Shown one piece after another: positions 1 to 64,000 of a stretch of 64,000 nucleotides of DNA. The stretch covers positions 1-64,000 of IMG/VR virus record IMGVR_UViG_3300012931_000759; one strand, given 5' to 3'. How positions within the stretch are numbered: position 1 is the stretch's first letter; the number at the start of each line of letters is the position of its first letter. The notes below the pieces were generated by a model. The model had not been told where the DNA came from. It saw nothing but the letters and a program-made list of their open reading frames with translations, and searched no databases. Made by a program: the position numbers and the translations under genes.

Positions 1-165
1 CCGCACGTCGAGGCCTGGGGGTCGAGCCAGCCGCACGTCGAGGCCTGGGGGTCGAGCCAGCCGCACGTCGAGGCCTGGGGGTCGAGCCAGCCGCACGTCG
101 TGGCCCGGGAGTCGAGCCAGCCGCACGTCGAGGCCTGGGGGTCGAACCAGCCGCACGTCGAGGCC
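1..165 (+). repeat. 30-bp in-frame tandem repeat (ccgcacgtcgaggcctgggggtcgagccag), about 5.5 copies visible
   Basis: Three identical copies, two variants and one partial copy; runs off the window start. Confidence 0.95.
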
Positions 166-726
166 AAAGGCACGGTACAGCTGTCGATCCGCGGCGCCGT
201 GTCCGTAGTCGCAGCAGCCACCGTCGCTATCGTCGTAGGTGGCGGGACGCCGACAATCGAAGGCGGTGGATTTGTCCAGCGTGTCGACAGAACAACTCCC
301 GAGACGTGGTGTGCTTACTATGGGGTTGATGTCTGCGACGGGCATGCATTGCTCTATAAAGGAGTCCGACCGGACCTCTGCGCTCCCAGCCATAGTGAGT
401 TCTGCTACCCGATCGCCTCGACCCCAGAGGCTCCGGACTGGGACGGTGGCGAGGCGGAGTGCGGAGGCGGGCTACATTTCTCACCGACGCCACGGCATAC
501 GCATGAATTCATGGATACCAATGCCACGCGATCGGCCAGGTATCTCGCGTGCCCGGTGCGGCTCGATGAGATGGCTGTCCACCCCGATGGGGACTATCCT
601 CAGAAATGTAAGGCAAAGCGCGTAGCGCTGCCGTTGTGGGAGGTCGACATTGATGGCAAGCCGGTGCCGGGCGCCGTTGTCTCCTGGCCGCCGCCATCTG
701 TCGCTACAGCGAGTAAAGAGATGTAG
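1..726 (+). CDS. 5'-truncated phage repeat protein (PHVEAWGSSQ decapeptide repeats) with C-terminal CxxGLH domain (rIIB-like)
   Basis: Frame is open from base 1; decapeptide repeats followed by LLYKGV...ECGGGLHFSP...KCKAKRV. Confidence 0.7.
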   Translation, partial: PHVEAWGSSQPHVEAWGSSQPHVEAWGSSQPHVVARESSQPHVEAWGSNQPHVEAKGTVQLSIRGAVSVVAAATVAIVVGGGTPTIEGGGFVQRVDRTTPETWCAYYGVDVCDGHALLYKGVRPDLCAPSHSEFCYPIASTPEAPDWDGGEAECGGGLHFSPTPRHTHEFMDTNATRSARYLACPVRLDEMAVHPDGDYPQKCKAKRVALPLWEVDIDGKPVPGAVVSWPPPSVATASKEM

Positions 727-871
727 ACAATACCACAAATCGTAGAGCCACTATTGCCAAAGCGTGTGAAGTGCGACAAGTGCGGCGCGACCATGGAGTA
801 TCTGCCCATGACGTCTAACAGTAATATCATGAAAATCATCTATTCGGTGAACTATCCGTGTCTCACAACGT

Positions 872-1324
872 TTGATCCGCTCTGGCGATCGGTTTTTTTT
901 GGCCGGGCCAACGCCAAGGGATTCGAGTGTCCCAAGCTGGCGTCCGGAGGCTATTAGGTTGTTCGAGTCCATGGGACACAGAGGATGGATCTTCGTTCCC
1001 GAGCCAGCGGCCGGTTTGGATGCTTGGGCATGGGGTGGAAAAGAGCAGATGGACTGGGAGCGCCACCATCTGGCGCAGGCCAGCGTCATCCTGTTCTGGA
1101 TCCCTCGCTCTGAGGATAAGTTGCCAGGACTGACAACAAACCTTGAGTTCGGAATGTGGATATGCCGTGATCCGCACAAAGTTGTGTTCGGGGCGCCAAT
1201 AGACGCCTGGAAAATGGATTCTCTGGAGTACTATGGTAGAGTCCACAACGTTGAGAGACATCTCACCCTGTCTGATACGGTTTATGCTACCATGGAGCTT
1301 CTAAGCAAGCGCAAGGAAGTGTGA
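872..1324 (+). CDS. Nucleoside 2-deoxyribosyltransferase-like protein
   Basis: FLAGPTPR...SWR...WERHHL...VILFWIPR...LPGLTTNLEFG. Confidence 0.75.
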   Translation: MIRSGDRFFLAGPTPRDSSVPSWRPEAIRLFESMGHRGWIFVPEPAAGLDAWAWGGKEQMDWERHHLAQASVILFWIPRSEDKLPGLTTNLEFGMWICRDPHKVVFGAPIDAWKMDSLEYYGRVHNVERHLTLSDTVYATMELLSKRKEV

Positions 1325-1614
1325 AAATGAGACGGATTGTTGTGATACTTACATTGCTGTTGTTCTGCGGAACCGATGATTGTAACGAAGCCAACAGGTC
1401 CAAGCAAGCCAGCGCTCCACCTACCTCGATGCGCGTCATTGAGTACAGCGAGATCACTGGAACGGTGCCAGGTCCGACAGTCCATGTGTGGATGGTCGCA
1501 GACGACAAGCGGGATCTTTGTTTTGTTGTGTTCAACAGCGGTGGTTCCAGTGTAGCTCCTGTGAGGATCGACTGCGCGGTAGTGAATTCAAAAACAGAAA
1601 GGGGATACCCATGA
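1321..1614 (+). CDS. Hypothetical secreted protein
   Basis: N-terminal hydrophobic signal-like segment; overlaps the upstream stop (GTGA). Confidence 0.55.
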   Translation: MKMRRIVVILTLLLFCGTDDCNEANRSKQASAPPTSMRVIEYSEITGTVPGPTVHVWMVADDKRDLCFVVFNSGGSSVAPVRIDCAVVNSKTERGYP

Positions 1615-1913
1615 GATTTCCATACGTTCCTGGAGCGAGGGTGCGCGCCATCCAAGTTATCACTGAGTCCGGACCAGGCTGCCCGCCGGATCGCTCCAGG
1701 ACGCTGGAGGATAACGGCGGCCACTTCTTCCCCGGCTATGTCCACGCCGAGGTGGGCGAACTGGGCATAGTGATCGAAGTCGACGACCCCTATGGTGAGA
1801 GGGAGGACCCGGAGACCGGTGAAATCCGCCAGTTGAACCCCATCCCGACGGTGCGTTTCGACCGGACGAGAACGGCCACGATCGTACGCGAAGATGAGAT
1901 CGAGTTAGTGTAG
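1611..1913 (+). CDS. Hypothetical protein
   Basis: ATG overlapping upstream TGA; purine-rich RBS. Confidence 0.55.
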   Translation: MRFPYVPGARVRAIQVITESGPGCPPDRSRTLEDNGGHFFPGYVHAEVGELGIVIEVDDPYGEREDPETGEIRQLNPIPTVRFDRTRTATIVREDEIELV

Positions 1914-1993
1914 CCGCTCACACCCTTCAACAATACATTGCGTGTTGGTCATATTCCAATACGAAATAATTTATAAAACTACAGAAGGCAAAG

Positions 1994-3190
1994 ATGGAAT
2001 TCGACCTCTCTAGCCGGACAATCTTTCTTGTTCTTCACGGAAGTCACTCATACGGAATGGCGCGTCCAGAGTCCGATGTTGACCTTCGTGGCATCGCCAT
2101 TCCCCCAGCAGAGTATTTCCACGGCTACCTAAAACAGTTCGAACAATCCGAGGAAGAGTTTCCACGCAATTTCCAAGTTGAAGGCGGGGAGACTTTCTTA
2201 GAAAAAATCCAACGAATGGTTGGACGGGCAATTCCCGAGGACGAGAAGATCGACTTCGTAGTTTACAATATCAAAAAAATCATATACTTAGCCGCACTTG
2301 GAAATCCAAACATTTTAGATATCTTATGGGCAGATGAGAGTTGTCACATTCTGAAAACCAAATTGGTTGAACCGCTTCTTGAGAACCGTGATCTGTTCCT
2401 GTCCACCAAGGTGCGCTGGAGTTACTCGGGTTACGCAGTGAGTCAACTCAAGCGTCTGAAACTCCACCGGCAGCACCTGCTTCATCCCCCGGCACGCAAG
2501 CCGTTGCGGGCCGACTTCGGCCTGCCGGAGCACACTGTGATGCCCCGCGACCAGTTAATGGCGGCTGAGAGCCTGGTGTCCCGCAAGATCGAGGAGTGGC
2601 TGGGATCGAAAGAGGAGTTACCCAAGGATGTCCTGCTGGAGATGCGCCAACGGACGACGCTAGCGATCAGGGACATCTGGTCCGCCCTTGCGACCGACGG
2701 AAAGGTTACTCCGCCGCTCACGGGGGATGGCGACCTGGACGAGGGACGGATTCGCTGCGCCGCTGGGAAACTGCTGGGATACGACAGCAACTTCCTTGAA
2801 CTGCTCGACCGAGAGAGGGCTTACAGATCCAAAATGACCCAATGGCGGCAATACGAGGACTGGAAAGCGAATCGTAATCCGGCGCGTGCCGAAATGGAGG
2901 CGCGGTTCGGATACGATTCAAAACACGCCTGCCACCTCGTTCGGCTGATGCGTCAGGCCAAGGAGATCCTGGAAACCGGTAAGGTGATCGTGAAGCGTCC
3001 GGATGCCGCCGAACTGCTGGCCATCCGCAACGGAGCCTGGAGTTACGAGAAACTCATCGAGTGGGCCGAGCAGCAGGACAAGGAACTTGGCGAGTTCTAT
3101 GAATCTGGCAAGTCGCCCCTGCCCAAGAAGCCCGACCATGTGAAACTGGACGCCCTGTGCCGCCAGATGGTGGAGGAGTCGATGCGATGA
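1994..3190 (+). CDS. Pol-beta superfamily nucleotidyltransferase (RlaP/YcgL-like)
   Basis: GSHSYGMARPESDVDLRG, GNPNILD, YDSKHACHLVRL, LLAIRNG. Confidence 0.85.
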   Translation: MEFDLSSRTIFLVLHGSHSYGMARPESDVDLRGIAIPPAEYFHGYLKQFEQSEEEFPRNFQVEGGETFLEKIQRMVGRAIPEDEKIDFVVYNIKKIIYLAALGNPNILDILWADESCHILKTKLVEPLLENRDLFLSTKVRWSYSGYAVSQLKRLKLHRQHLLHPPARKPLRADFGLPEHTVMPRDQLMAAESLVSRKIEEWLGSKEELPKDVLLEMRQRTTLAIRDIWSALATDGKVTPPLTGDGDLDEGRIRCAAGKLLGYDSNFLELLDRERAYRSKMTQWRQYEDWKANRNPARAEMEARFGYDSKHACHLVRLMRQAKEILETGKVIVKRPDAAELLAIRNGAWSYEKLIEWAEQQDKELGEFYESGKSPLPKKPDHVKLDALCRQMVEESMR

Positions 3191-3475
3191 TCATTCCAGG
3201 CGAGGTCAAGTTGAGGATCGAGGAACTCACCAAGGAGCAGCTTGTGGTCGAGGTGCTGAAGCTCCAGCACATGCTGGACAGCCGCGTGGACGACCGCGAA
3301 CTGCGCAGAAAACTGGCCACTTTCGAGGACGAATGCTACAAATAGGGCTTTGTCCTGGACAAGATCTGCCAGACCCTGCACCATTTCGGGTACGAGACGC
3401 CCGACCTCCCAAGCATCGCCAAGGCGATCCAGAAGGTTTTCTATGTCGACTGGAAACCACAGAGGAAAACCGACG

Positions 3476-3718
3476 ATGTCGAACAAGGCTGACAGGTACC
3501 AGTACCAGCCGTGGTATGTCAAGCTTTGGCGGCGCAGGCACTACATCCCGATCCCGTTCGTCGCCCTGCGCGCCTACCTGGCGGGCAGGCGGGTGCGGGA
3601 GGACCTGCCATTCAGGGTCTGCTGGAGCATCGCGATCGGCCTTGCCCAGGTCAAGATGGTCTGGCTCCACGACTGGTCCGAGCTGCGGTCGAAGGAGGAG
3701 AGCGAATGGAAAGACTGA
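3476..3718 (+). CDS. Hypothetical protein
   Basis: MSNKADRYQYQPWYVKLWRRR... preceded by GAGGA. Confidence 0.55.
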   Translation: MSNKADRYQYQPWYVKLWRRRHYIPIPFVALRAYLAGRRVREDLPFRVCWSIAIGLAQVKMVWLHDWSELRSKEESEWKD

Positions 3719-4299
3719 TCTTCGCTTCGCACAACCGCAACAAACTCCGCGAGGTGCGCCAGCTGCTCGACTTGCCGAATGTCGAGCTGCTTTGCCTGGA
3801 CGACTTGCCGGGCATGCCGGACATCGAGGAGACCGGCTCGACCTTCGCGGAGAACGCCATCCTGAAGGCGCGCGGCGTGTCGGAATGGAGCGGCCTGCCC
3901 GCGCTGGCCGACGACAGCGGGCTTGAGATCGACGCGCTCGGCGGCGAGCCGGGCGTGCGCTCGGCCCGCTACGGCGGGCCGGGAGCCGACGCGATCGACC
4001 TTCTGCTCCGCAACCTTGAGGATGTCCCAACAGGGAAGCGCACGGCGCGCTTCCGCTGTGTGGTAGCTTTCGTGGATCCCGGCAACCCAGGCAGGGTCAA
4101 ACTGCGCGAGGGAACCTGCGAGGGCATCATAACCGAGGTTCCGCGTGGCTCGAACGGTTTTGGGTTCGATCCTGTCTTCTACATGGATGAGCTTGGCTAC
4201 ACGCTGGCAGAGGCCGCGCCAGAGGACAAGAACCGGATCAGCCACCGTGGCAGGGCCGTGCGCGCCATGGCCGAATTCCTGCACCTTCATTTTGAATAG
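3706..4299 (+). CDS. rdgB: Non-canonical purine NTP pyrophosphatase (Ham1/ITPase)
   Basis: ASHNRNKLRE, EETGSTFAENAILKA, ADDSGLEIDAL, GFGFDPVF, KNRISHR. Confidence 0.95.
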   Translation: MERLIFASHNRNKLREVRQLLDLPNVELLCLDDLPGMPDIEETGSTFAENAILKARGVSEWSGLPALADDSGLEIDALGGEPGVRSARYGGPGADAIDLLLRNLEDVPTGKRTARFRCVVAFVDPGNPGRVKLREGTCEGIITEVPRGSNGFGFDPVFYMDELGYTLAEAAPEDKNRISHRGRAVRAMAEFLHLHFE

Positions 4300-4308
4300 G
4301 GAGGCAAC

Positions 4309-4641
4309 ATGGACGTAAAATCTGTGACAACAGAGGATGTGAGACAGGAGATAGAGGCCGAGGCGGAGGATATCAATCAGTGCGCCAAAGAAGACGGCTG
4401 TCCGCATTGGCTCCTTCCGCTTTTCCAGGCCGGAGAATGGATTGGCCGTAAGGTAAAGAGGGCGGGCGGATCCGAACAGGAGTCCAAGAACCTGAGCTTT
4501 GCGTTCGGGCAGATCATTTGTATGAAGGGTGTCGAACAATCTTTTGAGGTAGCCGCCGAGTGCTTTAACCGTTGGCTCGAAGGGAATCCGGATAAGCCCG
4601 GCGCAGAGCTTGCCAAGGCACTAATCACCGGAAAAAGATGA
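4309..4641 (+). CDS. Hypothetical protein
   Basis: GGAGG RBS, 110-aa ORF. Confidence 0.6.
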   Translation: MDVKSVTTEDVRQEIEAEAEDINQCAKEDGCPHWLLPLFQAGEWIGRKVKRAGGSEQESKNLSFAFGQIICMKGVEQSFEVAAECFNRWLEGNPDKPGAELAKALITGKR

Positions 4642-4828
4642 GTAAATCCGATGGAGTCTTATAAGTACAACCCAAACGCCGCCGGGCATGTCTAGCCGGT
4701 CGACCACGGCGCGCACCGTCTTTGGCGGACTACGGAGGGAGGAAGGGAAAGCTGGATGGGGGGCTGCCATGGGCTACATACAGACCGGCATTGACCTGTA
4801 AGAATACCAAGGAGACTGGGTGGACAAG

Positions 4829-5398
4829 ATGAAGGAGCTACGAGAACTGATTGCCCTGATCGACATGGACGGCACTATTGCCGATTTCGACGGCGCTATG
4901 CTCCGCGAGCTGGAGCGGATCGCGTCGCCAGGCGAGCCCTCCCTCATTGGGCAGGACGGGCAGTCTGTCGACCTGCCGCACATTAGATCTCGCCGTAAAC
5001 TGATCAGGAATCAGCCGGGCTTCTGGCGATGGCTGCCAATCTACCCTCCCGGTTTCGAGATCATGGCGGAACTGAAGGCGCTTGGGTTCCAATGCCATGT
5101 GCTGACCAAGGGTCCGAAGAATGAGCCTGCCGGGTGGATGGAGAAGGTTGAGTGGTGCCGCAGGCACCTGCCTGACACGCCCGTCATCATTTCCGAGGAC
5201 AAGAGCTTGGTGTATGGTCGTGTGCTTGTAGACGACTGGAGTGACTATTTTCTGCCTTGGCTGGAACATCGTCCGCGCGGTCTGGTTGTCGCTCCAGCCC
5301 ATCCGTGGAACAAAGATGTCAAACATCCACAGGTTGTGCGGTATGATGGCAACAATTTGGAAGAGGTTCGGCAACGGCTGACAGAGGCAATAGACTGA
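4829..5398 (+). CDS. 5'(3')-deoxyribonucleotidase (HAD, NT5C family)
   Basis: IDMDGTIADF, EKVEWC, DKSLVYGRVLVDD, HPWN. Confidence 0.85.
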   Translation: MKELRELIALIDMDGTIADFDGAMLRELERIASPGEPSLIGQDGQSVDLPHIRSRRKLIRNQPGFWRWLPIYPPGFEIMAELKALGFQCHVLTKGPKNEPAGWMEKVEWCRRHLPDTPVIISEDKSLVYGRVLVDDWSDYFLPWLEHRPRGLVVAPAHPWNKDVKHPQVVRYDGNNLEEVRQRLTEAID

Positions 5399-5533
5399 TG
5401 TACGGCTGAAAATAGATGCCTTGACAGTTTCGTACATACAGGCCCAAACAAGGTTCTCATCAAATACTTCTTTGTATAGAGCCCTGAAAATGTTTCCACC
5501 TTTATACAAAAAGTATTGATAGAAAGGCTCATT

Positions 5534-5995
5534 ATGAGATTTGTTCTTGGAGATGTTACCAAACCACAAGGCGAAGGACTAAAAATAATAGCCCATGTCT
5601 GTAATGATGCTAATGGCTACGGATCAGGCGTGGCTGGAGCTATAGCCAAATGCTGGCCTGAGGCCAAATTAGCCTATCATAGGTGGCACGCCAAGGCCGA
5701 GAATTTCGCGCTGGGCATGGTCCAGCTGGTCAAGCTTCCGGATGGGATCATCGTCGCAAACATGGTGGCCCAGCACGGGTACGCCTACAAGGGCCATCCG
5801 GCCATCCAGTATCCTGCACTCCACATGTGCCTGTCCAAGGTCGCGAAGCGCGCCAAGGAGTTGGGAGCCTCCATACATTGCCCGCGTATAGGGTGCGGAC
5901 TGGCTGGAGGGACATGGGACAAGGTCGAGCCCATTATCCTCGAGACCATGGACGGTGTCGATGTGACGGTGTACAATTTTCGGGAAGATGTGTAA
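5534..5995 (+). CDS. Macrodomain protein (ADP-ribose hydrolase, TARG1/DarG-like)
   Basis: GDVT, IIAHVCND, GSGVAGAI, IHCPRIGCGLAGGTW. Confidence 0.9.
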   Translation: MRFVLGDVTKPQGEGLKIIAHVCNDANGYGSGVAGAIAKCWPEAKLAYHRWHAKAENFALGMVQLVKLPDGIIVANMVAQHGYAYKGHPAIQYPALHMCLSKVAKRAKELGASIHCPRIGCGLAGGTWDKVEPIILETMDGVDVTVYNFREDV

Positions 5996-6447
5996 TGAGC
6001 GAATTCATAAAGAATGTCAGGATGGCGTGGGCAGGGATGAAACCGCAGGACCAAGTCTGTACTGTCTTGATGATCCCGCTGGGAATTGTGGGCGTGGCCT
6101 TTATCGCACACGGGATACTTGCTGACAGAGGATGCGCCGCACATGTCGGAGTGTGGACTTATGCCACCGACGGGTTAGCGGCCCTCATCCTTGGTATAGT
6201 ACTTGGGACTTATGCCGCCTTTCTGGTGCGCATCGTCATTGGCGTGCCGGAGATTGCCATGGCGGCCAAGAAGAAGGTATACAAGATCCGGGATGAGCGC
6301 GAGTGGCGTAGGACGCACTATCCTAACGACCGTAGTTTCGATTGGGGTCCAATCCTGCGCACGACACTGTTATTCCTGGTAGTCGCAGCGACAGTCATCA
6401 TGATTGGCGGTGGTATCGGGTACATTACCTGGCTTCTGTTCTGCTAA
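5995..6447 (+). CDS. Membrane protein (about 3 TM segments)
   Basis: Three hydrophobic segments; start overlaps the upstream stop. Confidence 0.6.
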   Translation: MSEFIKNVRMAWAGMKPQDQVCTVLMIPLGIVGVAFIAHGILADRGCAAHVGVWTYATDGLAALILGIVLGTYAAFLVRIVIGVPEIAMAAKKKVYKIRDEREWRRTHYPNDRSFDWGPILRTTLLFLVVAATVIMIGGGIGYITWLLFC

Positions 6448-6450
6448 GGA

Positions 6451-6492
6451 ATCGTGCGCGTTGATGCAGCGAAAAAATTTCGCGCCACTTTT
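6451..6492 (+). promoter_or_regulatory. Conserved intergenic motif copy 1 (GCGCGTTGATGYAGCG...TTTCGCG)
   Basis: Similar copies at 16859, 35546 and 56644. Confidence 0.65.
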
Positions 6493-6803
6493 TCGCAAAA
6501 TGAAGGGTAGGATACATAAAAACCATGGTAGAGTTGGAGGCTTACCAACTACGAATATGACGACGTCGGTGGGAATGAGGTAGCCGGATTGTTCACATAG
6601 TCAAGGGAACTCGATTTACCTCTTCTTGTGCGCGGCGTGAACATGAGGCTCGACAACAACACCTATGGCGTGATGCAGGTTGTCGTGGACTAGGACGGCG
6701 CGCAGACGATCACATGTCGCTACAATATTGGCTACGACGGGTTCCGCGAACGCAAGTTCGCCAACCTGATCAAGAGGGGCTGGACCCTGGTCAAGGAATA
6801 CAA

Positions 6804-7382
6804 ATGATGCGAATTTTCGTCATGATGGTTGGGCTCCCCGGAGCAGGAAAGACTTGGCTGCGCCAGAAGGCATTTTTCGACGCCAAGGTCATCTGTCCCG
6901 ATGACAGGATTGGATACACCAAGGACAAACCGTGGACGCCAAGGGTGGCCTCGGCTGCCTGGCGCGACGCCGACGAAAAATTCGATGCCGCGCTCGCGGA
7001 CAAACAGGCGGATCTTGTGGTTTTCGATGCCACGAATGTGGCGGCGAAGCGGCGGCGGAAGTACATGTCGAACGCCATCAAAGCAGGTATGCAGACCGTG
7101 GCCGTCTATTGCCAAGCGGGAAAGAGCGTATGCCTGGAGAGGAATGCCGCTCGGAATGAGCACCGCAGGGTGCCATTGGATGTCATCGATAGGATGTGTG
7201 GGAACCTGGAGCCGCCAAGTCTTAAGGAGGGTTTCCATATGGTGGCACGCATCGATCCGCTCGAAGGTATCCACAGTTTCCACGAGTCCATGGACTGTAG
7301 ATGTGGAGACGCGATCCGCGAACGGTTTAAATTCTTGTGGGGAAACGCGCAGCATCGGTCAGTCACCGTCACGAAGCAATGA
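6804..7382 (+). CDS. AAA_33 P-loop kinase (polynucleotide-kinase-like)
   Basis: MVGLPGAGKT, VVFDATN, RNAAR, RVP. Confidence 0.8.
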   Translation: MMRIFVMMVGLPGAGKTWLRQKAFFDAKVICPDDRIGYTKDKPWTPRVASAAWRDADEKFDAALADKQADLVVFDATNVAAKRRRKYMSNAIKAGMQTVAVYCQAGKSVCLERNAARNEHRRVPLDVIDRMCGNLEPPSLKEGFHMVARIDPLEGIHSFHESMDCRCGDAIRERFKFLWGNAQHRSVTVTKQ

Positions 7383-7547
7383 GGATGGTCATGGCTGAGA
7401 ACATCCTGGGTTTCCTGATTTTCATTTTCGGCGGCGCGATCTTGGAGTTCCTGGAGGTCCGGCGGCAGCAGAAGTGCGCGCACGAGCGGGAGACGGTTAG
7501 GATCAAAACGTCAGTCACAATGGGGCGGTGTGGTAAAGGAAAAAGAA

Positions 7548-8129
7548 ATGACCGACCAGGAACTTCAACTCCGCCTACTCTACGCCGTGATCGTCGCGGG
7601 CAAGTCGGCCAAGTTCGCCGAGCAGGCGATGGCCAGGCTGTTTGTCGGACTCGGAGGCAACCTGCCGTTCGACAGGGTGCGCGCCTGGGTCGCGGAAGGC
7701 GCACTGGAAACCAGGCTGTGGGAAGCGCGGGTCGGGAACTACAGCAAGGTGCTCCGGGCGTTCGCCGCCTTGGCCGAAGCCGGGCTCGACCTGCGCAGCT
7801 GCGGTCCGGCCGACCTGGAGGCGATCCATGGCATCGGCCCGAAGACCGCACGATTTTTCATCATCTGGACGCGCCCTCTCGCGCGGGTAGCCGCGCTGGA
7901 TGTCCATATTTTACGCTGGATGCGCCAGCATGGCTATAATGCGCCGCATCAGACCCCTCCATCCGGTAAGCGGTATGCCGAACTGGAGGCCGCCTTCCTG
8001 GCGGAGGCCGACAGGCGCGAGCTGACGCCGAGGGAACTTGACGAACAGATATGGAGCAGAGGATCAGGATTACGCCAAGACGTCTGTTTCGATTCTGTGT
8101 CAGCTAGTGTCACAACTGTGGACAAATGA
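7548..8129 (+). CDS. HhH-family DNA glycosylase/lyase (Ogg-like)
   Basis: IHGIGPKTARFF, LDVHILRW, KRYAELE. Confidence 0.75.
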   Translation: MTDQELQLRLLYAVIVAGKSAKFAEQAMARLFVGLGGNLPFDRVRAWVAEGALETRLWEARVGNYSKVLRAFAALAEAGLDLRSCGPADLEAIHGIGPKTARFFIIWTRPLARVAALDVHILRWMRQHGYNAPHQTPPSGKRYAELEAAFLAEADRRELTPRELDEQIWSRGSGLRQDVCFDSVSASVTTVDK

Positions 8130-8173
8130 TTCCTGGTGTTTAGATGGTTCCCAATCTTGTGTGGGAGGGGCAT

Positions 8174-8671
8174 ATGGCGACCGAGATCGAACGAAAGTAC
8201 CTGGTCAATAACCGGTGGCAAGACGTGGTTCCTGATGACATGATTAAGATTACGCAGGGATACCTAGCGACTGCCGAGGACACAACGGTCAGGATCCGCA
8301 TGATGGATCGGAAAGGGACGCTGGAGGCCAGACTTGCCGTGAAGGGTCCGACTGTCGGCATCTCGCGCCCGGAGTTTGAATATGCCATTCCCCTTAGTGA
8401 TGCCCAGGAGATGTTATATTTGTGCGGCAGCCGGATCGTCTGGAAGATCAGGTTCTTTGTGCCGTCATCTCGCAAGGGTCTGGTGTGGGAAATTGACGTG
8501 TTCAAGGGTAAGCACGAGGGGCTTGTGCTCGCCGAGATCGAGCTTGTCAGTCCTGAGGACCGCATGGTCCGCCTTCCGAAGTGGATTGACAGAGAGGTCT
8601 CAGGGGATTGTAGATATTCCAACCATAGTCTGGCCATCCACGGGCTGAAGCTTGTCGGGAAAGAAGCATAG
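8174..8671 (+). CDS. CYTH-domain triphosphatase/adenylate cyclase
   Basis: EIERKYLV, QGYL, VRIR, RPEFEY, WEIDVF, LAEIEL, RYSN. Confidence 0.9.
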   Translation: MATEIERKYLVNNRWQDVVPDDMIKITQGYLATAEDTTVRIRMMDRKGTLEARLAVKGPTVGISRPEFEYAIPLSDAQEMLYLCGSRIVWKIRFFVPSSRKGLVWEIDVFKGKHEGLVLAEIELVSPEDRMVRLPKWIDREVSGDCRYSNHSLAIHGLKLVGKEA

Positions 8672-8672
8672 C

Positions 8673-8939
8673 ATGACCGTCTGTAACTGGTGTAAACAAG
8701 AGATGAGGAACAAGGTGTCCTGTAACGGCGAGCCGGTCAAGTTCCCGGACGGGACAGAACTGCTCCCGATCCCGTATGATCCTGAGTATGGCGGATCGGA
8801 GCAGATCTGCCACGATTGTAAAACTCCGAGAGGCGGGTTCCATCATCCTGGGTGTGACATGGAGCGGTGCCCGAAATGTGGCGGCCAGCTCATCGGCTGC
8901 GGATGCCTGAGCGACGGGAACGACTGCGAGGACGAGTAG
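8673..8939 (+). CDS. Cys-rich zinc-finger protein
   Basis: CxxC...CHDC...HHPGCD.ERCPKCGGQLIGCGC. Confidence 0.7.
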   Translation: MTVCNWCKQEMRNKVSCNGEPVKFPDGTELLPIPYDPEYGGSEQICHDCKTPRGGFHHPGCDMERCPKCGGQLIGCGCLSDGNDCEDE

Positions 8940-9287
8940 ATGTATCCCGAGACCAAGGAGGCCGTCCGCAGGGCCATGCGCGTATGCCAAATTTTATGGG
9001 GAATGGATTCTGAGGAATACGTGCGCCTGTTCGAGGTCGCCAGTGCGGTGGAGTTTCCTACCCGAAATATAATCGCCACGCGCCTGCGCGAACGCTTCAG
9101 GGACGAAGTCATAGGTGACGAGGAGTTCGCTTGCCTCGTCGACGCAGAATTGATCGAAGAGTTAAAAACCAGGTACTCAAATGCCGCCGTGGCGGCCGGA
9201 TTCGATGCCGAATACGGCCTGGCGATGCTGGAATACGCCGCAATTCTCCGAGACTTGGAGGATGATGACGGCTACGAGGATCCATGA
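8940..9287 (+). CDS. Hypothetical protein
   Basis: Abuts neighbouring ORFs. Confidence 0.55.
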   Translation: MYPETKEAVRRAMRVCQILWGMDSEEYVRLFEVASAVEFPTRNIIATRLRERFRDEVIGDEEFACLVDAELIEELKTRYSNAAVAAGFDAEYGLAMLEYAAILRDLEDDDGYEDP

Positions 9288-9589
9288 GGATACCGACACC
9301 CGACCAATGGCGATATGAAGGGCTGGCAGAATCCCTTGCCAAGATGATTCGGCAGGATCCGGATTTCCTGACCCAGGAGGAGCGTCTTGAGGAGTTCCTC
9401 CTGGACGCTTTTGACAAGGTCTACAGGATGGGGCAAAATGATCCGGCTGCCGCCCACGAGAATATCACCAAGGGAATCGAAGTCGGCCTCCGCATTGCTC
9501 GCCCGGTGATATCGGTCACTGACCTTTCCGGAATGCCGGAAATACTCGAGCGGATCAAGGAAAGATGGAAAACAGGATCTTGTCATTAA
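9284..9589 (+). CDS. Hypothetical protein
   Basis: ATGA overlap with upstream ORF. Confidence 0.55.
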   Translation: MRIPTPDQWRYEGLAESLAKMIRQDPDFLTQEERLEEFLLDAFDKVYRMGQNDPAAAHENITKGIEVGLRIARPVISVTDLSGMPEILERIKERWKTGSCH

Positions 9590-9891
9590 GGCAGGGAAGG
9601 CTGGCCTGGTTCTCGGCAGCCATGACCATCGTGTTGGCTGTAGCCGACGCCTTGGGCACGCAGATCATCATCGGCATGGGTGGAGAGGAGAAGAATCCCA
9701 TCTGGGCATGGTTCATATCGGTGGCCGGTGTCTGGTGGATTGCTCCGAAGTTGCTCCTAAACGCTGCGGCAAGTCTTTTACTTTTGGCTTGTTGGCGGAT
9801 TACGCTCGCAAGGGTGGCGATGGCTGCCTACATCGTGATATACTTTGCCGTTGTAGTTCTCCATATCTGGCTTATAGCACATAGAGGATGA
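9565..9891 (+). CDS. Small membrane protein (DUF5658-like)
   Basis: Three TM segments; D..T...E.NP motif. Confidence 0.6.
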   Translation: MENRILSLRQGRLAWFSAAMTIVLAVADALGTQIIIGMGGEEKNPIWAWFISVAGVWWIAPKLLLNAAASLLLLACWRITLARVAMAAYIVIYFAVVVLHIWLIAHRG

Positions 9892-9892
9892 C

Positions 9893-10501
9893 GTGGTCAA
9901 GACCTTACTACCCCTGATCGCCCTACTGGTCGCCTGTGAATCGCGTCCCCCGATGATTACCCCAACACCCGCCAAGGTTTGTGACAAATGGATGGATTTG
10001 GAGGTAGACAGTCTTTTCACTATCCTGGAGAGGACTGAAATTCTCAAGGCCATCTCGGACTGGAGAGCCGCATCATCTGATCGGATATGTTTCCAGATTA
10101 CCTGGTGGGACACGTCCAAGGACGAAAGAACATTCCGATTCGACGGCAGATTTGTGATCTACAGCTGGCGCAGATCATGGCAAATCAGGGCCGCCACCTC
10201 GATCGACCGGAGCCCATGCCCGACCAGGAACATTTGCCTAGGGGTCACGATCTGGGAGCACGACGTGCGGGCATCGGACGTGTTCGTGTTCACCAAAAAA
10301 CTAGAATACTTGAGAGCCATCGCGACACATGAGTTGGGCCACGTATTCGGTCTGAAGCACACCGGTGTCTACGACAGCATCATGTACGAAACCGTCCGCC
10401 AGGACAAGACCATCGGCGGGATCGACCGCAAGAACCTCGCCTGTCTCCTGAAGACCAGATGGTTCCTCAATCCCAGAAACGACTGCACGTACACCAGGTG
10501 A
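9893..10501 (+). CDS. Matrixin-like zinc metalloprotease, probable lipoprotein
   Basis: HELGHVFGLKH, SIMY Met-turn, LVAC lipobox. Confidence 0.8.
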   Translation: MVKTLLPLIALLVACESRPPMITPTPAKVCDKWMDLEVDSLFTILERTEILKAISDWRAASSDRICFQITWWDTSKDERTFRFDGRFVIYSWRRSWQIRAATSIDRSPCPTRNICLGVTIWEHDVRASDVFVFTKKLEYLRAIATHELGHVFGLKHTGVYDSIMYETVRQDKTIGGIDRKNLACLLKTRWFLNPRNDCTYTR

Positions 10502-10522
10502 GGGAGCGAACTGAATAAGTCC

Positions 10523-11398
10523 CTATGGACAATGAGAGGAAATTCTATGGACGCGAGACAGAAATCTCTCCTTGCCCAGTTTGCCCTTCATAAGGTTACA
10601 AGTCCAGCAGCAAGGGACTACATTCTCGGGCAGATAGCCCCGCGAATTGTCGAGCCGGTCGACGCCTATCATGTGCCCAGGAATATCTGCTGAATCACCA
10701 CAGTAGTGGCATACCTGTGTAACAAGTGCCTCAAACTGTCCTGCGGTAAGGGTGAAATCAAGTTGCCTCTGTTCGGCTCCCCGTTTGTAGACGGCGTACA
10801 TGGCTTCGGGGGATCGTCGGCGTTGACAGGTTGAGCAACGTATGGATCCGTTGGGAAGACGGACATTGGGCACGCTTTCTTCCCCGCAGTCGGAACAGAT
10901 CTCCAAGTGCCTTTTCTTGGAGCACCACGAGCACAGAGCGGTTCCGTCTGGTAGGCGCCTTTCTACAGGTCGCTTACGACCACATTCTGCGCACGGCTCT
11001 GTTCTGCGTTTTCTGCGACAATCGGCGCAGACGGATCCACCATCTGGAAGCCGCACACAGGTAGGTTTGTCTTTGCCGCAATCAACGCAAAGTTCTTTGT
11101 GCTTGTTGTTCCAGTCCTGAACTTTCTGGTTATTACAGGTTTTGCAACTGTAGCACATACCGTCCGAGTTCCGCTTGTGGGGAGAGAAAAATTCCAAAGT
11201 GGCTGGTTTGTCTTTCCCGCAATCTGCGCACCGCTTTGTGCGAGTCGGATCCTCGGCTGGCTGAAAAGTTCTGGCTTTGTTGTAATTGGACTTACACTTT
11301 TTACACATAGCACAGAGCCCATCTCGGGCTCGGCTGTTTCTGTGAAACTCCGTTTCGGACAATTCGTCCTCACAGGCGCAACAACACTTCATTCTCAA
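10523..11398 (-). CDS. HNH-type endonuclease with CxxC zinc-ribbon repeats
   Basis: CHYCG...GVDRLDNSRGYLPENVVPCCWTCNLMK; repeated CxxC...RLPDG...CxxC; antisense to neighbours. Confidence 0.8.
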   Translation of the reverse strand: MRMKCCCACEDELSETEFHRNSRARDGLCAMCKKCKSNYNKARTFQPAEDPTRTKRCADCGKDKPATLEFFSPHKRNSDGMCYSCKTCNNQKVQDWNNKHKELCVDCGKDKPTCVRLPDGGSVCADCRRKRRTEPCAECGRKRPVERRLPDGTALCSWCSKKRHLEICSDCGEESVPNVRLPNGSIRCSTCQRRRSPEAMYAVYKRGAEQRQLDFTLTAGQFEALVTQVCHYCGDSADIPGHMIGVDRLDNSRGYLPENVVPCCWTCNLMKGKLGKERFLSRVHRISSHCP

Positions 11399-11446
11399 GT
11401 CCCCCTTTACCTTAATAATGAATTATTGATAGGAACGGAGCAAAAA

Positions 11447-12598
11447 ATGTGGAGACGGGGAAACGATAGGACTTTTCTAGACCTGTCGAGAATAGATAGG
11501 TCAGAGTTCAAGGTTGTCTCGGAAAACGGTTTTCATCTAGTATATCCCAAAAAGAACAAATGGGACTGGACCCTCGAAGAGCGATGGTTGAGATCGATCA
11601 TAGTGGGTGACGACGGCGCAGTTCTTTCCTGCTCGTGGCCAAAGTTCGGCAACTTTGGAGAGTTTCTCTCCGATACAGACGCCTTGAAAACAGCCCTTGC
11701 CGATGGATCAACTGTCCGATTTACAGCAAAAGAAGACGGAAGTCTTCTAATTCGCAGCGTCGTCAATGGACAGGTCATCATGCGCACGCGTGGTACCCTT
11801 TTCGGCGGCGAGTCGGACGATGGCAGCGAGACCTATGGCGAAAAGTTCCGCCGGGTCGCGGCCGCCAAGTACCCGAAGCTCCTGGATCCGGCATGGATGC
11901 CAGATGTGTCCCTCCTGTTGGAATACATTGCGCCCGACAACGCGGTAGTGGTGCGGTACAAGGATGAGGACCTGATCTTCCTAGGAGGCGTGGAGCATCG
12001 CGGGCCCTCCATAATCCCGTGGCACGACGCCACTATGATCGCTTTTCTCGGCGGCCTACGGCTCGTCGAACTGAAGGAGCTTCCGTCCGATCCGGTGAAG
12101 TTGCTCGAGGAGGTCAAGGAGTGGCGCACGGAGGGCGTGGTGGCGCGGTGCGACGGCGACCAGGTCTTCGTGAAGGTCAAGAGCGCCTGGTACCTCGCCA
12201 ACCATCGCATGAAGTACTCCATGAAGTACAGAACCATCGTGGAGTTCGTAGCCCTGTCTGGCGTGGCGAGCGAGGACGAGCTGGTCGCCAAACTGCGCGA
12301 ATACGACTACGATTTCGAGGTCGTCGAGGGCGGCAGGGAGTTTTACAGGCGGTATGCGGCGGCCCGCTCCGCAGCGCTAGAGTTGCGCGCCAAAGCAGAA
12401 GAACTGTATGCCGGATCAGGCATCGGCATCATGCTGTTTGATACCGAAGCTGCCAGGCGCAAGTACTTCGCGCAGATTGCCTGTGCTCAACAGCCATCCA
12501 TCAAGAGCATGATGTTCGCGCTCTACGACAACAGGACCGAGCGTCTGGATACCGTGGTGCGCAAACTGATCCTCTCTGAGGGCGAAAAACACAAATGA
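11447..12598 (+). CDS. T4 Rnl1-like RNA ligase
   Basis: WPKFGN, KEDGSL, TRGT, LEY, EGVV, VKVKSAWY. Confidence 0.8.
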   Translation: MWRRGNDRTFLDLSRIDRSEFKVVSENGFHLVYPKKNKWDWTLEERWLRSIIVGDDGAVLSCSWPKFGNFGEFLSDTDALKTALADGSTVRFTAKEDGSLLIRSVVNGQVIMRTRGTLFGGESDDGSETYGEKFRRVAAAKYPKLLDPAWMPDVSLLLEYIAPDNAVVVRYKDEDLIFLGGVEHRGPSIIPWHDATMIAFLGGLRLVELKELPSDPVKLLEEVKEWRTEGVVARCDGDQVFVKVKSAWYLANHRMKYSMKYRTIVEFVALSGVASEDELVAKLREYDYDFEVVEGGREFYRRYAAARSAALELRAKAEELYAGSGIGIMLFDTEAARRKYFAQIACAQQPSIKSMMFALYDNRTERLDTVVRKLILSEGEKHK

Positions 12599-13138
12599 TT
12601 CCAAGGGTCGGACAGAAAGTCCAGGTTTCCTCGGAACTGATAGCCTGGGCCAAAGCGACCAACCGTCTTCGGCTCGCGCATCTCGGGGGCGTTGGGACGT
12701 TGTGAAAGAGGCCAAACCGGATCCTCTCCTCGTGAATTTGACAATAGTGATCACCAATTTCGGCAAAGTCGGCACATCCTTGTCCGTTGGGATCGACAAG
12801 GATGGCTGGTAACGTCGGCGAAGGCCACTGATGCTTTTTGTCTGCGAACTGGTCGGAGATCCGTGTCCGAGATGCGGGAGATTTGGCGCCCGCGCCGATG
12901 GCCTGCGTTTGCCGAAACCCCGAATGTGGACAAGGTGTCATCTGGAGGATCTGATGAAGCAATCCCACCACATGCTCTGCGAGGTTGTTCCGCTCAGTGT
13001 GGTAAATCTGCGTCCAGAGGCCATCCGTGATCGTCTACGCGAAGAGGTCCAACTCTACCTACATGGTGGATGGACACTGCGCGCCCAGGCGGTGTACGGT
13101 GATTTCATTTACCTGACTTTCGTGCGGAAAGAGACGCG

Positions 13139-14530
13139 ATGACGAAAACAATCAGTTTTGATTTCGGGACCTACGTGGAAGACAACCGCGCAACCCTGAA
13201 TCGCCGCCTGAAAGATGACGCCCCGGTGGCCGAAACTAGGCGCGCGCGCCGACAGAAGACCAGGAAGACCATTGCGAAGATCGCTACAGTCGCAAGGGAG
13301 GTGCTCGACATCTACACTGCGGTGAAGCGCAAGGATCCGATCTCCGTGGCGCTTGGTGCGCTCTCAGCATACGGCTGCGTCAGCGAGCTGTTCGAGAAGC
13401 CATCGCCGCAGGCCCAGGAGCACCTCAAGTCCATTGGGGCCACCAAGGTCTTCCCCATGATGTGCTCTTTTATCTTCCACACGCTTCAGCAGATGGATAT
13501 ACCAATCAAGCGCGCCTGGAGCTACTCTGATACCAGCGATGATGGGAACGAAACCAAGGAGGGAATCGAGGAGTTCGACCTTGGCGGCGATGTGAAGGTG
13601 TGGTTCATTAACTCGGGATCCGACGACAAGATGGAGGGTCCCGAGCATGGGCCGTATGTGCTCGATCAGGCCGCCTTCACGGCACGCTTATCGTCCGTTC
13701 TCGAAGAGAAGCTTAGCCGCATCATGGCGGTCAACACAATCGTGAAGGGGTGGGAAGACATGTACTATCTCGGCCCCCTGAGGATACCAACATCCCTTTA
13801 TGTCAGTCACATCGACGAGGACGAGCTGATGCGGCGTGTGTTTGAGCTACAGAAGCTCGGTTTTAATCGTTCGGTGCTTTTTTTCGGCCCGCCAGGCATC
13901 GGTAAGACTACCTTGGCTGCCAAACTAGCCGAGCGAATGGATGGCAGGCTGCTTGTGGCATCCTCTGCGATCCTGGATTCTCCGCGCGGGCGAACCATCT
14001 TGGAAGAGCTGACGGATCTGGTCGATCCGGCTGTCATACTGCTCGATGACCTGGACAAGATGTGGCGGCCAAGCGAGATGCTCGAGAGTATGGAGCGCCT
14101 CAATCGCAAAGTTGGAGTGCGCCGCCGCTTGATTATCGGGACTGTGAACACCCTCTCCGAGATCCCCGAGCCTCTGAGGAGGCCAGGACGTTTCGACGAG
14201 ATCGTGGAGTTCCCCCCGCTGACGCTCGAGCAGCGTCACGCCATCCTCGCCGTCTACACCAAGGAGTTCGGCTCCTCACTGACGGAGATACAGCTTGACA
14301 GGCTCGCGAGGGCCTCGAATGACATGACTGGGGCCTACCTGAAGGAGATTGCTATGCGGACCACGGTCGTTCCGTTCGACCTGATGTGTGAGCACATTGC
14401 ACAGATGAAGAGGATCTGTAACATGGTCGATAAGGTTGAGGAGACAAAGAAGGCAGAGAAGGTTCAGAAGCTGACCGAAAACCGCCGCCGCAAGGGCGGA
14501 TCCAAGACCAGACTGACAACACCAAGGTGA
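13139..14530 (+). CDS. AAA+ ATPase
   Basis: GPPGIGKT, ILLDDLD, RRPGRFD, MTGAYL. Confidence 0.85.
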   Translation: MTKTISFDFGTYVEDNRATLNRRLKDDAPVAETRRARRQKTRKTIAKIATVAREVLDIYTAVKRKDPISVALGALSAYGCVSELFEKPSPQAQEHLKSIGATKVFPMMCSFIFHTLQQMDIPIKRAWSYSDTSDDGNETKEGIEEFDLGGDVKVWFINSGSDDKMEGPEHGPYVLDQAAFTARLSSVLEEKLSRIMAVNTIVKGWEDMYYLGPLRIPTSLYVSHIDEDELMRRVFELQKLGFNRSVLFFGPPGIGKTTLAAKLAERMDGRLLVASSAILDSPRGRTILEELTDLVDPAVILLDDLDKMWRPSEMLESMERLNRKVGVRRRLIIGTVNTLSEIPEPLRRPGRFDEIVEFPPLTLEQRHAILAVYTKEFGSSLTEIQLDRLARASNDMTGAYLKEIAMRTTVVPFDLMCEHIAQMKRICNMVDKVEETKKAEKVQKLTENRRRKGGSKTRLTTPR

Positions 14531-14533
14531 ACG

Positions 14534-16852
14534 ATGGAAGTGATTCGACTACCTTTCCTGCCTTTGCGAGGGCAGAACCTCATCATGTTCCCGACGCTGG
14601 GATATCACGTCGACCTCACGCGCCCAGGCTCGCTGTCAACCGTCAGAAAGGCCATCGACACAGGAAAACGCATCGTCATCGGGTTCCATAAAGCTCTCCA
14701 GAAAGGATCCTCCACGAGAAGTACCGTCTCCGACTTCTGGGAGACGGGCTGCGAAGCGGTGATCAAGGACATTTCCGATCAGGGCGACGCTAAGTGCGTT
14801 TTCGTAGAGGGCGTACGACGCGTCAGGATCTGCGCAATCAGGGCCGACAAGGGCCTGTACTCCTGCGATTTCGAGCCAATTGGCGAACTTGAGTTCGAAA
14901 TGACCGACCATCTTGGCGAACTCGCTATGTATCTCCAGAGCTTGGCGCTCGGTCTTGAGAGTACGGCTGCTTTTTCGCCAATGGTTAAACCTAGGACAAG
15001 CGGCGATCTTGGCCGGTTCGTCGACACGATAGCCTTCAAGATCGCATCAACCAGCAAGGAGAGGATCAGACTGCTTCGCGCCACTGATACACGAAAGCGG
15101 ATCGAGATGTTACACATGATCCTAACCCACTTGGTAGAGCGCGAGAACGAGCGTATTGCTGAACAAACTGTCAAGGAGATGGCTGGGCAACAGAGTGGAG
15201 GATCTACGGCCACCATTACTACGAACAGGCCAGAAGCTCCGGTGGATGTTAAGGATTCCGAAGTTAAACGTCTGACTGACCTCGTAGCAGCCGCCGGGAT
15301 GAGCGACGAGGCCAAAGCTATTGCATCGGGTGAACTTCAGCGCCTACAGTTGATGTCCACCAGTTCGTCCGAATACAACGTCACGGTTACTTACCTCGAC
15401 ATCCTGGCCGGGCTGCCATGGTCCAAGATGAGCGAGGACCGGGTCGACATCGAGGAGGCCCGCCGGGTACTCGATGAGGATCATTACGGTCTACAAGAGC
15501 CGAAAGAGCGGATCTTGGAATTCCTGGCCGTGCGAAAGCTGACCGCAAAAAACGGCGGAGCAATCCTGTGCTTCACTGGTCCTCCGGGCGTGGGCAAAAC
15601 CAGCCTCGGGCGGAGCATCGCTAAGGCCACGGGTAGGGTCTTCATCCGCACATCCCTTGGTGGGGTGCGCGACGAGGCTGAGATTCGTGGTCACCGCCGG
15701 ACCTACATCAGCGCGCTGCCTGGACGGATCCTACAGGAGCTGCGCAAGGCCGATGTCAGGAATCCCGTGTTCATGCTGGACGAGATCGACAAGCTTAGCA
15801 AAGATGTCCATGGCGATCCGGCGTCCGCCCTCTTGGAGGCGCTCGACTCCGAACAGAATTTTGCTTTCAAGGATAACTACCTCGGGGCCGGGTTCGACCT
15901 CTCGCAGACCTTCTTTATCGGCACGGCGAACGATGTGTATGGCATGCCACCTGCGCTGCGAGATCGGCTTGAGATCGTGGAGATCCCAGGCTATTCTGCC
16001 ATGGCCAAGTCCCACATCGCTAGGAAGTACCTGATTCCCAAGCAAAAGGAAAAAAACGGCCTGGCGGATCGGGACATTGTCATCCTGGACGAGGCCATCG
16101 ATCACATTATTGGATCCTACACGAGCGAGGCCGGCGTCCGCGTGCTTGAGCGATGCTGCGGATCTATCTTCAGGAAGCTGGCTGTGTATGCCGCCGCAGA
16201 ACGCGATGTACCAAGCACCGTGGACACCAGGATGGTAAAGGAGCTACTTGGACCGCCCAAGCTATTTGTACAGAAAATGGCCGACAAGCCATTGGTTGGA
16301 ACCAGTACCGGCTTGGCATGGTCGGCAGCAGGCGGATCTATCCTATTCGTGGAATCGGCGTTGATTCCAGGCTCTGGCGGCTTAGAGATGACTGGGAACC
16401 TTGGGCAGATCTTACAGGAGTCAGCTCAGGTGGCACACACCTGGATCCTGACCAACGCAAAACGGTTCGGTATGGATACTGGGTCATTGGAGAAGAAGAC
16501 TATCCGTATTCATCTTCCCGCAGGAGCTATCCCGAAGGATGGTCCAAGTGCGGGTCTGGCCATGGTGGTTTCGGTCTTCTCGCTGTTGTTCAATATTCCA
16601 GCAAGGAACGATATCGCTATGACCGGCGAGATTTCCCTACGCGGCAAGGTCATGCCGGTCGGCGGGATCGTGGAAAAACTTCTGGCGGCGCATAGGGCTG
16701 GGATCAGAGAAATTATTCTGCCGAAGGACAATACAGACTCACTGACCGAGGTTCCCGAAGAGGTGGCGCGGGAGATGAGAATTCATCTGGTCGACCAGCT
16801 AGATGAGGTTCTAGATATCGCACTGGTCGAACGCAAGGAAATAGCGACTTGA
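14534..16852 (+). CDS. lon: Lon protease
   Basis: LON N-domain, GPPGVGKTS, GHRRTY, LDEIDK, PKDGPSAG, GGIVEKLLAAHRAG. Confidence 0.97.
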   Translation: MEVIRLPFLPLRGQNLIMFPTLGYHVDLTRPGSLSTVRKAIDTGKRIVIGFHKALQKGSSTRSTVSDFWETGCEAVIKDISDQGDAKCVFVEGVRRVRICAIRADKGLYSCDFEPIGELEFEMTDHLGELAMYLQSLALGLESTAAFSPMVKPRTSGDLGRFVDTIAFKIASTSKERIRLLRATDTRKRIEMLHMILTHLVERENERIAEQTVKEMAGQQSGGSTATITTNRPEAPVDVKDSEVKRLTDLVAAAGMSDEAKAIASGELQRLQLMSTSSSEYNVTVTYLDILAGLPWSKMSEDRVDIEEARRVLDEDHYGLQEPKERILEFLAVRKLTAKNGGAILCFTGPPGVGKTSLGRSIAKATGRVFIRTSLGGVRDEAEIRGHRRTYISALPGRILQELRKADVRNPVFMLDEIDKLSKDVHGDPASALLEALDSEQNFAFKDNYLGAGFDLSQTFFIGTANDVYGMPPALRDRLEIVEIPGYSAMAKSHIARKYLIPKQKEKNGLADRDIVILDEAIDHIIGSYTSEAGVRVLERCCGSIFRKLAVYAAAERDVPSTVDTRMVKELLGPPKLFVQKMADKPLVGTSTGLAWSAAGGSILFVESALIPGSGGLEMTGNLGQILQESAQVAHTWILTNAKRFGMDTGSLEKKTIRIHLPAGAIPKDGPSAGLAMVVSVFSLLFNIPARNDIAMTGEISLRGKVMPVGGIVEKLLAAHRAGIREIILPKDNTDSLTEVPEEVAREMRIHLVDQLDEVLDIALVERKEIAT

Positions 16853-16858
16853 TATTGG

Positions 16859-16900
16859 ATCGCGCGCGTTGATGCAGCGGTTCGATTTCGCGTCGCTTTT
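16859..16900 (+). promoter_or_regulatory. Conserved intergenic motif copy 2
   Basis: ATCGCGCGCGTTGATGCAGCGG...TTTCGCGTCGCTTTT. Confidence 0.65.
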
Positions 16901-16904
16901 ATAC

Positions 16905-17615
16905 ATGGAATCCAATAGTGTTGCCGAAATGCTGAAGCTAATAATGGATTCATCCCCGGCACTGCCGTGTGAATATCCGGATGGCGAAGCGGGGGAATTC
17001 CTCAGGAATCCCACAACACAACCGATGGCGCTGTTATTGGGCACCATAAGCTTGTACGGTTCGGAGGATCCTTGGGCGCTTCCACACGGTATGGCGATCC
17101 GGCTGAATATGAATCGCTTTGATGCCAAGACAGTCGCCGCAGTGGGAGAGCAAAACCTGCGGTTCGCAATCAGTACTAAACCGGCACTACATATCGATCC
17201 ACATAGGATGGGCCGGTGGGCCTGGCAGGCAGCCAGCGTCGTAGTAGGACAGTATGGTGGGGCCAACTGGATATGGAACGATTACCGCACGATTGATGTG
17301 GATCGCCTTATTAGGCGTCTGATAGGGGTGCCAGGGGTAGGTTTTGTCAAGGCCATTATGCTTACGTTCCTACTCCACCGGGACTGGAAGGCTGACATCG
17401 TAGGTTGGGAAAGATTCGAGCCACCGATGGACGCCGGGATGATGTTGGCCGCCAGCCGACTCGGGGTGGTCGGAACCATTGGAGCACCAGATCCGGAGCG
17501 GGTTGTCAGGGCGTATGAGGGTTTACGGTCTGTATCGAAATCATTTTGCGTGAGGAATATGCCGCTTTGCGGCAGATGTCCCCTTTCTGAAAAGTGCCCA
17601 AGACAAGGAGTATAA
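16905..17615 (+). CDS. HhH-GPD / endonuclease III-like protein with 4Fe-4S motif
   Basis: VPGVGFVKA HhH motif; C-x6-C-x2-C-x5-C at the C-terminus. Confidence 0.7.
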   Translation: MESNSVAEMLKLIMDSSPALPCEYPDGEAGEFLRNPTTQPMALLLGTISLYGSEDPWALPHGMAIRLNMNRFDAKTVAAVGEQNLRFAISTKPALHIDPHRMGRWAWQAASVVVGQYGGANWIWNDYRTIDVDRLIRRLIGVPGVGFVKAIMLTFLLHRDWKADIVGWERFEPPMDAGMMLAASRLGVVGTIGAPDPERVVRAYEGLRSVSKSFCVRNMPLCGRCPLSEKCPRQGV

Positions 17616-17621
17616 CTAGAA

Positions 17622-17945
17622 ATGGACAATAGAAACAACAAGCGGCAGGACAGGTATCGTCATGGCCGCAAAAACGAGTTTGGAACGCTTCGGGACGCGC
17701 AGCGCCAGAAGCGCGACCGGCGCGAGCAGGTGAAGCAGCCGCAGCCGCCAAAGGCAGGCGGCGGAGGCGAGAGAACGCGATGTGAACATTGTGGAGGGTC
17801 ACTTAGGACGCGTGGTGCGGTCGGCCATGCTGGCCATTTGCGGTGGAAGTGTCGTAAATGTGGACGCACCATGTGGGTGCGCCCGAATTTTAAGCCCCCT
17901 GTGCCCATCGTTTTAGTGAGCAGGACGGGGCACTTCGGAGGATGA
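17622..17945 (+). CDS. Basic zinc-ribbon protein
   Basis: CEHC...CRKC; Arg/Lys-rich. Confidence 0.55.
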   Translation: MDNRNNKRQDRYRHGRKNEFGTLRDAQRQKRDRREQVKQPQPPKAGGGGERTRCEHCGGSLRTRGAVGHAGHLRWKCRKCGRTMWVRPNFKPPVPIVLVSRTGHFGG

Positions 17946-18138
17946 ATGTTCATCTGTGATGGATGTGGCCACACATCGCGGCCCGGTCAGGAGAGTTGGG
18001 CATGGGTGTCGCGAAGAAGACCGATGTCTTATGGGCTTCTGGACAGAGAGGGTAGGCGGATCGGGACGTCGTCCGGATGGGAAATCGTGCGCGAACTCAG
18101 ACTCTGCGAGAACTGCTACAAAGAAGTTATAAAAAACG

Positions 18139-18507
18139 ATGAACATGGAAGTGAAACAGACAAGACAGATGTGCGACAAACCTAAGCCGGACGAGACGGA
18201 GATTACATGTCGACTGCGAAACCAGGTTTCCGACCTGGAGGCAGCCGTCACTGTAGCTAAGAGGGAAGCTGTACAGCTCTTTCGGGAGCTGGACGCACGA
18301 GCCCGCAAAGCCAAGAACCTGGCTTCGACACTGGATGGCAGTGGAGACGACTGGGCCAGGCGTGTATCGAAACTCATGGATATCCTGGGGTATTGCCGGG
18401 AAACGATGGAGGGCATGAGCGCCATCGGCCTTCTGCGCGAAGCAGGATTCTCCTGGGGTGTCGAGAAGGTCTTCGATGGACCTGAAAACGATCGCGTTCC
18501 TGACTAA
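18139..18507 (+). CDS. Hypothetical coiled-coil protein
   Basis: 122-aa ORF. Confidence 0.5.
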   Translation: MNMEVKQTRQMCDKPKPDETEITCRLRNQVSDLEAAVTVAKREAVQLFRELDARARKAKNLASTLDGSGDDWARRVSKLMDILGYCRETMEGMSAIGLLREAGFSWGVEKVFDGPENDRVPD

Positions 18508-18671
18508 GCTATACATTGTCTTGGCCGTGGCTTTCGGGCTCCTGTCCATCTTTGCTGTGGTAGTTTCCTGGGCAAGGCCTGCCCTGAACATAGCGCTGGC
18601 AAACCTCGTCCTCACTGCCGCAATGGCTGTGATGAACAGTATTTTGCTGGACAGGCTGAAAGGGAAATGAT

Positions 18672-19706
18672 TCAGTGTCTCTTGCGCCATTCTTTTGCGT
18701 AGTGGTTGGCGCACAGTCTGCTCCCACGGGATCTTGCTTGATGTGAGCAGCCAGCGACGGAGCATCTGTTCCAGGCTCTCTCTGGAATTTCGGTCTGCCC
18801 CGTGCGAAGAAGCCTGCCATAGTGTAGAGCACATAGCCCTCGACATCGTTGCGGCGAGGAACAACCTGGAACAGAACAAGGTCGCTTCTGTGTAATCTGG
18901 CGAACAGGCTTCTCTGTTGACCCATGGCGGCGAAGACGCTCGTAGTGCTTCTCGCACCACTGATGGCTTAGGCAGGTAGCCAGGTGGTTACATCCGTCGG
19001 CCTGGCATACGGGTTCGTTTTCGCAGTCGACAACGATGTGCGGGGCAGAGAGAGCAGCCGATTTAAGTGCGCACACCAAGGTGTCTGGTATCTCGCCGAT
19101 CTCCTGGTAGAGGACAAGCCTTGCTCGTCGTTCGACTCGGTATCGCATCATGGGCACATTGTGCTCGGCGCACCACCTGTCCTTTGTGGCGGCGTTCTCC
19201 TGTGTCTTCTCGAAAATCTCGCCGCCATATATAGGTTGGAAGTGGGATGGGCCGTCCACCTCTATGGCACAGATCGGCTCTTGATTATTCCTGACAAGGA
19301 TGTCGATCTCCAGGCGTCCAGGAATGGTTCTCCTGTCGTTGTACAGGACATCCAGGTTTGCTGCTTTCAGGGCCAGATATAGGCGCCTTTGGATACAAGG
19401 CTCGTATTGCTTCTCCGCCTTGTCCTTTCTTGTGCGTTCGGGCACGGGATGGTTCCTTCTGCGTTCTTGAAGACGAGCCCGCAGATAGTGCTTGTGGCAC
19501 AGTCTCTTTGCCTCGACAATCCCATCGCAGGATGGAGAGGAGCATATGTTGTATCCATCGACGACCCTGTTTTCGACCCACCATTTTTTGTAATGCTTCT
19601 TACACATACCCCTTGAGATGGGTTTGCTGTCGCATCCGTGGGTTGAACACTTTGCGACGGTGGACGAGTAGGTGTTTTTCGAGGCGTGGTTTTTGGGGTA
19701 ATTCAT
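18672..19706 (-). CDS. PD-(D/E)xK endonuclease flanked by CxxxxC...CxxHY zinc repeats
   Basis: LEIDILV...IEVDGPSHF...KDRWC; five CxxxxC...CxxHY repeats. Confidence 0.7.
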   Translation of the reverse strand: MNYPKNHASKNTYSSTVAKCSTHGCDSKPISRGMCKKHYKKWWVENRVVDGYNICSSPSCDGIVEAKRLCHKHYLRARLQERRRNHPVPERTRKDKAEKQYEPCIQRRLYLALKAANLDVLYNDRRTIPGRLEIDILVRNNQEPICAIEVDGPSHFQPIYGGEIFEKTQENAATKDRWCAEHNVPMMRYRVERRARLVLYQEIGEIPDTLVCALKSAALSAPHIVVDCENEPVCQADGCNHLATCLSHQWCEKHYERLRRHGSTEKPVRQITQKRPCSVPGCSSPQRCRGLCALHYGRLLRTGQTEIPERAWNRCSVAGCSHQARSRGSRLCANHYAKEWRKRH

Positions 19707-19730
19707 ACTTTTAATGGAGAATATTGATAG

Positions 19731-20516
19731 ATGGATCAGGCAATCGATCTGGCAAAAAGGACGGCGGCAATTTTTTCCTCGTATTCCGAAATGCTTGGAA
19801 CAAAAGAGGAAATCTGTAGCCACAACACCAAGACGGGATTCTCCTTGAATTTCCCGTTGGGCAGGTTTGGGGGATTTGGCACCTGCCTTGGATCCACTGA
19901 GGTTTGTCGGCAGGCATGCTACGGGGCAAGGAAAGGGCGACCGATAACCTGGGAGAACTCGCTCAGGAAACAGATCCGAGTCTACAGATATTTCCTGTCT
20001 GTCCCAGCGGAAGAGATTGCGAACCGCATCCATACGGAATACCAGAAGCACAAGATGACCTTCTTGCGCTGGAACGGAGTCGGTGACCTGTTCCCCGAGT
20101 CAGCAGCCGTGGTGAGAGAACTGACCAGGAAATTTTCCGAAGACATCCTGCTGGTGGTCACAAGGATCCCAGAGATGGTTTCCTTGATCCCGAGGGACGC
20201 CGAAAACCTCTACCTGATGTTCAGCCTTGACGGATCGTCGAGCAGCAGAGTGAAGAAGACGGCTGTCCTCCGGCGCAGGCATCCCCGCCTGTACTTCAGT
20301 TTCCTGCGCCGGTTCGCGGACGAGGACACCCTTGGGGCCAGGATCGTGTTCAACGCGCAGCAGTCCAAGAAGGTGCTGCCGTTCGACGATCCGGTGACGG
20401 TGTGCCCGGTCGACGCCGACAGGATCCCCGTGAAGGGGGCCTGCGCCAGCTGCCGGAAGTGCTTCAACCCCCATGTGCTGGATGGCAGGACGCATCCGGG
20501 GCCGAAGGAGATCTGA
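19731..20516 (+). CDS. Gp88-like (radical-SAM-related) phage protein
   Basis: CLGSTEVCRQACYG, LRWNGVGD, VCP, CASCRKC. Confidence 0.65.
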   Translation: MDQAIDLAKRTAAIFSSYSEMLGTKEEICSHNTKTGFSLNFPLGRFGGFGTCLGSTEVCRQACYGARKGRPITWENSLRKQIRVYRYFLSVPAEEIANRIHTEYQKHKMTFLRWNGVGDLFPESAAVVRELTRKFSEDILLVVTRIPEMVSLIPRDAENLYLMFSLDGSSSSRVKKTAVLRRRHPRLYFSFLRRFADEDTLGARIVFNAQQSKKVLPFDDPVTVCPVDADRIPVKGACASCRKCFNPHVLDGRTHPGPKEI

Positions 20517-20517
20517 C

Positions 20518-20943
20518 ATGGTCGAGGGTCTAGAGGAGTTCATCCAAAACCGCAACATCAAGACGCGCGACGGCAAGCTCGTGCTCTACAAGGCAGTTTC
20601 CAAGGAATGGAGGTCCCTCTACATCCGGATGATAACGGGCGGAGACTCCAGGGCACATGGGGCCGTCGGCGCATATCGCCCTGGGACGGTCGTTAAGGCG
20701 AGCGTATGGAGCACCAACTCCAACAACGATTGTGGAGAAGGGTTACATGTTTGTACCCTGCGGCGCGCTTTGAAGTATCGTGATCTGACCTATTTTGACA
20801 ACAATGACTGGAAACGTCGACTGGTGGAAGTGCTTGTCAATCCAAAGGACGTGGTCTACGTGCCGCGCTATAACAGTAGCAAAATCCGTTGTAAGAGACT
20901 GTTTGTCGTTGCGGAGGTCAACAGCTATGGGCGGCCCTGCTAG
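20518..20943 (+). CDS. rIIB-like CxxGLH-domain protein
   Basis: LYKAV...CGEGLHV...VNPKDVV...KIRC. Confidence 0.65.
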   Translation: MVEGLEEFIQNRNIKTRDGKLVLYKAVSKEWRSLYIRMITGGDSRAHGAVGAYRPGTVVKASVWSTNSNNDCGEGLHVCTLRRALKYRDLTYFDNNDWKRRLVEVLVNPKDVVYVPRYNSSKIRCKRLFVVAEVNSYGRPC

Positions 20944-20964
20944 GGCCGCGACGAAAGGGAATGA

Positions 20965-21342
20965 ATGAAAATGTATTTCGATGCGAACGAGAAGCGGGAA
21001 CAGCAGGATCATAACGTGACCAAGAGTGCGCACACCTACCTGGTGTACGCTAAGCGTAATACCTCACAGTTCGGACAGAAACTTCAGGAAATTCGGTGCC
21101 GCGTGCTGGATGCTCGCACGGGCTATCTCTTGGTTGAGTCGCTCAAGCGGTGGAATAAAAAGTACGCCGTGGCATCCAAGACCAAGAGTGGGATCTATGA
21201 GGGGCTTCCGGTGCGGCGCATCAACAAGGATCAGGTTCTCAAGATCATCGACGAGAACACCGGCAAGGAAGTGAAGTACAACACGGTTCGCAGGCGCGAG
21301 GGCAGCCAGCAGACGCCTGGCCGAGCGCGAGGAGGCAAGTGA
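20965..21342 (+). CDS. Hypothetical protein
   Basis: 125-aa basic ORF. Confidence 0.5.
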   Translation: MKMYFDANEKREQQDHNVTKSAHTYLVYAKRNTSQFGQKLQEIRCRVLDARTGYLLVESLKRWNKKYAVASKTKSGIYEGLPVRRINKDQVLKIIDENTGKEVKYNTVRRREGSQQTPGRARGGK

Positions 21343-21765
21343 TGAGACTGCGACCGACTTCCGAGTACATCGAGGCCATCCGGACGATCCTGCCGGGTTC
21401 GGAGGCCGATGCCATGAACTACGGGACGCTCGTCCAGCAGACGGCCGGGCGGCTCCGGCCTCACCCAGGACAACTTGCGCGAGGTGCGCCCAAACGGCAC
21501 TGGGCGCGTCAAGAATCAACATCGATCCTCCGTGTCGTTCGCGATTTTCCGCATGGTGAGCGGAGGCGAAGTGCTCCACGCTGGATCGCGCCATCAGCGG
21601 CGCTATTGGACAGTTCCGCGCGCAAGATATGCTGGCGCGATCCGAACTACGACCCACGAGGAGATTGCTAAGAGGGCGTTCGAGATCTACGCTAGCCGTG
21701 GCTATGTCCACGGTAACCATGAGCAGGACTGGCTCCAAGCCGAGCACGAGCTGCGCGAGGAATAG
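21339..21765 (+). CDS. Frameshifted protein with C-terminal DUF2934-like motif
   Basis: Frame switch near 21455; EEIAKRAFEIYASRG...DWLQAEHEL. Confidence 0.55.
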
Positions 21766-21969
21766 CGATGCCCAGGTTCAGGGTCGGAGTCGACATCGAA
21801 CGGACACAGTCCACCACGATCATAGTCGAGGTCGAGGCGGCTACGCTGGAAGAGGCCGAGCGCAAAGCCGTTTCGGAAGCCCAGCAGAGATGCTGCCGGG
21901 CAACCGGGATGGAGCATCTTGGCATCGGCCCGTTCCACGAGTGGGGAGAACCCGATCTCAAGGTGTGAC

Positions 21970-22893
21970 ATGGACCGGACATTCTACGACGCCTTCGCCG
22001 GGATGGGTGGGATCAGGCTCGGCATGGAGCGTGCCGGGTTCCGCTGCGCGGGCTCGTGCGAGATCGACAGGGCCGCGCGTGCGACGTACGCGGCCAACTT
22101 CGGCGCGGAGCCGAAGCACGCGGACATTCGGGATGTGGAGTCTCTGCCGCGCGGAACGACCGTGCTGTGCGGAGGTTTCCCGTGCCAGGCGTTCTCCCAC
22201 CTTGGGCAGCGGCGCGGATTCAAGGATCCGAATGGCAACCTCTTTTTCGAGTTGGCGCGCCTAATGGACGCGTCGCGCCCAAGGGCCTGCCTATTCGAGA
22301 ACGTGAAGGGCCTGGTGAGCCACGACGGTGGCCGGACGCTCGGTACGGTTCTCGGTACGCTCGGGGAACTGGGGTACCACACGTCCTGGCAGGTTCTCGG
22401 GGCGCAGGACTTCGGGCTGCCGCAGCGGCGCGAGCGGGTCTTCATAGCCGGCTTCCGTCACCGGAAACATTGGGAAAGCTTCAGGTTTCCGGAGGGTTGG
22501 CCGATGGGGCCCAAGAAACCGTTGTCCGCGATCATGCAGAAGGGGGTCGGCAGGAACTTCGACGCCTCGTCCGCCGTCCTGGTGGGCTACCTGCGCAAGC
22601 TGCGCGAGAGGGGACCGAACAGGGGCGGCCGTTTCCTGCCCGCGCTCCACACGCCGAACGAGGTGGGGAACACCCTGGTCACGGACGGTGACAGGATCCT
22701 CGTGTTCGACGGCAACATAATCAGGCGTCTGACGCCGCGCGAGTGGGCGCGGATGCAGGGTTTTCCGGACAACTTCAGACTATCGGATGTGAAAACACAG
22801 GCATATCGGCAGATTGGGAACTCCGTGCCGGTGCCAGTTGTGGCTGCCGTTGCCAAGGCGATAGCCGCAGCCATGAATACAAGGAGGAAATGA
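21970..22893 (+). CDS. DNA (cytosine-5) methyltransferase
   Basis: FAGMGG, GFPCQAFS, ENVKGL, PQRRER, RRLTPRE, QIGNSV. Confidence 0.95.
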   Translation: MDRTFYDAFAGMGGIRLGMERAGFRCAGSCEIDRAARATYAANFGAEPKHADIRDVESLPRGTTVLCGGFPCQAFSHLGQRRGFKDPNGNLFFELARLMDASRPRACLFENVKGLVSHDGGRTLGTVLGTLGELGYHTSWQVLGAQDFGLPQRRERVFIAGFRHRKHWESFRFPEGWPMGPKKPLSAIMQKGVGRNFDASSAVLVGYLRKLRERGPNRGGRFLPALHTPNEVGNTLVTDGDRILVFDGNIIRRLTPREWARMQGFPDNFRLSDVKTQAYRQIGNSVPVPVVAAVAKAIAAAMNTRRK

Positions 22894-23249
22894 GAATGGT
22901 AGACATTGGTGAGATTCTGAAGGAAATAGCGCGTCTCCACCCAACCTTCACCCTGAAGATCGGGCAGGCCAATGGATCGCTCGTAGCCGAGATGCGTATC
23001 GCGAACCACAAGTCAGCTACGACCATGGGAACCAACTTGATCTCCATCTTGAATCAGGTACACGGTTTGGCCGTGAAGAATCTGGCCGACAGCCTCTTGG
23101 CAGAGAGCCGCCTAAGTGAGGCGGTGTTCGACAACAAGGTGACTGAGCTGGAGAGCGACTGCGGTGGGTGTGGATGTTCGTGCGCTGGGTGTAGTCTACA
23201 AGACGACAACGATGAGTACTCGGACGATTTCGACGACGACAACAACTGA
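22890..23249 (+). CDS. Hypothetical protein with Cys/acidic tail
   Basis: AGGAGG RBS; CGGCGCSCAGC tail. Confidence 0.5.
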   Translation: MRMVDIGEILKEIARLHPTFTLKIGQANGSLVAEMRIANHKSATTMGTNLISILNQVHGLAVKNLADSLLAESRLSEAVFDNKVTELESDCGGCGCSCAGCSLQDDNDEYSDDFDDDNN

Positions 23250-23281
23250 TCGTCGCGACAAGGAAAAAAGGAGACAAAAAA

Positions 23282-23461
23282 ATGGAGAAGCGTAAGTACG
23301 TATATGGCGACCTCGAAGTTATGATCGACGCCAGTCTGACCCCAGCCCAAGTGAAGGAGAACTGGGCCACGATCTACCCGGAACTAGGACACGCGGCCAT
23401 CGTGAACCGCGACGACGGCTCGGTGGAGTTCGTGGAGCAGCAAGCCACCAAGGGGCAGTAA
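23282..23461 (+). CDS. Prokaryotic ubiquitin-like protein (PRTRC protein C-like), 59 aa, absent from the ORF track
   Basis: MEKRKYVYGD...LTPAQVKENWATIYPELGHAAI...ATKGQ*; AAGGAG RBS. Confidence 0.8.
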   Translation: MEKRKYVYGDLEVMIDASLTPAQVKENWATIYPELGHAAIVNRDDGSVEFVEQQATKGQ

Positions 23462-23709
23462 TGGATGTCAAACGGATCTTCGACAGCCTTCCACAATGGT
23501 CGCGCACTCTTGGAGAAGAGCAGGCAGCCTTCCTCGATCAGCTGATGGCGGCCATGGATACGAAGGGTTTCTCGGGGATTCCGGTCGAGGAAATGCGCCG
23601 AATCCAAGAGCAACTGTTGCGCGCTAGCGAGGACGAGGGCCGCCAGGGGGGCATAAAGCGCGCGGCGGAAAACTTGGTTCCGGTCGTCTCCGGAACCAAT
23701 TTCATATGA
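23461..23709 (+). CDS. Hypothetical protein in the Ubl cassette
   Basis: TAATG coupling to the Ubl gene. Confidence 0.55.
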   Translation: MDVKRIFDSLPQWSRTLGEEQAAFLDQLMAAMDTKGFSGIPVEEMRRIQEQLLRASEDEGRQGGIKRAAENLVPVVSGTNFI

Positions 23710-23716
23710 GGGTGCC

Positions 23717-24337
23717 ATGAACAGGGCAACCGTCCTGAAACTCCAACAAATTGAGTTTTTCCTGCTGTATAGCCTGGTCGTGGACGAGCTGCAGCTAATC
23801 AAGCGGTCGAAGCGCATGACTCCGGCGTACCGTGCGAGAGCCTCTGCGCAGCAGCGCGAAGTCCTCATAGGGAGGTTGTTTCGCTCGTTCCTGGAGAAGG
23901 TATTTCGGCGCAATATTAGGATCTCGAAACGCCCATATTTCCAGGAATTCACAGTTGAGTTCGATGCGGACACGTGCGACCGGCTGCGGAACGCACAGGC
24001 TACGCACCATGACCTGTGCCGCACACTACAACCGACGGTTGAGGAGATTGGGTTTCTTCGCTTTAACTCCCCACAGTCACTGACCGTCACCATCATGACC
24101 GGCAACAAGCATAGGTACAACTACCGATATGGCTATGAGATAGGGGTGGCTGACATGGGAATCGGACGCTATTGCCCAGCGGTAAAGGCTGTCATGGCCT
24201 GGAGGGATCGTCTGGATACCGCGCTGGCCGCCTTGGACGCGGCCGAGATGGTCGGTCCACCAGAACCGAAACGTAACCAGGCGCAAGAACAGCTCGATGC
24301 CGTCCTCAAGGACGCTGCGAAGACTGGAAGGTTATGA
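23717..24337 (+). CDS. Hypothetical protein in the Ubl cassette
   Basis: GAGG RBS; ATGA-coupled to the E2 gene. Confidence 0.55.
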   Translation: MNRATVLKLQQIEFFLLYSLVVDELQLIKRSKRMTPAYRARASAQQREVLIGRLFRSFLEKVFRRNIRISKRPYFQEFTVEFDADTCDRLRNAQATHHDLCRTLQPTVEEIGFLRFNSPQSLTVTIMTGNKHRYNYRYGYEIGVADMGIGRYCPAVKAVMAWRDRLDTALAALDAAEMVGPPEPKRNQAQEQLDAVLKDAAKTGRL

Positions 24338-25026
24338 GGAGTATCAACATCAGCAAGGCCACACTCACCGTGGAAATCGGCGACGGATCCAGCGAAGCCG
24401 TGGCCAAGTTTAAAACCAAGGAAGGCGTCGTCGCGAAGACGATCTCTGTGGCCGACCTCCTGATAGAGCTTTCGCGCGATATGGAGATCACGACCGGCAT
24501 TCTGCCCGTGGGAACCAAATTCTATGCTGGAACGAAGAACTCATATCGGATCGGCGTCCAGGTTCCAGCCAAGGTGCGCTCGGCTGACTTTATGCTCCAC
24601 GAGGTCGGGACACGCAAGATGACGGTGCCGTTTCCCGAGATTCTGTTTGTGTTCAACATCAAGGATAAGCGGATCATAGAGTCGTCCCTGTACACGTGTA
24701 TCCCGCCAGTTGGCAGGCCGTACGATAGACTTTATTGCTTCCCGTTCGGGAATGTGTACGAGAACGGCAATATCTGCTGGGGAAATGCCGTCCATCCGGT
24801 GATCGGCGAGCCGATTGTCCTCGACAGCGTGGTGTCCCGCTTCTTCACCTCCGTGTTTAGTGGGCACATTGTCCACGGCACCAACATGTTCAACGCGCCC
24901 GAGGGCGTGGTGAATCTGAGGACTCTTCTCGAGCACCTGTCTGGACAGGAGCATTTTCCGGACAGGCTCCTGAAGCCCTCGGATGTAACAGTCGGTACGG
25001 CGATGGCCTCGCGCGACAGGAGATGA
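24334..25026 (+). CDS. Prokaryotic E2 family D protein (PRTRC protein B-like)
   Basis: VPFPEILF...LYCFPFGNVYENGNICWG...FFTSVF. Confidence 0.85.
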   Translation: MRSINISKATLTVEIGDGSSEAVAKFKTKEGVVAKTISVADLLIELSRDMEITTGILPVGTKFYAGTKNSYRIGVQVPAKVRSADFMLHEVGTRKMTVPFPEILFVFNIKDKRIIESSLYTCIPPVGRPYDRLYCFPFGNVYENGNICWGNAVHPVIGEPIVLDSVVSRFFTSVFSGHIVHGTNMFNAPEGVVNLRTLLEHLSGQEHFPDRLLKPSDVTVGTAMASRDRR

Positions 25027-25904
25027 CCGTGATGGAAAAAAACGCGGCGTTCGAAGACATGGTTGGGCATTTCATCGGCGTCCCGACAAAGTGCGACAAG
25101 CCCGTGTCATGGGCCATGTGCGGAGACGGTCTTTGGGAAATCCGTAGGAATTCCCTCGGGATCTTCCGTAGGCACGTGGCCGAGGCGGCAATTCCTGGCC
25201 TCCCATCGGGACTCGAGGAGGGGTTTGACCTCGCGCTGCCGAAGGTGCCGGTCTCCCTCTTGTGGCAGACTGTATCTTTTTTCCGACACGTGTACTCGCT
25301 TCATCAGAGCGAGGCAGCTGTGCGCGTAGTGTGGAACCGCAAAACCAGGAAATACCTGCTCGACTGTCCGTCGCAGGACGTGAGCGCAGCCCGGTGTAAT
25401 TTCGACAGGCACAAGACCATCGAGAATTCCGTGGTGGTGGCGGAGATCCATAGTCACGGTCAGATGACCGCCGGGTTCTCCGGAACAGACGACAAGGACG
25501 AACTTGCCGACCGATTCTACGGCGTTGTCGGGAAAGTGCTCGACTTTTTCCCCCAGATGACCTTCCGCCTGGCCATCGGCGGCAACCACCTGGACGTTGA
25601 TATCTGCGATCTGTTCGACACGGCAAACGACCCGATGCTGGGTGCCAAGTTCCCGCTTGGCTGGATCGACCTAGTAAGGAAGCGGGAAGTGAAACCTCTC
25701 CGGTTTTCCAAAGGGCTGCGGAGGTTTCTCGATGATCCGGATGACCCGGAAAACGAAAGATCCCTGAGCTGTGATTCCGTGTTTGGGTCCGATGCGAATG
25801 GCGACAACCCCACCGATGAAGAGATGTGGGACGCCATGGATGTCATCGAAGCCGAGGAGGACGAGGAGCAGGAACAATGGCGAAAATATCAAAGAAGGCG
25901 GTAG
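25023..25904 (+). CDS. JAB/MPN metallo-isopeptidase (PRTRC protein A-like)
   Basis: LPKVP, SEAAV, EIHSHGQMTAGFSGTDDKDE, YGVVG. Confidence 0.9.
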   Translation: MTVMEKNAAFEDMVGHFIGVPTKCDKPVSWAMCGDGLWEIRRNSLGIFRRHVAEAAIPGLPSGLEEGFDLALPKVPVSLLWQTVSFFRHVYSLHQSEAAVRVVWNRKTRKYLLDCPSQDVSAARCNFDRHKTIENSVVVAEIHSHGQMTAGFSGTDDKDELADRFYGVVGKVLDFFPQMTFRLAIGGNHLDVDICDLFDTANDPMLGAKFPLGWIDLVRKREVKPLRFSKGLRRFLDDPDDPENERSLSCDSVFGSDANGDNPTDEEMWDAMDVIEAEEDEEQEQWRKYQRRR

Positions 25905-26770
25905 AGGCGCCAGTCTTGCCGGATATCAAGGCCATGAGCGGGTTCCAGCGGCCGCAAACTATCCTGGTGGTGGGATGCGGTGGAACAGGTGCCTACGTAG
26001 TCGGCCATCTGGCTCGTCTGGTGGCCGTCCTGAACCAGGCGCCAAGCGCGCCATACCAAGGATTTCACATCGTCCTGGCCGACGGGGACAAGGTGGAGCG
26101 CAAAAACCTGGAACGACAGCATTTCATCCAGAACGACCTCGACCTAAACAAGGCGGAAGTCCTGGCCACCAGGTACTCCGGGGCGTTTGGTATTGAGATC
26201 CGCGCTATCACATCTTACATCGAGGATATCTACATCATTGAGAGCGTTGCTCCACAGCTGGTGATCGGCTGCGTGGATAACAACGCATCAAGACGTGTAA
26301 TCCACGAATGGATGCTCTACAATCGCGAATACTGCCCAGACCGATTCTGGATCGACTCTGGCAACGAGGAAAATTCTGGACAGGTCGTGTGCGGGTTTGG
26401 TCCTAACTACTCTCAGGGTTCACAGAGCGATGACGAGGATAGCGGCTACAAGTTCAGCCTGCCGATGGTGACGGAGGTATACCCCAATCTGATGAAGGCC
26501 GGAGAGGACGAGAAGTTTGCCTCGCAGATGAGCTGCGCCGAGCTGGCCCAGGCAGCGCCCCAGAACATGATGACCAACATTACTGCGGCCACGATCATCC
26601 TGAATTTCGCGCAGAAGATTCTGCGCGGCAAGGCCCTGCGGACCCATGGGGCCATTTTCTCGGTGGACAATTCCTTCCGGACGCTTCTCAACACGCCGGA
26701 GAACCTGGACAAGGTCAACTCCAAGCGGCGGAGAAGCTGGGAGCAGACAGTACTAGTACAGACGATCTGA
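25877..26770 (+). CDS. ThiF/E1-like activating enzyme (PRTRC type)
   Basis: GCGGTG, DGDKVERKNLERQ, NKAE, GCVDN, WIDSGNE, SCAE. Confidence 0.9.
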   Translation: MAKISKKAVEAPVLPDIKAMSGFQRPQTILVVGCGGTGAYVVGHLARLVAVLNQAPSAPYQGFHIVLADGDKVERKNLERQHFIQNDLDLNKAEVLATRYSGAFGIEIRAITSYIEDIYIIESVAPQLVIGCVDNNASRRVIHEWMLYNREYCPDRFWIDSGNEENSGQVVCGFGPNYSQGSQSDDEDSGYKFSLPMVTEVYPNLMKAGEDEKFASQMSCAELAQAAPQNMMTNITAATIILNFAQKILRGKALRTHGAIFSVDNSFRTLLNTPENLDKVNSKRRRSWEQTVLVQTI

Positions 26771-26789
26771 TAAGGCAGGAGACGAGCTA

Positions 26790-27146
26790 ATGAATAATAC
26801 CACAAAGAACCAGAACCTCCCCTTCGCAACTGACGAGGAGTGTGAACAGCTCAGGCAGCGACTGGTACGCGCGGGCAAGATCGTTCCGGCCAAGCGCGTT
26901 GTAACTGCGACCGCAACAATCAAGCAGATTGCCGATGATTCTGACCTAGAGTTTGGGTCGCCCAGGCGCAGACGCAACGCGGCTGACGTTCCCGAGGAGG
27001 GCGTATACAGGATCCGCAAGATCACAAGTGACAAGGAGTACGAGAGCCGCAAGCGCAGTTATTTCGAAATGCTCCAGTCCGTACTTAGGTCAAGGATCGA
27101 GCTTGACCTTGAGTTTGGAGAGCATGAGGAGTTGGAGGGGACATAG
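26790..27146 (+). CDS. Hypothetical protein
   Basis: AGGAG RBS, 118-aa ORF. Confidence 0.5.
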   Translation: MNNTTKNQNLPFATDEECEQLRQRLVRAGKIVPAKRVVTATATIKQIADDSDLEFGSPRRRRNAADVPEEGVYRIRKITSDKEYESRKRSYFEMLQSVLRSRIELDLEFGEHEELEGT

Positions 27147-27206
27147 AGCAATTCTACCAGCTCATCGTACACTCTGTACAGATTGCTTAAACCGGAGCAG
27201 GATATA

Positions 27207-28556
27207 ATGTATTCCCTGAAAACAGACCTCTACCAGATAGCCATGATGGCCGGGTACTTTCATGGCGGAATGGCCGATAAGGTTGTGACCTGCGAGGCCT
27301 TCGCCCGCAAGCTGCCATCAAAACGCCGGTTCCTGGTCATGGCCGGCACCGAGGAGATCCGCGAGACGCTCGTCGGTCTGTGCTTCATGGGCACGGACAT
27401 CGAGTTTCTGCGGAGCATTCCGGCGCTGCGCAAGGTCATGACGCCAGCTTTCGAAGAGTGGCTGCTCAATTTCCGATTCACCGGTGACATGTGGGCCATG
27501 GCCGAGGGCGAGATCGTCTTCCCAGGCGAGCCGCTGGTTAGGATCACGGCGCCGGTCGCGCAGGCCCAACTTGCCGAGACCATGGTCCTGTCAGTCCTCA
27601 ATCACGACATGAGAGTTGCCTCGAAGGCGGCCAGGATCGTCCTGGCTGCGCGCGGCAAGCCGCTCATGGAGTTCGGCACGCGCCGGACGCACCACGAGGC
27701 TGCTCTCTACTCTGCGAGAGCTGCCTATCTGGCTGGATTCTCGGGGACATCCAACGTGGAGGCTGGCCTGCGATTCGGAATCCCGGTCATGGGCACCGTA
27801 GCTCACATGTGGACCATGGTCCATCAATCAGAGGCGGACGCTTTCAAGAAGTGGTCGGAACTGTGGGACAATCCGACTTTTCTGATCGACACCTACGACA
27901 CACTGCGCGGAGCTAGGCTGGTGGCTGGGATCAGGAACGCCTCCATGGTGAGGATCGATTCCGGGGACCTCTTGTCTCAATCGAAACTCGTAAGGTACAT
28001 TCTCGATGAAGGCGGATGTAAGGCAGGCATCGTTGTCTCCGGGGACCTAGACGAATACGCGGTCCATGAGCTTGTCTCATCAGACGCGCCAATCGACAGC
28101 TTCGGGATCGGCACTAAACTGGTCGCTCCGGACGACGCGCCATCTCTTGGGATCGTGTACAAGGCTGTCTACGACGAGACGGAGGCCAGGCCGCTCATGA
28201 AAACCTCGGGCGGCAAAGCAACCATGCCTGGCAGGAAACAGGTTTTCCTCGACCAACGCGAGGGCGGCTGGACCCATCTAGTCGCCTTGGACGGGGAGCT
28301 GGAGTCATCCGAGCTGCTCAGCCCACTGCTCGACAGGCATATCGCTGGCGGATTCATCGTGGACGGAGTGCGCGATGTGACCCTAGAGGTGTCGAGACGG
28401 TACTGTAACGCGGCGCTCGGATCGCTTTCGGCCCTTCCGGTCGGATACGACCTTTCGTCTATACTAGAGCCGAGCGTCGGCGTCCCGGTCAAGGCACACG
28501 ACAGCCTTACCAAAATGTTCGTGTCGGCGCGTTGCGCCATGGAGTCCGACGAATGA
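27207..28556 (+). CDS. pncB: Nicotinate phosphoribosyltransferase
   Basis: TDLYQIAM, EFGTRR, GTSNV, GTVAH, LIDTYD, VRIDSGD, FGIGT, GIVYK. Confidence 0.92.
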   Translation: MYSLKTDLYQIAMMAGYFHGGMADKVVTCEAFARKLPSKRRFLVMAGTEEIRETLVGLCFMGTDIEFLRSIPALRKVMTPAFEEWLLNFRFTGDMWAMAEGEIVFPGEPLVRITAPVAQAQLAETMVLSVLNHDMRVASKAARIVLAARGKPLMEFGTRRTHHEAALYSARAAYLAGFSGTSNVEAGLRFGIPVMGTVAHMWTMVHQSEADAFKKWSELWDNPTFLIDTYDTLRGARLVAGIRNASMVRIDSGDLLSQSKLVRYILDEGGCKAGIVVSGDLDEYAVHELVSSDAPIDSFGIGTKLVAPDDAPSLGIVYKAVYDETEARPLMKTSGGKATMPGRKQVFLDQREGGWTHLVALDGELESSELLSPLLDRHIAGGFIVDGVRDVTLEVSRRYCNAALGSLSALPVGYDLSSILEPSVGVPVKAHDSLTKMFVSARCAMESDE

Positions 28557-29461
28557 TGGAGCTGCTTTGGGGACGAGGAGGTGGACACACGATGTTCGAT
28601 CCCTATTCCCTCCAGCATGTGGTGTGGTTCTTCGCGATTACGGTCGCGCTGGCTGCACTGCGGTTCAGGCACTTGTGGGCATGGGTCCTCGGATTGGCGG
28701 CCCTGTGGGAAGTTGCCGAGTGGTGGATCGTCGACAACCTACCAGGGTTCCCCTTCGTCGGTCGTGAGGATATGTTGAACAAGGCGATAGGCGACCCGAT
28801 CAGCGACCTCGCCGGGTTCGCGCTTGGCCTGGTTGCCATGCGCGCCGTCCACCTGGTCATGAGCCGAAAGCCAGATTCGTTTGTCATGCTCCTGGAGCGG
28901 GCGAAGCGTTTGGCTGAGAAGGCGCACAGTGGGCAGAGATATGGCAGTTTTCCGTACACGCATCACCTTTTTGGAACCTGGGATGTGCTCGAGAAGTTCT
29001 GTTTCACCGGCAGAGAGCATGACAAGCCAAGGAGAGAGCGTAGTCGACGCCTGATCCTGGCTGCCATTCTACATGATACGCTGGAGGATACTGACCTGAC
29101 ATATGGAGAACTTGAAGACAACTTCGGGCGTGAGGTTGCTGATTTGGTTTTTGCCGTGACCAACGAGCCGGGAGCGAACCGCAAGGAGCGCTTCCTTAAG
29201 ACATACCCGAAGATCAAGGCTCACCCAGATGCTACAATATTAAAGCTGGCCGACAGGATCGCGAACATAATTCATGCCCTACAGTCAAACTGGGACATCC
29301 TGGTAATGTACAGGAAGGAATGGCCCATTTTCGAGCGCGAACTCCGGCGTCCGGGGGAGTGCGACCCAATGTGGGCGTATCTGGAGTCCATTTTGATACC
29401 CACGGATTCCGCTGGACAACAAGGTGCCAAAGCACCCTTTTTGGAGAACAAACATGGATGA
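28553..29461 (+). CDS. HD-domain (p)ppGpp hydrolase-like protein (Mesh1/SAH) with N-terminal membrane segment
   Basis: HSGQRYG..PY..H, AILHDTLEDT, LKLADRIAN; hydrophobic first ~100 aa. Confidence 0.8.
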   Translation: MMELLWGRGGGHTMFDPYSLQHVVWFFAITVALAALRFRHLWAWVLGLAALWEVAEWWIVDNLPGFPFVGREDMLNKAIGDPISDLAGFALGLVAMRAVHLVMSRKPDSFVMLLERAKRLAEKAHSGQRYGSFPYTHHLFGTWDVLEKFCFTGREHDKPRRERSRRLILAAILHDTLEDTDLTYGELEDNFGREVADLVFAVTNEPGANRKERFLKTYPKIKAHPDATILKLADRIANIIHALQSNWDILVMYRKEWPIFERELRRPGECDPMWAYLESILIPTDSAGQQGAKAPFLENKHG

Positions 29462-29906
29462 GAAAAGGCCACAGCCCGCCTGGCGGCGGGACAGTCAGCA
29501 GGGGCGGAGGGATGATCGCGGACAGCGTCGCGACCAGCGCGACAGACGTCGGCAAGACAGCCCTCCGCCAGAGAGACGCGCCCCGGTGGTGGGGCCGCTT
29601 GAGGTCGAGGTCTACAACAACGATGTCGGACAGGCTCTGAAAGTTCTCAAAAACAAATTGGCAAAAGATGGGATCCTAGCAGAACTCAAGGCGCGCCGCC
29701 ATGCGGAAAAGCCTTCCGAAAAGAAAAGGCGCAAACATCGGGAAGCCCTGAAGCGTTTGCGGAAATCAAAAGGTAAACGTCGTCAGGGAGGTTGGAGACC
29801 TGATAGACCAAAGGCTTCCGAGTCCAGACCAATTCGGGAATCGGCCACGCCTGTTGACCAAATCGCAAATGCGCCAGCAGCATCGGATATAAAGGATCCA
29901 AAGTAG
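29454..29906 (+). CDS. rpsU: Ribosomal protein bS21 with low-complexity extensions
   Basis: VEVYNNDVGQALKVLK...GILAELKARRHAEKPSEKKRRK. Confidence 0.85.
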   Translation: MDEKRPQPAWRRDSQQGRRDDRGQRRDQRDRRRQDSPPPERRAPVVGPLEVEVYNNDVGQALKVLKNKLAKDGILAELKARRHAEKPSEKKRRKHREALKRLRKSKGKRRQGGWRPDRPKASESRPIRESATPVDQIANAPAASDIKDPK

Positions 29907-30048
29907 GCAATTATCTTCTTTGGATAAGTTGTTTTACGGTAGTATTCCTTATTGGGGAAGAATGATCTTGGTTCATTTTGATACCTCTTTTCCCCAATGC
30001 CGAAAATTGATAGGCTTTCAAACTGCTGTCAGAAAGTGAAATATCATA

Positions 30049-31467
30049 TTGAAAACATTGAGGGAGTTCCGTAAAACAACAGGTCGTGGGAATAGAGACC
30101 AGGTCTGGTTTATTGGCATCAACCCTGCTGACGCTACTAGGATAATAATCAAGTGGGGCGTTTTGAATGGCACGCTCCAGGAGACACAGGATTGTCCTGG
30201 AGATTGCGGCACTATCGGTCATTCCGATTACCAGACACCAGAGCAGTATGCCAAGACTTGTCTTGAAAGGGAAACGAGACTAAAAAAAGAACAAGGGTAT
30301 GTCGAATGGGTGGATGGAAAACCTGTTTCCACGGTGGCGACCGCTATCGACTTCACAAAACCTTTGCCCAAAAACTTGTCTTTCTACAAACCACAAACCA
30401 AGATCGAGGACAAGAAACTGGCGAAGTTACATCTGGCTGGTCGGGCGATCTGGACCTTAAAGCGTGATGGGATGATGCATATTGCGGTGCGCAGTCGTGA
30501 CGCATGGCAGATCTACTCGCGCCGCATGGATCTGGCAACGGAGCGTTTCCCACATGTCGTGGAAGCACTTGGCAAGCTTCGACTGCCGGATGGCACCATA
30601 CTGCTTGGTGAGATGGTATTACTGAAGGATGATGGGCGCGACGATTTCAAGGGCGTCAGCCGTATCTGCCGGAGTGACACAGATCTTGCACTGGCTTACC
30701 AGGGGCTAGGGACTTTTCCGAAAGACCATGATGACAAGGTCATTCTGGGCAAGACCTCGTACTATGTTTTTGACATTGCGTTTTTAAATGGCAAAGATGG
30801 CATCATGGAGAAGGAGATCCACAAGCGTCTGCGTATTCTCCGGAATGTTTTCTTGGAGTTCGATCCCGACTTGTCGGAAAACGCAACAGGACAGGGGACT
30901 TCCATACGGGAACTGATGGCCGAAAGCAAGCGGCGTGAGCGCATGCTGCGCACCTACTATGTAGCACCCCTAAAGATCTTCCACGCCTCTCCTGAGACAG
31001 ATCTGGACATCGCGAAGAAACTCAAAATTGAAGGGTTTGTGGTCTTAGATGCAGACGCAATCTATGGAGACAAGGGGTATTCGTTCGACGGCAAAGCTCA
31101 GCGCCCAGAAGGCATCTGGAAACGGAAACCAAAATGCGAGGACGAATTCATCGTGGTAGGTGTGTACGAGGGCACTGGTAGAAATATGGGCAAGTTGGGT
31201 GGATTCTACCTGGAGCAGATCCATCCTGGAACCGGCAAGAGGATCGATTGTGGTAAATGCGGCGGAGGATTTACTGACGAACAGAGGGAGGAATTCTGGC
31301 AGGATCAAGACAGCCTGATTAACACAACGGTCAGGATTGAGTTTGACTCTCGGCAACCTGCCAAAAACGGCTCGTATGCGCTGCGTTTTCCAGTTTATCT
31401 GGGAGCTTCAGATAAAACTCCTAATGAATGTGTATCTCAAGGCCTGTCCGAAAACGATTCGGAGTGA
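30049..31467 (+). CDS. ATP-dependent DNA ligase
   Basis: KRDG, LGEM, YVFDI, EGFV, WKRKP, GGGFTD, LRFP. Confidence 0.9.
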   Translation: MKTLREFRKTTGRGNRDQVWFIGINPADATRIIIKWGVLNGTLQETQDCPGDCGTIGHSDYQTPEQYAKTCLERETRLKKEQGYVEWVDGKPVSTVATAIDFTKPLPKNLSFYKPQTKIEDKKLAKLHLAGRAIWTLKRDGMMHIAVRSRDAWQIYSRRMDLATERFPHVVEALGKLRLPDGTILLGEMVLLKDDGRDDFKGVSRICRSDTDLALAYQGLGTFPKDHDDKVILGKTSYYVFDIAFLNGKDGIMEKEIHKRLRILRNVFLEFDPDLSENATGQGTSIRELMAESKRRERMLRTYYVAPLKIFHASPETDLDIAKKLKIEGFVVLDADAIYGDKGYSFDGKAQRPEGIWKRKPKCEDEFIVVGVYEGTGRNMGKLGGFYLEQIHPGTGKRIDCGKCGGGFTDEQREEFWQDQDSLINTTVRIEFDSRQPAKNGSYALRFPVYLGASDKTPNECVSQGLSENDSE

Positions 31468-31515
31468 CTCTGTTCTGGCATTGTGTCGTTTTTTGACAAG
31501 ATTTGGAAGAGGACG

Positions 31516-32562
31516 ATGCGAACAGTTAGCAGCCTAGTGGCTCTAGTTTTCCTTGTTGCTACCTTTGCGGCTTGCGACGACGAATCATCCCTGCCTTATG
31601 TGCATGTCGACAGCGGAGTGACCGATGTGGGAATGCCTAGCGTTCCGAATACGACATCCTACCCGCGCTATCTGTCCTGGGCCAACATCGACACGGACGG
31701 AGATGGGATCGGTGAGAACTACATCACCTCTGTAAAGAGACAGTCCTGCTCTGATTGCTATATGTATGTAGCAACGGCACTTGTAGAGGCTAGATGGCAG
31801 ATCGACCACAAGGCTGCCGTGTCCCTCGACCTATCCGAGCAGAACATTCACAACTGTATGAAAATACCATGCGATGGCGTAGGGGATCTGTGGTGGATGT
31901 TCGACTATATACGGAATTACGGTGTGATGCCCGAGGAGAATATGCCGTCTGGCATGTGGCTTCCTTCCTGCGAGAACTGCCTTGGGATCGCATGGAGCGG
32001 AATCGGACCCCTTTCGATACGTAATGTACCGTTCTACCGCATCACAAAGTACGACACACTTCCATTCCAGAAAGAATACGCGAAGCGCAAGGATGCGCTG
32101 GTTGCCGCGCTCCAGGAGGGGCCTGTAGGAATAGGGATTAACTCCTGGTATGGATACACAAACTACAACGGCGTTCTATATTGCGATGATCCTAAACCTG
32201 TAGGATCCGGGCATGTTGTCCTCGTAGTCGGCTACCTCGAAAGCGGGATGGCTTTTCTGGTGAAAAACAGCCATGGCGAAGGAAAGCTGATCACTATGGT
32301 CTTCGCGGGCGGTGACAAGTGTGGATTTGCCTCCGAGATGATCAAGCTCTCGCCCGGCAGCGTCTATATCTCGTGGGGATGGGGCGAGACGTTTTGCTAC
32401 TCCACGCTTGACAGCGACGGAGATGGTGTCCCCAATTCGCATGACAATTGTCCATGGAATTCAAATGCTGATCAGATGGACTCCGACCTGGACGGATGGG
32501 GAGACGCATGCGACCGTTGTCCAAAGGACAAAGGCCCTACAGGGTACTACTGTTCCCCTTAA
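31516..32562 (+). CDS. Papain-like (C1) cysteine peptidase lipoprotein with thrombospondin type-3 repeats
   Basis: FAAC lipobox, [40 protein letters not shown]...DGWGDACD. Confidence 0.8.
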
Positions 32563-32628
32563 TCAGCTGAGTTCTCCTACTTTTTGTCCAGATTGTACCC
32601 AAGAAACATTGACCGGAAGGTGTGTGAC

Positions 32629-33687
32629 ATGTCGGACGCGAACCAGCCGCAGGTGATCTACCTACCGGCCCAAAGCAAGTGGCGGACTATAGTGACAGTG
32701 GTAGGTGTGGTAATGGCCATCCTTCTCATCTTGGCAATTGGCGGACTGCTGAAAAAGTTGTTCGACGAGAACGCCAAGCTGCGGACCGAAATAATCGAGT
32801 TCAAGCAGCTCACTGACGGCCTCGTGCACGCCAGCACAAAGTGGGCAACCAAGGCAGACCTTGAGGAGAAGTTGAAGGACATGCTCACAAAGGAGGATCG
32901 CAAGGCCCTCCAAAAGGATCTGGGGGAGCTTCGTGCCACTCTGGTGGCCGTGGGCAAGACTGTGGGATCACTTGGCCGGAAGATTTCTGATCTCGAGAAA
33001 AGTACCTCGGAAGGTCCTCCAAACCCAGACGTGGAGAGGTGTCCGGACGGCCGTGTGATCGATACGTACGGGTACACCAAGGCTCCGCAGAACAAGGAGC
33101 TGACGGACGTCAATACAGCTCCATTGGCTTTCGTGACGTTCGACGCGGCCAAGGATAAGCCTTGGAAGTACAGCGTGTATGAGCGTCAGTTCTACTTGTC
33201 TACGGCCGTGGCACGACAGGACAACGGGCAGTTCATCTTCTACCATACACTTAACTACAGCGTGCCGGAGAAGTCGAATGAGAAGCATCGGATCAAGTTG
33301 ACGTCGTCCGAGTATCTCCAGGTGCCGGAGTCGCGGAAGATGTTTTGGTGGAATCCGCTGCTCGACGTGGGTGCATTCGTTGGCGCGAACATCCATTCGT
33401 TTACCATCGGCCCCGGTCGGTCGGATGGGGTGTTCTCGTTTGGAGCGGAACTGGGTATCTCGTTCTCGTCGTATGGATACACAAAGGCGGACAATCTGTG
33501 GCGGTTATTCCGCGTTGGTCTCGGCTACGACGCGGAACGCCGAGCCGGACATCTCTCGTTCAGCCCGGCCGCGTTCAACATCGGTGATCCTCTTCCGCTC
33601 CTAACCAACCTCTGGGTGTATCCATATGTAGGCATCGACAGTGGAGGCGGAGTCTTGCTCGGCGGAGGCATCGGGTTCCAACTGTAG
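32629..33687 (+). CDS. Membrane-anchored coiled-coil protein with beta-rich C-terminus
   Basis: N-terminal TM segment, heptad region, Gly/aromatic strands ending GIGFQL. Confidence 0.6.
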   Translation: MSDANQPQVIYLPAQSKWRTIVTVVGVVMAILLILAIGGLLKKLFDENAKLRTEIIEFKQLTDGLVHASTKWATKADLEEKLKDMLTKEDRKALQKDLGELRATLVAVGKTVGSLGRKISDLEKSTSEGPPNPDVERCPDGRVIDTYGYTKAPQNKELTDVNTAPLAFVTFDAAKDKPWKYSVYERQFYLSTAVARQDNGQFIFYHTLNYSVPEKSNEKHRIKLTSSEYLQVPESRKMFWWNPLLDVGAFVGANIHSFTIGPGRSDGVFSFGAELGISFSSYGYTKADNLWRLFRVGLGYDAERRAGHLSFSPAAFNIGDPLPLLTNLWVYPYVGIDSGGGVLLGGGIGFQL

Positions 33688-33697
33688 GAGGGAGAAG

Positions 33698-34162
33698 ATG
33701 AAAGTAATCGAACGCCTGCGCAATGAACTACTGGATCGGGTTGAGGAACTCGTGGTGCGATCCAAAAGGTGGAACGAGAGGAGTGTCCAGGACCTGTCCA
33801 GCAAGGCCAAGAAAATTAAGGCCTTTATCGAGGAGGAATTCGACGAGTCCGAGCAGGGGAAGTTCCTTGGCCTGTGCTCACTCCTCATTGGCGAGGAGAT
33901 TTCTACTAGCGACGTGGAATACAAACCCGGCCTTTTCCTGGTTGATGAGAATACGGTCCTCTTCACCTGTGGAGGCCTGGTCAACAGCGAGGGCGACACT
34001 TTGGGGAATAACTGTGCCTTGGACTCCGAGGACGATGTGTACTACGACATTGTATTCAGTGACGCCGCCACGGCAGACGAAATCAAGGAGTTCCTCGAGA
34101 AAGCAAACAAGGGCGCGCTTCTGGACATGGACGAGATTCTGAACAAGGGAGATGAAGAATGA
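33698..34162 (+). CDS. Hypothetical acidic protein
   Basis: GGAGG RBS. Confidence 0.55.
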   Translation: MKVIERLRNELLDRVEELVVRSKRWNERSVQDLSSKAKKIKAFIEEEFDESEQGKFLGLCSLLIGEEISTSDVEYKPGLFLVDENTVLFTCGGLVNSEGDTLGNNCALDSEDDVYYDIVFSDAATADEIKEFLEKANKGALLDMDEILNKGDEE

Positions 34163-34581
34163 AATTTTACCATGTGATCGACAACAGGCGGAGACGGAGT
34201 TCGGGCATCACCATCGCAGTGGAAATCGTTCCCGCGCCCGACCATCCGGGGAAACAGCGCGTGTTTTGCGGCCTCTCGTATTGTGCTCCGGTGGAGCGTC
34301 AATTTTCCCGGCCGCGAGGGCGCGTCATCGCGCAGTCGCGCCTGTCCAGCAATAAAGAACTCCCATTCTTCAAGAGGTTCGGTTTCGTGACCGAGAACAC
34401 GGACGGACTGAAGACCCAGATCCTGGGATTTCTCAGGGATCACCTGAGCATATACTGGGCACAGGCGCTAGTCAATAAAGAGCTGGCGCGCCTGGAGGAA
34501 ATCCAGTGCCTGAAAGCTATCTCTTCCAGGGTAATCGGGCAGGACGATGGTGGTCAGGAGTTGACAACGGCCAAGGAGTGA
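34159..34581 (+). CDS. Hypothetical protein
   Basis: ATGA overlap with upstream ORF. Confidence 0.55.
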   Translation: MKFYHVIDNRRRRSSGITIAVEIVPAPDHPGKQRVFCGLSYCAPVERQFSRPRGRVIAQSRLSSNKELPFFKRFGFVTENTDGLKTQILGFLRDHLSIYWAQALVNKELARLEEIQCLKAISSRVIGQDDGGQELTTAKE

Positions 34582-34629
34582 TTATCTTCTGTTTGCGCGG
34601 ACAGATTCGCGCAGGCAAGGAGGTGCCAA

Positions 34630-34992
34630 ATGCTGGAAAGAAAAGATTGGTTCGACAGCCTTTTCCATGATTTTCTTGGTCTCAGGGATGTGCCGATGGA
34701 TGTGAGGGAGAACGACAATGGGTTCGAGGTCGAGGTAGACCTGCCCGGGGTCGAACCGGCCGACATCGACATCCAGGTATTAGATGGTAAATTGTACATT
34801 AAAGCTGAGCGTAAGTGGGCGAAATCGGGCGTAAAAGCGGCGTTCAGTCGTTCGTTTCACGAAACATTCGTCCTGCCGACGAGCGTTGATTCCTCAGGAA
34901 TCACAGCCACATATACACAAGGCGTGCTCAAGGTGGCCATCCCTAAACGAACCGATTCGTCGGCAAGGAAGGTGGAGGTGAAGGCGGTCTGA
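34630..34992 (+). CDS. Small heat-shock protein (Hsp20)
   Basis: MDVRE...DLPGV...FSRSF...LP...A.YTQGVLKVAIPK. Confidence 0.92.
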   Translation: MLERKDWFDSLFHDFLGLRDVPMDVRENDNGFEVEVDLPGVEPADIDIQVLDGKLYIKAERKWAKSGVKAAFSRSFHETFVLPTSVDSSGITATYTQGVLKVAIPKRTDSSARKVEVKAV

Positions 34993-35092
34993 CTTTTCCA
35001 TAAGATCCGCTTAGATGGAGCCTGTGGCTGAATGGCTCTATCAATTTTTGGGCATTATTGGCAGAAGGTAAGCCTCGATTTTGGAGGTACCT

Positions 35093-35521
35093 ATGACTGC
35101 CACTGTTCAAGAAAGTGTTGGAAAAGTCCAAAAGATCTTGAGGGTTTGGGAGAAGATCACAAAGCGTTTGCCGCGCACATACCCTAGGGCTTCCTTAGTT
35201 TTCCATGCGGACGAAAAGCGGCTCATGGAGTACTTCTTCGTCTTCTATGAATGTTCAGACGAAGAACGCAACAACCCGCCATATGCATTCTGCGACGCAA
35301 ACACGAACACGGTTCATGTACATACCACGATGGCTGAGTGTCCTATCAGAGAGATCGCCGGTTATCTACTACATGAAATAGGCCATCTTCGAGCTTTCCA
35401 GAAATATGGCGACAATGATCCTAGAGCGCATGACCCCAACGAGAAGGTTGATGAAGCGTATGCCTGTCGATTTTCTTCCCGATGGGTTTCCCGTCTTTGT
35501 AAAGAGGGATCCTTAAGATGA
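35093..35521 (+). CDS. Zincin-like metallopeptidase domain protein
   Basis: LLHEIGH...E..A; GGAGGT RBS. Confidence 0.6.
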   Translation: MTATVQESVGKVQKILRVWEKITKRLPRTYPRASLVFHADEKRLMEYFFVFYECSDEERNNPPYAFCDANTNTVHVHTTMAECPIREIAGYLLHEIGHLRAFQKYGDNDPRAHDPNEKVDEAYACRFSSRWVSRLCKEGSLR

Positions 35522-35545
35522 CATCTGATCATCAACGCTTTCGGA

Positions 35546-35570
35546 ATCGTTGCGCGCGTTGATGTAGCGG
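35546..35570 (+). promoter_or_regulatory. Conserved intergenic motif copy 3
   Basis: GCGCGCGTTGATGTAGCGG upstream of the PARP gene. Confidence 0.6.
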
Positions 35571-35584
35571 AGCCATTTTAATAC

Positions 35585-35616
35585 GGGGCGCGCCGTTAGG
35601 GCGCGCCCTTTCTTTT
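35585..35616 (+). terminator. GC hairpin with T-rich tail upstream of the PARP gene
   Basis: GGGCGCGCC gttag GGCGCGCCC TTTCTTTT. Confidence 0.55.
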
Positions 35617-35643
35617 GGAAAACACCGGGGAAAAGGACAGCAA

Positions 35644-37122
35644 ATGGGCGCATCGATGAAGGTCAAAGCCTGGACGGACGGGGAAAAAGGCCAACCATCT
35701 TTCCCATCTAATTTCTCTGTCACTAAACGTTGGGAGGGTAGCTGTACCAGCTTGGCAAAAAATAGCAATAAATTCTTCCACATAGAGGTACAGGTTGCCC
35801 TAAACGGGCAAGCTCGCATTTACACGGTGTATGGTCGTGTAGGAAACAGCGGCGCACGAGAGTTTCGGTATTACTCTTCGGAGGCTGCTTGTTTGTCGGA
35901 CTATGAAGCACTGATCCACAAAAAACGCGATCGGAAAAAGGAGCCTTATACGGAGATCGACCTGGCCATCACGTCCGTTGGCTCCGAGGGTGCAAAGGCA
36001 ATCACCAAGCCGATGACTGGCATCTCGGCCTCGTCCGCTCCGGAGCAGAAAAGCACGCTCCATGCCGAGATACAACGGTTGGTGCGCCGATGGTTCGGGG
36101 ATACAGGACACTTCGTCGAAATGAACCTCAAATGCCCACTGGGCCAGCTGAGTGTCGAGCAAATCGACAAGGGGCGCGCCGTCCTGGATGAGTGTCGCAA
36201 CCGGATCAACACAAAAAGGAAAACCGATGAGGCCGAGTGGGATATGCTGACGTCCCAATTCTACAGCCTTGTACCTCATGTTCTCCCACGAAAAATCGAC
36301 GCTAGTGCCCTGCGGCTCGATGCCATAGACCGTATTATGGCAAGATCGGATATTCTTGACACTTTCCTTGACGCCAAGAATGTAGCCTCGGTTCTGGCTA
36401 AAGGCACGTCGGCGGATGCGCAGTATGCCAAACTACAGGCAAAGATGGAGTGGATGGATCCGCAGGATCCTGTTCGCCAATGGATAGAAAAACTTGTCCA
36501 CGAAACAAGGGCAAAGAACCACGCAGGTCTAGGCAGGCTCAAGGTGTTCAATGTATTCAGACTTTTGCGCAATGGGGAACTGGATCATTTTTCCGCCTCG
36601 CTCGAACGGATAGGCAGAGAAGTCAAAGGCAAAGGCCAGAAGCCAAGGTTTACCACCTTAGAACGCCCTGATTTGAGCAAAGACGAGCAGCAGGCTTTCG
36701 TGAATGCTAATGTCTGGCCCTTGTGGCACGGGACGCAGCCACAGAACATGGTCGGCATCATCTCGGCTGGACTGAAGATCAGACCTTCCGGATCGGTTTA
36801 CTCTGGCAGTATGTTTGGTGATGGAGCTTACTTTGCCGAGTCTTTTAGTAAGAGCGCAAACTATTCTGGTTGTAGGGGATCTTACTGGAGTAGAGATAGC
36901 GGGGAAGACAGAGCATTCGTGTTCTTGAACGATGTAATCATAGGCAATCCGCATATCGTATACACCTCCCAGTTTTTCCATGAGCCACCGTTCGGCACGC
37001 ATAGTGTGTATGCTCTGCCAGGACGGGGACTTTACAACTCGGAGAACATCACCTACAAACAATCTGGAGCTGGACAGCAGAACAGACTGCGCTATATCGT
37101 GGAGTTTCAATCGAACCAGTAG
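35644..37122 (+). CDS. PARP-like ADP-ribosyltransferase (WGR + helical regulatory + catalytic domains)
   Basis: NSNKFF...YGRVG (WGR), LTSQFYSLVPH, LWHGT, GSMFGDGAYFA, KSANY, NSE (H-Y-E triad). Confidence 0.9.
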   Translation: MGASMKVKAWTDGEKGQPSFPSNFSVTKRWEGSCTSLAKNSNKFFHIEVQVALNGQARIYTVYGRVGNSGAREFRYYSSEAACLSDYEALIHKKRDRKKEPYTEIDLAITSVGSEGAKAITKPMTGISASSAPEQKSTLHAEIQRLVRRWFGDTGHFVEMNLKCPLGQLSVEQIDKGRAVLDECRNRINTKRKTDEAEWDMLTSQFYSLVPHVLPRKIDASALRLDAIDRIMARSDILDTFLDAKNVASVLAKGTSADAQYAKLQAKMEWMDPQDPVRQWIEKLVHETRAKNHAGLGRLKVFNVFRLLRNGELDHFSASLERIGREVKGKGQKPRFTTLERPDLSKDEQQAFVNANVWPLWHGTQPQNMVGIISAGLKIRPSGSVYSGSMFGDGAYFAESFSKSANYSGCRGSYWSRDSGEDRAFVFLNDVIIGNPHIVYTSQFFHEPPFGTHSVYALPGRGLYNSENITYKQSGAGQQNRLRYIVEFQSNQ

Positions 37123-37131
37123 GAGGAAGAG

Positions 37132-37503
37132 GTGAATCCAACCGAGATATTCGTAGACAAGACTCGCAGGCTCGTTCTTCCGGGCGACTACATCGTCTAT
37201 GGGCACGCCCTTGGGAGATGCGCCGGGCTCCAATACGGTCGGGTGATCGCCGTCCTGCCCCCGGTTCGGGACCCGTACGGTGGAGTCTGTGCGAAGATCA
37301 GGGTACAGGGAGTCGACGCCCACGACAACTGGCTCGGCTACTCGAAGAAGAACAAGGGATACAAGGCCGGCAAGGTCGAACTCCTGAGACCAGGGACGCT
37401 GTGCTACCCGTCCCGCGTCCTGAAGGTCGAGCCGCACCAGATCCCCGAGCAAGTGCTGGCGCTGCTCGAGCAGGTCAAAATCCCGGACGCGGCGCAGCAA
37501 TGA
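37132..37503 (+). CDS. Hypothetical protein
   Basis: AGGAGG RBS. Confidence 0.55.
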   Translation: MNPTEIFVDKTRRLVLPGDYIVYGHALGRCAGLQYGRVIAVLPPVRDPYGGVCAKIRVQGVDAHDNWLGYSKKNKGYKAGKVELLRPGTLCYPSRVLKVEPHQIPEQVLALLEQVKIPDAAQQ

Positions 37504-39065
37504 TCTGGAGAAAGCTGATGAATTACCTGAGGAAAACGGCTACTTTGGTGGATGCCGCCAAACAGATGCTCGAGGACGCCGGGTTCGGAGACCATGAGTC
37601 GTTTTTCGCGCGACGCGTCAAAGACGGGGTCCTCAACCTGGCCAACCAGTTCCAGCAGGAGAACTATTCGACGGTGGTGGGCAGGCTGGTCGTGGCCCTG
37701 TTTTCCAGGGTCGCGCGCGGCTCTCCGCCGACGCCGGATTTCCTGAAGGAGGTCTGGCGGGAGATCGAGGCGTTCGCCAAGGACGAGCCGTACAACGAGA
37801 AGGAGGAGAGGGGGCACTGGATACAGAAGCGGTACCCCATGCTCAATTGGGTCGGAGATCTCCACAAGCACATCAGCGATGAGGTGCTCCAGCGGCCGAA
37901 GGCGCAGACGTTCTCCGGCGCGCCGCTCGTCAGGGATGACCAGGAGCCTGCTCCTGTTCTTGTGGATGACGAGGTCTCCAAGCCGTCGCGCCAAGTGCGC
38001 GTGTCGGAACTCAGGGCCATGGCCAAGGACGGGAAGGTAATCGCGGCAATCAAGCTGTACCGCGATGCCACCGGAAAAGGTCTAAAGGAATCCAAGGATT
38101 TCGTGTTGGCATTGCGCGACGAACCGACCGAACTCGTGGACGACAGGCTGCCGCCTCTCGACCATTACGGATTCGGGGCTCCAGTGGTTCCGTTCGTAAA
38201 GCTCGACAGCTACGGCTCAGAATCCATGGCCCTGGCGCCCGGCAAGGCGTCCGGGACGATCGGCGCCAAAAACGTCACAGTCGACCTGGCCGCGAAGAAG
38301 GAAATCGAGGGGAAAATGGACGCAAAGAGCAAGATCGTCGGGGTCATCAGGGAGTTCTGCAGGAACATGGAGTCGTTCACCAGCCTGGACGTCAGCAACA
38401 AGGCCAAATCCGAAGGTCTGGTGGCCAGGCACCGCGAGGTTGCCGAGCTGGTGCGCGGCGCCCACGCGGATGGCGTGATGGACACCTACGGGTACGTCCG
38501 CGACCTGATCGACGTCACCCTGCCTGGCGGGGGAAGCGCGCAGGCGTACCTCTACCGGCACACTACCGTTCCGGCGGACGACTACAGGAACCGCGCCCAG
38601 GTGGCGCTCAAGCCGCAGCTCCAATCGGCTCCGCAGGCGTACGACGATGACGGTCTACCGCCCCTGCCGACGCCGATCATCCCGCAGAATCTCGTCAACC
38701 TACCGCAGCCCCCGACCTTCGCCGCGCCCCCGGCTCCGCCGACCGTCGGCAGGCTCACCCGCGTGCTGAACACCTCGTCCGTGACCCGCACTCAGAAGGG
38801 CGACGGGCGCCTCGAGGTTCCGCACGTCTGGCTGGCCAGGCTCGGCTGGCAGGTCGGCGACACTGTGTCGGCGGTCGTAGATGGAAATGGCCTTGTCCTG
38901 AAAACCACAGTCCAGCTAGGCGAACAGGTTGTGCGGCAATTCACCGTCGACAGGTGGAACCGCATCAGGATCACTACCAAAGCTCTCAGCGAAGTTGGCA
39001 TCCATTTTGGCACCGGTGGACAGCATATCATGACGCTCCGCACGGGCGACATCAGGATCGACTGA
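37500..39065 (+). CDS. Multidomain protein with L7/L12 C-terminal-like domain, Pro-rich linker and AbrB-like C-terminus
   Basis: KVIAAIKLYRDATGKGLKESKDFV; GRLEVP...LGWQVGD. Confidence 0.6.
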   Translation: MIWRKLMNYLRKTATLVDAAKQMLEDAGFGDHESFFARRVKDGVLNLANQFQQENYSTVVGRLVVALFSRVARGSPPTPDFLKEVWREIEAFAKDEPYNEKEERGHWIQKRYPMLNWVGDLHKHISDEVLQRPKAQTFSGAPLVRDDQEPAPVLVDDEVSKPSRQVRVSELRAMAKDGKVIAAIKLYRDATGKGLKESKDFVLALRDEPTELVDDRLPPLDHYGFGAPVVPFVKLDSYGSESMALAPGKASGTIGAKNVTVDLAAKKEIEGKMDAKSKIVGVIREFCRNMESFTSLDVSNKAKSEGLVARHREVAELVRGAHADGVMDTYGYVRDLIDVTLPGGGSAQAYLYRHTTVPADDYRNRAQVALKPQLQSAPQAYDDDGLPPLPTPIIPQNLVNLPQPPTFAAPPAPPTVGRLTRVLNTSSVTRTQKGDGRLEVPHVWLARLGWQVGDTVSAVVDGNGLVLKTTVQLGEQVVRQFTVDRWNRIRITTKALSEVGIHFGTGGQHIMTLRTGDIRID

Positions 39066-39072
39066 GGTACAT

Positions 39073-39414
39073 ATGATGGAAGAGAAGAAAGTTGAGTCGC
39101 ACGAGAACGACTATGGACATGTTCACAACCATCCGGTTGCTAAACGCCCCATGAATGAGCGATTCACCGCGCTGCTTCTCCAGTGGGCCAGCAGTAAGAG
39201 GCCGAAAACTGTCAAGCCCTACGAAGAGATGACCGAAGAGGAACGGAAAGTAGAGAAAATCGAGCGGAACCACAGACGCAAGTATAAGGCTAAGGCAGCT
39301 AAGGCCGCAAAGGCGGCTACTAAGAGACTGGGCAACAAGCCGCCGAAACCGAATCAATGTCGCCGACGTAGGCTGGCAGCGAAGCACCCTGATCGCAAAG
39401 GGAGGAGGAAGTGA
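39073..39414 (+). CDS. Basic hypothetical protein
   Basis: GAGGT RBS; Lys/Arg-rich. Confidence 0.55.
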   Translation: MMEEKKVESHENDYGHVHNHPVAKRPMNERFTALLLQWASSKRPKTVKPYEEMTEEERKVEKIERNHRRKYKAKAAKAAKAATKRLGNKPPKPNQCRRRRLAAKHPDRKGRRK

Positions 39415-40062
39415 GGCCGGTTCGTTGTGGAAACAGCAGGCCAACCCCGTACCTACGCAGGAATCTGCCAGGCATTCCTTTGGTTGGGACCTGGCCGCGT
39501 GCGCTGGATCTCGGTGCGGGCAACCTGCGGAACACTGTGTTCGCAGAATCGCTGGGCTGGACAGTCACACCAATTGATGTAGCCGGAGATAATGGAAACC
39601 CATCCCTGGGTGTTCAAGAGGAGGATACGATGGACGCCACGGAGAAGACTGATTTCGTGAGGATGTCGCTCAAGATACCAAGGGCGGAATACGATCTTCT
39701 TCGCAAATATGCGGACGATAAGAACATTTCCATAACTGATGGAATTCGGCGGGCAATAGGGTTGCTGACCTTCATAGAAGGCCTTCTGGACAAACACAGC
39801 CTCTTGCTCGAGAACAAGGACACCGAGAGAATCAGAGAAGTTGTTTTCCCTTGGTGACTCTGCGTCGTGGCGGTATCCTAGCCAACGCATCGGCAATTCG
39901 GTTCCCCTATTCCTATGTAACTATGTGATATGCTTTATGAATAAAGGACAGCGCACCCATCTCTTCTCGGAGATCCGACGAGCCGCGCGTCCGGGGGCAC
40001 ATATAGTCGCCGAAATGTACCAGGCCAAAAACTCATCCCGATACGTCGAAAAGTACAGGTAG
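39411..40062 (+). pseudogene. Class I SAM methyltransferase split by a 244-bp insertion
   Basis: ALDLGAGNLRN in the 5' part; NYVICF...EIRRAARPGAHIV in the 3' part; halves rejoin in frame if the insert is removed. Confidence 0.65.
39630..39857 (+). CDS. Ribbon-helix-helix (CopG-like) protein inserted in the methyltransferase gene
   Basis: VRMSLKIP...LLRKYAD...SITDGIRRAIGL...REVVF; own GAGGA RBS. Confidence 0.7.
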   Translation: MDATEKTDFVRMSLKIPRAEYDLLRKYADDKNISITDGIRRAIGLLTFIEGLLDKHSLLLENKDTERIREVVFPW

Positions 40063-40064
40063 CC

Positions 40065-40508
40065 ATGGGAAGATCAACAGCTATAACGCGTTTCACGAAA
40101 CTGTCCCCGGATGGGCGGCAGCCGCAATACGCAACCAACGAGTCGGCCGGGGTCGATCTTGTCAGCGTAGAAGAGATAACCCTTCTTCCCGGCGAGCGCA
40201 AGCTGGTCGGCACTGGAATAGCCGTGGAGTTCCATGGGGGCTTTGCGCTCCTGATTTGTCCGCGCTCGGGATTGGCGCTACAGCACGGTGTGACAGTTCT
40301 GAATGCTCCAGGGGTTGTCGACTCGGATTATAGGGGCGAAGTTAAGGTCCTGCTTATCAATCTTGGCAACTCGCCATATGTGATCAAGTCAGGCGACAGA
40401 GTCGCCCAGGGGGTCCTGGTCCAGATAGCCAAGGGCACCTGGAAAGAGGAGGATCTTCTCAGCGACACCGGACGCGGATCCGGAGGTTTTGGATGTACGG
40501 GGAGATAA
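40065..40508 (+). CDS. dut: dUTPase
   Basis: SAGVDL, PRSGLA, GVVDSDYRGEV, GDRVAQ, RGSGGFG. Confidence 0.96.
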   Translation: MGRSTAITRFTKLSPDGRQPQYATNESAGVDLVSVEEITLLPGERKLVGTGIAVEFHGGFALLICPRSGLALQHGVTVLNAPGVVDSDYRGEVKVLLINLGNSPYVIKSGDRVAQGVLVQIAKGTWKEEDLLSDTGRGSGGFGCTGR

Positions 40509-40512
40509 GCTA

Positions 40513-40908
40513 ATGAACAGAAAGGCATCTATTGTCCTGGGTATCATAGGATTGGTGGCATTTAGCATTGCGATCGTACTGGGTATGTCGTCCTGCTACT
40601 CGGAAGAGAAGCTCGAGAGACAGGAAATCCTGCTCTCATTTCCGGAGATTTCGTCAATGACCGTGGGTCAGACGCATCCATTCTCTGTGGGTTTGAACCT
40701 GCCAGCGGAGGGCATTGAATCGATGTCCGCGCAGAGCGTGTCCGGCAACTTTATGGTTCGGCCAGAATCACAGTTGCTGTCGAAAGGCCAGGATAATCTC
40801 GTTTTCAATCTCAAAGCCCTTCGGCCGGGCGACGACAAGATTATGTTCTGTCTAGACCAGCTGCTGTGCGAGACTCTGCCGGTCAGGGTGTTCACCCAAC
40901 CAGAGTAA
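40513..40908 (+). CDS. Putative lipoprotein/secreted protein
   Basis: N-terminal hydrophobic segment ending MSSC. Confidence 0.55.
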   Translation: MNRKASIVLGIIGLVAFSIAIVLGMSSCYSEEKLERQEILLSFPEISSMTVGQTHPFSVGLNLPAEGIESMSAQSVSGNFMVRPESQLLSKGQDNLVFNLKALRPGDDKIMFCLDQLLCETLPVRVFTQPE

Positions 40909-40917
40909 GAGAGCCAT

Positions 40918-41154
40918 GTGGCTATTTATTCCATCAATGTCCTGTTCCTCTGCTCCGGAATCGGAGGGCTCAAATTCGGGATCAGGCTTGCCGAGTCAGC
41001 ATGCGCCGCAGATCATAAACCCAGATCTAACGGCCTGCCTTTGGAGTTCATCGTGTACAAAATTGTAGAGGTTGAGGCCTGCGCAAGAAGTTTGGACTTG
41101 ATCGGAAAGTACAAGTTTTCCTCAACATACACGTATTGTACTAACAATGCCTGA
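40918..41154 (+). pseudogene. Remnant of a DNA cytosine methyltransferase N-terminus
   Basis: INVLFLCSGIGGLKFGIRLA (motif I) with no downstream motifs. Confidence 0.45.
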
Positions 41155-43075
41155 CTACATTGACGACATCTTCGGCCCACATGGGGTGATGTCCAAGGCG
41201 TTCGAGGGATATGAGCCACGTCCAGGCCAGATGGTTCTAGCACGAGCAGTAGACCGGGTTTTCGTAGATGGCCGACATCTTATGATTGAGGGACCAACAG
41301 GCATTGGTAAAAGTTTAGCCTATTGTGTTCCTGCTATCTACCACGCTGTCGCGAATGGTCGGCGTGTTGCCGTCGTCACGGCTAATATCGCCCTTCAAGA
41401 GCAGCTACACACCAAAGATCTCCCGATGCTGGAAAAGCTGCTTCCGTGGCGGTTCAAGCATTCCCTGATCAAGGGGCGCAGTAACTACCTCTGTATCGAC
41501 AGGTGGCAGAACGAATCCGCCGGTAGCGGCCTGAAGAACCGCAGGGCGAAGAAGGACAGGGACCAGTACCGAGCCATTATGTCCTGGGCGCGACGCACCG
41601 GGAGTGGCGACATGTCGGAACTCAGTTTCGTTCCCCAGCCAGCCGTATGGCATCTGTTCTCATCCACCAGCGACGAATGTAAAGGCCAAGACTGCCGGAG
41701 TCATTTCGACTGCTTCGCCGAACGGGCCCACAAGGAGGCGGCCGGTTCCCACGTGTTCGTCACGAATTACCATCTTCTGTTCGCGCACCTACAGGTCCGA
41801 ATGAGAACCGGAAAGGACCTGATCCTGCCGGAGTTCGACACAGTAGTGTGCGACGAGGCCCACAAGGCTGCGGACATAGCGAGGGATTTCTTCGGATTCA
41901 GGATCGTGGAAGGAAGTATCCGCTTTGTCTCTCGACTCCTTGGCAAGCTGGGGATGAATAGCGAATACGACGCCATCGATTCCTTGTCCATCGAGTTCTT
42001 CGGCGACCTCAAGAGGTTCAGGAGATCCGGAGGGTATCGCATCCGATTCAGGAGTTCGCCGCCAATCCAGTCGTGGCAGCCCCTCCGGGACGCCATGCTC
42101 GACATCAGATCCAAGTTCATCTCGCAGGCTTTCGGGATCACGGACACAGGCAAGGCGGACGAGAAGGCTGCCCTGATGCGCGCAGCCGCCACAGCTGGCA
42201 AACTGGCGGAGAACCTCGAATCCGCCATGACGATGGCTGACCCGGAAATGGTGTACTATATCGAGGAGAACACCGATGGTTCCATTGCCCTGATGGGCAA
42301 GCCGGTGTTTGTGGCACCGCTTCTCGCGTCCGAGCTGTTCGCAAAAACCCGAAGCGTGGTGGCTACCTCTGCAACTTTGGCGGTCGGGGGCAGATTCTCG
42401 CATACCATTAGCGAACTTGGGATGCCAGATCCGATGACGCTCGCTGTGGATAGTCCGTTCGATTTCAAGAAGCAGGCGATTCTGGTGATCCCAGAGGGCA
42501 TGCCGGGTGCGACAGACTCCGGATTTCCCAAAGCAGTGGCCAAGGCTGTCGAGCAGACGATCAACCTGGCAGATGGGCGGACCCTGTGCCTATTCACATC
42601 CTACAAAAATCTTGAGGAGGCCTGGAGACATGTGTTGTCGGATCCGAAGCATAAGATCTTAAAGCAAGGGGACAAGCCGCGCACCACGCTGATTGAGGAG
42701 TTCAAGAACGATATCCATTCCGTCCTACTAGGGACAGAATCATTCTGGGCCGGGGTCGATGTGCCTGGTGAGGCTCTGTCGTGCGTTATCATGGACAGAT
42801 TGCCGTTCCAGACCCCGGATGATCCGGTGCTCAACGCCATATCGGATAGGGACGAGGACTGGTTTATGAACTACAGCGTCCCGAAGGCCGTCATAGCATT
42901 TAAGCAGGGATTCGGACGACTCATTAGACGCGTCACGGATCGCGGAGTTGTGGTTCTGCTCGACCGTAGAATTGTCACCAAGAACTACGGGCGCAGTTTC
43001 CTTCTTAGCATACCAGATGTGCGCCGAAGCAAAAAATTGGAAAGTATCAAGGTTTTCCTGGATAAGGAAACCTAG
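41147..43075 (+). CDS. DinG/YoaA-family ATP-dependent helicase
   Basis: RPGQ, GPTGIGKS, KGRSNYLC, DEAH, TSATL, SPF, FWAGVDVPG, KQGFGRLIR. Confidence 0.95.
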   Translation: MPDYIDDIFGPHGVMSKAFEGYEPRPGQMVLARAVDRVFVDGRHLMIEGPTGIGKSLAYCVPAIYHAVANGRRVAVVTANIALQEQLHTKDLPMLEKLLPWRFKHSLIKGRSNYLCIDRWQNESAGSGLKNRRAKKDRDQYRAIMSWARRTGSGDMSELSFVPQPAVWHLFSSTSDECKGQDCRSHFDCFAERAHKEAAGSHVFVTNYHLLFAHLQVRMRTGKDLILPEFDTVVCDEAHKAADIARDFFGFRIVEGSIRFVSRLLGKLGMNSEYDAIDSLSIEFFGDLKRFRRSGGYRIRFRSSPPIQSWQPLRDAMLDIRSKFISQAFGITDTGKADEKAALMRAAATAGKLAENLESAMTMADPEMVYYIEENTDGSIALMGKPVFVAPLLASELFAKTRSVVATSATLAVGGRFSHTISELGMPDPMTLAVDSPFDFKKQAILVIPEGMPGATDSGFPKAVAKAVEQTINLADGRTLCLFTSYKNLEEAWRHVLSDPKHKILKQGDKPRTTLIEEFKNDIHSVLLGTESFWAGVDVPGEALSCVIMDRLPFQTPDDPVLNAISDRDEDWFMNYSVPKAVIAFKQGFGRLIRRVTDRGVVVLLDRRIVTKNYGRSFLLSIPDVRRSKKLESIKVFLDKET

Positions 43076-43122
43076 ACAGGTGTGGACGAACGCAATAAGT
43101 TTACACCGGAAGGTTTTGCCAA

Positions 43123-44742
43123 ATGTCGAAAATTGTCAAGTACGACGATGAAGCACGCCAACTGATCAAGAGCGGCGTGGACAAGCTCGCAAACGCCGTG
43201 AAGGTTACGCTCGGCCCAAAGGGCCGAAATGTCCTGCTACGCAGGGAATACGGCATGTCACACGTCACAAAGGATGGGGTGACCATTGCCAAGGAGATCA
43301 CTCTACGCGACCAGTTCGAGGACATGGGTGCACAGATGGTGAAGCACGCAGCCCAGACCACATGCGACGAGGCTGGGGACGGCACGACCACCGCAGCTCT
43401 GCTGAGCCAGGCCATCTACGCCAGCGGGTTGAAGCTGATGGCGGCTGGACACAATCCAATGGATCTGAAGCGCGGCATCGACAAAGCTGTCACCAAGGTG
43501 GTCGAAACTCTCGGCGGCCTCGCGCAAGAGACCAGGGATCCGAAATTGATTGCGCAGGTTGGCACAATCAGTGCCAACGGCGACACTACGATCGGCGGCC
43601 TTATCGCACAGGCGATGGAGAAGGTGGGGCGCGACGGCGTCGTCACCATCGAAGAGGCCAAGGGGCTCGATACGACGCTCGAAGTGACCGAGGGCATGCG
43701 GTTCGACCGCGGCTATCTGTCCTCCTATTTCGTCAATGTGCCCGAACGCGCCGAAGCTGTGCTCGACAACTGCCTGGTCCTGATCAGCGCGAACCGGATC
43801 GACAACGTACAGGATCTGGTGGAGCTGCTCAACACCGTGGCGAACGCGCAGGCACCGCTGCTAATCCTGGCGGATGACGTGGGCGGCACCGCCCTGCCAG
43901 CCCTGGTGATCAACAAGATGCGCGGCCTGTTGAAGGTTTGCGCGGTGAAGGCACCCGGATTCGGAGACAGGCGGCTCGACATGCTGAAGGATATTGCCGT
44001 CCTCACCGGAGCCACTCTGTTCTCTGAGGAAACCGGGGTCAAAATTCCGACAGCTACCGTCGGCATGCTTGGAAGGGCTGAGAAGGTCGTGATTACCAGG
44101 AACCACACGACCATCATCGGCGGCATGGGCACCAAGGAGGCCATCCGGGAGAGGATCGAGCAGGTGAAGCTCGACATCGAGCAGGCCACGAGCGAGTGGG
44201 ACAAGGGCAAGGCCCGCGAGCGCCTGGCCAAGCTGCTTGGGGGAGTGGCCGTGGTGCGTGTCGGAGCGCCGACCGAGGCCGAGATGAAGGAGAAGAAGGA
44301 CCGGGTCGAGGACGCCATGAACGCCACCAAGGCGGCCGTCGAGGAGGGTATCGTCCCTGGCGGCGGCGTGGCCCTGCTCCGCTGCTCCAAGTCCGTGGCC
44401 GACTTCATCGGGTCGCTGCCGGAAGTCGAACAGGCGGGAGCCCGCGTCATCCTGGAGGCCCTGCGGGCCCCGCTGAGGCAGATCGCGGCCAATGCCGGCG
44501 AGAGCCCCGACATGGTTGTCGCCACGGTTGATGGCGAGGTTCCGAACTATGGTTGGAACGCCGCCACCGGAGAGTATGTGGACATGATGGAGGTCGGCAT
44601 CATCGACCCGAAGAAGGTCGTGCGCTGTGCGCTCCAGAACGCCGCCAGTGTGGCGGGCCTGCTGCTGACCACCGAAGCGATGGTTGCGGACGATCCGGAC
44701 GAGGAGAAGCCGAAAGGCGGCCCCCCGCAGATGGGGATGTAG
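43123..44742 (+). CDS. groL: Chaperonin GroEL
   Basis: VTLGPKGRNV, GDGTTTA, GMRFDRGY, KAPGFGDRR, EGIVPGGG. Confidence 0.98.
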   Translation: MSKIVKYDDEARQLIKSGVDKLANAVKVTLGPKGRNVLLRREYGMSHVTKDGVTIAKEITLRDQFEDMGAQMVKHAAQTTCDEAGDGTTTAALLSQAIYASGLKLMAAGHNPMDLKRGIDKAVTKVVETLGGLAQETRDPKLIAQVGTISANGDTTIGGLIAQAMEKVGRDGVVTIEEAKGLDTTLEVTEGMRFDRGYLSSYFVNVPERAEAVLDNCLVLISANRIDNVQDLVELLNTVANAQAPLLILADDVGGTALPALVINKMRGLLKVCAVKAPGFGDRRLDMLKDIAVLTGATLFSEETGVKIPTATVGMLGRAEKVVITRNHTTIIGGMGTKEAIRERIEQVKLDIEQATSEWDKGKARERLAKLLGGVAVVRVGAPTEAEMKEKKDRVEDAMNATKAAVEEGIVPGGGVALLRCSKSVADFIGSLPEVEQAGARVILEALRAPLRQIAANAGESPDMVVATVDGEVPNYGWNAATGEYVDMMEVGIIDPKKVVRCALQNAASVAGLLLTTEAMVADDPDEEKPKGGPPQMGM

Positions 44743-44819
44743 GAAAATTCCCGTAATGTTGCGTACTGGTGTCCTTCATTTCTATCAATCTGGCATAATG
44801 ATTGACGGAGGTGAAGCAC

Positions 44820-45762
44820 ATGGAAAGGACAGAAAAAGGAAAGTTCTCCAAACAGTTTGAGATCAATAGGGAGTTGTTGATGTCATACTGTGTAGAAGGT
44901 CTATCTCAGAACAGAATTGCGCAACTTTTGGGGTGTTCGCAAGCGCTCATAAGCAAACTTTTCAAGAAGTTTGTGATCCTGACCAGAAGGAATTTCAAAC
45001 CTCACGATGCCGTGGTTCTAACCGATGCTCAGAACGACATCCTGTTTGGCATCCTTCTTGGCGATGGGCATCTGACTGCTAGGAAAAGTGGGAACAGTCA
45101 ACTGTCGTACCTGTCGCATCTTGAGGCGCACTCCAAATACGTCGGGAGTTTTTTTTGAGGACATCTTGACGCCAGAAACAAGATGGGCACCCAAACACTC
45201 TTGCGTTTTTGACCAGAGGACAGGTCGGGCGTACCACCAATACCGCATACGGACACAGAACAATCCGACTTTTTCTGCGCTTCGCCAGAAATGGTACCGC
45301 AATGGCAGGAAAATCGTGCCAGCAGATCTTGTGTTGAACAGCCGTATCTGTTTATTCTGGTACATGGACGATGGCGGTCTTGTGAACACAAACGGCGGAC
45401 AGGAGATCAAACTGTCAACTCATGGTTTTCTGCGGGAAGAGTTGGAAAAAGTGTTGGCGCCTCAACTGGTCGCTTTCTCTCCGCGACTACAGAAAGAGAC
45501 GACCACGACCGGCTCGGAACAGTTCTCAATCAGGATCCCGAGGGGCAAAATATCGAAGTTCCTGTTGTTTGTTGGGGATTGTCCGGTTGAGGAACTCCGC
45601 TACAAATGGCGGTTCAAACCATACAAAAGACCGTCGCTGGCTGATCCCAATTTTGCCAGAACGATTAAGACCTTGTATGCCAACGGGCTCTCGAAAACAG
45701 ATATTGCCGCACAGTTTGGCGTGTCTCGTGGATGTGTCTCGTACCATCTGAACGCACGGTGA
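44820..45762 (+). CDS. LAGLIDADG homing endonuclease with terminal HTH domains (frameshift at T8, 45149-45156)
   Basis: GILLGDGHL in the first frame, WYMDDGG in the second. Confidence 0.8.
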
Positions 45763-45767
45763 AGCAA

Positions 45768-46575
45768 ATGAAAGACTCTTTAGGCAACCGCATGAAACAG
45801 TATGAGTCGTTGAGCGATATCTCCCTTATGCGTCGCACTCCCGTTTTGGTGCGTCTTTGATGGCAAGGGCTTCTCCAGGCTGACCAAGCGGCTCAAGCTC
45901 GACAAGCCGTTCGACATGTGGTTTCTGGACGCCATGGCCGACACGATGTTGGCCGTGGCGTCCCAGGTTCAGGGGTGCGTGGTTGGATACACGCAGTCAG
46001 ACGAGATCAGCCTCGTGCTGGTCAACCACCAGTCCATCGACACCGAGCCGTACTTCGGCAACCGCGTGCTGAAGATCGCAAGTGTCACAGCAAGCATGGC
46101 AACCGCCAGGTTTAACCGCTGGCTGCGCGTGCGCGACGAAAAGGCAGAGGCTTGCTTCGACTCCAGGGTGTTCACGGTGCCATCCGCCATGGAGGCTACG
46201 AATGCCCTGGTCTGGCGTCAACAGGACTGCGTGAGGAATTCGATCCAGTCGGCTGCATACTACGAGATCGGCGCATCAAAGGGACGCAAGACAACCCAAG
46301 GTATGATACATGGACTGGATACCTCGAAACTCCAAGAACTCCTGTTCCAGGAGGTCGGAATAAACTGGAGCACGAAATATCCGGCGGAGCTGAAAAGGGG
46401 AACTGTGGCGTACCGCAAACCGGTGGAGGTCGAGACACCAAACGGCAAAGCCGTCAGGATGTGCTGGATCAGGGAGGCGGCTCCAGTGTTCCAGTCGAAG
46501 GATGGAAGGGCCTGGCTGCTGTCTCTGATGGAGACCGCGCCCAAAGACGGCAAGGAGCCGACCGATGGCGAGTGA
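45768..46575 (+). CDS. tRNA-His guanylyltransferase Thg1-like protein (frameshift near 45857)
   Basis: LGNRMKQYE...VRL[+t]DGKGFSRLT...YTQSDEISL...FDSRVF...WRQQDC.RNS. Confidence 0.88.
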
Positions 46576-47629
46576 GATGATCCAAAGGTTGGCGAGGCTG
46601 GTCGCCCATAGGGACGGGACCCTCCTGTACCCGAAAGGCGACGGCCGTGTCGAGATACCACACGGCATAGTCCGGTTCATGGGATGGAGTGATAAGTCCA
46701 CGGTGTGGATAGGCAGGAGTCCTGGGTGCCTCGTCCTCTCAAACGAAAGGCAGGACGATACCGTTGGGCGGGTGGCAGTGAGCATGGAACGGGTCAGGGT
46801 GCCGATGTCCATCCTGAAGTCCGCCGCGATGGGCGACGGTCCTGTGGTGGTGTCCATAGACCTATCTGGAATCATCGTGGTGCGCAGGCATCTGGAGGGA
46901 TCGGCCGATCTGGCGGATCTCGAGGGTGCGTTCGGGGAGGCCGGGGAGCCGGTCTGCCAACGGCTTCTCGGCATTCTGGGCAGCTACAGGCAGGCCATAG
47001 ATGCTGAAGAACAGCCCATCGCTACCGTGGTGACGCCAAAGCCAATCGGTGTCCCGCAATCCTTGACCGAGTGGAAGTACGATATCATCAACAACGGGAA
47101 ACCCAAGCTTTTCTTGATGAACATGAACAAGCCCACGATCATCAGAGTTGTCGGCATGCCGTTCGCGTTCCAAGCCCATTGGGTTCCAGCCCAAGACCAC
47201 ACAGCGGGCAGGATCGTGCCACATTCCGACGGATGTTCGCTGTGCAGCATAAGGGCCCCCGAACGCATGTCGCTTGTTCCCGTCATCAAGAAATCTGATG
47301 GGCGTTCCGAGCACGGTTTCCTCCTGGCGCAGGAGGACCTGCGTTCGAAGATAGCCAGTCGGTTGGCTGGTAGGAACCCAACAGATTTTGATCTTGTTCT
47401 GTACTTTGCGCCCTTTCAGGATGGGATGTGCTCGGTGTACATAGTCCCTCCGGAAGTGCTGCCGGACGATCTTGTCAAGCTGGCGCAAGCAGCTTGCGCC
47501 GATCCAGATGGGTTCGTGGCGGAGACGTTTGGAAGCGATCCGCCGGAGGGGCGCCCGGCAAGGGCGCCAATGTTCATTGTCGAGGGGCATTTTGCCGAAG
47601 ACGCTAAACCCCGCAACCTTGCGAAGTGA
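46565..47629 (+). CDS. Hypothetical protein
   Basis: 354-aa ORF; AHW...CSLC. Confidence 0.6.
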   Translation: MASEMIQRLARLVAHRDGTLLYPKGDGRVEIPHGIVRFMGWSDKSTVWIGRSPGCLVLSNERQDDTVGRVAVSMERVRVPMSILKSAAMGDGPVVVSIDLSGIIVVRRHLEGSADLADLEGAFGEAGEPVCQRLLGILGSYRQAIDAEEQPIATVVTPKPIGVPQSLTEWKYDIINNGKPKLFLMNMNKPTIIRVVGMPFAFQAHWVPAQDHTAGRIVPHSDGCSLCSIRAPERMSLVPVIKKSDGRSEHGFLLAQEDLRSKIASRLAGRNPTDFDLVLYFAPFQDGMCSVYIVPPEVLPDDLVKLAQAACADPDGFVAETFGSDPPEGRPARAPMFIVEGHFAEDAKPRNLAK

Positions 47630-48159
47630 GCATGCGCGATTTCAAAAACCAGAATTATCCGCCTGAGAGGGCGATCAGGACGAGGACAGTACTACTGATC
47701 GATGCTAAGGGAAAGAACCTTGGTATTGTGGACACACGAGATGCGTATCGCATGGCAGAGTCCGCTGAGCTGGATCTGGTCCAGATCGGCGACGGAAAAA
47801 ACGGTGTCCCGGTCTGTAAGATAATGGACCACGGCAAGTGGAAATACGAGCAGTCCAAAAAGCGTAAAGCGACAAAAGCAGTCCAGCAATTGACCAAAGA
47901 ACTGAAGATTAGGCCGAACACCAGCGAGCACGATCTCAAGTACCGCGCTGAGCAGGCCGCGTCGTTCCTTACGGATGGAGACCGGGTCAAGGTCTTGGTA
48001 AGGTTCAAGGGTAGGGAGCGAACCCACATGACTAACACCGGCAAGCAGGTCATGGAGAAATTCCTGGCGATGCTCGACCCAACTAAGTACAAGGTTGAAA
48101 AGCCGGTAGAGATCGGGGAGAGAGACATATCCTTGACCCTAATTCCGGTGAAACAATGA
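47626..48159 (+). CDS. infC: Translation initiation factor IF-3
   Basis: LDLVQI, PVCKIMDHGKWKYE, KELKIRP, GDRVKV.VRFKGRE. Confidence 0.93.
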   Translation: MSMRDFKNQNYPPERAIRTRTVLLIDAKGKNLGIVDTRDAYRMAESAELDLVQIGDGKNGVPVCKIMDHGKWKYEQSKKRKATKAVQQLTKELKIRPNTSEHDLKYRAEQAASFLTDGDRVKVLVRFKGRERTHMTNTGKQVMEKFLAMLDPTKYKVEKPVEIGERDISLTLIPVKQ

Positions 48160-48662
48160 TTGTCACAGACCAGGCAGAACTCAGGAAGCCGAACGAGCTA
48201 GCTTCGTCCGACGAGGCAATCGGCATCATTACCAAACTTGAGCATGAACTTGCCACGTCCTCTCGGCTTGGTATTGGACTGGCAGCTCCACAAATTGGTG
48301 TACACAAGCGCGTTGCCATCATACGCACAAAGGAACATTTAATCGACCTCGTAAATCCCATCATATTCGACATGGAGCATGGAATACTCGTCAAGAATGA
48401 GGGATGCCTAAGTATGCCTGGGATGTCGGTCGATACGTGGAGATTCAGTGAGATCCTCTTCAGGTGCGATGGAAATCCAGCTGGCGTCGTGGCAACTGGG
48501 CTTGAAGCTGTTGCTATACAGCATGAGATAGATCATCTAGATTGTATGTTAATGGTTGATCGGGCCATCCGAGGTGGCGTTGGGAGAAATGACCCATGCC
48601 CTTGTGGTAAACATACAGATACTGGAAAACCGGTCAAGTTCAAAAAATGTCACGGACGTTGA
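48156..48662 (+). CDS. def: Peptide deformylase with C-terminal SEC-C motif
   Basis: GIGLAAPQIG, EGCLS, QHEIDHL; GRNDPCPCG...KFKKCHG. Confidence 0.93.
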   Translation: MIVTDQAELRKPNELASSDEAIGIITKLEHELATSSRLGIGLAAPQIGVHKRVAIIRTKEHLIDLVNPIIFDMEHGILVKNEGCLSMPGMSVDTWRFSEILFRCDGNPAGVVATGLEAVAIQHEIDHLDCMLMVDRAIRGGVGRNDPCPCGKHTDTGKPVKFKKCHGR

Positions 48663-49097
48663 TTTTTATCAATAACCTGGCACAGATAGCAAAACTGGTG
48701 GGTTTACCGTGACAAAAAATGGAATGAATATTTGGAAGTAGCGACCAGCAAACAACTTTTTGTGGAGTTCTTCAAGGAGTCTCGATGAGGGAAAACACAC
48801 ATTCAAAAAAACAAGGGTTTAGTTGTCCGGTGTCCCTATATGTCCCGTGGTACTGGGGCTTAATCTACCAGGATTGCCCGGTTGTCCCGCATGAGCGAGA
48901 CAGCGACGAATGTAGGAACTGTCCGCTGAGGGGAATTACCGAGCATCGACGCAACAAAGACAGACCAAAGCGAGAGGATCACGATAGGGATCGAGACAAG
49001 AAACCTCATGGCCTACGGAAACAAGGTACGCACGGTGGCGAAAAGAAGGTCTTCGCGGGCTAAGATTGTGAGAAGAAAGTAAAACAGGAGTAGAAAA

Positions 49098-49337
49098 ATG
49101 AAAATTACCAATACCGTTCCGGGCCAGGTTGTGAAATTCACCGTCAAGGTGGAGCGGTCCAGCAAGGGCCAGTCGATTCAAGAGGTTGTACTGCGCGTAA
49201 CCGAGGTTGACGCGGCGTACATCAGAGGTGTAAATGTAAACAGGATTTTGGATGGAACCCAGGATACATTACCCTATCGCACCTACAAGGTGGCAAATAT
49301 TGTTGACGGAACCGTCTGGCTGAAGTTAGACGACTAA
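49098..49337 (+). CDS. Hypothetical protein
   Basis: AGGAG RBS. Confidence 0.6.
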   Translation: MKITNTVPGQVVKFTVKVERSSKGQSIQEVVLRVTEVDAAYIRGVNVNRILDGTQDTLPYRTYKVANIVDGTVWLKLDD

Positions 49338-49373
49338 ACTATCAATAATCGGACATACCCATTGGGCTTGGAG

Positions 49374-49403
49374 AGCGGCATCCAAAGGGGGCCGCTTTTT
49401 TTT
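49374..49403 (+). terminator. Rho-independent terminator
   Basis: AGCGGC...GCCGCT stem followed by a T-tract. Confidence 0.6.
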
Positions 49404-49430
49404 GCCCGATTCCACATCGGAGGTTTGCGG

Positions 49431-49712
49431 ATGTCTTCACTGCCAACAAACGGTCTCGTGCTGCTAAAATTCTGGGCTCCATGGTGCGGCCCCTGTAAAA
49501 CCATGGCTCCAGTCTTGGAATCGGCCCTAGAGAAGTTTGGGGATGTCCGGTTCGAGAGCGTCAATGTGGATGCCGATCCCACCCAAGCGGCCGAGATGAA
49601 CATCCGTTCTATCCCGACGCTTGTTCTGCTGAAAGATGGCGCCCCGGCCGGGAGGCTGGTTGGCGCCCACTCGCAGGAAGAGATCGAAACCTTCCTATCC
49701 AGCCACCGCTGA
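49431..49712 (+). CDS. trxA: Thioredoxin
   Basis: FWAPWCGPCK, IRSIPTL. Confidence 0.93.
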   Translation: MSSLPTNGLVLLKFWAPWCGPCKTMAPVLESALEKFGDVRFESVNVDADPTQAAEMNIRSIPTLVLLKDGAPAGRLVGAHSQEEIETFLSSHR

Positions 49713-49731
49713 GAGAAGCAAGGGGAAAAGC

Positions 49732-50691
49732 ATGTCCAGGTACCAGATCCCAGTCCTGGATTCGCTGGTTGTCGGCCATGTGAATCCTGATGGGGATTCC
49801 CTATCTTCTATCAAGGCCGTACTCAACCACCTTAGGGCCTGCGGGAAGACCGCCAAGGCCAAGGTCATCGGAAAGGTGCCGGATCACCTTGGTTGGATCC
49901 TGCCCGAGGAGGATTTGGCTGACGAGGGTTTTGCGGGAGAGCAGACGATTGTTCTGGATTGCGAGCCCACCAATGAACGCGTCGGTTTCCAGTTGTCTGG
50001 AAGCGTGGTAAACATAGACCACCATGAGACAAGAGAGGGCGACCACAATCCGAAGAACGGCACATATGTTCTCGACAGATGTTCCACAGCGGCCGCGCTC
50101 ATCATGGATTTCGGTGTGCTTGATGAGATTCTTCTGGTGGGGCTGTACACGGACACGCTGTTTATCCGTGGATGGAACGAACTCCAGAAGTGTTTCCGCA
50201 AAGTCAAGGTCTCTGACGAGCGCGCACACACTATCCTATCGGCATGTAGGCCAACTAGGGACAAGAAAGCGCTCCATGTCGTTCAGACCGCCAAACTACA
50301 CAGATGTCGCAATGGGTTCATCCTAGCGGAGACAGAGGAGAAGGACCAAGGGGTCATCTCTGAGGTGATGGAGACTCTGTTCAGGTACGCCGAAGGTGTG
50401 TGCCTGATAGATGGGAGCGGCAAGGCTAGGCTTCGCACATCCAACGAGAGCATAGACGTTGGGGCGATAGCGAAGATGTTCGGCGGCGGAGGCCACGCGT
50501 TCGCGTCGGGATGTGACGCAAACGGCAAACGCACAGCGCTGATGGCTGTAATCAAGCAACTCGAGGTCCCGCCAATGAGGCTCGACCACGAAGGCGAAGC
50601 CGACGACGAGCCCGACCAGAAACGCGCAAGCCATGCGCAGAAAGAAAGCAAGGAAGGCAAGACATGCGTGGAACCTGGAACACAGGACTGA
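49732..50691 (+). CDS. DHH/DHHA1 phosphoesterase (NrnA-like)
   Basis: GHVNPDGDS, VLDC, NIDHH, TDT, GGGGHAFASG. Confidence 0.9.
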   Translation: MSRYQIPVLDSLVVGHVNPDGDSLSSIKAVLNHLRACGKTAKAKVIGKVPDHLGWILPEEDLADEGFAGEQTIVLDCEPTNERVGFQLSGSVVNIDHHETREGDHNPKNGTYVLDRCSTAAALIMDFGVLDEILLVGLYTDTLFIRGWNELQKCFRKVKVSDERAHTILSACRPTRDKKALHVVQTAKLHRCRNGFILAETEEKDQGVISEVMETLFRYAEGVCLIDGSGKARLRTSNESIDVGAIAKMFGGGGHAFASGCDANGKRTALMAVIKQLEVPPMRLDHEGEADDEPDQKRASHAQKESKEGKTCVEPGTQD

Positions 50692-51407
50692 AGCCGTTCG
50701 GCGTTCCCTTGAGAGTCAACTGGACGTTCCTTCTGTGGCCGCTCATGGTGTGGTCCCTTGGATGGCTGATGGGCTACAGGTCCTGGTGATACTGACGCTC
50801 TCCCTTCTGATACACGAGTATTCGCACGTCATGGCAGCAAGGAGCGTGGGCTCTGAGGCAACCGACGTGACCGTGTTCATCTTTGGAGGGCGGCTAGGAT
50901 ACCGGACCTGATTCTCATGAGTCCCGGCAAGGAAGCCTTTGTGGCCGCCGCTGGCCCAATCTCCTCCTTCATTCTGGCAGCAATCGCCTTCATGGTCAGC
51001 GCCGCACTTACTGTGCTGGGCGTGTCGACGCCATGGATGCTATCGTACTCGGTGTTGATCAACATCGTGCTCGGCGTGTTCAACACGCTTCCGCTGTACC
51101 CCATGGATGGCGGCAGGATCTTGAGAGCCTTCTGCTCCAATAGGATGGGTCACGAACGCGGGACAAAGGTTGCCGTCTGGACGACGGCCATACTAGGAGG
51201 CATCCTGTGCGTTGCCTCCATCACATTCAAACTGTGGAGCGTCGCAGTCATCATGCCGCTCATCATCCTCGAGGCCTTGCTGAACTCAAGATGCTCAAGC
51301 ACAAGGCGTTCCTAGAGGAGATGTGCGTCCGACTGAGGAAAGCTGGCTACGAGGATGCCTGTGTTGAGATGGTAGACGGGCAATGGCAGATCAACTATCG
51401 AGAGTAG
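50664..51407 (+). CDS. M50 site-2 protease (three apparent frameshifts)
   Basis: GVPLRVNWTF / IHEYSH / AAAGP...NTLPLYPMDGGRI split across frames. Confidence 0.8.
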
Positions 51408-51562
51408 AATACCTGAGGCGGGTTGTATAAGTATTAGACAAGGAGAGTCTCTCATCAGTAGTGGTTGGTATACTCTCCTTCTTTTTTCCAACAGCCCCCT
51501 TTTCCGGACGCGCCCTGAAAAGTATCGATGCGCCCCCGGATTGTCAAGTGGAAAATTCGAAC

Positions 51563-51916
51563 ATGCCGGATGAAAAGGAAGATTTCGACGGCGAAGCGAA
51601 GGATGGCGAGGAGGGTATTTCCTGCCCGCTGTGCCGGAGGTTGATCGAGGATACAAACCTGCTCTCCGACCATCACCTTGTGCCGAGAAGCAGGGGTGGC
51701 AGAGCTACTCAGATCCCGATCTGCCTGGATTGCCATAAGCAGATACATGCAATGTACAGCAATAAGCGGCTAGAGGAGGAGTTAAATTCTGTGGAGGCAC
51801 TTTTTGCCGATCCGAAATTTGCCAGGTTTGCGGCCTGGGTGGCTAAAAGGCCACTTGGGGCATTGGTCAGAGCAAGACGTTCAAAGGACAGTCGCAGACG
51901 TGGAAGGAGTGGATGA
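51563..51916 (+). CDS. Small HNH endonuclease
   Basis: CPLC...HHLVPRSRGG...CLDCHKQIH. Confidence 0.85.
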   Translation: MPDEKEDFDGEAKDGEEGISCPLCRRLIEDTNLLSDHHLVPRSRGGRATQIPICLDCHKQIHAMYSNKRLEEELNSVEALFADPKFARFAAWVAKRPLGALVRARRSKDSRRRGRSG

Positions 51917-52149
51917 ATGAAGACGTTGAACATCAAGTCGTGCGAGGATTGCCCGTTCGCAAAATGGCAAGGGTATTACTATCCTGTGGAAATGGCTTGT
52001 GAGTGTCCCGGAGCTCCAAAGGAAGACACCAGTGCGTTTGTATTTTCGCGCGCCAGCGGATGGTGGTACAAGACGCCTCCGGCCTTCTGTCCGCTGAGGA
52101 CCGATGGAGGGGTGCGATTCAAAGTGGAGGAATCAGTGGAGATAGGTAA

Positions 52150-53049
52150 ATGATCAAGGATGGTCTCAAACTTATTGATATGCTGGTCGGTGCCATGCGT
52201 CAGCAGGCTTCTGAGGCAAGGACATCGAAGGCCGAGGTTGATATATCCGGAGGTGTGGATAGCGCAGTTGTCGCGGCCTTGGCATGTCGTGCATTCGGTA
52301 AAGACAATGTCATCGGTGTGTACAGTTCGATTAATTCTTCAGCAGAGTCTTGTCAATTGGCTGGGCTGGTGGCCGATAAGTTCGGTTTCAAACTCCTGAA
52401 ACTCGACCTGTCTGACGCGTATCGCCAAATAGTCATGGCCATTGCCACCGAGTTTGGACGTCTTGGTATCCCGTTTCCGGACCAGAATGACCCTCGACAA
52501 CGCACGGCGTTCGGGGGGTTGAGAAGCTGTCTGCGCGCCCCAGTGGGGCGCTTTGTGAACAGGGCGTTTGGTGGTATCCGCGAGGGTACTGGCAATAGGG
52601 ACGAGGATGAGTTGATCAGATTTTTCCAGAAGGGCGGCGATGGCGAGGTGGACAGTAACTGGATCGAGGGTCTGTTCAAGGGCGAGGTGTGGGAGTTGGC
52701 CGCATATCTTGGAGTTCCGCAGGAGATTATCGACGTAGCCCCGACGCCCGACCTGTGGGGAGGAACTGTACATACTGATGAGGGCGAATTGAAGGAGCTT
52801 ACTGGTGTGTCCCTGACCTACACCCGTCCAGGCGGACCAATGGGTACAATAGAGTGGGCCAGTAGAGAGAACGCGAGGAACGGCTGTGTCACGCGGAGCG
52901 GCTCGAATCCTGGCTGTATGGGATACAACGAGGCCCAGTCGACCATTATCCTGGCGATGCGAAAGTTGGAGCGATCCAGTAGGCACAAGACTTGTATGCC
53001 ACCATGTCTTCCGCGCGAGCGACTTCTCAAGGCGGGCGTGGTCGAATAG
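52150..53049 (+). CDS. nadE: NH3-dependent NAD+ synthetase
   Basis: ISGGVDSAV, GTGNRDE, GDG, KGEVWELA, PTPDLW, TDE. Confidence 0.88.
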   Translation: MIKDGLKLIDMLVGAMRQQASEARTSKAEVDISGGVDSAVVAALACRAFGKDNVIGVYSSINSSAESCQLAGLVADKFGFKLLKLDLSDAYRQIVMAIATEFGRLGIPFPDQNDPRQRTAFGGLRSCLRAPVGRFVNRAFGGIREGTGNRDEDELIRFFQKGGDGEVDSNWIEGLFKGEVWELAAYLGVPQEIIDVAPTPDLWGGTVHTDEGELKELTGVSLTYTRPGGPMGTIEWASRENARNGCVTRSGSNPGCMGYNEAQSTIILAMRKLERSSRHKTCMPPCLPRERLLKAGVVE

Positions 53050-53051
53050 GC

Positions 53052-53080
53052 TTGACAGAAGCGGCTGAAGTCGCTATATT
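53052..53080 (+). promoter_or_regulatory. Sigma70-like promoter
   Basis: TTGACA-17 nt-TATATT. Confidence 0.6.
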
Positions 53081-53582
53081 ACAATCAGGAGGACATGAAC
53101 ATGACGAGTTTTCTCATTGGTCTGGGGATCGGCCTCACCGGGGGACCGGTGCTGGTGTATTTTGTGAAATTGGGCTATAAGAAGCTCAAGGAGAAGTTTG
53201 GTTCGGTCGAGTAGGCCGATAATGGCGGGCGACGGTTTTGCGACCCCCACCCACCACTGCGGTGGTGATCATGCCGTGCTATTAGATCAAATGGTGCGAA
53301 GCGTATGAGATGAAAACTAGGGTCGTAATGCCTTCGCTTGATCTTTTTGAGGAATGGAAAGGCGACGAGGCAGTCATATATACGGAGATCGGTTTTACCA
53401 AGGTGAAAACGGAGCTGGTGGACAAATAGGGTTTCTGTTGCTTGCCCACCGATCTTGAGCGCCTCGAGGACAAAAGCGACAAAAAAGACACAAACGATTC
53501 CGATAAGTTGTGAAATAGTTGGCTTTGGGAAGTCGACATCCGGAGAAAAAGCGTATATAGTAAGACACGACGAAAGAAATGT

Positions 53583-53699
53583 GGGGATGTTGCCAAACAG
53601 GAAAAGGCACCTGCTTCAGCATTCGGTTCTCGGGACCAAAACATCCGAAGCACACGCTGGGGCGCAAGCCCATTGTTGGTTCGATTCCAACCATCTCCA
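53583..53699 (+). ncRNA. tRNA-like RNA with the conserved module replacing the anticodon arm (family copy B1)
   Basis: GGGGATG/CATCTCC acceptor, D arm, TTCGATT T loop; module tgcttc..TCG-gttc/ggac-CAAA..gaagCACACGC. Confidence 0.75.
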
Positions 53700-53701
53700 C
53701 T

Positions 53702-53824
53702 GAAGACGCGCAAAGGAACGGAACTCACACGCGAAGATCAAATGGTTGATCATCTGTATTTGGAACAGAATGTTGCGGGTTCGAATCCCGTCGCACAAAT
53801 TAGTTCCCTCGCTCGCGCGTTTTC
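53702..53824 (+). ncRNA. Y-RNA-like RNA: terminal stem enclosing a tRNA-like body (family copy A1)
   Basis: GAAGACGCG/CGCGTTTTC ends, CAAA, GGAACT/AGTTCC, CACACGC; internal D, anticodon-like and T arms. Confidence 0.75.
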
Positions 53825-53831
53825 ATTTTTT

Positions 53832-53961
53832 GGGGAGTAGAGGCACCTGGGGTGCCAACTAGCCGTAAACTAGTACAACCTGTTACGTTACTCGGACGAC
53901 GAGAGTCGACCCAATCTACGGAAACGCACAAGCATTTGCCGTTCGAATCGGTAACTCCCCA
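53832..53961 (+). ncRNA. tRNA-Tyr(GTA)-like RNA with the module in the variable region (family copy B2)
   Basis: GGGGAGT/ACTCCCC; ACTAG ccGTAaa CTAGT; TCG..CAAT..CACAAGC; TTCGAAT. Confidence 0.75.
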
Positions 53962-54173
53962 CTGAAGACGCGCAAAGGATCAGCTGTCGATAATTGCTGT
54001 GAATTCTAATAGGAAACTGGAGCCGCATCTTGTCGGCTCCAATGACGTGCCAGGCAGAACGGGCTATTGTGGGGATAACGTGTCGTGTTAACCTGAAATT
54101 GTCCTTATGCCCCCCACCGGACGAGGCGGGGTCAATTATGCTAATACATCGCGATGGAAGGAAGGGTTGCTTA

Positions 54174-54470
54174 ATGAGTTTTTCGAGCTACCTAAACGAC
54201 TCATACATGGAATGGGCCAAAGCCCTGGCGTCGTCACCGTCGCCCGACACGGAGGAGGTGCAGACTGACGATGTTTGCGGCCAGCTGAGGGGCCTGCTCG
54301 TGAATGGCGAGCTGACAGACAAGGGGAGTTCCGAGGCAGAGGACGTCATCTGGAAGTTTGTTCTGAAGCAGAAGCCACGGCTAAGCATGCGAGCGTTCGG
54401 GCAACTTCGCAAGTCTTTGCCACCGGTTTTTCATCCTGCTATCGAGCGGGTGTTCCTGCGCTGTCTCTAG
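54174..54470 (+). CDS. Hypothetical protein
   Basis: ORF following a 35-bp repeat. Confidence 0.45.
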   Translation: MSFSSYLNDSYMEWAKALASSPSPDTEEVQTDDVCGQLRGLLVNGELTDKGSSEAEDVIWKFVLKQKPRLSMRAFGQLRKSLPPVFHPAIERVFLRCL

Positions 54471-54485
54471 GAATTTCTCTGCATC

Positions 54486-54758
54486 ATGCTAACTACATCG
54501 CGCTGGAAGGAAGGGTTGCTTGCGGCATCTGGCCGACACGCAGGGGAGAGCGAAACTGAAGCGGAGCGCTTCCAGTACCTGGCAATGCGAGTGGAACAGA
54601 GCGCTGGTTACCCAAATCGAATGCGGGACCTGGTCTTGAATTACTTGTGCCACATCAGTGCAACCGATCGGCCAGCGGTCCTCGATCGGCTCGCGAAGGA
54701 GGTCCCCCAGCCGTCGGTACTAGCCGTCGTGGAAGAAATTCGTCAACGCATTGCCTGA
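54486..54758 (+). CDS. Hypothetical protein
   Basis: 90-aa ORF. Confidence 0.45.
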   Translation: MLTTSRWKEGLLAASGRHAGESETEAERFQYLAMRVEQSAGYPNRMRDLVLNYLCHISATDRPAVLDRLAKEVPQPSVLAVVEEIRQRIA

Positions 54759-54784
54759 TTCTTTAGCATCTGGAATATTTCGAT

Positions 54785-54981
54785 GTCGGCGATGATACAC
54801 TTAACACGCAAACCAGGATCCCAAACGGCGCGCGAAAGCGGGCATTGGGACACCTGCGTGTTGAAGTCGGCCTTCGCCGTCGTCCTGCCCGAGCGCCCGT
54901 ATACCTTCGCGGGCAATAGCACCCTCGGTCAGGACTCCATCGGAGGCACAGGCGCATAGGATCGAGGGACTGTATACCGAC
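54785..54981. ncRNA. Candidate multi-helix structured RNA
   Basis: GTCGG/CCGAC closing stem; TTAACACGCA/TGCGTGTTGA; CGC-GAAA-GCG; TGCCCG/CGGGCA; CCCTCGGTC/GATCGAGGG. Confidence 0.5.
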
Positions 54982-55037
54982 CTTCCAACGCGCCTGGGCC
55001 CACAAGCCCGGGCGTTTTGGGTTTATGGGGAGAAAGA

Positions 55038-55625
55038 GTGCTAGATAAGACGCAAAGACCTGATAAACCAGAGAAACTCCATTGTAGGGAATGTAAACAG
55101 GAATTCCCATTTACTCCGGAGTTTTTCTATCGGGATCGAAAGCGCAAATATGGTCTCGATACCGTATGTAAGTTCTGTAGCAGACTTGGCACCAGGCGAC
55201 GCTATGCTGAAAACCCAGAATTGTGGCATCAAAGCAATCGTAAATATCGCCAAACCCATCTAGAAGAGACGAACAATAAAAAGAGAAAATGGGCAAAGAG
55301 GAATCCTGATAAGGAGCGGAACGCAAGGCTGAAATACACATACGGAATTACGCTGGACGAATTCAATCACATTTTGATGCTCCAAGAAAACTGTTGTGCT
55401 ATCTGCGGTTATTCTTTTGGGGGCAAGAAACCTAGCGTAGACCACGACCACACGACAGGTGTGGTTAGAGGGCTGTTGTGCGACAGGTGTAATTTCGGTA
55501 TAGGATGTTTCGAGGATGACGCCGCGCGACTTGAGAAAGCAGCCATTTACCTCAATAAGTGGAAGGAAAGCATCAAGAAGGTCGTAGGCGTCGAATCTCC
55601 CAACGAGATTGGTCTGGACATTTGA
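55038..55625 (+). CDS. Endonuclease VII-domain homing endonuclease
   Basis: YGITLDEF...CAICG...VDHDHTTGVVRGLLCDRCNFGIG. Confidence 0.9.
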   Translation: MLDKTQRPDKPEKLHCRECKQEFPFTPEFFYRDRKRKYGLDTVCKFCSRLGTRRRYAENPELWHQSNRKYRQTHLEETNNKKRKWAKRNPDKERNARLKYTYGITLDEFNHILMLQENCCAICGYSFGGKKPSVDHDHTTGVVRGLLCDRCNFGIGCFEDDAARLEKAAIYLNKWKESIKKVVGVESPNEIGLDI

Positions 55626-55849
55626 AAGGAAAAGATGATGAAATCCAAGAGAGAGAACACTGTCCCGAGTTGTGTGAGTTTGTGGAGAATGTCAAAGATA
55701 TGGTGAATGCTGACAAGCAGCAGGATGAGGAGATTCCAAAGTTTAAGGTGCCTCTTTCTAGTTGGCTGGGACTCGGCGCTGTGATTTTAGGAATCGTGGG
55801 TTTCGTCGTTGTAATGTTCCGCATCTGGATATAGGTTTCGTGAATAGTT

Positions 55850-55936
55850 GGGGTCGTTGACGATAAGGTCATCGAGCTGGGCCGTAACCCCAGCGCTGTA
55901 ATAGCCAATCCGATTCGAGTTCGGACGACCCCACCA
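55850..55936 (+). tRNA. tRNA-Tyr(GTA)
   Basis: GGGGTCG/CGACCCC, ccGTAac loop, long variable arm, encoded CCA. Confidence 0.8.
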
Positions 55937-56023
55937 AGGAGTAGCAGATGGATATACAATACTTTGTATTTCTTGACAGGTTGAAACGGATGCGCCGCGA
56001 CGGCGATTCCAATTGTGACGCGC

Positions 56024-56139
56024 GCATCCTTAGTGAAATGGAATCACAGCAGGCTTTTGTTGATGAAAGGAAATTAGTTGGTTCGATTCCAACCATCAGC
56101 GCAACCTGCACATTGGGGGTTCGAGTCCCTCAGGATGCA
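56024..56139 (+). tRNA. tRNA with an acceptor/T-arm minihelix nested in its anticodon loop
   Basis: Outer GCATCCT/AGGATGC and GCAGG/CCTGC; inner GTTGATG/CATCAGC plus GTTGG-TTCGATT-CCAAC. Confidence 0.7.
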
Positions 56140-56142
56140 AAT

Positions 56143-56214
56143 GAGGCTGAAGCTTTGACGGCGAAGCCGTAGGCTCTTAACCTATAGAACCGAGTTCGAC
56201 TCTCGGCAGCCTCA
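56143..56214 (+). tRNA. tRNA-Lys(CTT)
   Basis: GAGGCTG/CAGCCTC; GTAGG ctCTTaa CCTAT; TTCGACT. Confidence 0.85.
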
Positions 56215-56215
56215 C

Positions 56216-56286
56216 TTCGGAGTCGTCCAATAGGAAGGACGGCGGTCTTTGACACCGCATATCCCAGTCCGAGTCTGGCTCTGGAT
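56216..56286 (+). tRNA. tRNA-Gln(TTG)
   Basis: GCGGT ctTTGac ACCGC; atypical T loop TCCGAGT and short T stem. Confidence 0.7.
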
Positions 56287-56294
56287 TTAATATT

Positions 56295-56367
56295 GATCTC
56301 GTCGTCTAGGGGCAGTGGATAGGACACTCTCACTGTCCAGACGCCAGTTCAATTCTGGTCGAGGTCA
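56295..56367 (+). tRNA. tRNA-Glu(CTC)
   Basis: GATCTCG/CGAGGTC; GGACA ctCTCac TGTCC; TTCAATT. Confidence 0.75.
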
Positions 56368-56377
56368 CGAAAACTCC

Positions 56378-56531
56378 GATGCCCTTGGTATCGGCACCGT
56401 CGAATGCGCATTCCACGGTGGAGATGAGGCGATCGCCATCTTTTGGGATGGCGTGAGGTTTCAACATTGACAACTGAATAGTGGTAATTGACTGCGGTGA
56501 GCTGAGAATGTAGGCTCTCCGCCGGGGCATC
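56378..56531. ncRNA. Candidate structured RNA inside the tRNA cluster
   Basis: GATGCCC/GGGCATC closing stem; CGCCATC/GATGGCG; GCGGtGAGC/GCTCtCCGC. Confidence 0.45.
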
Positions 56532-56565
56532 GACGGCGCGAGCGTGCTGGGCGGTGTCCCATCGA

Positions 56566-56637
56566 GGGATCATAGCTCAATGGGCAGAGCGCGAGACCGA
56601 AAATTTCGTTACCCCCGTCCGAATCGGGGTGATCCCA
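56566..56637 (+). tRNA. tRNA-Phe(GAA)
   Basis: GGGATCA/TGATCCC; CGAGA ccGAAaa TTTCG; T loop TCCGAAT. Confidence 0.75.
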
Positions 56638-56643
56638 CAATAG

Positions 56644-56685
56644 ATCGCGCGCGTTGATGTAGCGGAAAAGTTTCGCGTCGCTTTT
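56644..56685 (+). promoter_or_regulatory. Conserved intergenic motif copy 4
   Basis: ATCGCGCGCGTTGATGTAGCGG...TTTCGCGTCGCTTTT. Confidence 0.65.
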
Positions 56686-56703
56686 GAATGAAAGGACGGC
56701 AGC

Positions 56704-57000
56704 ATGGGCAAGAGCATCGACCTGCGCGCCCAGTTCGGGCGCAAGTTCACCGAGGATGAGGAGGCTTTCGAGATGGCCCAGTGCGAGGAATGGATGGCCG
56801 ACGAGATGCGCTCCTACTGGAGAAGGATACAGCGCTCCTCGTGGCCGACTGAGGATCCAGGCGGGCGTTGCGCGAATTGCGGGCTTGAGGCGCGTTTTGC
56901 CAAAGCCTGTGTTGTTGGGGCCGCCTGCTACGATGGCGAGTGGTGTTGCTCTACCGAATGCGACGCGCAACTGACACGGGAAGGATGCCCGCTGGAATAA
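56704..57000 (+). CDS. Hypothetical Cys-rich protein
   Basis: AAGGA RBS; CANC...CCSTEC. Confidence 0.55.
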   Translation: MGKSIDLRAQFGRKFTEDEEAFEMAQCEEWMADEMRSYWRRIQRSSWPTEDPGGRCANCGLEARFAKACVVGAACYDGEWCCSTECDAQLTREGCPLE

Positions 57001-57206
57001 TAGACTAGGAAAGGGAAAGCGATGAAGCTGAGGAAGCTACGCAGGATACTGAGGCAGGCGGCGTTTAACGCCGATGGTCTCAACCCTCAGGTTGAGGTCT
57101 GTCTGGGCGACAAAATATTGCGCATCAAGCACATTGGGCAGTTTGGGGTTGTACCGGATGTCGTTATCGAACTTGAGGATCCCGAGAAAGAAACGGGTTG
57201 TTAATC

Positions 57207-57527
57207 ATGCCGCGCAAGAAGAAAGAGGCTCCTTCGGAGCCGAAGCCGACCAGGGTCGAAATCGAGACTTTTAGGGAACCTGATTCCTACTGGCTGGGCC
57301 AGCTCAGGAAAGACAATCCGTCCTGTTTCAACGGTGACATCCAGGTACACAGATATCGCGTGACGGTTGAACTGATCGAGGAGTCGCCAGAAGTGATCGG
57401 TGCGAGAATCCAGGAACTCTGGAACAATTGTGACAACTGGCATCATCACGATCCACTTAGATTCGCAGCCAAGAAAATTGGATGGGAGTTGAAAGGCGAC
57501 TTTGGGAACAAGAAGAAGGAGGCTTGA
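57207..57527 (+). CDS. Hypothetical phage protein
   Basis: PSCFNG...YRVTVELIEE. Confidence 0.6.
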   Translation: MPRKKKEAPSEPKPTRVEIETFREPDSYWLGQLRKDNPSCFNGDIQVHRYRVTVELIEESPEVIGARIQELWNNCDNWHHHDPLRFAAKKIGWELKGDFGNKKKEA

Positions 57528-57599
57528 CAATTGCTTTCGACATTATATAAATCGTCGGAAGCTGGAATTCAACTTTTGGGACACATTAAAGGAACAAAT

Positions 57600-57818
57600 A
57601 TGGCTGCCACAATCACGGTTCTCAAAAATAAGTTGAGTAAAGTGCGCAAACAGATAGAACTATTGAATTCACAAGAATCAGAATTATACAAACAGTTGGC
57701 CCTATTATGTGGGCGCACAGGTCACCAGTGGGAAGAGGAGTGGGCTGCGGTGGGTATTCATAAATACTCTCGAAAAATAGGATGTTTCCGTTGCGCGATT
57801 TGCGGTACACTGTCCTAG
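57600..57818 (+). CDS. Small coiled-coil/zinc-ribbon protein
   Basis: AAGGA RBS; C...GH.W...CAICG. Confidence 0.5.
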   Translation: MAATITVLKNKLSKVRKQIELLNSQESELYKQLALLCGRTGHQWEEEWAAVGIHKYSRKIGCFRCAICGTLS

Positions 57819-57830
57819 TGGAAAGGAGGC

Positions 57831-57858
57831 TTGACAATCGCCTCTAGGATGATAAATT
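57831..57858 (+). promoter_or_regulatory. Sigma70-like promoter upstream of the second ncRNA cluster
   Basis: TTGACA...TAAATT; AAGGAGGCTTGACAAT is also present at about 57516. Confidence 0.5.
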
Positions 57859-57871
57859 GATTGTTGTAAAT

Positions 57872-57978
57872 GGGGAGGTCGCCCAATTGGTAGGGCAACA
57901 GACCTGCTTCGCCTCTCGGTTTTTTGGAACCATTTGATGAAGCCTACAAGCATGCTCGTTCGAATCGAGCCCTCCCCA
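57872..57978 (+). ncRNA. tRNA-like RNA with the module replacing the anticodon arm (family copy B3)
   Basis: GGGGAGG/CCTCCCC; gcttc..TCG-gttt/gaac-CATT..gaagc-cTACAAGC; TTCGAAT. Confidence 0.75.
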
Positions 57979-57982
57979 CAAT

Positions 57983-58115
57983 GGGTCAGTAGCCGAATGG
58001 TATAGGCAAAAGCATTTTGGAGCTTTCAAACAGCAACAAGCTTTACCGCTCGGCTCCTCACGGAGCCATAAGGTAAAGCTCACAAGCATTGGAGGTTCGA
58101 TTCCTCCCTGGCCCA
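57983..58115 (+). ncRNA. tRNA-like RNA with the module in the variable region (family copy B4)
   Basis: GGGTCAG/CTGGCCC; GCTTTACC-gcTCG-GCTCC/GGAGC-CATAa-GGTAAAGC-tCACAAGC; TTCGATT. Confidence 0.75.
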
Positions 58116-58117
58116 AC

Positions 58118-58248
58118 AGGACGCGCAAAGGGGAAAAGTCTACAAGCGAATTAGCTCAGTCGGTTTGAGCGTCTGACTATGGATCAGAAGGTCAAGGGTT
58201 CAAATCCCTTATCCGCGACAAAATCCGACTTGCTCACTCGCGCGTCCT
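58118..58248 (+). ncRNA. Y-RNA-like RNA: terminal stem enclosing an Arg-like tRNA body with ATG anticodon (family copy A3)
   Basis: AGGACGCG/CGCGTCCT, CAAA, AAGTC/GACTT, TACAAGC, cacTCG; TCTGA ctATGga TCAGA. Confidence 0.75.
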
Positions 58249-58875
58249 AATTTTCTGTTCTACGATGCCGACAATGATATCTAGAAACCGTTGCCCTTTG
58301 GTTGGTTTGAAGTTTTTCATTGTCGACACGTCGATGATACAGAGAGCAATGCCCCTCTCGGCGCAGGCAGCGAATTTCCGATGGTCATTGGTTTGGATGG
58401 AGGCAAGTTTCTCCGTCCCGTGGATCGGCTCGTAATGGTAGATCCCGTTGAGTTCGAACGCTAAATTGAGGCTTGGAAAATGGATGTCGAGTTCGGAGTT
58501 GATCGCCTCTTTGGCGTTGAACATAATCTCCAGGTCGGGATAGAGTTTCCGCAGTTGCTCCTCCAGCCAGACCTCAAGTTTAGAGCGGCGGGTGCCATGG
58601 GTTTTGTGGAGATTGTTGTAGGTGGCGGCACATGATTTGGAACAGAAAAGATTGTTGCTTTTGCTGTGTTTCCTATTTTGAAGCAGGGTGCTTTTTCTGC
58701 GACCGAAAAGTGTACCGCATTGTTGGCAAGGGATCAATTTGGGAAGTCGTTTTCCACTCTGGTTGAATGCTTGGGCACACTTGTTGGAACAGAATTTGTA
58801 CTTGCGCGAGTCACGAATGAACCACGACCTGCGTCGTTTGAAGGTGGTACCACAGTTATCGCATTGAAGTTCCAT
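58234..58875 (-). CDS. PD-(D/E)xK endonuclease with N-terminal zinc fingers, inserted in the RNA array
   Basis: CxxC...FCSxxC repeats; SKLE...ELDI...LAFELNGIYHY. Confidence 0.75.
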   Translation of the reverse strand: MELQCDNCGTTFKRRRSWFIRDSRKYKFCSNKCAQAFNQSGKRLPKLIPCQQCGTLFGRRKSTLLQNRKHSKSNNLFCSKSCAATYNNLHKTHGTRRSKLEVWLEEQLRKLYPDLEIMFNAKEAINSELDIHFPSLNLAFELNGIYHYEPIHGTEKLASIQTNDHRKFAACAERGIALCIIDVSTMKNFKPTKGQRFLDIIVGIVEQKIRTRE

Positions 58876-58987
58876 AGATTTTCCTTGTTTTAATGCGAAA
58901 CAATTGATAGATTTCGACCCAAAATATCCACACGGCTCCACCCGCATTGCGCGGACAGAGCAATGAAGCCAATACAGGCTTCATCAC

Positions 58988-59125
58988 GCCCCCGTCGACC
59001 AATTGGAAGGTCAACAGTTTATTCAGACTGTCAAATCAGCACATCTGCTTCCGCACTCGGTTCTTTGAACCAATTGTTGAAGCCCACACGCGAAATTAGT
59101 CCAGGTTCGAATCCTGGCGGGGGCA
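58988..59125 (+). ncRNA. tRNA-like RNA with the module in the variable region (family copy B5)
   Basis: GCCCCCG/CGGGGGC; gcttc-cgcacTCG-GTTC/GAAC-CAAT..gaagc-cCACACGC; TTCGAAT. Confidence 0.75.
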
Positions 59126-59223
59126 CGCCGGGGACGACTGAAAACACCAGCCTTGTCCGGAAGGGGACAAGGGGTCATCCCCAATTTATTCCAAACAGCG
59201 GGAAAGACAGCAAGGAACCAGCG

Positions 59224-59538
59224 ATGATCGATTTTGACAATGCCTCGGCGAATCTGGTCGAGTACTTGAGGAGATGCGGTTCCCGCAACGAGGCCAACAT
59301 CTCCATGGACAGGGAAGATCACTACAAACCGATGTACAGGGCGGTGGCTCTGCTGGTTGCCCCAACGCATCCGTTCATCGACGAAATGCTCGGCGGCGAG
59401 AGACCCACAAGAGAACAGGCACTCGCTATTCTTTGGCATGCGCATCCGTATTTCGCGCATGTGCTGGATACGGAACCGGAGTTGTTTGAACAGATGTGGG
59501 AACACCACACCAGTGCGTGGGATTGGGACAAGAAGTAG
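59224..59538 (+). CDS. Hypothetical protein
   Basis: AAGGA RBS. Confidence 0.55.
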   Translation: MIDFDNASANLVEYLRRCGSRNEANISMDREDHYKPMYRAVALLVAPTHPFIDEMLGGERPTREQALAILWHAHPYFAHVLDTEPELFEQMWEHHTSAWDWDKK

Positions 59539-59585
59539 TTCAACTCGGGTCCTTGCGGACCCAAATATGGAAGGAGAATGACAAA

Positions 59586-61481
59586 ATGGTAGCCAGACAG
59601 AATGAAATTGACAGGCAGCGTGTCGAGGCTCTCGGTCCAGCCGAACGAATTATTCAGTCCCTTACAACCTATGTTGACCACGCTGTACATAATCGTCCAG
59701 GTTGTATAGTAGCAGATGGTCGAACCAAGGTTGGCGTGAGGTGGGATCCAGTGACCTGGAAGGAAGAGAACGGTCACAAGGTAGTCTACCGCCTCGATAA
59801 GGTGGGAACCAAGCAGAATAAGGTCAAGATCGGCGTCCTGGATGGCACCAAGGTTATGGATGGCGTTAGGCAGGTAGGCGAGTACCGTAAGCCGGGGATC
59901 TTCCCGGAGGTTGCGATTTGGCTATATCGGCAGATTGCTGAAGTGTACAAGCTGGATAATGAATTCGCAGCTCGTTGGGCATCTTGGGCTTTCACCAAGG
60001 AGCATCGTGATCTGAAGGTCGTGCTTGCGGCTTTCTTGCTTGTACAGAACCGCTGCGGCGAGCCGGTTGTCGAGGATGGTAAGGTTCTATTCCACGACGA
60101 GGACTTCAGGGATGTGGGCGAGGCAATGTGCCTTATTCGCGCCAAGAACGACCTCAACCCGAAACTCCTGCTCAGGATTGGCGACATTTTGAGTTTGCCG
60201 GGAGTTGCGGCGATCAACAGAGAACTCGGGTTTGGCAAGTCGGCTAGAACTCCAGCGAAGGGAAGGTACTACAAGGCGGTCGAGAAGTGGCTCCAGTACC
60301 GCGAAGATAACCCGAAGATGCTTGAAGGTCTCGTGGCAGCCGGTTTTCGCACCTCTGTGATGGAGCTTGCGCGCCGGGTCGGCTACAAGCCATCCACTCC
60401 AAAGTTTTTCGAGGTTTTGCGGTGGAAGCAGGTACAGGCTAAGGACGGCAGGCGTGAGTTGGCTATCGGAACCGAAGTCAAGAAGGCTGAGACTTGGAAG
60501 GGTCTTTCGGAGAAGAAAATCTGCGAGCGCATTGTAGCGACGAAGCCAAATTACAAGCGCATTGTTGGTTTACTTCCTTCGGAGGTTGGTCTAACCAGAG
60601 CTGTTATGATGGCAGCTATCGAGGCCGGATCGGTGTCGGACGCCGACCTGATCATTCTCACGCCGACGCTTGAGGAGTTAGGTCTCCTGACGGTGAAGGA
60701 AGTCTCCGAGCGTTGGAAGAAGGCGACCTCGGTGGCCGAGAATCAAAGGGCGGCGAACATCGCCAGGCGAGTGAAATCACAGGCGACCAAGGAGGCTCTC
60801 GCAGATGCGGCCGACAGCGTGGCGAAGAAGGCCATGGAAGAGGTCACAAAGGATCTGAGGATCTACGCGATTGTCGACAGGTCTGGCTCTATGCAGAGTG
60901 CGATCGACCGGGCCAAGGAGTACCTTGCCAAGCTGCTTGTGGGGTTTCCATTCGATAGGTTACATGTCAGCGTGTTCAATACTGTGGGTAGCGAGGTAGT
61001 GATTAAGCACCCGTCGGCCAAGGGCGTCGAGGCGGCCTTCAGGGGCTATTTTGCGGGTGGTGGCACGAGCTATGCCGAGGGTGTTAAGGCACTAGCTAAG
61101 CGCCGTCCGAAGGATGGTGAGGACGCCATCATGATCTTCGTCGGCGACCAGCTCGACTACGGTACACCGCAGCTGGTGGCGGCTGTCCAGGCCTCGGGTC
61201 TTAGGCCGGTGGCTTTCGGACTCCTAGAAGTCATAAGCCAGCAGTACGGGCGCGGCTCGATCGTCAGGGATGCCGCGCGGCAGCTGAATATTCCGTGCTT
61301 TGACATCGAAGAGTCAATCTTCGCTGACCCGTACGCCGTGACCAGGGTGCTCCGCAATCTGATCGCGAACACGCCGGTCGTGGCCGAGGCCCGCAGGGCC
61401 GTTGCCAGACAGACGCTGGTCGAAGAGATCCTCAAAACTCCGCTTTTACAGCTGCCTTTGTTTGCGCGATGCGGCAAATAA
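59586..61481 (+). CDS. VWA (MIDAS) domain protein with large N-terminal helical region; candidate divergent Ro60/TROVE
   Basis: IVDRSGSM, GGGTSY, FVGD; AAGGAG RBS; 631 aa. The VWA call is well supported; the Ro60 call is inference. Confidence 0.75.
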   Translation: MVARQNEIDRQRVEALGPAERIIQSLTTYVDHAVHNRPGCIVADGRTKVGVRWDPVTWKEENGHKVVYRLDKVGTKQNKVKIGVLDGTKVMDGVRQVGEYRKPGIFPEVAIWLYRQIAEVYKLDNEFAARWASWAFTKEHRDLKVVLAAFLLVQNRCGEPVVEDGKVLFHDEDFRDVGEAMCLIRAKNDLNPKLLLRIGDILSLPGVAAINRELGFGKSARTPAKGRYYKAVEKWLQYREDNPKMLEGLVAAGFRTSVMELARRVGYKPSTPKFFEVLRWKQVQAKDGRRELAIGTEVKKAETWKGLSEKKICERIVATKPNYKRIVGLLPSEVGLTRAVMMAAIEAGSVSDADLIILTPTLEELGLLTVKEVSERWKKATSVAENQRAANIARRVKSQATKEALADAADSVAKKAMEEVTKDLRIYAIVDRSGSMQSAIDRAKEYLAKLLVGFPFDRLHVSVFNTVGSEVVIKHPSAKGVEAAFRGYFAGGGTSYAEGVKALAKRRPKDGEDAIMIFVGDQLDYGTPQLVAAVQASGLRPVAFGLLEVISQQYGRGSIVRDAARQLNIPCFDIEESIFADPYAVTRVLRNLIANTPVVAEARRAVARQTLVEEILKTPLLQLPLFARCGK

Positions 61482-61718
61482 ATGAGCACAGCCATCCGGC
61501 TCGAGGCCACCGTGACTCCGAAGTCCTCCAAAGGCAGGATCGAGAGGCTTGAGGATGGCACACTGAAGATCTTCGTCCAGGCTCCAGCTGTCAATGGCCG
61601 GGCCAACGAGGCCGCTATAAGGCTTGTTGCCAAGTGGCTGCGTGTGCCTCCTCGTGCCGTGTCGATCATCGTGGGGCACCGTAACCGTAGGAAAGTGTTC
61701 CAGATCGAAGTGAATTAG
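61482..61718 (+). CDS. DUF167/YggU-family protein
   Basis: VTPKSS...APAVNGRANEA...V.I..G...R.K. Confidence 0.85.
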   Translation: MSTAIRLEATVTPKSSKGRIERLEDGTLKIFVQAPAVNGRANEAAIRLVAKWLRVPPRAVSIIVGHRNRRKVFQIEVN

Positions 61719-61976
61719 CGACATTGGATGTTGGCTATTAAGTAAACCCGGATCCTGTATTAGTTCAACTGGACAGAACCCGGTATATACTCGTAATTCT
61801 TAGTTTTACTCTAGGATACACGCCAATAGATCATGAGGAGGTGCTTCTAGGCAAACTATTCACAGAACTGAAAAGAGATTTAACAGTAATCAAACATGTA
61901 ACTGGATACTACAGGAATTGTATAATTCCAATAGCGTATGAACTTGTAGTATCCAAGAAGTAAGGAGACAACAAAA

Positions 61977-62147
61977 ATGTCACGTAGAATGGCAGAATTA
62001 GAAAAACATACCTATGGAGAATCAACTGAAGAGCGCGAACGAATTGATAGAGTGAACAGAGAAGCAGAAAAGATTAACGAAGAACGCGAAAACCTGAATC
62101 GCGAAGATCGTTTCAATAATGGCTACCATTGGCCAGACTTAGATTAA
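61977..62147 (+). CDS. Small charged hypothetical protein (56 aa)
   Basis: TAAGGAG RBS; MSRRMAELEKH... Confidence 0.5.
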   Translation: MSRRMAELEKHTYGESTEERERIDRVNREAEKINEERENLNREDRFNNGYHWPDLD

Positions 62148-62175
62148 AAATGTAAGAAGCAGAAAACAAAACGGT

Positions 62176-62247
62176 CGCGCGATAGCTCAATTGGTAGAGC
62201 AAGCCCTTGACCGGGCGGGATCCGGGTTTCGAGGCTCGGTCGCGCAC
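62176..62247 (+). tRNA. Degenerate tRNA (anticodon ambiguous)
   Basis: GCGCGA/TCGCGC stem and canonical TAGCTCAATTGGTAGAGC D arm; 6-nt anticodon loop, 8-nt T loop. Confidence 0.5.
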
Positions 62248-62260
62248 TAGGAGAAAGACA

Positions 62261-63241
62261 ATGGGTTGGCAGGACCTGCTCGCATCGGACGACGACAAGA
62301 AGACGCTTCCGTGGACGGGCGGCAGGCAGATCCACGATAGGGAGCGCACCTGGACGATCGAGGGGAGGCTCCCGGACGAGCACGGCTGGTACTCGTTCCG
62401 CGTGTCTGGCGGTCGCAAGGCCGAGCTGGAGGGTCCTATGGACCCCGATTCCGATTTCGAGAACGGCCACAAGCTCGCCAAGGGGTACCTGGTGGGAGAC
62501 CGGCTGATCCAGGACGACGCGAGGGTCGATCCCGACCCGGTCAGGCTGGTCGACCAGACGACGCCCGTGTTTCTGGTGGAGCCGGGTCTAGATCGGTTCG
62601 TGAGGGCGGTGGTAGCTAGGACAAGAGGCGGTCTAGTGTATATCAGACAGGAGTTCCCGCAGGGTTCCGAGGCGGCCGTTCAGATGGCCTACCAGGACCG
62701 CAAGGACTCGGTGGTACACGTGGCCGGGGTCACCCCGGCGCTCGACTTGGCGTTCCGCTGGCTCTCCGGCCAGAGGCTGGCGGCCGAGGAGCGCGAACGC
62801 GAGATGGCGCGTATCAGGGCCGAGGAGGAGCGCAAGTGGGCGGAAGCTGAGCGATTTAAGCAGGCGATGAAGGATTCTGGAACCGGAGCAGGCAGAAGGG
62901 CGCTGGCACAGCGCGATTTCAACACAGCTGCCAAGGCGGCTTTGAAACTCACTGGAGCGGAATTACTGGATGCTAGACCGTCATACAACCGACGTGAAAT
63001 GGTAGTTCAGTATCGGTTTCAGAACAGGCGACTTGAGTGTGTGGTTGATAAAGACACACTACGCGTGGTTGACTCTGGTATCTGTTTGACCGACCACCAC
63101 ACTGGCGTGAAAGGTGATATGCGTTTTACGCTTGAATCGCTTCCCACCGTTGTTGGTCAGGCGATACGGGAAAACAAACTTGTGGTGTACCGGCATGTTG
63201 ACGGAGATCGGGATTATGCCGACGACAATTGGGACGATTGA
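62261..63241 (+). CDS. Hypothetical protein
   Basis: AGGAG RBS; 326-aa ORF. Confidence 0.65.
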   Translation: MGWQDLLASDDDKKTLPWTGGRQIHDRERTWTIEGRLPDEHGWYSFRVSGGRKAELEGPMDPDSDFENGHKLAKGYLVGDRLIQDDARVDPDPVRLVDQTTPVFLVEPGLDRFVRAVVARTRGGLVYIRQEFPQGSEAAVQMAYQDRKDSVVHVAGVTPALDLAFRWLSGQRLAAEEREREMARIRAEEERKWAEAERFKQAMKDSGTGAGRRALAQRDFNTAAKAALKLTGAELLDARPSYNRREMVVQYRFQNRRLECVVDKDTLRVVDSGICLTDHHTGVKGDMRFTLESLPTVVGQAIRENKLVVYRHVDGDRDYADDNWDD

Positions 63242-64000
63242 TGTCATTTGTGCGAAAAACTGCCGCCAGAAACAGGCGCACCAATCATATGGTGACGGCG
63301 TTTGGGCGGACTCAATGTATTGCCGCCTGGGTCGAAGAGAGCGGTTTGCCTTATCATACTGTCCGTGTTCGTTTGAAACTAGGCTGGAATACGGAAGATG
63401 CGGTATCATTGCCCGTTGGTGCCAACAGGTTTGGACGCACTGTAATTTTGCCTCTTACTTTTGCGGATCTGGTGTCGGATCCAACAGTATTGAAACAATT
63501 TAGGGCCAGAGAACGAGTACCGCTGTTATGTTCAACTTGTGGGATACCTTTCGATAAGTTGAGAGAAGCGCTGACACCCAGTGATCTGAAGAGAAGCGGC
63601 GTTTTCTGTTCCCGTAGTTGTGCAGGTAAGTTCGGTCGGCAGTCACAACTAGAAACAGTGGACTCGGTCGTTGGTCGACATTGTATTAATTGTGGCATTT
63701 GGAAACCTCTTATTAAATTTGGTGAGAGCCGAGTATGCTATACATGTCGCAACAGCATGCCGAAGGTTCGATATCACGAATATATAAGGCACGATAAACA
63801 TGGTTTTGGTTTAACATTTGATGAATTTATGAAATTCTGGCAACAGCCTTGTTGGTATTGTGGTTGTTCGATTACAACCATTGGCATCGATCGTATAGAT
63901 AATGCCCAAGGCCATGTGATGGGAAACTGTGTTTCCTGCTGTGCTCGATGTAACCGTATGAAAAGTAAATTCTCTCAGGAGGATTTTTTAGATCAATGTC
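63241..64000 (+). CDS. HNH-type endonuclease (3'-truncated by the window end)
   Basis: Open frame to the end; CWYCG...GIDRIDNAQGHVMGNCVSCCARCNRMK. Confidence 0.75.
   Translation, partial: MSFVRKTAARNRRTNHMVTAFGRTQCIAAWVEESGLPYHTVRVRLKLGWNTEDAVSLPVGANRFGRTVILPLTFADLVSDPTVLKQFRARERVPLLCSTCGIPFDKLREALTPSDLKRSGVFCSRSCAGKFGRQSQLETVDSVVGRHCINCGIWKPLIKFGESRVCYTCRNSMPKVRYHEYIRHDKHGFGLTFDEFMKFWQQPCWYCGCSITTIGIDRIDNAQGHVMGNCVSCCARCNRMKSKFSQEDFLDQC

What the first reader, a model, noticed from the sequence alone, without database searches (positions are those of the whole stretch)
23282..26770. Complete ubiquitin-like conjugation cassette (Ubl-E2-JAB-E1) including an unannotated 59-aa Ubl ending TKGQ
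Seen: a tightly packed run of Ubl (missed by the ORF track), two unknown ORFs, E2 family D, JAB and ThiF/E1. Known: these are the PRTRC cassette components, whose protein C typically ends in TKG. PRTRC cassettes are described mainly from plasmids/ICEs with a ParB gene, and no ParB is visible here. Inference: the extra Gln makes this a pro-form needing JAB trimming, and the two unknown ORFs may be adaptors or substrates. A phage copy could modify host proteins, interfere with Ubl-based defences, or feed Lon/AAA+ proteases.
Basis: partly seen in the sequence, partly recalled or inferred. Interest (0 to 1): 0.68.

Follow-up and report, generated by a model that had tools for sequence, protein, structure and literature searches.

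The report
Ubiquitin-like tagging cassette in huge phage
A 340-kb wetland phage carries an intact, conserved ubiquitin-like tagging operon of the uncharacterised PRTRC/"6d" kind; relatives that encode the tag as tandem copies, like polyubiquitin, show it is made as a precursor that must be cut after a terminal glycine.

Summary
Window 23282-26770 (+) encodes a real 59-aa beta-grasp Ubl, two unknown proteins (82 and 206 aa), an E2 family D protein (Cys148), a JAMM/JAB peptidase (E97, H143xH145, S153, D156) and a ThiF-type E1. All are tightly packed and all catalytic motifs are intact.

The window is the start of a 340-kb phage record. The same gene order recurs in at least seven other loci, six of them on 20-452 kb huge-phage-like contigs. 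E2-JAB-E1 cores occur in about 60 of 80 related viral loci.

It is a divergent relative of the PRTRC / Iyer-2006 "6d" operon. It is not a canonical PRTRC: ParB, protein E and protein F are not detected, and C, B, A and ThiF all score below NCBIfam cutoffs.

The pro-form idea is well supported by comparison. The Ubl domain always ends in KG. After KG come 0 residues, 1 variable residue (this clade), 62-95 residues, or further Ubl copies. These include a di-Ubl and a five-repeat poly-Ubl in cultured Bacillus phage vB_BceM_WH1.

That JAB does the cutting, and what the targets are, remain inferred. A link to Lon is not general. This is a new variant of a known but unstudied kind, of moderate interest.

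The parts
22890..23249 (+). 119-aa protein with a Cys cluster and an acidic tail, directly upstream. It sits in the slot of PRTRC protein E. Membership of the system is uncertain.
   Evidence: AAGGAGG lies 5 nt before ATG 22890. It is conserved at this position in L005, L006 and L008, weakly in L009 and L012, and absent in L010. It shows no similarity to Dina PRTRC_E.
23282..23461 (+). Ubl precursor, 59 aa, beta-grasp. It has an invariant K57-G58 followed by one variable residue (Gln59).
23453..23458 (+). Codons for Gly58 and Gln59: the predicted processing site (cut after Gly58).
   Evidence: Alignments.
23461..23709 (+). p82: an 82-aa, mostly helical accessory protein with an invariant extreme C-terminal [F/Y]-Ile.
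   Evidence: Its start overlaps the Ubl stop. It is present after the Ubl in all 8 loci compared, including L010 in a different genomic context. Bacillus phage WH1 gp212 is a probable homologue ending DFI. No family or fold could be assigned.
23674..23699 (+). 10-bp GC-rich hairpin at the 3' end of the p82 gene. It may be a partial terminator or attenuator.
   Evidence: -30.8 kcal/mol for the 80-nt stretch. The count of terminator-like sites in the region is no higher than in shuffled sequence, so this is weak evidence.
23717..24337 (+). p206: a 206-aa alpha+beta accessory protein restricted to this clade. It sits in the slot of PRTRC protein F.
   Evidence: Only 25 representatives score E<1e-3 among 1.84 billion proteins. 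Alignments A2 and A3 show an invariant Pro36 in the KRxTP motif. The AF2 model has pLDDT 89 and pTM 0.78. It has no convincing fold match and no similarity to PRTRC_F.
24334..25026 (+). E2-like protein (Prok-E2_D / PRTRC_B-like) with candidate catalytic Cys148 in the motif ICWG, and His178.
   Evidence: The Cys is invariant in 8 loci and aligns with the Cys of Dina PRTRC_B.
25023..25904 (+). JAB/JAMM metallopeptidase with an N-terminal JAB-N domain (W38, R41) and a variable acidic C-terminal tail.
   Evidence: The motif E97...H143-S-H145-x7-S153-x2-D156 is invariant in 8 loci.
25877..26770 (+). ThiF-type E1 adenylating enzyme, 297 aa. The reading frame is open from GTG 25826.
   Evidence: Invariant in 58 sequences: GCGGTG 33-38, D69-G-D71, R80-Q81, K92, D134 and Cys220. 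Cys172 is nearly invariant.
26790..27146 (+). 118-aa protein that always follows the E1 in the huge-phage clade. It may be a seventh member of the operon. Function unknown.
   Evidence: It is conserved after E1 in L005, L006, L008, L009, L011, L012, L013-L016, often overlapping the E1 stop. It is absent in L010. No family hit.

Best explanation
This is a working, phage-encoded ubiquitin-like conjugation pathway of the PRTRC / '6d' type.

Proposed steps, all inferred from homology and comparison rather than shown biochemically:
1. The 59-aa Ubl is made as a precursor. A peptidase, most likely the cassette's own JAMM/JAB enzyme, removes Gln59 and exposes Gly58.
2. The ThiF-type E1 adenylates the Gly58 carboxylate with ATP. 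It may hold the Ubl as a thioester on an invariant Cys (Cys220 or Cys172).
3. The Ubl passes to Cys148 of the E2-like protein.
4. The Ubl is attached to amino groups of target proteins in the infected cell. The JAB enzyme can probably also reverse this.

p82 (with its invariant C-terminal Phe/Tyr-Ile) and p206 are clade-specific accessory factors. They could select targets, act as chaperones, or be substrates themselves. The targets are not known. The family is found in phages, plasmids and ICEs, which suggests a role when a mobile element establishes itself in a host or takes it over.
For: Intact parts:
- Family matches for E2, JAB and E1.
- Catalytic Cys, JAMM and adenylation motifs are invariant across 8 loci and 58 E1 sequences.
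- The Ubl is coding, conserved and models as beta-grasp. It is homologous to PRTRC_C.

Operon structure:
- Overlapping stops and starts: TAATG between Ubl and p82, 4-nt overlaps at p206/E2 and E2/JAB, and a 28-nt overlap at JAB/E1.

Conservation:
- The same order (Ubl, p8x, p2xx, E2, JAB, E1) holds in L005, L006, L008, L009, L010, L011 and L012, down to 44% E1 identity, and in one unrelated genomic context.
- 180 viral stretches encode related E1s. E2 and JAB are found in 61 and 60 of the 80 loci fetched.

Precursor processing:
- KG is invariant.
- Tails after KG are 0, 1 or 62-95 residues.
- L011 has a di-Ubl whose two repeats differ at synonymous sites, so it is not an assembly artefact. Five further loci (L059, L061, L062, L067, L069) carry an identical 140-aa di-Ubl.
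- WH1 gp211 is a penta-Ubl.
- This mirrors eukaryotic polyubiquitin precursors, which also end in one extra residue (textbook knowledge).
Against: - No biochemical evidence exists for any PRTRC or 6d system.
- The Ubl's own family scores are weak (E about 1e-3), and its fold-search Z values are only 4-5.7.
- The E1-Ubl complex prediction gave no answer.
- His178 of the E2 is Asp in the more distant loci, so E2 chemistry may differ between lineages.
- No RNA data are available.
- The peptidase that trims the precursor could be a different enzyme.
- The targets are unknown.
Confidence: 0.6

Rival explanations
1. The system modifies the phage's own proteins, for example virion or assembly proteins, rather than host proteins. 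The Ubl would then end up in or on the particle.
For: The penta-Ubl gp211 of cultured Bacillus phage vB_BceM_WH1 is annotated 'virion structural protein' and sits next to another such gene, gp208.
Against: The basis of the WH1 annotation is unknown, and no paper was found. The same protein is 'hypothetical' in phages Edson and KLEB27-3. In the window the cassette lies among DNA and NAD metabolism genes, not structural genes.
Confidence: 0.2
2. The Ubl is a degradation tag that delivers proteins to the phage-encoded Lon or AAA+ protease, in the manner of pupylation or SAMPylation.
For: Lon (14534-16852) and an AAA ATPase (13139-14530) lie 6.4 kb upstream. Lon lies 1.8-7 kb upstream of the cassette in L005, L006, L008, L009, L012, and next to L014 and L016.
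Against: These genomes are collinear, so adjacency is not independent evidence. Lon_C is absent from six 100%-complete jumbo-phage records and from WH1, all of which carry the cassette or its E1. Only 3 of 10 records checked have it. L010 and L011 show no Lon within 6 kb.
Confidence: 0.1
3. It is a counter-defence device aimed at host Ubl-based immunity (Bil, CBASS Cap2/Cap3). The JAB would strip host conjugates, or the phage Ubl/E1/E2 would compete with host enzymes.
For: It is carried by phages, plasmids and ICEs, all of which face such defences. JAB peptidases do reverse Ubl conjugation in CBASS and Bil (recalled from the literature; the papers appear in the listing but were not read).
Against: Ubl, E2 and JAB have no PADLOC match. 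The E1 has only weak hits (E 2e-5 to E1-E2 fusion models, 9e-4 to BilD). A full E1-E2-Ubl set is more than a deconjugase needs.
Confidence: 0.1
4. It is a sulfur-carrier or other adenylation pathway (ThiS/MoaD-like or MccB-like) rather than a protein-tagging system.
For: The nearest solved relatives of the E1 by sequence are ThiF and MccB (E about 1e-7). MoaD and TtuB appear among the fold matches of the Ubl.
Against: - An E2-like protein with an invariant Cys is always present.
- The Ubl is encoded as poly-Ubl precursors in some phages.
- The E1 has no rhodanese or sulfurtransferase domain.
- The C-terminus is KG, not GG.
- The residue after Gly is not fixed as Asn, so MccB-type chemistry is unlikely.
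Confidence: 0.07
5. It is an inactive relic or passenger DNA with no function in the phage.
For: All four PRTRC-like components score below the curated cutoffs. No expression data are available.
Against: Catalytic residues are invariant. Substitutions in the Ubl gene fall mostly at third codon positions. The cassette keeps a fixed position in many diverged huge phages. The same DNA was found in two independent wetland studies.
Confidence: 0.03

Closest known systems
PRTRC system (NCBIfam TIGR03734-TIGR03742), e.g. Ralstonia phage Dina gp02-gp07
   Same: Same order: Ubl (C), accessory protein, E2-like (B), JAB (A), ThiF. These are the best NCBIfam hits for all four components. The catalytic Cys and His of B align, the JAMM motif of A aligns, and the KG end of the C domain aligns. 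Both are carried by mobile elements, including phages.
   Different: - No ParB, no protein E and no protein F.
- All scores are below the trusted cutoffs.
- There is an extra p82 gene.
- p206 is unrelated in sequence to protein F.
- The Ubl has a 1-residue tail, against the 62-aa extension in Dina.
- The host element is a 340-kb lytic-type huge phage.
Operon type '6d' of Iyer, Burroughs and Aravind 2006 (PMC1779556)
   Same: Small Ubl with a conserved C-terminal Gly. JAB with an N-terminal alpha+beta domain bearing a conserved Arg and Trp. E1-like protein. E2-like protein with a Cys and a downstream His. Plus a fast-evolving extra protein (one search compared).
   Different: The extra protein here (p206) models as alpha+beta rather than all-helical. 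The paper does not describe p82, the downstream 118-aa protein, or poly-Ubl precursors for 6d. It lists only bacterial genomes.
Eukaryotic ubiquitin precursors (polyubiquitin with one extra C-terminal residue)
   Same: Head-to-tail Ubl repeats, or a single extra residue after the terminal Gly, must be removed before E1 activation (textbook knowledge for ubiquitin).
   Different: The C-terminus is KG, not RGG. The Ubl is about 57 aa. The likely processing enzyme is a JAMM metalloprotease encoded in the same operon. Sequence identity to ubiquitin-family structures in the fold search is low, mostly under 15%.
Bacterial Bil (BilABCD) and CBASS Cap2/Cap3 Ubl-type systems
   Same: E1, E2 and JAB chemistry in prokaryotes, linked to phage-host conflict (papers listed).
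   Different: Those systems are host defences with other E2 and JAB families and fused E1-E2 proteins. Here the E1 gives only weak PADLOC hits and the other parts give none. This system is on the phage side.
Bacillus jumbo phages vB_BceM_WH1, Edson and KLEB27-3 (gp211-gp216 in WH1)
   Same: Same module order: Ubl, p82-like (C-terminal DFI), large unknown protein, E2, JAB, E1. E1 identity is 35%. The Ubl profile match is 97% probability.
   Different: The Ubl is a five-repeat precursor with a 15-aa tail. The protein in the p206 slot is 509 aa and unrelated. The downstream neighbour is NADAR, not the 118-aa protein and NAPRTase.

Membership tests
PRTRC system (NCBIfam) | ParB-related protein (TIGR03734) | tested here: not met
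   No match to TIGR03734 (E<=1) or to Pfam ParB_N in the whole 340-kb record. The record is estimated 84% complete.
PRTRC system (NCBIfam) | PRTRC ThiF-family protein (TIGR03736, cutoff 144.75 bits) | tested here: inconclusive
   It is the best hit, E 3.8e-39, but at 134.5 bits it is just under the cutoff.
PRTRC system (NCBIfam) | Proteins A (JAB), B (E2-like) and C (Ubl) at equivalog level | tested here: inconclusive
   A scores 67.6 against 101.8, B 47.4 against 131.45, and C 19 against 45.95 bits. Homology is clear, but all three fall below the cutoffs.
PRTRC system (NCBIfam) | Proteins E (TIGR03741) and F (TIGR03742) | tested here: not met
   No NCBIfam hit at E<0.1 for the ORFs in those slots. 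BLASTP and hhalign against Dina E and F are negative. The Dina proteins themselves match the models strongly.
Iyer 2006 operon type 6d | Small beta-grasp protein with a conserved C-terminal glycine | tested here: met
   K57-G58 is invariant. The domain ends in KG in every viral relative examined. The model is beta-grasp-like.
Iyer 2006 operon type 6d | JAB peptidase with an N-terminal alpha+beta domain bearing a conserved Arg and Trp | tested here: met
   W38 and R41 lie in GDGLWEIRR, and the JAMM motif is intact. The Arg is invariant in 8 loci. The Trp is replaced in 3 distant loci.
Iyer 2006 operon type 6d | E2-like protein with a conserved Cys and a His C-terminal to it | tested here: met
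   Cys148 is invariant. His178 is present here and aligns with the His of Dina protein B. It is Asp in L009-L012.
Iyer 2006 operon type 6d | Rapidly diverging alpha-helical protein with conserved charged residues | tested here: inconclusive
   p206 is fast-evolving and sits in the right slot, but it models as alpha+beta. Only Pro36 is invariant across the wide alignment.
JAMM/JAB metallopeptidases | Motif E...HxHx7Sx2D | tested here: met
   E97, H143, H145, S153 and D156 are invariant in 8 loci.
E1-like adenylating enzymes (ThiF/MoeB/Uba) | GxGxxG nucleotide loop, the R-Q, Lys and Mg-binding Asp motifs, and a candidate catalytic Cys | tested here: met
   These positions are invariant in the 58-sequence alignment A4. 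The Pfam ThiF score is 57.8 bits against a cutoff of 28.1.
Bil / CBASS (Cap2-Cap3) defence Ubl systems | Matches to the PADLOC models of these systems | tested here: not met
   Only weak E1 hits (E 2e-5 and weaker). Nothing for Ubl, E2, JAB, p82 or p206.
Any Ubl conjugation system | E1-dependent adenylation, thioester relay and isopeptide conjugates | not testable with these tools
   This needs biochemistry. The one structure-based proxy, the E1-Ubl complex prediction, gave no answer.

The most novel reading that the evidence does not exclude
Huge and jumbo phages share a self-contained, polyubiquitin-like modification system. The Ubl is encoded as mono(+1), di- or penta-repeat precursors, which an operon-encoded JAMM peptidase would release. 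An E1/E2 pair then conjugates it, with a previously unrecognised partner (p82, invariant C-terminal Phe/Tyr-Ile) taking part. The tag would be attached to virion proteins or to key host proteins. If so, this would be the first functional ubiquitin-type pathway shown to be run by bacterial viruses.
Probability: 0.25. Interest if true: 0.8.

Novelty: new variant of a known kind. Interest (0 to 1): 0.55.

Why it matters
PRTRC/6d cassettes have been annotated for about twenty years, yet no function has been shown. A 2026 paper still states that the function has not been studied.

This work adds three things:
- A divergent form of the cassette is a fixed, conserved feature of a large group of huge phages. 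Related cores are common in viral contigs: 180 matching stretches, with 20 of the 80 fetched loci on contigs of 200 kb or more.
- Comparative evidence shows the tag is made as a precursor and released after a terminal Gly, much as ubiquitin is.
- Cultured, tractable representatives exist (Bacillus cereus phages vB_BceM_WH1 and Edson), in which the pathway and its targets could be found.

Host Ubl systems (Bil, CBASS Cap2/Cap3) have recently been shown to act in anti-phage defence. A complete Ubl pathway on the phage side is an obvious gap in that picture.

Tried and rejected
- DNA similarity of the cassette to 50,697 phage records: no match.
- tblastn of the 59-aa Ubl against the same records: no match.
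- The search for related loci with the single E1 sequence: nothing. The alignment-based scan did work.
- PHROGs: no hit for any cassette protein.
- PADLOC: only weak E1 hits.
- p82 and p206: no family, nothing useful in the ESM Atlas. p206 has no convincing fold match by Foldseek in the PDB (best E 0.08), by the wide VIA search (best Z 6.6, to generic aminotransferase C-terminal domains and T3SS-chaperone-like folds), or in the Atlas (best TM 0.44).
- p82, p206 and the upstream protein against Dina PRTRC F and E, by BLASTP and hhalign: negative.
- PDB sequence search with E2 and JAB: no relative.
- Foldseek for the Ubl model: nothing below E 0.2, though the top rows are beta-grasp domains.
- Complex prediction for E1 plus Ubl: 'no answer', score 0.12. 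This is neither support nor evidence against. The tool was busy on five earlier tries.
- Promoter and terminator scan: counts at chance level.
- Sequencing runs: only DNA runs from wetland metagenomes, no RNA, so expression could not be checked.
- The 89-aa protein of the second JAB-ThiF module shows no sequence relation to the Ubl.
- Literature: nothing on a Ubl system in huge or jumbo phages, and no paper on WH1 or KLEB27-3.
- Only genetic code 11 was used.

Full report
**What is there**

The window is the first 64 kb of a 340,392-bp IMG/VR virus record, estimated 84% complete by CheckV. Almost all genes are on the + strand. The record has a large terminase gene at 162.5 kb. The window also holds seven tRNA genes, Lon, GroEL, PARP, ligases and a ribosomal protein S21 gene. 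This is a huge phage. Near-identical DNA is held by wetland metagenomes from two independent studies.

Between 23282 and 26770 on the + strand lie six tightly packed ORFs:
- a 59-aa ORF, 23282-23461
- an 82-aa ORF, 23461-23709
- a 206-aa ORF, 23717-24337
- a 230-aa E2 family D protein, 24334-25026
- a 293-aa JAB peptidase, 25023-25904
- a ThiF-type E1, open from 25826 and most likely starting at ATG 25877

Stops and starts overlap: TAATG between the Ubl and p82, 4-nt overlaps at p206/E2 and E2/JAB, and 28 nt at JAB/E1. This is typical of one translationally coupled operon.

**Is the small ORF a real Ubl?**

Yes, with good confidence.
- It has GGAG 8 nt before the ATG.
- It has 11 homologues of 57-61 aa at 64-78% identity. 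JGI names some of them 'PRTRC genetic system protein C', and some carry a precomputed Prok_Ub hit.
- Substitutions among four orthologues fall mostly at third codon positions: 32-40, against 8-19 at positions 1 and 2.
- Its own HMM scores are weak: Prok_Ub 1.6e-3 and PRTRC_C 1.2e-3.
- The family profile matches the Ub-like domain of Ralstonia phage Dina PRTRC_C (87% probability, E 3.6e-6). It also matches the repeat of Bacillus phage WH1 gp211 (97%, E 7e-11, 45% identity).
- The AlphaFold model has pLDDT 87 and a beta-beta-alpha-alpha-beta-beta order, with a disordered tail at residues 56-59.
- Foldseek gives nothing significant. Both its top rows and 50 of the best VIA matches are almost all beta-grasp domains (Raf RBD, GB1, ubiquitin variants, MoaD, SUMO, ISG15, TtuB), at Z 3.9-5.7 over nearly the whole model.
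- Those Z values are modest in absolute terms. The fold assignment rests on the uniformity of the match list together with the sequence homology.

**The enzymes look active**
- E2: Pfam Prok-E2_D scores above the gathering cutoff. Cys148 (motif ICWG) is invariant in 8 loci and aligns with the Cys of Dina PRTRC_B. His178 aligns with the conserved His of that family, but is Asp in the four most distant loci.
- JAB: a complete JAMM motif (E97, H143, H145, S153, D156) is invariant in 8 loci. An N-terminal domain carries W38 and R41, as described for the '6d' JAB-N domain.
- E1: the nucleotide loop GCGGTG, D69-G-D71, R80-Q81, K92, D134 and Cys220 are invariant in 58 sequences. The nearest solved relatives by sequence are ThiF, MccB, UBA6 and UBA5.

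**Relatives and what they show**

The Ubl led to three syntenic loci, and the E1 to four more diverged ones (E1 identity 44-49%). Six of the seven lie on 20-452 kb contigs with the same huge-phage neighbourhood. All seven keep the order Ubl (59-62 aa), p8x (78-97 aa), p2xx (187-272 aa), E2_D, JAB, ThiF.

One of them, L010, sits in a quite different neighbourhood (AraC regulator, zeta toxin/ParD, Kelch protein). It lacks the upstream protein, the downstream 118-aa protein and NAPRTase. This argues that the six genes form the unit. A caveat: the homology of L010's 256-aa protein to p206 is doubtful.

An alignment-based scan of IMG/VR found 180 viral stretches with a related E1. Of the 80 loci fetched, 20 lie on contigs of 200 kb or more. 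My narrow profiles found an E2 in 61 and a JAB in 60, mostly in the order E2, JAB, E1.

Cultured phages carry it too.
- Ralstonia phage Dina has a RefSeq-annotated canonical PRTRC set: E-C-F-B-A-ThiF.
- Bacillus jumbo phages vB_BceM_WH1, Edson and KLEB27-3 hold the closest E1s among cultured phages, at 34-36% identity.
- The WH1 module runs gp211 (Ubl repeats), gp212 (p82-like), gp213 (509 aa, unknown), gp214 (E2, E 1.5e-25), gp215 (JAB, E 9e-40), gp216 (E1), gp217 (NADAR).

**The precursor question**

This is the strongest new result. In the window's clade, K57-G58 is invariant and is followed by one residue that varies freely (Q, A, L, N, R). One homologue ends at KG, but it comes from a short contig.

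The more distant orthologues L009, L010 and L012 stop directly after KG: AAG GGG TAA, AAA GGC TAA and AAA GGC TAG.

Across the viral loci, the Ubl domain always ends in [T/S/N/D/R/K/E]-K-G. What follows falls into four classes:
- nothing
- one residue
- a 62-95-aa extension, as in canonical PRTRC_C
- another Ubl copy

L011 (the same record as L015, a 244-kb contig) encodes a head-to-tail di-Ubl. Each copy ends AGTKG, and one final Val follows. The two DNA repeats differ at many synonymous sites, so this is not an assembly artefact. A third Ubl-like paralogue that lacks KG comes next.

Five further loci (L059, L061, L062, L067, L069) carry an identical 140-aa di-Ubl.

WH1 gp211 is five head-to-tail repeats, each ending QAGTKG, plus a 15-aa tail.

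Such genes can only yield a Ubl with a free Gly carboxylate if a peptidase cuts after KG. That the operon's JAB is this peptidase is an inference. It rests on the constant co-occurrence of the two genes and on what JAMM enzymes do in other Ubl systems.

**The two unknown ORFs**

p82 is mostly helical and has no family or fold assignment. It follows the Ubl in all eight loci compared. Its extreme C-terminus is always Phe/Tyr-Ile (NFI, DFI, PFI, DYI, TFI, EYI). WH1 gp212 sits in the same slot, ends DFI, and matches the p82 profile weakly (hmmsearch 1.8e-4; hhalign E 1.6e-4, 50% probability). An invariant free C-terminus suggests a docking motif, but this is speculation.

p206 belongs to a small, fast-evolving family: 25 representatives at E<1e-3 among 1.84 billion proteins. 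It gives a confident alpha+beta model (pLDDT 89) with no convincing structural relative. It has no similarity to PRTRC_F. It occupies the slot that protein F holds in PRTRC and that gp213 holds in WH1.

Whether p82 and p206 are adaptors, E3-like factors or substrates cannot be decided here.

A 118-aa protein directly after the E1 is conserved throughout the huge-phage clade, often overlapping the E1 stop. It may be a seventh member.

**Comparison with known systems**

The cassette corresponds to operon type '6d' of Iyer, Burroughs and Aravind 2006. That type has a Ubl with a C-terminal Gly, a JAB with JAB-N, an E1-like protein, an E2-like protein with a Cys and a downstream His, and a fast-evolving extra protein. 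TIGRFAM later named it PRTRC.

As a member of PRTRC in the strict sense it fails:
- ParB is absent from the whole record.
- Proteins E and F are not detectable.
- The four shared proteins score below their curated cutoffs.

It is therefore best described as a divergent, ParB-less phage variant of the 6d/PRTRC kind.

It is not a Bil or CBASS-type system by PADLOC models.

No experimental study of PRTRC was found. A 2026 paper on Burkholderia prophages says its function has not been studied, and repeats the untested idea that it is a partitioning cassette. A 224-genome jumbo-phage survey does not mention it.

**Biological role**

The role is unknown.

The Lon idea: Lon and an AAA ATPase sit 2-8 kb upstream throughout this clade. 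However, Lon_C is missing from six complete jumbo-phage records and from WH1, all of which carry the cassette or its E1. A general Lon coupling is therefore unlikely.

The virion idea rests only on the unexplained 'virion structural protein' label of WH1 gp211.

The cassette's neighbours have an NAD/ADP-ribose flavour: NAPRTase, an HD/SpoT-like hydrolase and a PARP in the window, and NADAR in WH1. This may be no more than shared gene order.

**Verdict**

This is a new variant of a known but uncharacterised kind. It now comes with a clear, testable processing model and with cultured phages in which to test it.

Noticed in passing
G000:C1:64007-65321 (L003:762-2076), just past the window's end: A second, minimal module: a 136-aa JAB (motif HTHx7Sx2D), an 89-aa protein ending PFGA, and a 193-aa ThiF (Pfam E 6e-27). 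There is no E2. The 89-aa protein shows no sequence relation to the Ubl.
   Followed up: partly
LC597490.1 178788-179687 (L095:1289-2188): Bacillus phage vB_BceM_WH1 gp211, annotated 'virion structural protein', is five head-to-tail Ubl repeats, each ending QAGTKG, plus a 15-aa tail. The same gene is found in phages Edson (96% identity) and KLEB27-3 (50%). The basis of the annotation is unknown.
   Followed up: partly
L011:2547-3079 (= L015:1532-2064): A di-Ubl whose repeats have diverged at synonymous sites and which ends in one extra Val. It is followed by a third Ubl-like paralogue ending IED, with no KG, which may not be conjugatable.
   Followed up: partly
window 23701-23706, and the matching ends in L005-L012 and WH1 gp212: The extreme C-terminus of p82 is always Phe/Tyr-Ile, across very distant phages. 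This may be a docking motif.
   Followed up: no
L009:3192-3240, L011:3079-3140, L012:3518-3575; window 23674-23699: Strong GC-rich hairpins lie directly after the Ubl stop in three distant loci; the one in L011 is followed by T7. In the window a 10-bp hairpin lies at the end of p82 instead. This could give more Ubl (and p82) transcript than enzyme transcript.
   Followed up: partly
window 27183-28556, 28532-29461, 35644-37122; L001:5833-6306: An NAD/ADP-ribose theme surrounds the cassette. NAPRTase follows it in 7 of 8 loci. The window also has an HD/SpoT-like hydrolase and a WGR-PARP_reg-PARP protein with the eukaryote-like domain order. In WH1 a NADAR protein follows the E1.
   Followed up: no
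window 13139-16852: A phage-encoded AAA ATPase and a full-length Lon protease lie 6.4 kb upstream. Lon stays beside the cassette in this clade, but is absent from six complete jumbo-phage records and from WH1, which carry the cassette or its E1.
   Followed up: yes
window 29424-29906: A ribosomal protein S21 homologue (Pfam E 8e-16) with an N-terminal extension of about 60 aa. It is conserved at this position in the relatives.
   Followed up: partly
window 58145-58219: ARAGORN calls a tRNA-His with anticodon ATG rather than the usual GTG. It is one of seven tRNA genes between 55850 and 58219.
   Followed up: no
window 31483-32562: A papain-family (C1) cysteine peptidase with a thrombospondin type 3 repeat, which is unusual for a phage.
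   Followed up: no
window 22890-23249: The upstream 119-aa protein has a CxxCxCxCxxC-like Cys cluster followed by a strongly acidic tail. This is conserved in the nearest relatives only. It may bind metal.
   Followed up: no

Follow-up and report, generated by a model that had tools for sequence, protein, structure and literature searches.

A predicted WGR-type PARP of a jumbo phage and its conserved winged-helix partner gene

Introduction

Why a phage should carry a gene resembling a DNA-break-activated PARP, and which of its other genes would work with that PARP, is the question raised by a 64,000-nt stretch of DNA from the IMG/VR virus record IMGVR_UViG_3300012931_000759 (positions 1 to 64,000; hereafter, the window). 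DNA-damage signalling by PARPs is seen as an essentially eukaryotic trait; to our knowledge, in vitro activity has been found for only two bacterial PARPs, and no PARP of a phage has undergone biochemical study. The PARP gene of the window (35644..37122, plus strand) encodes 492 aa with WGR, helical (HD, PARP_reg), and ADP-ribosyltransferase (ART) domains, and its reading frame is the one given in the original prediction. According to that prediction, the PARP may be the writer, a macrodomain the eraser, and two NAD biosynthesis genes the substrate supply of ADP-ribose signalling.

Results

The full record is 340 kb long (CheckV, 84%), with a coding density of 93% and about 80% of the coding on one strand. 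Together with its status as an IMG/VR virus record, genes for a tail sheath, a baseplate wedge, and a tail fibre identify the contig as a contractile-tailed jumbo phage, and the earlier concern that it might prove cellular was not borne out. The window also carries genes for an ATP-dependent DNA ligase, an XPD-like helicase, and a DHH/RecJ-like protein. Further genes in the window encode Lon, GroEL, Hsp20, IF3, deformylase, bS21, tRNAs, and a SpoT-like HD hydrolase; huge phages typically carry gene sets of the Lon/GroEL/IF3/deformylase/bS21/tRNA kind.

All three PARP domains gave Pfam matches exceeding the curated cut-offs: the WGR domain (residues 35–97; 35746..35934; PF05406, E = 1.5e-11), the helical regulatory, autoinhibitory domain (HD; residues 137–258; 36052..36417; PF02877, PARP_reg, E = 1.5e-12), and the ART catalytic domain (residues 281–492; 36484..37119; Pfam PARP catalytic at 281–458, E = 1.2e-23), all on the plus strand. 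The HD directly precedes the ART domain and aligns with the PARP1 HD by both sequence and structure. The catalytic motifs WHGT (H362, codon 36727–36729), GAYFA (Y396, codon 36829–36831), and NSE (E467, codon 37042–37044) are all present, which agrees with the intact H-Y-E triad originally described. Residues H362, G363, Y396, Y407, and E467 were invariant in 45 family members and also in an alignment with canonical bacterial WGR-PARPs (for the triad, 45 + 7 sequences). Key ART residues (H362, G363, Y396, K403, S404, and Y407), among them the Gly, Ser, and Tyr of the nicotinamide pocket, follow the PARP1 numbering minus 500, and E467 corresponds to PARP1 E988. This catalytic Glu was placed by structural ranges and by alignment to the canonical bacterial PARPs, in which it matches the Glu of ‘DDEYVIY’/‘SEYLVY’; a PDB search with the C-terminal 63 residues alone returned only a chance match.

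The designation WGR holds for the domain, which is present and superposes on the PARP1 WGR domain in the model, but not for the literal Trp-Gly-Arg motif, which is spelled Y63-G64-R65-V66-G67 and, as YGRVG, is invariant across the clade. In the profile alignment, Y63 takes the place of W589, the Trp with which PARP1 stacks on the end of the DNA. The clade also has a specific insert of approximately 35 aa ahead of WHGT, and the acceptor loop, from ‘HSV’ to the catalytic Glu, is short (about 10 aa).

When an AF2 model of the PARP (pLDDT 85.5) was searched with Foldseek, the best matches were WGR-CAT chains of PARP1 bound to a DNA double-strand break (E = 1e-27, TM 0.65–0.72). With VIA-align, residues 137–492 matched PARP1 663–1009 (Z = 29.3, rmsd 2.5 Å) and residues 11–492 matched PARP1 537–1009 (Z = 28.7), which supports the proposal that the architecture is that of DNA-break-activated PARPs. 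With moderate confidence in the explanation as a whole, we consider from these alignments and the model that the gene probably codes for a minimal DNA-dependent ADP-ribosyltransferase of a jumbo phage, PARP2/3-like and competent for catalysis. The Tyr in place of the WGR Trp, an acceptor loop far shorter than in PARP1–3, and the clade-specific insert of ~35 aa speak against it. As for a polymer versus a single-unit product, the triad would allow elongation, but the acceptor loop is predicted to be as short as that of tankyrases; in PARP3, H-Y-E alone is insufficient for poly(ADP-ribose) synthesis.

We found 208 homologs of the PARP, many on contigs of 200–490 kb, and 50 related PARP loci in IMG/VR. 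Any PARP occurred in 16 of 50,697 phage records. In a second homolog search, the best 120 matches were all bacterial proteins. Contigs of huge phages carry this large PARP clade, within which chromosomal copies from Kofleriaceae are nested. Chromosomal homologs of myxobacteria share the YGR motif and the short loop; in a quick, midpoint-drawn tree, whose support values are SH-aLRT only, they are the sister group with weak support, and LR756511 lies on a long branch. Of the phylogeny against bacterial and eukaryotic PARPs proposed at the outset, this tree covers the bacterial side. The intact reading frame and the functional residues invariant among the 45 homologs, which share 44–86% identity, indicate purifying selection. 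Directly after the PARP, about a dozen related phages encode a T4 endoV-type glycosylase. Part of the synteny seen in related phages stems from common descent and not from selection, and tail-sheath relatives, considered as a PARP-negative comparison, were all PARP-positive when large and otherwise fragments.

The gene upstream of the PARP ends in a terminator-like hairpin (35585..35609, plus strand) with a 10-bp stem, 9 G-C pairs, and a T-rich tail. This hairpin was by far the strongest in a consensus scan whose total number of sites in the region was not above that of shuffles, and it suggests that a new transcription unit starts at the PARP. Preceded by a GGAGGAAGAGG ribosome-binding site, orf123 (37132..37503, plus strand) starts 9 bp beyond the PARP stop and encodes a small predicted protein conserved in the nearest relative only. 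Its stop overlaps (ATGA) the start of a gene for a PARP-associated partner of 521 aa (37500..39065, plus strand). Judging from the hairpin, the 9-bp gap, and the ATGA overlap, PARP, orf123, and partner apparently form one operon.

The partner has a conserved winged-helix domain (residues ~273–380; fold match, Z = 8.9) and an MraZ/AbrB-like double domain (residues ~425–521; MraZ-like fold match, Z = 8.4); an ESM-Atlas look-up with the partner domain returned weak winged-helix leads only. The partner C-terminus is MraZ/AbrB-like or ends in QPSLF, a motif similar to those that bind the beta-clamp. The conserved domain was found downstream of the PARP in 34 loci. We counted co-occurrence in 20 large PARP-bearing phage records, nine of them near-complete, and in 13 of the 20 the partner was single-copy and 1.3–4.7 kb from the PARP. 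It directly adjoins the PARP on chromosomal-looking contigs of Kofleriaceae, stands directly upstream of a PARP of only 24% identity in another myxobacterium, and lies between PARP and ARH (see below) in the distant phage LR756511. The partner thus adjoins PARPs in four independent contexts, and it had no match among the 50,697 phage records (tblastn). A complex prediction for PARP and partner scored 0.00, which is a verdict neither for nor against their interaction. We conclude that a previously unnoticed winged-helix partner gene travels with the phage PARP.

Outside the window, the genome encodes an ARH-family hydrolase (genome positions 97123-98223; PF03747, E = 4e-60, profile positions 1–287 of 287); among solved structures, DraG (E = 7e-25) and ARH3 (E = 3e-14) are closest to it, and its candidate specificities are Arg, Ser, and PAR. 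ARH was present in 12 of the 20 PARP-bearing records and in eight of the nine near-complete ones, yet in only 10 of the 50,697 phage records, and the best of these matches is 4 kb away from the one phage PARP that matches at full length. The PARP–ARH distance had a median of 18.6 kb in genomes of 200–480 kb; in the present genome, ARH lies 60 kb from the PARP among unrelated neighbours. No PARG (PF05028, PF10021) was found in the 340 kb of this ~84% complete record, with the PF10021 control positive in Deinococcus. These distributions point to ARH as a better eraser candidate than the macrodomain of the window. We also weighed a Nudix gene near ARH as a possible ADP-ribose pyrophosphatase partner but discarded it: the gene is joined to an NaeI-like nuclease in one fusion, beside a C5-methylase.

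The macrodomain itself (5516..5995, plus strand; probable true start, ATG at 5534) was confirmed where it had been predicted (Pfam Macro, 28.3 bits, cut-off 22). It belongs to the SCO6735/BT1257 (ALC1-like, DarG/TARG1-related) class, matching PDB 5e3b (SCO6735) with E = 1e-42 over residues 8–155 and 2fg1 (BT1257) with E = 2e-38. The equivalents of the SCO6735 catalytic Gln85 (codon 5771–5773) and of Val25 (codon 5597–5599) are kept, assuming a 20-residue tag offset of the PDB chain. SCO6735 efficiently removes DarT-type thymidine-linked ADP-ribose from DNA but acts poorly on auto-modified PARP1 (PMC9411070). SCO6735-type macrodomains occurred in 1,622 of the 50,697 phage records, nearly all without a PARP, as against 16 records with one, which indicates that this type works independently of a phage PARP. 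By analogy with SCO6735, the likeliest role of the macrodomain is counter-defence: as a separate enzyme, probably not dedicated to the PARP, it would strip DarT-type ADP-ribose from phage DNA.

Both NAD genes were likewise found at the positions first assigned to them (27207 and 52150), with scores above the NCBIfam cut-offs: a PncB-type nicotinate phosphoribosyltransferase (27183..28556, plus strand; TIGR01513, 397 bits, cut-off 297), probably starting with the ATG at 27207, and a single-domain, ammonia-dependent type NAD+ synthase, NadE (52150..53049, plus strand; TIGR00552, 88.6 bits, cut-off 63.65). A reading of the former, the NAPRTase-family gene at 27 kb, as a Nampt/Namat-type NAD-reconstitution enzyme was rejected because nicotinate phosphoribosyltransferase scored above cut-offs. 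The 340 kb contained no match to an NaMN/NMN adenylyltransferase (CTP_transf_like; NadD/NadR/NadM), with the control positive in 14 of 14 genomes; the Preiss–Handler route (PncB, NadD, and NadE) is therefore incomplete without the host. Together with host NadD, PncB and NadE would raise NAD+ generally. Such a boost would also be useful against NAD-depleting defences, which argues against the two genes being a dedicated supply line.

Discussion

We return to the idea that PARP, macrodomain, and PncB plus NadE form one integrated system of writer, eraser, and supply. The four genes all exist, share one strand within the same 64 kb, and recur together in the nearest complete relative (442 kb); moreover, SCO6735-class macrodomains are partly active on PARP-modified protein (PMC9411070), and a look for further NAD consumers (LigA, SIR2) in the genome found none. 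However, the macrodomain class is spread among phages far beyond the PARP, and its characterised relative favours DarT-modified DNA over PARP1-modified protein. The four genes also co-occur poorly: among the 20 large PARP-bearing records, Macro was found in 10 (above the cut-off in five), PncB in four, and NadE in nine. In the window, the macrodomain, PncB, and NadE lie 30, 7, and 15 kb from the PARP, with unrelated genes between, and the NadD/NMNAT step was not found in 340 kb. Thus, the genes named in the original prediction stand, and their integration into one system appears unlikely.

We tentatively propose, instead, that huge phages and some Myxococcota may share an undescribed module made up of a YGR-type WGR-PARP, a dedicated single-copy winged-helix partner, and an ARH replacing PARG, in which the PARP would sense breaks and reversibly modify the partner or adjacent DNA ends and so control replication, repair, or expression. 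In the mechanism that we favour with moderate confidence, the WGR (‘YGR’) domain would bind DNA nicks or ends; candidate lesions are intermediates of phage replication, recombination, or packaging, UV-excision nicks, and host-nuclease cuts. DNA binding would then unfold the autoinhibitory helical domain and open the NAD+ site, whereupon the PARP may ADP-ribosylate itself and DNA-bound proteins. The apparently co-transcribed wHTH/AbrB DNA-binding partner would be the prime candidate for a target or adaptor, and the ARH hydrolase may reset the ADP-ribose mark. If true, the three-part module would give viruses of prokaryotes their own equivalent of PARP-dependent damage signalling.

Another function to consider is host take-over, in which the PARP would modify host RNA polymerase, the translation apparatus, or nucleoid proteins, as T4 Alt/ModA/ModB do. 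Iyer et al. suggest such a role for jumbo-phage PARPs (PMC7824862), myoviruses are described as enriched in ARTs (PMC9503650), and the window is rich in host-remodelling genes (Lon, GroEL, Hsp20, IF3, bS21, and the SpoT-like HD hydrolase). Nevertheless, the PARP retains its WGR domain and autoinhibitory HD, which point to a DNA-lesion trigger rather than constitutive targeting; its gene is repeatedly linked with that of a DNA-binding partner and, in relatives, with that of the endoV-type glycosylase; and the same module occurs on bacterial chromosomes, where take-over would be senseless. We therefore consider this role quite unlikely for the PARP.

The substrate may also be DNA itself, with terminal phosphates at breaks being ADP-ribosylated to cap or mark phage or host ends, for example against exonucleases, and with reversal by ARH and/or the macrodomain. 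PARP1–3 modify DNA-end phosphates in vitro, and PARG, TARG1, MacroD, and ARH3 reverse this modification (as cited in PMC9411070). The phage would have comparable tools in its PARP2/3-like minimal architecture, its ARH3-related ARH, and its TARG1/DarG-class macrodomain. This is purely an analogy, however, and the broad, PARP-independent spread of the macrodomain weakens the link, so that DNA ends as the substrate seem to have only a slim chance.

Finally, that the contig is cellular or the PARP gene a decayed passenger with nothing phage-specific about it is hardly credible: although the window holds many ‘cellular’ genes (Lon, GroEL, IF3, deformylase, bS21, and tRNAs), close PARP homologs bear MAG labels (Patescibacteria, Kofleriaceae), and several related IMG/VR records are flagged ‘provirus’, the contig has the tail genes and the one-strand, 93% coding layout noted above, gene sets of that sort are typical of huge phages, and the PARP reading frame is intact with conserved functional residues.

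Phage PARPs are known from surveys; what is new here is the winged-helix partner and the pairing with ARH instead of a macrodomain. For the proposed break-sensing module, the wHTH partner and ARH provide concrete substrate or adaptor and eraser candidates, which have been missing so far for prokaryotic PARPs. An appealing but weakly supported ‘one system’ picture is corrected once the PARP is viewed apart from the macrodomain, which probably acts against DarT, and from the NAD genes, which would serve NAD+ upkeep in general. As a compact, zinc-finger-free WGR-HD-ART protein of 492 aa from a large conserved clade, the phage PARP would also be a tractable model for the WGR-HD allosteric switch and its evolution.

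Comparison with known systems

Human PARP2, PARP3, and the PARP1 core have the same order of WGR, autoinhibitory helical, and ART domains as the phage PARP (fold match, Z = 27–29), and PARP1 H862, G863, Y896, K903, S904, and Y907 are spaced identically in it. Sequence identity to human PARPs is only 21–31%, and the phage protein differs from them in that zinc fingers, a BRCT domain, and an N-terminal tail are all missing, in the Tyr that replaces the W of WGR, and in the extra ~35-aa insert before WHGT. Its acceptor loop is tankyrase-like at about 10 aa, whereas that of PARP1 has about 45.

The same three-domain layout is found in a prokaryotic setting in HaPARP of Herpetosiphon aurantiacus, which needs DNA for activity (PMC8120803), and in CdPARP of Clostridioides difficile CD160; both make PAR in vitro (PMC8120803, PMC5966428), and their sequences lie outside our alignment. 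HaPARP and CdPARP are paired with PARG, whereas in the phage neither type of PARG was found and ARH recurs instead. Compared with bacterial WGR-PARPs, the present clade sits mainly on huge-phage contigs. PARP-domain proteins of cultured phages (Xanthomonas XacN1, Klebsiella, Stenotrophomonas, and Cellulophaga; PHROG 23333) are homologous in the ART domain (31–40% identity, residues 355–489), but match the catalytic core only (26–67% of the query); the only full-length match (92%, 29% identity) was in the uncultured 595-kb phage LR756511.

NAD synthesis combined with a PARP in jumbo phages was already proposed in silico in 2021–2024 (PMC7824862, PMC9503650, PMC11662467). The ‘NAD-jumbo phages’ (Microbiome 2024, PMC11662467) and the phages of Iyer et al. 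(PMC7824862, PMC9503650) are proposed to combine pncB/nadE-type synthesis with enzymes that use NAD, one of them a PARP for DNA repair, and with Macro/ARG domains that remove ADPr; the wHTH partner, the PARP–ARH linkage, and the YGR/short-loop clade are not described in the available parts of these papers. Furthermore, nadD completes their Preiss–Handler cluster and was not found in the present genome (340 kb). The macrodomain matches SCO6735 and BT1257 over its full length, with the catalytic Gln and the subclass Val kept, but is phage-borne and without a DarT partner. T4 Alt, ModA, and ModB, which had been set apart from the present protein from the start, are indeed of another class: they are cholera-toxin-like ARTs with an R-S-E motif, whereas the phage PARP has H-Y-E and belongs to the diphtheria-toxin/PARP clade.

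Results and Discussion

We investigated the gene at window 35644–37122 (+), in which the original prediction had recognized a WGR-PARP with an intact H-Y-E triad. This reading was confirmed: the ORF is intact (492 aa), its WGR (residues 35–97, Pfam E 1.5e-11), PARP_reg (residues 137–258, E 1.5e-12) and PARP catalytic (residues 281–458, E 1.2e-23) domains all exceed the curated cut-offs, and the WHGT, GAYFA and NSE motifs place H362, Y396 and E467 where expected. In an alignment of 45 homologs (44–86% identity), H362, G363, Y396, K403, Y407 and E467 were invariant, and H362, G363, Y396, K403, S404 and Y407 correspond, at a constant offset of 500, to H862, G863, Y896, K903, S904 and Y907 of PARP1. 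An AlphaFold2 model built from the same alignment was confident (pLDDT 85.5, pTM 0.75); its top Foldseek matches (E 1e-27, TM 0.65–0.72) were PARP1 WGR-HD-ART chains on a DNA double-strand break, and VIA-align superposed residues 137–492 on 663–1009 of the PARP1 catalytic fragment (Z 29.3, rmsd 2.5 Å) and residues 11–492 on 537–1009 of PARP1 WGR-CAT on DNA (Z 28.7). The public gene call for this protein is 409 aa long, starting later and lacking the WGR domain. Judging from full-length homologs at 100% coverage, the 492-aa reading is the correct one, and WGR domains in this clade may be under-reported by automated annotation.

Sequence alignments with PARP1 end at about residue 459, short of E467, the loop that links the 'HSV' strand to the catalytic Glu being ~10 residues in the phage PARP and ~45 in PARP1, so other routes to the identity of E467 were needed. 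Myxobacterial chromosomal WGR-PARPs carry a canonical DDEYVIY/SEYLVY motif whose Glu aligns with E467, and the structural alignment with PARP1 extends through the last residue, E467 included; together these settle E467 as the catalytic Glu. The phage PARP is a genuine, PARP2/3-like, jumbo-phage-borne enzyme that is probably active; its activity, trigger, product and target are all inferred.

The record holding the window is an IMG/VR virus of 340,392 bp (CheckV completeness 84%), whose first 64 kb make up the window. It is 93% coding, with ~80% of ORFs on one strand, and its genes for a tail sheath, for tail-fibre proteins and for a subunit of the baseplate wedge (PHROG 6, E 1e-45) identify the contig as phage rather than cellular. 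Cellular-type genes in the window include Lon, GroEL, Hsp20, IF3, peptide deformylase, bS21 and seven tRNAs, and published huge phages have comparable content. The proteostasis set (AAA ATPase, full-length Lon protease, Hsp20 and GroEL) and a papain-family protease bearing thrombospondin type-3 repeats lie at 13139–16852, 34630–34992, 43123–44742 and 31483–32562; bS21, IF3 and peptide deformylase at 29424–29906, 47626–48159 and 48156–48662; a Thg1-like tRNA-His guanylyltransferase homolog at 45916–46575; a tRNA-His with the unusual anticodon ATG (ARAGORN call) at 58145–58219; and six more tRNAs at 55850–56638. Beyond the window, a NaeI-like restriction-endonuclease domain fused to a Nudix domain comes after a C5 cytosine DNA methylase (genome ~92567–94734), and a release-factor-like protein has PCRF and RF-1 domains (~94741–95439). 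Seven PARP-bearing records of 270–480 kb are labelled 'provirus', most being 97–100% complete by CheckV; the host-boundary call in them may have been confused by cellular-type huge-phage genes.

Of 208 PARP homologs found by a word-based search, most are ~490 aa long and share the three-domain layout; many lie on contigs of 200–490 kb. Fifty IMG/VR viral loci hold a PARP relative, 21 of them on contigs >200 kb. Among deposited phages, 16 records have a PARP-like ART, and the only full-length match was in the uncultured 595-kb phage LR756511 (92%, 29% identity). Signature peptides, which are clade-specific and leave distant PARPs outside the count, matched at only eight loci among 185,579 species genomes. 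One of these, a 6.4-kb "Berkiella" MAG contig, is a phage fragment; three Kofleriaceae MAG contigs (66–71% GC) carry PARP copies among ordinary cellular genes, a search for tail sheath in these MAGs found none, and the copies look chromosomal. PARP-domain genes occurred in 5 of 301 sampled genomes of that phylum, at 2–3 copies each, one on a 9-Mb contig. A quick maximum-likelihood tree of phage and bacterial PARPs, effectively unrooted, united huge-phage PARPs in one supported clade (SH-aLRT 98) with the Kofleriaceae copies nested within, and placed a myxobacterial group as its weakly supported sister.

A strong terminator-like hairpin (35585–35609) precedes the PARP gene. After its stop, a 9-bp gap containing a ribosome-binding site leads to a 123-aa ORF (37132–37503). 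Its stop codon shares an ATGA with the start codon of the next ORF, which encodes a winged-helix protein of 521 aa (37500–39065; hereafter, the partner); the three ORFs look co-transcribed. Just upstream of the PARP, a 146-aa ORF (35081–35521) has an HExxH-like 'HEIGH' motif; no family matched it, and only two related loci keep it close to the PARP.

The conserved domain of the partner (residues ~273–380) lies downstream of a PARP, on the same strand, at 34 loci, and the linkage recurs in four independent contexts: phages, Kofleriaceae, another myxobacterium and LR756511. The two genes are 10–300 bp apart in the nearest phage relatives, the partner follows the PARP by 22–29 bp in the Kofleriaceae contigs, and in a phage clade of 41–45% identity the partner is 145–190 aa long and 1.2–4.8 kb away. 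In the other myxobacterium, the partner is directly upstream of a PARP 24% identical to that of the phage, the order having changed and the adjacency been kept. Of 20 large PARP-bearing phage records compared for gene co-occurrence, 13 contained exactly one copy by the partner-family profile, always 1.3–4.7 kb from the PARP. A tblastn search with the window's partner domain found no match in 50,697 deposited phages, and the partner family lacks a Pfam entry. In the partner model (pLDDT 80), the closest structural match to the N-terminal winged helix was the DNA-binding domain of FurB (Z 8.9, rmsd 2.0 Å over 74 residues). The C-terminus is a double domain of MraZ/AbrB-like type (Z 8.4; Foldseek E 7e-3; Pfam MazE_antitoxin E 0.001), and it is MraZ/AbrB-like in Kofleriaceae too; at these moderate Z values of 8–9, the model assigns folds, not functions. 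The small versions (~145–190 aa) of most huge phages end in a low-complexity linker closing with DLWxxLFxxQPSLFPxK, of which QPSLFPxK resembles the bacterial beta-clamp-binding motif QL[SD]LF. Beta-sliding-clamp binding by these small partners is a candidate lead from this motif resemblance.

An ADP-ribosylglycohydrolase-family (ARH) gene lies at genome 97123–98223 (PF03747, E 4e-60), its closest solved relatives being DraG (E 7e-25) and ARH3 (E 3e-14); a genome search for PARG of either type found none. ARH was present in 12 of the 20 large records (eight of nine of those at least 90% complete), counts that come from related genomes and are not independent. Among the 50,697 deposited phages it turned up in just 10, and the best of these matches was in LR756511, 4 kb from its PARP; there, PARP, partner and ARH share one strand within 6.6 kb. 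In genomes of 200–480 kb, the nearest ARH copy was a median of 18.6 kb from the PARP.

Repair-type genes of the window encode an ATP-dependent DNA ligase, an XPD-like helicase and a DHH/RecJ-like protein. In about a dozen related phages, the PARP is directly followed by a pyrimidine-dimer glycosylase of the T4 endonuclease V type (Pfam Pyr_excise), 9–90 bp downstream in several and within 1.5 kb in more; that of the present genome, with an N-terminal extension of ~185 aa, is 30 kb from the PARP (genome 67690–68769). A SLOG/YpsA-like protein (genome 313370–313930) fell below the Pfam cut-off (E 6e-5), and 22 related loci have homologs 5–8 kb downstream of the PARP; sensing of NAD/ADPr derivatives has been proposed for SLOG domains.

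The original prediction joined the PARP to a macrodomain, PncB and NadE as writer, eraser and substrate supply. All these genes are real; support for the integrated system is partial. The macrodomain (5516–5995, probable start 5534; Pfam Macro 28.3 bits, cut-off 22) is the only one in 340 kb and has two close relatives of solved structure, SCO6735 (E 1e-42) and BT1257 (E 2e-38), and a more distant one in the ALC1 macrodomain. SCO6735 rapidly strips DNA of DarT-type thymidine-linked ADP-ribose and rescues cells from DarT; it depends on Gln85 and acts only weakly on auto-modified PARP1 (PMC9411070). The aligned catalytic Gln and subclass Val are conserved in the window macrodomain, taking an inferred 20-residue tag offset in the PDB chain. 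Of deposited phage genomes, 1,622 carry this macro type; most are Escherichia, Pseudomonas and Streptomyces phages that have no PARP. Among the 20 large records it was found in 10, above the cut-off in only five. Most economically, the macrodomain would act independently of the PARP, in counter-defence against ADP-ribosylation of DNA.

PncB (27183–28556, probable start 27207; TIGR01513 397 bits, cut-off 297) and NadE (52150–53049; TIGR00552 88.6 bits, cut-off 63.65) occurred in 4 and 9 of the 20 large records, respectively. Just upstream of PncB are three consecutive genes with PRTRC matches (protein B, protein A and a ThiF-family protein; 24334–26770), a ubiquitin-like activation cassette; directly after it is a SpoT/RelA-type HD hydrolase domain protein (28532–29461) that could act on (p)ppGpp or another alarmone. 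No NadD/NadR/NadM-type adenylyltransferase was found in the genome, the control being detected in 14 of 14 reference genomes. Because neither an NAD-dependent ligase nor a sirtuin was found in the genome, the PARP appears to be the only recognizable NAD+ consumer among the families tested, which leaves the supply idea some room. General NAD+ maintenance, also against NAD-depleting defences, matches the PncB/NadE distribution at least as well. The evidence points to an association of PARP, partner and ARH over an integrated writer/eraser/supply system, and to separate functions for the macrodomain and NAD genes.

The integrated idea is also not new, because jumbo-phage PARPs and NAD synthesis have been the subject of published proposals. 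Iyer et al. reported that a few jumbo phages have PARPs (PMC7824862), and in their later listing PART/PARP was one of the most frequent ART families of viruses (PMC9503650). In a 2024 proposal (PMC11662467), jumbo phages join pncB/nadD/nadE clusters to enzymes that use NAD, a "PARP1" damage sensor among them. The literature searched yielded no study of phage PARP biochemistry, and the portions of the jumbo-phage PARP literature consulted contain no description of the partner gene or the PARP-ARH pairing. Bacterial WGR/PARP_reg/PARP enzymes are described (PMC8120803): that of Herpetosiphon needs DNA, and the Herpetosiphon and C. difficile enzymes produce PAR, which their PARGs remove. Compared with PARP1–3, the phage PARP has tyrosine in place of the WGR tryptophan (Y63-G64-R65, invariant; Y63 aligned with PARP1 W589) and a ~35-residue insert ahead of WHGT, and its short acceptor loop is tankyrase-like. 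One group of myxobacterial PARPs, the weakly supported sister group in our tree, has the same YGR motif and short loop, whereas a second group has WGRVG and a long loop. The PARP is a further case of a known kind of enzyme; what may be new is the partner gene and the PARP-ARH pairing.

What the first reader, a model, noticed from the sequence alone, without database searches (positions are those of the whole stretch)
53583..61481. Family of seven tRNA-chimeric ncRNAs sharing one conserved module, next to a VWA protein: candidate Ro60/Y-RNA-like system
Seen: seven loci (53583, 53702, 53832, 57872, 57983, 58118, 58988) have tRNA D and T arms plus the same non-tRNA element. The element is stem B, an internal loop with CAAA/CAAT/CATA/CATT on one strand opposite (C/T)TCG on the other, then stem A followed by YACA(A/C)GC. 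Stem sequences differ between copies but pairing is kept (GTTC/GAAC, GCTCC/GGAGC, GACGCG/CGCGTY; GCTTC/GAAGC, GCTTTACC/GGTAAAGC, GGAACT/AGTTCC), which looks like covariation. A 631-aa protein with a helical N-terminal region and a C-terminal MIDAS VWA domain starts about 460 bp after the last copy. Known: Ro60/Rsr proteins are TROVE+VWA rings that bind Y RNAs through a conserved stem, and bacterial YrlA RNAs join that stem to a tRNA-like domain and are encoded near the Ro gene. Inference: the module is a binding site for the VWA protein, and this phage makes a panel of tRNA-mimic RNPs, possibly decoys for anticodon nucleases or tethers for RNA repair or decay enzymes.
Basis: partly seen in the sequence, partly recalled or inferred. 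Interest (0 to 1): 0.92.

Follow-up and report, generated by a model that had tools for sequence, protein, structure and literature searches.

The report
tRNA-like phage RNAs sharing one module
A huge phage, and dozens of uncultured relatives, encode clusters of tRNA-shaped small RNAs that all carry the same conserved two-helix element, a previously undescribed RNA family that may form Ro60/Y-RNA-like particles with a neighbouring VWA protein, although that partnership is not proven.

Summary
All seven loci are tRNA-like RNAs that carry one module: stem A, an internal loop with invariant CUC, stem B, then ACA(A/C)G. The module has two circularly permuted forms. In five loci it is a hairpin in the variable-arm position. 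In two loci its halves flank a tRNA and are followed by a T-tract.

The family is large. Covariance models find about 150 hairpin-type and about 68 flanking-type copies near homologues of the 631-aa protein in about 60 huge-phage contigs. Nearly all lie on the gene's strand, and compensatory changes are strong. Rfam matches only the tRNA part, with no Y RNA family, and the Y-RNA CGAA motif is not a conserved module feature.

The protein has an intact MIDAS VWA domain behind a helical region. Ro60/TROVE structures are its best full-length fold matches, but TM-scores are only 0.34-0.43. The helical region alone matches nothing, and Pfam finds no TROVE domain.

Module RNAs and the gene co-occur in most contigs, but this is one phage clade and the region is a tRNA array. 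Anticodon loops are relaxed (U33 in 48%), which suggests mimics.

Verdict: a real, new RNA family. A Y-RNA-like RNP is the best reading (about 0.4) but is unproven.

The parts
53533..53561 (+). sigma-70-like promoter candidate (TCGACA-17-TATAGT), about 22 nt upstream of the first RNA
   Evidence: The total number of promoter-like sites in the region is not above chance, so only the position is suggestive.
53583..53699 (+). Hairpin-type tRNA-like RNA 1. It has acceptor, D and T arms. The module sits where the anticodon arm would be, and a small GNRA hairpin follows it.
   Evidence: Rfam tRNA 36.7 bits; R1 41.7 bits at 53606-53699
53703..53823 (+). Flanking-type (permuted) unit 2. Stem B and stem A are formed by the 5' and 3' ends around a tRNA-like body with a 3-bp acceptor stem. 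A T-tract follows at 53820-53831.
   Evidence: Rfam tRNA model positions 5-66 at 53731-53794; R2 94.5 bits
53832..53961 (+). Hairpin-type tRNA-like RNA 3. Its anticodon-like loop is CCGTAAA, and the module is in the variable-arm position.
   Evidence: R1 52.8 bits at 53875-53961
53963..53980 (+). Orphan 5' half of a flanking-type module. It is an 18-nt exact repeat of 53702-53719 with no 3' partner, so probably a recombination remnant.
   Evidence: read directly from the sequence
57831..57858 (+). sigma-70-like promoter candidate (TTGACA-16-TAAATT with TG), 14 nt upstream of RNA 4
57872..57978 (+). Hairpin-type tRNA-like RNA 4. It has no anticodon arm; the module follows the D arm.
   Evidence: Rfam tRNA 41.2 bits; R1 66.2 bits
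57983..58115 (+). Hairpin-type tRNA-like RNA 5. It has an anticodon-like arm with an 8-nt loop, and the module has a 9-bp stem A.
   Evidence: Rfam tRNA 42.7 bits; R1 73.7 bits
58118..58248 (+). Flanking-type unit 6. The module halves enclose a high-scoring tRNA-His with anticodon AUG (58145-58219). A T-tract follows at 58251-58259.
   Evidence: (tRNA 61.6 bits); R2 105.9 bits
58988..59125 (+). Hairpin-type tRNA-like RNA 7
   Evidence: R1 55.3 bits
59586..61481 (+). 631-aa protein with an N-terminal beta-rich segment (about residues 39-101), a helical region (about 107-420) and a C-terminal MIDAS VWA domain (about 421-600). It is the candidate partner of the RNAs.
62207..63241 (+). Conserved 344-aa protein of unknown family. 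It follows the VWA gene in relatives, where Prok-JAB and ThiF genes and then the module RNAs come next.

Best explanation
The seven loci are genes for stable small RNAs that use a tRNA fold as scaffold and display one conserved protein-recognition module. The module is stem A, an internal loop with invariant CUC opposite A, stem B, and a single-stranded ACA(A/C)G tail.

The same module is built in two circularly permuted ways. In one it is a capped hairpin leaving the tRNA core at the variable-arm position. In the other it is the closing stem formed by the 5' and 3' ends around a tRNA, and it ends in a U-tract. The two forms are often transcribed as a pair (hairpin-type unit, flanking-type unit, T-tract) from a promoter just upstream.

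The most likely reader of the module is the syntenic, highly conserved helical-plus-MIDAS-VWA protein. It has the domain order of Ro60. The products would then be Y-RNA-like RNPs in which a tRNA-shaped domain is tethered to the protein. Possible roles are acting as mimics or decoys of particular host or phage tRNAs, or recruiting tRNA-handling enzymes.

Shown: the RNA family, its structure, its two topologies and its synteny. Inferred: that the module binds a protein, that the protein is the VWA protein, and every downstream function.
For: Structure and conservation:
- Hairpin-type alignment of 138 distinct copies: 91% of cells paired against 60% in shuffles, and 763 against 223 double-sided changes, 0 of 500 shuffles as high.
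- Flanking-type: stems B and A are 92% and 88% paired, and every pair shows compensatory changes.
- CUC, ACA and G are invariant in more than 135 of 138 copies, while the stems change freely.
- The same ACA(A/C)GC lies before the T arm in one topology and before tRNA position 1 in the other. So it is conserved as part of the module, not as part of the tRNA core.

Linkage:
- 50 of 63 non-redundant loci around VWA homologues hold a strong hairpin-type copy within 10 kb, on the gene's strand.
- Copies peak 2-5 kb downstream or less than 1 kb upstream of the gene, whereas ordinary tRNAs lie mostly upstream. Most loci without a copy are truncated.
- A module pattern searched in the whole viral collection gives 86 stretches in about 72 contigs. 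About 60 contigs are confirmed by the model or are already-known VWA contigs, and about 45 of those carry the gene. Every such contig above 200 kb carries it.
- A distant homologue (27% identity, HMM E 9e-35) in a 157-kb contig lies about 260 nt from a module RNA.

Protein:
- MIDAS is intact.
- Ro60/TROVE entries 9kop, 9l5y and 2i91 are the top PDB matches over about 550 columns, E 5e-8 to 1e-5.
- A TROVE protein is among the top four BFVD matches.

Mimicry: anticodon-like loops recur across phages, but U33 is present in 48% and a purine at 37 in 84%. In 1183 ordinary tRNAs of the same loci the figures are 94% and 99%.

Precedent: tRNA-like Y RNAs are encoded next to Ro60 in bacteria and phages, with independently evolved topologies (PMC4201824). 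Phage phiLo Ro60 binds two upstream Y-like RNAs (PMC12135203).
Against: - No Y RNA/YrlA family of Rfam matches even at E<=10.
- CGAA is not a conserved feature of the module.
- No TROVE signal at sequence or profile level.
- The N-terminal 420 residues modelled alone (pLDDT 80.8) give no fold match below E 0.09 and no TROVE entry in the 50 matches listed.
- Full-length TM-scores are only 0.34-0.43. The Ro60 hits may rest on the VWA domain plus generic helical repeats.
- The gene sits inside tRNA arrays and all carriers belong to one phage clade, so synteny may be inherited rather than functional.
- p344, JAB and ThiF genes are equally syntenic.
- About 15 module-bearing contig fragments show no VWA gene in the DNA available.
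- There are no expression or binding data.
Confidence: 0.4

Rival explanations
1. The module is a cis-acting maturation and termination element of phage tRNA operons. It would be a processing stem cut by a host or phage endonuclease (of RNase III or E type, together with RNase P and Z), and stem B plus the U-tract would end transcription. It would have no link to the VWA protein.
For: - Flanking-type units enclose real-looking tRNAs whose 5' end falls inside the conserved motif, at ACA|AGC.
- 34% of these units have TTTT within 12 nt downstream, against 2.4% at random positions and 5% after hairpin-type units.
- The units are packed like tRNA operons behind promoter-like sites.
- Two helices separated by an internal loop resemble phage RNase III sites. 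This comparison rests on my own knowledge, not on a test.
Against: - In the hairpin-type the module lies inside the tRNA-like body, where a cut would split the RNA.
- More than 1000 ordinary tRNAs in the same arrays have no such element.
- Strictly invariant loop bases and a conserved single-stranded tail are not expected for RNase III.
- The U-tract usually starts 2-4 nt after stem B, not directly at it.
Confidence: 0.2
2. They are working tRNAs with an oversized variable arm, or an arm kept as an identity or protection element. They would decode normally while resisting host anticodon nucleases.
For: - 131 of 136 hairpin-type RNAs have a 7-bp acceptor stem.
- The D-loop GG and the T-loop GTTCRANTC are kept.
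- Loop types for Tyr, Gly, Gln, Met, Asn and Arg recur across phages.
- The tRNA-like bodies are up to 97% identical between phages whose module stems differ.
- The window's ordinary tRNA-Tyr also has C33.
Against: - U33 is present in only 48% of copies.
- Two window copies have no anticodon arm at all, and two have 8-nt loops.
- Flanking-type units have no free acceptor end unless they are processed, and several have 3-bp acceptor stems.
- Odd A34 anticodons for Asp, His and Phe occur.
Confidence: 0.17
3. The module is an excisable element, that is an intron-like insert or a leader-trailer pair. One endonuclease-ligase system would remove it from both topologies, as the archaeal BHB system does for introns and for permuted or split tRNAs.
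For: - Cutting at the positions that delimit the tRNA in the flanking-type would leave a normal 4-5-nt variable loop (GCAUU or similar) in most hairpin-type RNAs.
- The same A/C-rich linker precedes stem A in both topologies.
Against: - The junction is a 4x5 internal loop, not a bulge-helix-bulge.
- Copies without an anticodon arm cannot give a tRNA.
- No module-less orthologue or paralogue was found at 85% identity or more.
- No ligase or splicing endonuclease was seen in the genes examined.
Confidence: 0.08
4. The module binds a different syntenic protein (p344, the ThiF-like E1 enzyme or a tRNA-modifying enzyme), or it is a small self-cleaving ribozyme of a new class.
For: - The order VWA, p344, JAB, ThiF, module RNAs is conserved.
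- About 10 invariant unpaired bases flanked by variable helices, in permuted topologies, is the pattern typical of small ribozymes. This rests on my own knowledge.
Against: - No family could be assigned to p344.
- No Rfam ribozyme matches at E<=10.
- Nothing points to a cleavage site.
Confidence: 0.1

Closest known systems
Bacterial and phage Y RNAs (YrlA, Yrn1, phiLo Yrl1/2) with Ro60/Rsr
   Same: - They are small RNAs with tRNA-like D and T arms, encoded in groups next to a protein that has a helical domain followed by a MIDAS VWA domain.
- The flanking-type has a long stem made of the 5' and 3' ends with a conserved internal loop.
- Several copies per genome are processed from clusters (PMC4201824, PMC12135203).
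   Different: - No match to any Rfam family except tRNA, and CGAA is not conserved in the module.
- The stem leaves the tRNA at the acceptor end or at the variable-arm position, not at the anticodon position.
- Most copies keep a full cloverleaf with an anticodon-like arm.
- The protein is not detectably TROVE.
tmRNA, including circularly permuted two-piece tmRNA genes
   Same: A tRNA-like RNA family whose genes exist in both standard and circularly permuted arrangements. It also occurs in phage tRNA regions.
   Different: ARAGORN reports no tmRNA. The RNAs have D and anticodon arms. The permutation concerns the added module, not the tRNA-like domain.
Archaeal BHB introns, and permuted or split tRNA genes
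   Same: One structural element is found either inside tRNAs or formed by the leader and trailer around them.
   Different: The geometry is not bulge-helix-bulge. The setting is bacterial (sigma-70-like promoters, T-tract ends). No evidence of excision.
Class II tRNAs and allo-tRNAs with long variable arms (PMC5389517)
   Same: An extra arm leaves the core between the anticodon and T arms. Many copies have long D stems with short loops.
   Different: - The arm is 45-60 nt long with a conserved internal loop and tail.
- The acceptor/T-stem configuration is 7/5 (7-bp acceptor, 5-bp T stem), not the 8/4 or 9/3 of allo-tRNAs.
- Anticodon loops are relaxed.
- The same arm also occurs outside the tRNA.

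Membership tests
Y RNA / YrlA | Match to the curated covariance models of the family | tested here: not met
   Rfam 15 at gathering score and at E<=10 gives only tRNA hits in 53300-59300, and only tRNA in eight related loci.
Y RNA / YrlA | Long stem formed by the 5' and 3' ends, holding a conserved bulge or internal loop (the Ro60 site) | tested here: inconclusive
   Met in form by the two flanking-type units and about 68 relatives. The five hairpin-type units have the element as an internal hairpin instead.
Y RNA / YrlA | Conserved CGAA motif in the protein-binding helix (PMC12135203) | tested here: not met
   The invariant bases are CUC plus a closing G-C pair, and ACA(A/C)G. CGAA is not conserved.
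Y RNA / YrlA | tRNA-like domain with D- and T-arm mimicry | tested here: met
   Rfam tRNA hits of 36-62 bits on six of the seven loci (the seventh, 58988-59125, reaches only 18 bits). The T loop is invariant and the D-loop GG is kept.
Y RNA / YrlA | Encoded next to a Ro60 orthologue and bound by it | not testable with these tools
   Synteny with the VWA protein is strong. However, its orthology to Ro60 is unproven and binding needs an experiment.
Ro60 / TROVE proteins | TROVE (HEAT-like ring) domain detectable by sequence profile | tested here: not met
   Pfam at E<=10 on 30 family members shows only VWA families. A profile search of PDB finds only VWA domains. hhalign against a phage family annotated as TROVE gives 0.2% probability, but that family itself has no Pfam TROVE hit.
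Ro60 / TROVE proteins | Fold of the helical domain resembles TROVE | tested here: inconclusive
   For the full-length model the top PDB hits are 9kop, 9l5y and 2i91, at E 5e-8 to 1e-5 over about 550 columns, but with TM-scores of 0.22-0.43. The N-terminal domain alone has no hit below E 0.09 and no TROVE entry in the 50 matches listed.
Ro60 / TROVE proteins | C-terminal VWA domain with a MIDAS motif | tested here: met
   VWA_2 at E 3.3e-6. D431, S433, S435, T494 and D521 are invariant in 30 homologues. A distant homologue has a weak vWA_Ro60 hit at E 0.1.
Canonical decoding tRNA | 7-nt anticodon loop with U33 and a purine at position 37 | tested here: not met
   Hairpin-type copies have U33 in 48% and a purine at 37 in 84%; 20 of 131 have no 7-nt loop. 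Ordinary tRNAs of the same loci have 94% and 99%.
Intrinsic terminator | GC-rich stem directly followed by a U-tract | tested here: inconclusive
   Stem B of flanking-type units is followed by TTTT within 12 nt in 34% of cases, against 2.4% at random. The tract usually starts 2-4 nt after the stem, and the stem closes a 100-nt domain. The standard scan does not call them.
Known small self-cleaving ribozymes | Match to Rfam models such as hammerhead, twister, pistol, hatchet or hairpin | tested here: not met
   No such hit at E<=10.

The most novel reading that the evidence does not exclude
The module is not a passive protein handle. It would be the signal of a previously unknown RNA-processing system of huge phages: an element cut out of, or cut within, tRNA-shaped RNAs in both of its topologies, either by self-cleavage or by a dedicated phage enzyme. 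That would make it a bacterial-virus counterpart of archaeal BHB-based splicing and permuted tRNA genes. Alternatively, the module turns full tRNAs into protein-tethered decoys that disarm host anticodon nucleases.
Probability: 0.15. Interest if true: 0.92.

Novelty: new variant of a known kind. Interest (0 to 1): 0.76.

Why it matters
- This is a well-supported structured RNA family with well over 200 model-confirmed copies in the loci examined. It is absent from Rfam and I found it in no paper I searched. It is confined to uncultured huge phages of 100-600 kb.
- It shows one RNA module used in two circularly permuted contexts on a tRNA scaffold, which is rare outside ribozymes and tmRNA.
- If the neighbouring protein binds it, the Ro60/Y-RNA principle would extend to a protein family too diverged for sequence methods, and to RNAs that keep a whole cloverleaf. 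That would give a tractable system for asking what tRNA mimicry by Y-like RNAs is for, which is still an open question for bacterial Ro60.
- If instead the module is a processing or protection device, it bears on how phages with 30-60 tRNA genes mature and defend them.

Tried and rejected
- Rfam at permissive threshold gave only tRNA hits.
- Megablast of the region against GenBank phages found nothing. tblastn of the protein found one uncultured virus, Rctr197k, annotated as hypothetical.
- PHROGs, NCBIfam and PDB sequence searches of the protein and of p344 found nothing useful.
- I tried to bridge the protein to TROVE in four ways. All failed.
  - A distant homologue family has no Pfam annotation at all.
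  - The Vibrio phage pir03 protein annotated as TROVE has no Pfam TROVE hit and only four relatives.
  - hhalign between that family and this one gives 0.2% probability.
  - The N-terminal-domain model gives no fold match.
- I searched for module-less orthologues that would define an empty site. None was found.
- CobT-like cobaltochelatase (about 630 aa with a C-terminal VWA domain) was considered for the protein. It was dropped because no CobT, CobS or AAA family was found in the protein or its neighbours.
- K-turn, loop E, tetraloop receptor, hammerhead, hairpin-ribozyme and group II domain V motifs were compared by eye with the internal loop. None fits.
- The supplementary tables of the YrlA paper are not held.

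Full report
**Setting.** The window is the first 64 kb of a 340-kb viral contig, IMGVR_UViG_3300012931_000759. The finding lies in a tRNA region that also holds seven ARAGORN tRNAs, an endonuclease VII/HNH gene and an HNH homing-endonuclease gene.

**The observation.** Five RNAs have a 7-bp acceptor stem, a D arm and a canonical T arm, and carry an irregular hairpin between the D or anticodon arm and the T arm. They lie at 53583-53699, 53832-53961, 57872-57978, 57983-58115 and 58988-59125. Two RNAs, at 53703-53823 and 58118-58248, have the same element turned inside out. Their 5' end supplies the 3' strands of stems B and A, then comes a tRNA-like body, and the 3' end supplies the 5' strands. 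Rfam calls six of the seven loci tRNA with large insertions or truncated ends (the seventh, 58988-59125, reaches only 18 bits), and nothing else.

**The module in detail.** A simple descriptor was run over the window and 72 loci fetched around homologues of the neighbouring protein. It required perfect stem A, any loop ending in TC, stem B starting with G, a 3' loop, and YACAWGY. It gave 124 hits on the strand of the protein gene, 13 on the other strand and about 10 per strand in shuffled sequence.

A covariance model of the hairpin form plus the T arm (R1) found 202 matches at E<=0.01, nearly all on the + strand. In the alignment of the best 150 matches:
- 91% of cells are paired, against 60% after shuffling and 34-53% with slid partners.
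- There are 763 double-sided changes against 223 expected.

A second model of the flanking form (R2) found about 68 full-length units at 65 bits or more, clearly separated from ordinary tRNAs, which match only the inner part. Stems B and A are 92% and 88% paired, with compensatory changes at every pair.

The invariant bases are CUC at the end of the 5' loop strand, the G-C pair that closes stem B, mostly A at the start of the 3' loop strand, and ACA(A/C)G after stem A. Hairpin caps are often GNRA or UUCG. These alignments are fitted to the models, which favours pairing. The strand asymmetry, the slid controls and the descriptor result do not depend on that.

**Anatomy of the RNAs.**
- *Hairpin-type bodies.* Of 136 distinct hairpin-type copies, 131 have a 7-bp acceptor stem. 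Most have a D arm that keeps the GG of the D loop, and an anticodon-like arm. Many also have a small GNRA hairpin. An A/C-rich linker (consensus A-N-C-C-N) then leads into the module, followed by 2-5 nt and the T arm.
- *Anticodon-like loops.* The loops fall into types that recur across phages (CGGTAAA, CTTCCAC, ATTTGGA, NNCATAA, CGGTTAA, ATACGGA). However, U33 is present in only 48% and a purine at position 37 in 84%. In 1183 ordinary tRNAs of the same loci the figures are 94% and 99%. The tRNA-like bodies of one type can be 87-97% identical between phages whose module stems have diverged.
- *Flanking-type tRNAs.* In flanking-type units ARAGORN often finds a complete tRNA that begins 4-5 nt into the conserved motif, at ACA|AGC. 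An A/C-rich trailer follows it. The identities are diverse and include unusual A34 anticodons: Asp AUC three times, His AUG, Phe AAA and Val AAC. Other units have only a 3-bp acceptor stem.
- *Pairing of units.* Thirty-nine of 131 hairpin-type RNAs are followed 3-11 nt later by a flanking-type unit.
- *Transcript ends.* Flanking-type units are followed by TTTT within 12 nt in 34% of cases, against 2.4% at random positions. In the window, promoter-like sites lie 22 and 14 nt upstream of the first RNA of each cluster.

**The protein.** ORF 59586-61481 has more than 1500 homologues of 620-630 aa, mostly 60-85% identical among the 120 listed. Nearly all come from metagenomes and none has a functional name. 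Only VWA families are found by Pfam, and the MIDAS residues are invariant.

An AlphaFold model (pLDDT 79.5) shows two short helices, a beta-rich segment, a long helical region and the VWA domain. Foldseek ranks the phage phiLo TROVE/Ro60 structures and Xenopus Ro60 first in PDB, over about 550 aligned columns at E 5e-8 to 1e-5, but with TM-scores of 0.22-0.43. A TROVE protein and a DUF2828 protein are among the best BFVD matches.

The first 420 residues modelled alone (pLDDT 80.8) match nothing significantly, and no TROVE entry is among the 50 matches listed. Attempts to bridge to TROVE through a distant homologue family and through a phage protein annotated as TROVE failed. So the protein shares its domain order and VWA domain with Ro60, but homology of its helical domain is unproven.

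**Linkage.**
- Strong hairpin-type copies occur within 10 kb of the gene in 50 of 63 non-redundant loci. Most of the other loci are cut short.
- The copies peak 2-5 kb downstream or within 1 kb upstream of the gene, whereas ordinary tRNAs lie mainly upstream.
- The usual order is VWA gene, a conserved 344-aa protein, Prok-JAB, ThiF, then the RNAs. In the window the RNAs lie upstream instead, and no further copies occur down to contig position 71478.
- In the converse direction, an exact module pattern searched in the whole viral collection matched only 86 stretches. About 60 contigs are confirmed by R1 or were already known. About 45 of them carry the gene, including every contig above 200 kb. 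The remaining 15 or so are 28-152-kb fragments in which the gene was not seen in the DNA at hand.
- A 27%-identical homologue in a 157-kb contig lies about 260 nt from a module RNA.
- All of this is one clade, so the co-occurrence is not made of independent events.

**Interpretation.** The RNA family and its structure are established. The same single-stranded ACA(A/C)GC is conserved whether it precedes the T arm or tRNA position 1. The loop bases are invariant while the stems drift. Both facts argue that the module is read as a unit by a specific factor. The syntenic VWA protein is the first candidate, and the Ro60/Y-RNA system is the closest precedent (PMC4201824, PMC12135203, PMC7824862). 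I put this at about 0.4.

The rivals, and my estimate for each:
- a processing and termination element, 0.2;
- real tRNAs with a giant arm, 0.17;
- another partner protein or a ribozyme, 0.1;
- an excisable element, 0.08.

None of these can be excluded without RNA-end data and binding assays.

**Novelty.** No Rfam family and no paper found in five literature searches describes these RNAs. The only GenBank relative of the protein is annotated as hypothetical, and no such RNAs are annotated there.

Noticed in passing
window 56024-56139: A tRNA (Rfam 50.8 bits) has a 47-nt insert in its anticodon loop. The insert itself forms a mini-helix with a perfect T arm, almost identical to the T arm of RNA 1. 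ARAGORN reads part of it as tRNA-Ser(cga). It is a different kind of nested tRNA-like element.
   Followed up: partly
window 58145-58219; L006 4488-4562; L049, L035 and L047 flanking-type units: Some tRNAs carry A34 in two-codon boxes (His AUG, Asp AUC, Phe AAA), which is very unusual. They are concentrated inside flanking-type units (9 of 27 tRNAs have A34, against 57 of 1183 overall). This may be escape from, or bait for, nucleases that cut at G34/Q34.
   Followed up: partly
window 53963-53980 and 53702-53719: An exact 18-nt repeat (21 nt counting the CCA that ends the preceding RNA) starts flanking-type unit 2. The second copy has no 3' partner and is followed by about 3.9 kb of small ORFs, an endonuclease VII/HNH gene and ordinary tRNAs. 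It looks like a unit broken by recombination or insertion.
   Followed up: no
window 62207-63241; L017 12236-15023; L048 11683-14387: The gene order VWA, 344-aa unknown protein (49-50% identical between phages), Prok-JAB, ThiF-like E1 is conserved between the VWA gene and the RNA cluster. It could be a ubiquitin-like or sulfur-transfer module, perhaps for tRNA thiolation.
   Followed up: partly
protein P0007: One homologue of the VWA protein is 1043 aa long and carries intein and homing-endonuclease domains (PF14528, PF14890). Inteins usually sit in essential, highly conserved proteins.
   Followed up: no
window 55850-55936: The ordinary tRNA-Tyr(gta) has C33 instead of U33. C33 occurs in 64 of 1183 tRNAs of these phages.
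   Followed up: partly
window 55017-55625 (+) and 58234-58947 (-): Endonuclease VII/HNH and HNH homing-endonuclease genes are interspersed among the tRNA and module clusters, as in T4- and T5-like tRNA regions.
   Followed up: no
window 52150-53049 and 61482-61718: An NAD synthase gene lies directly upstream of the first RNA cluster, and a DUF167 (YggU) gene lies directly after the VWA gene.
   Followed up: no
L097 738-2210 (contig IMGVR_UViG_3300049215_000686): A sister family of the VWA protein (520-640 aa, at least 180 members, no Pfam annotation) occurs in phage contigs of about 150 kb. In L097 the gene as called lacks the N-terminal beta-rich segment and sits next to a module RNA.
   Followed up: partly
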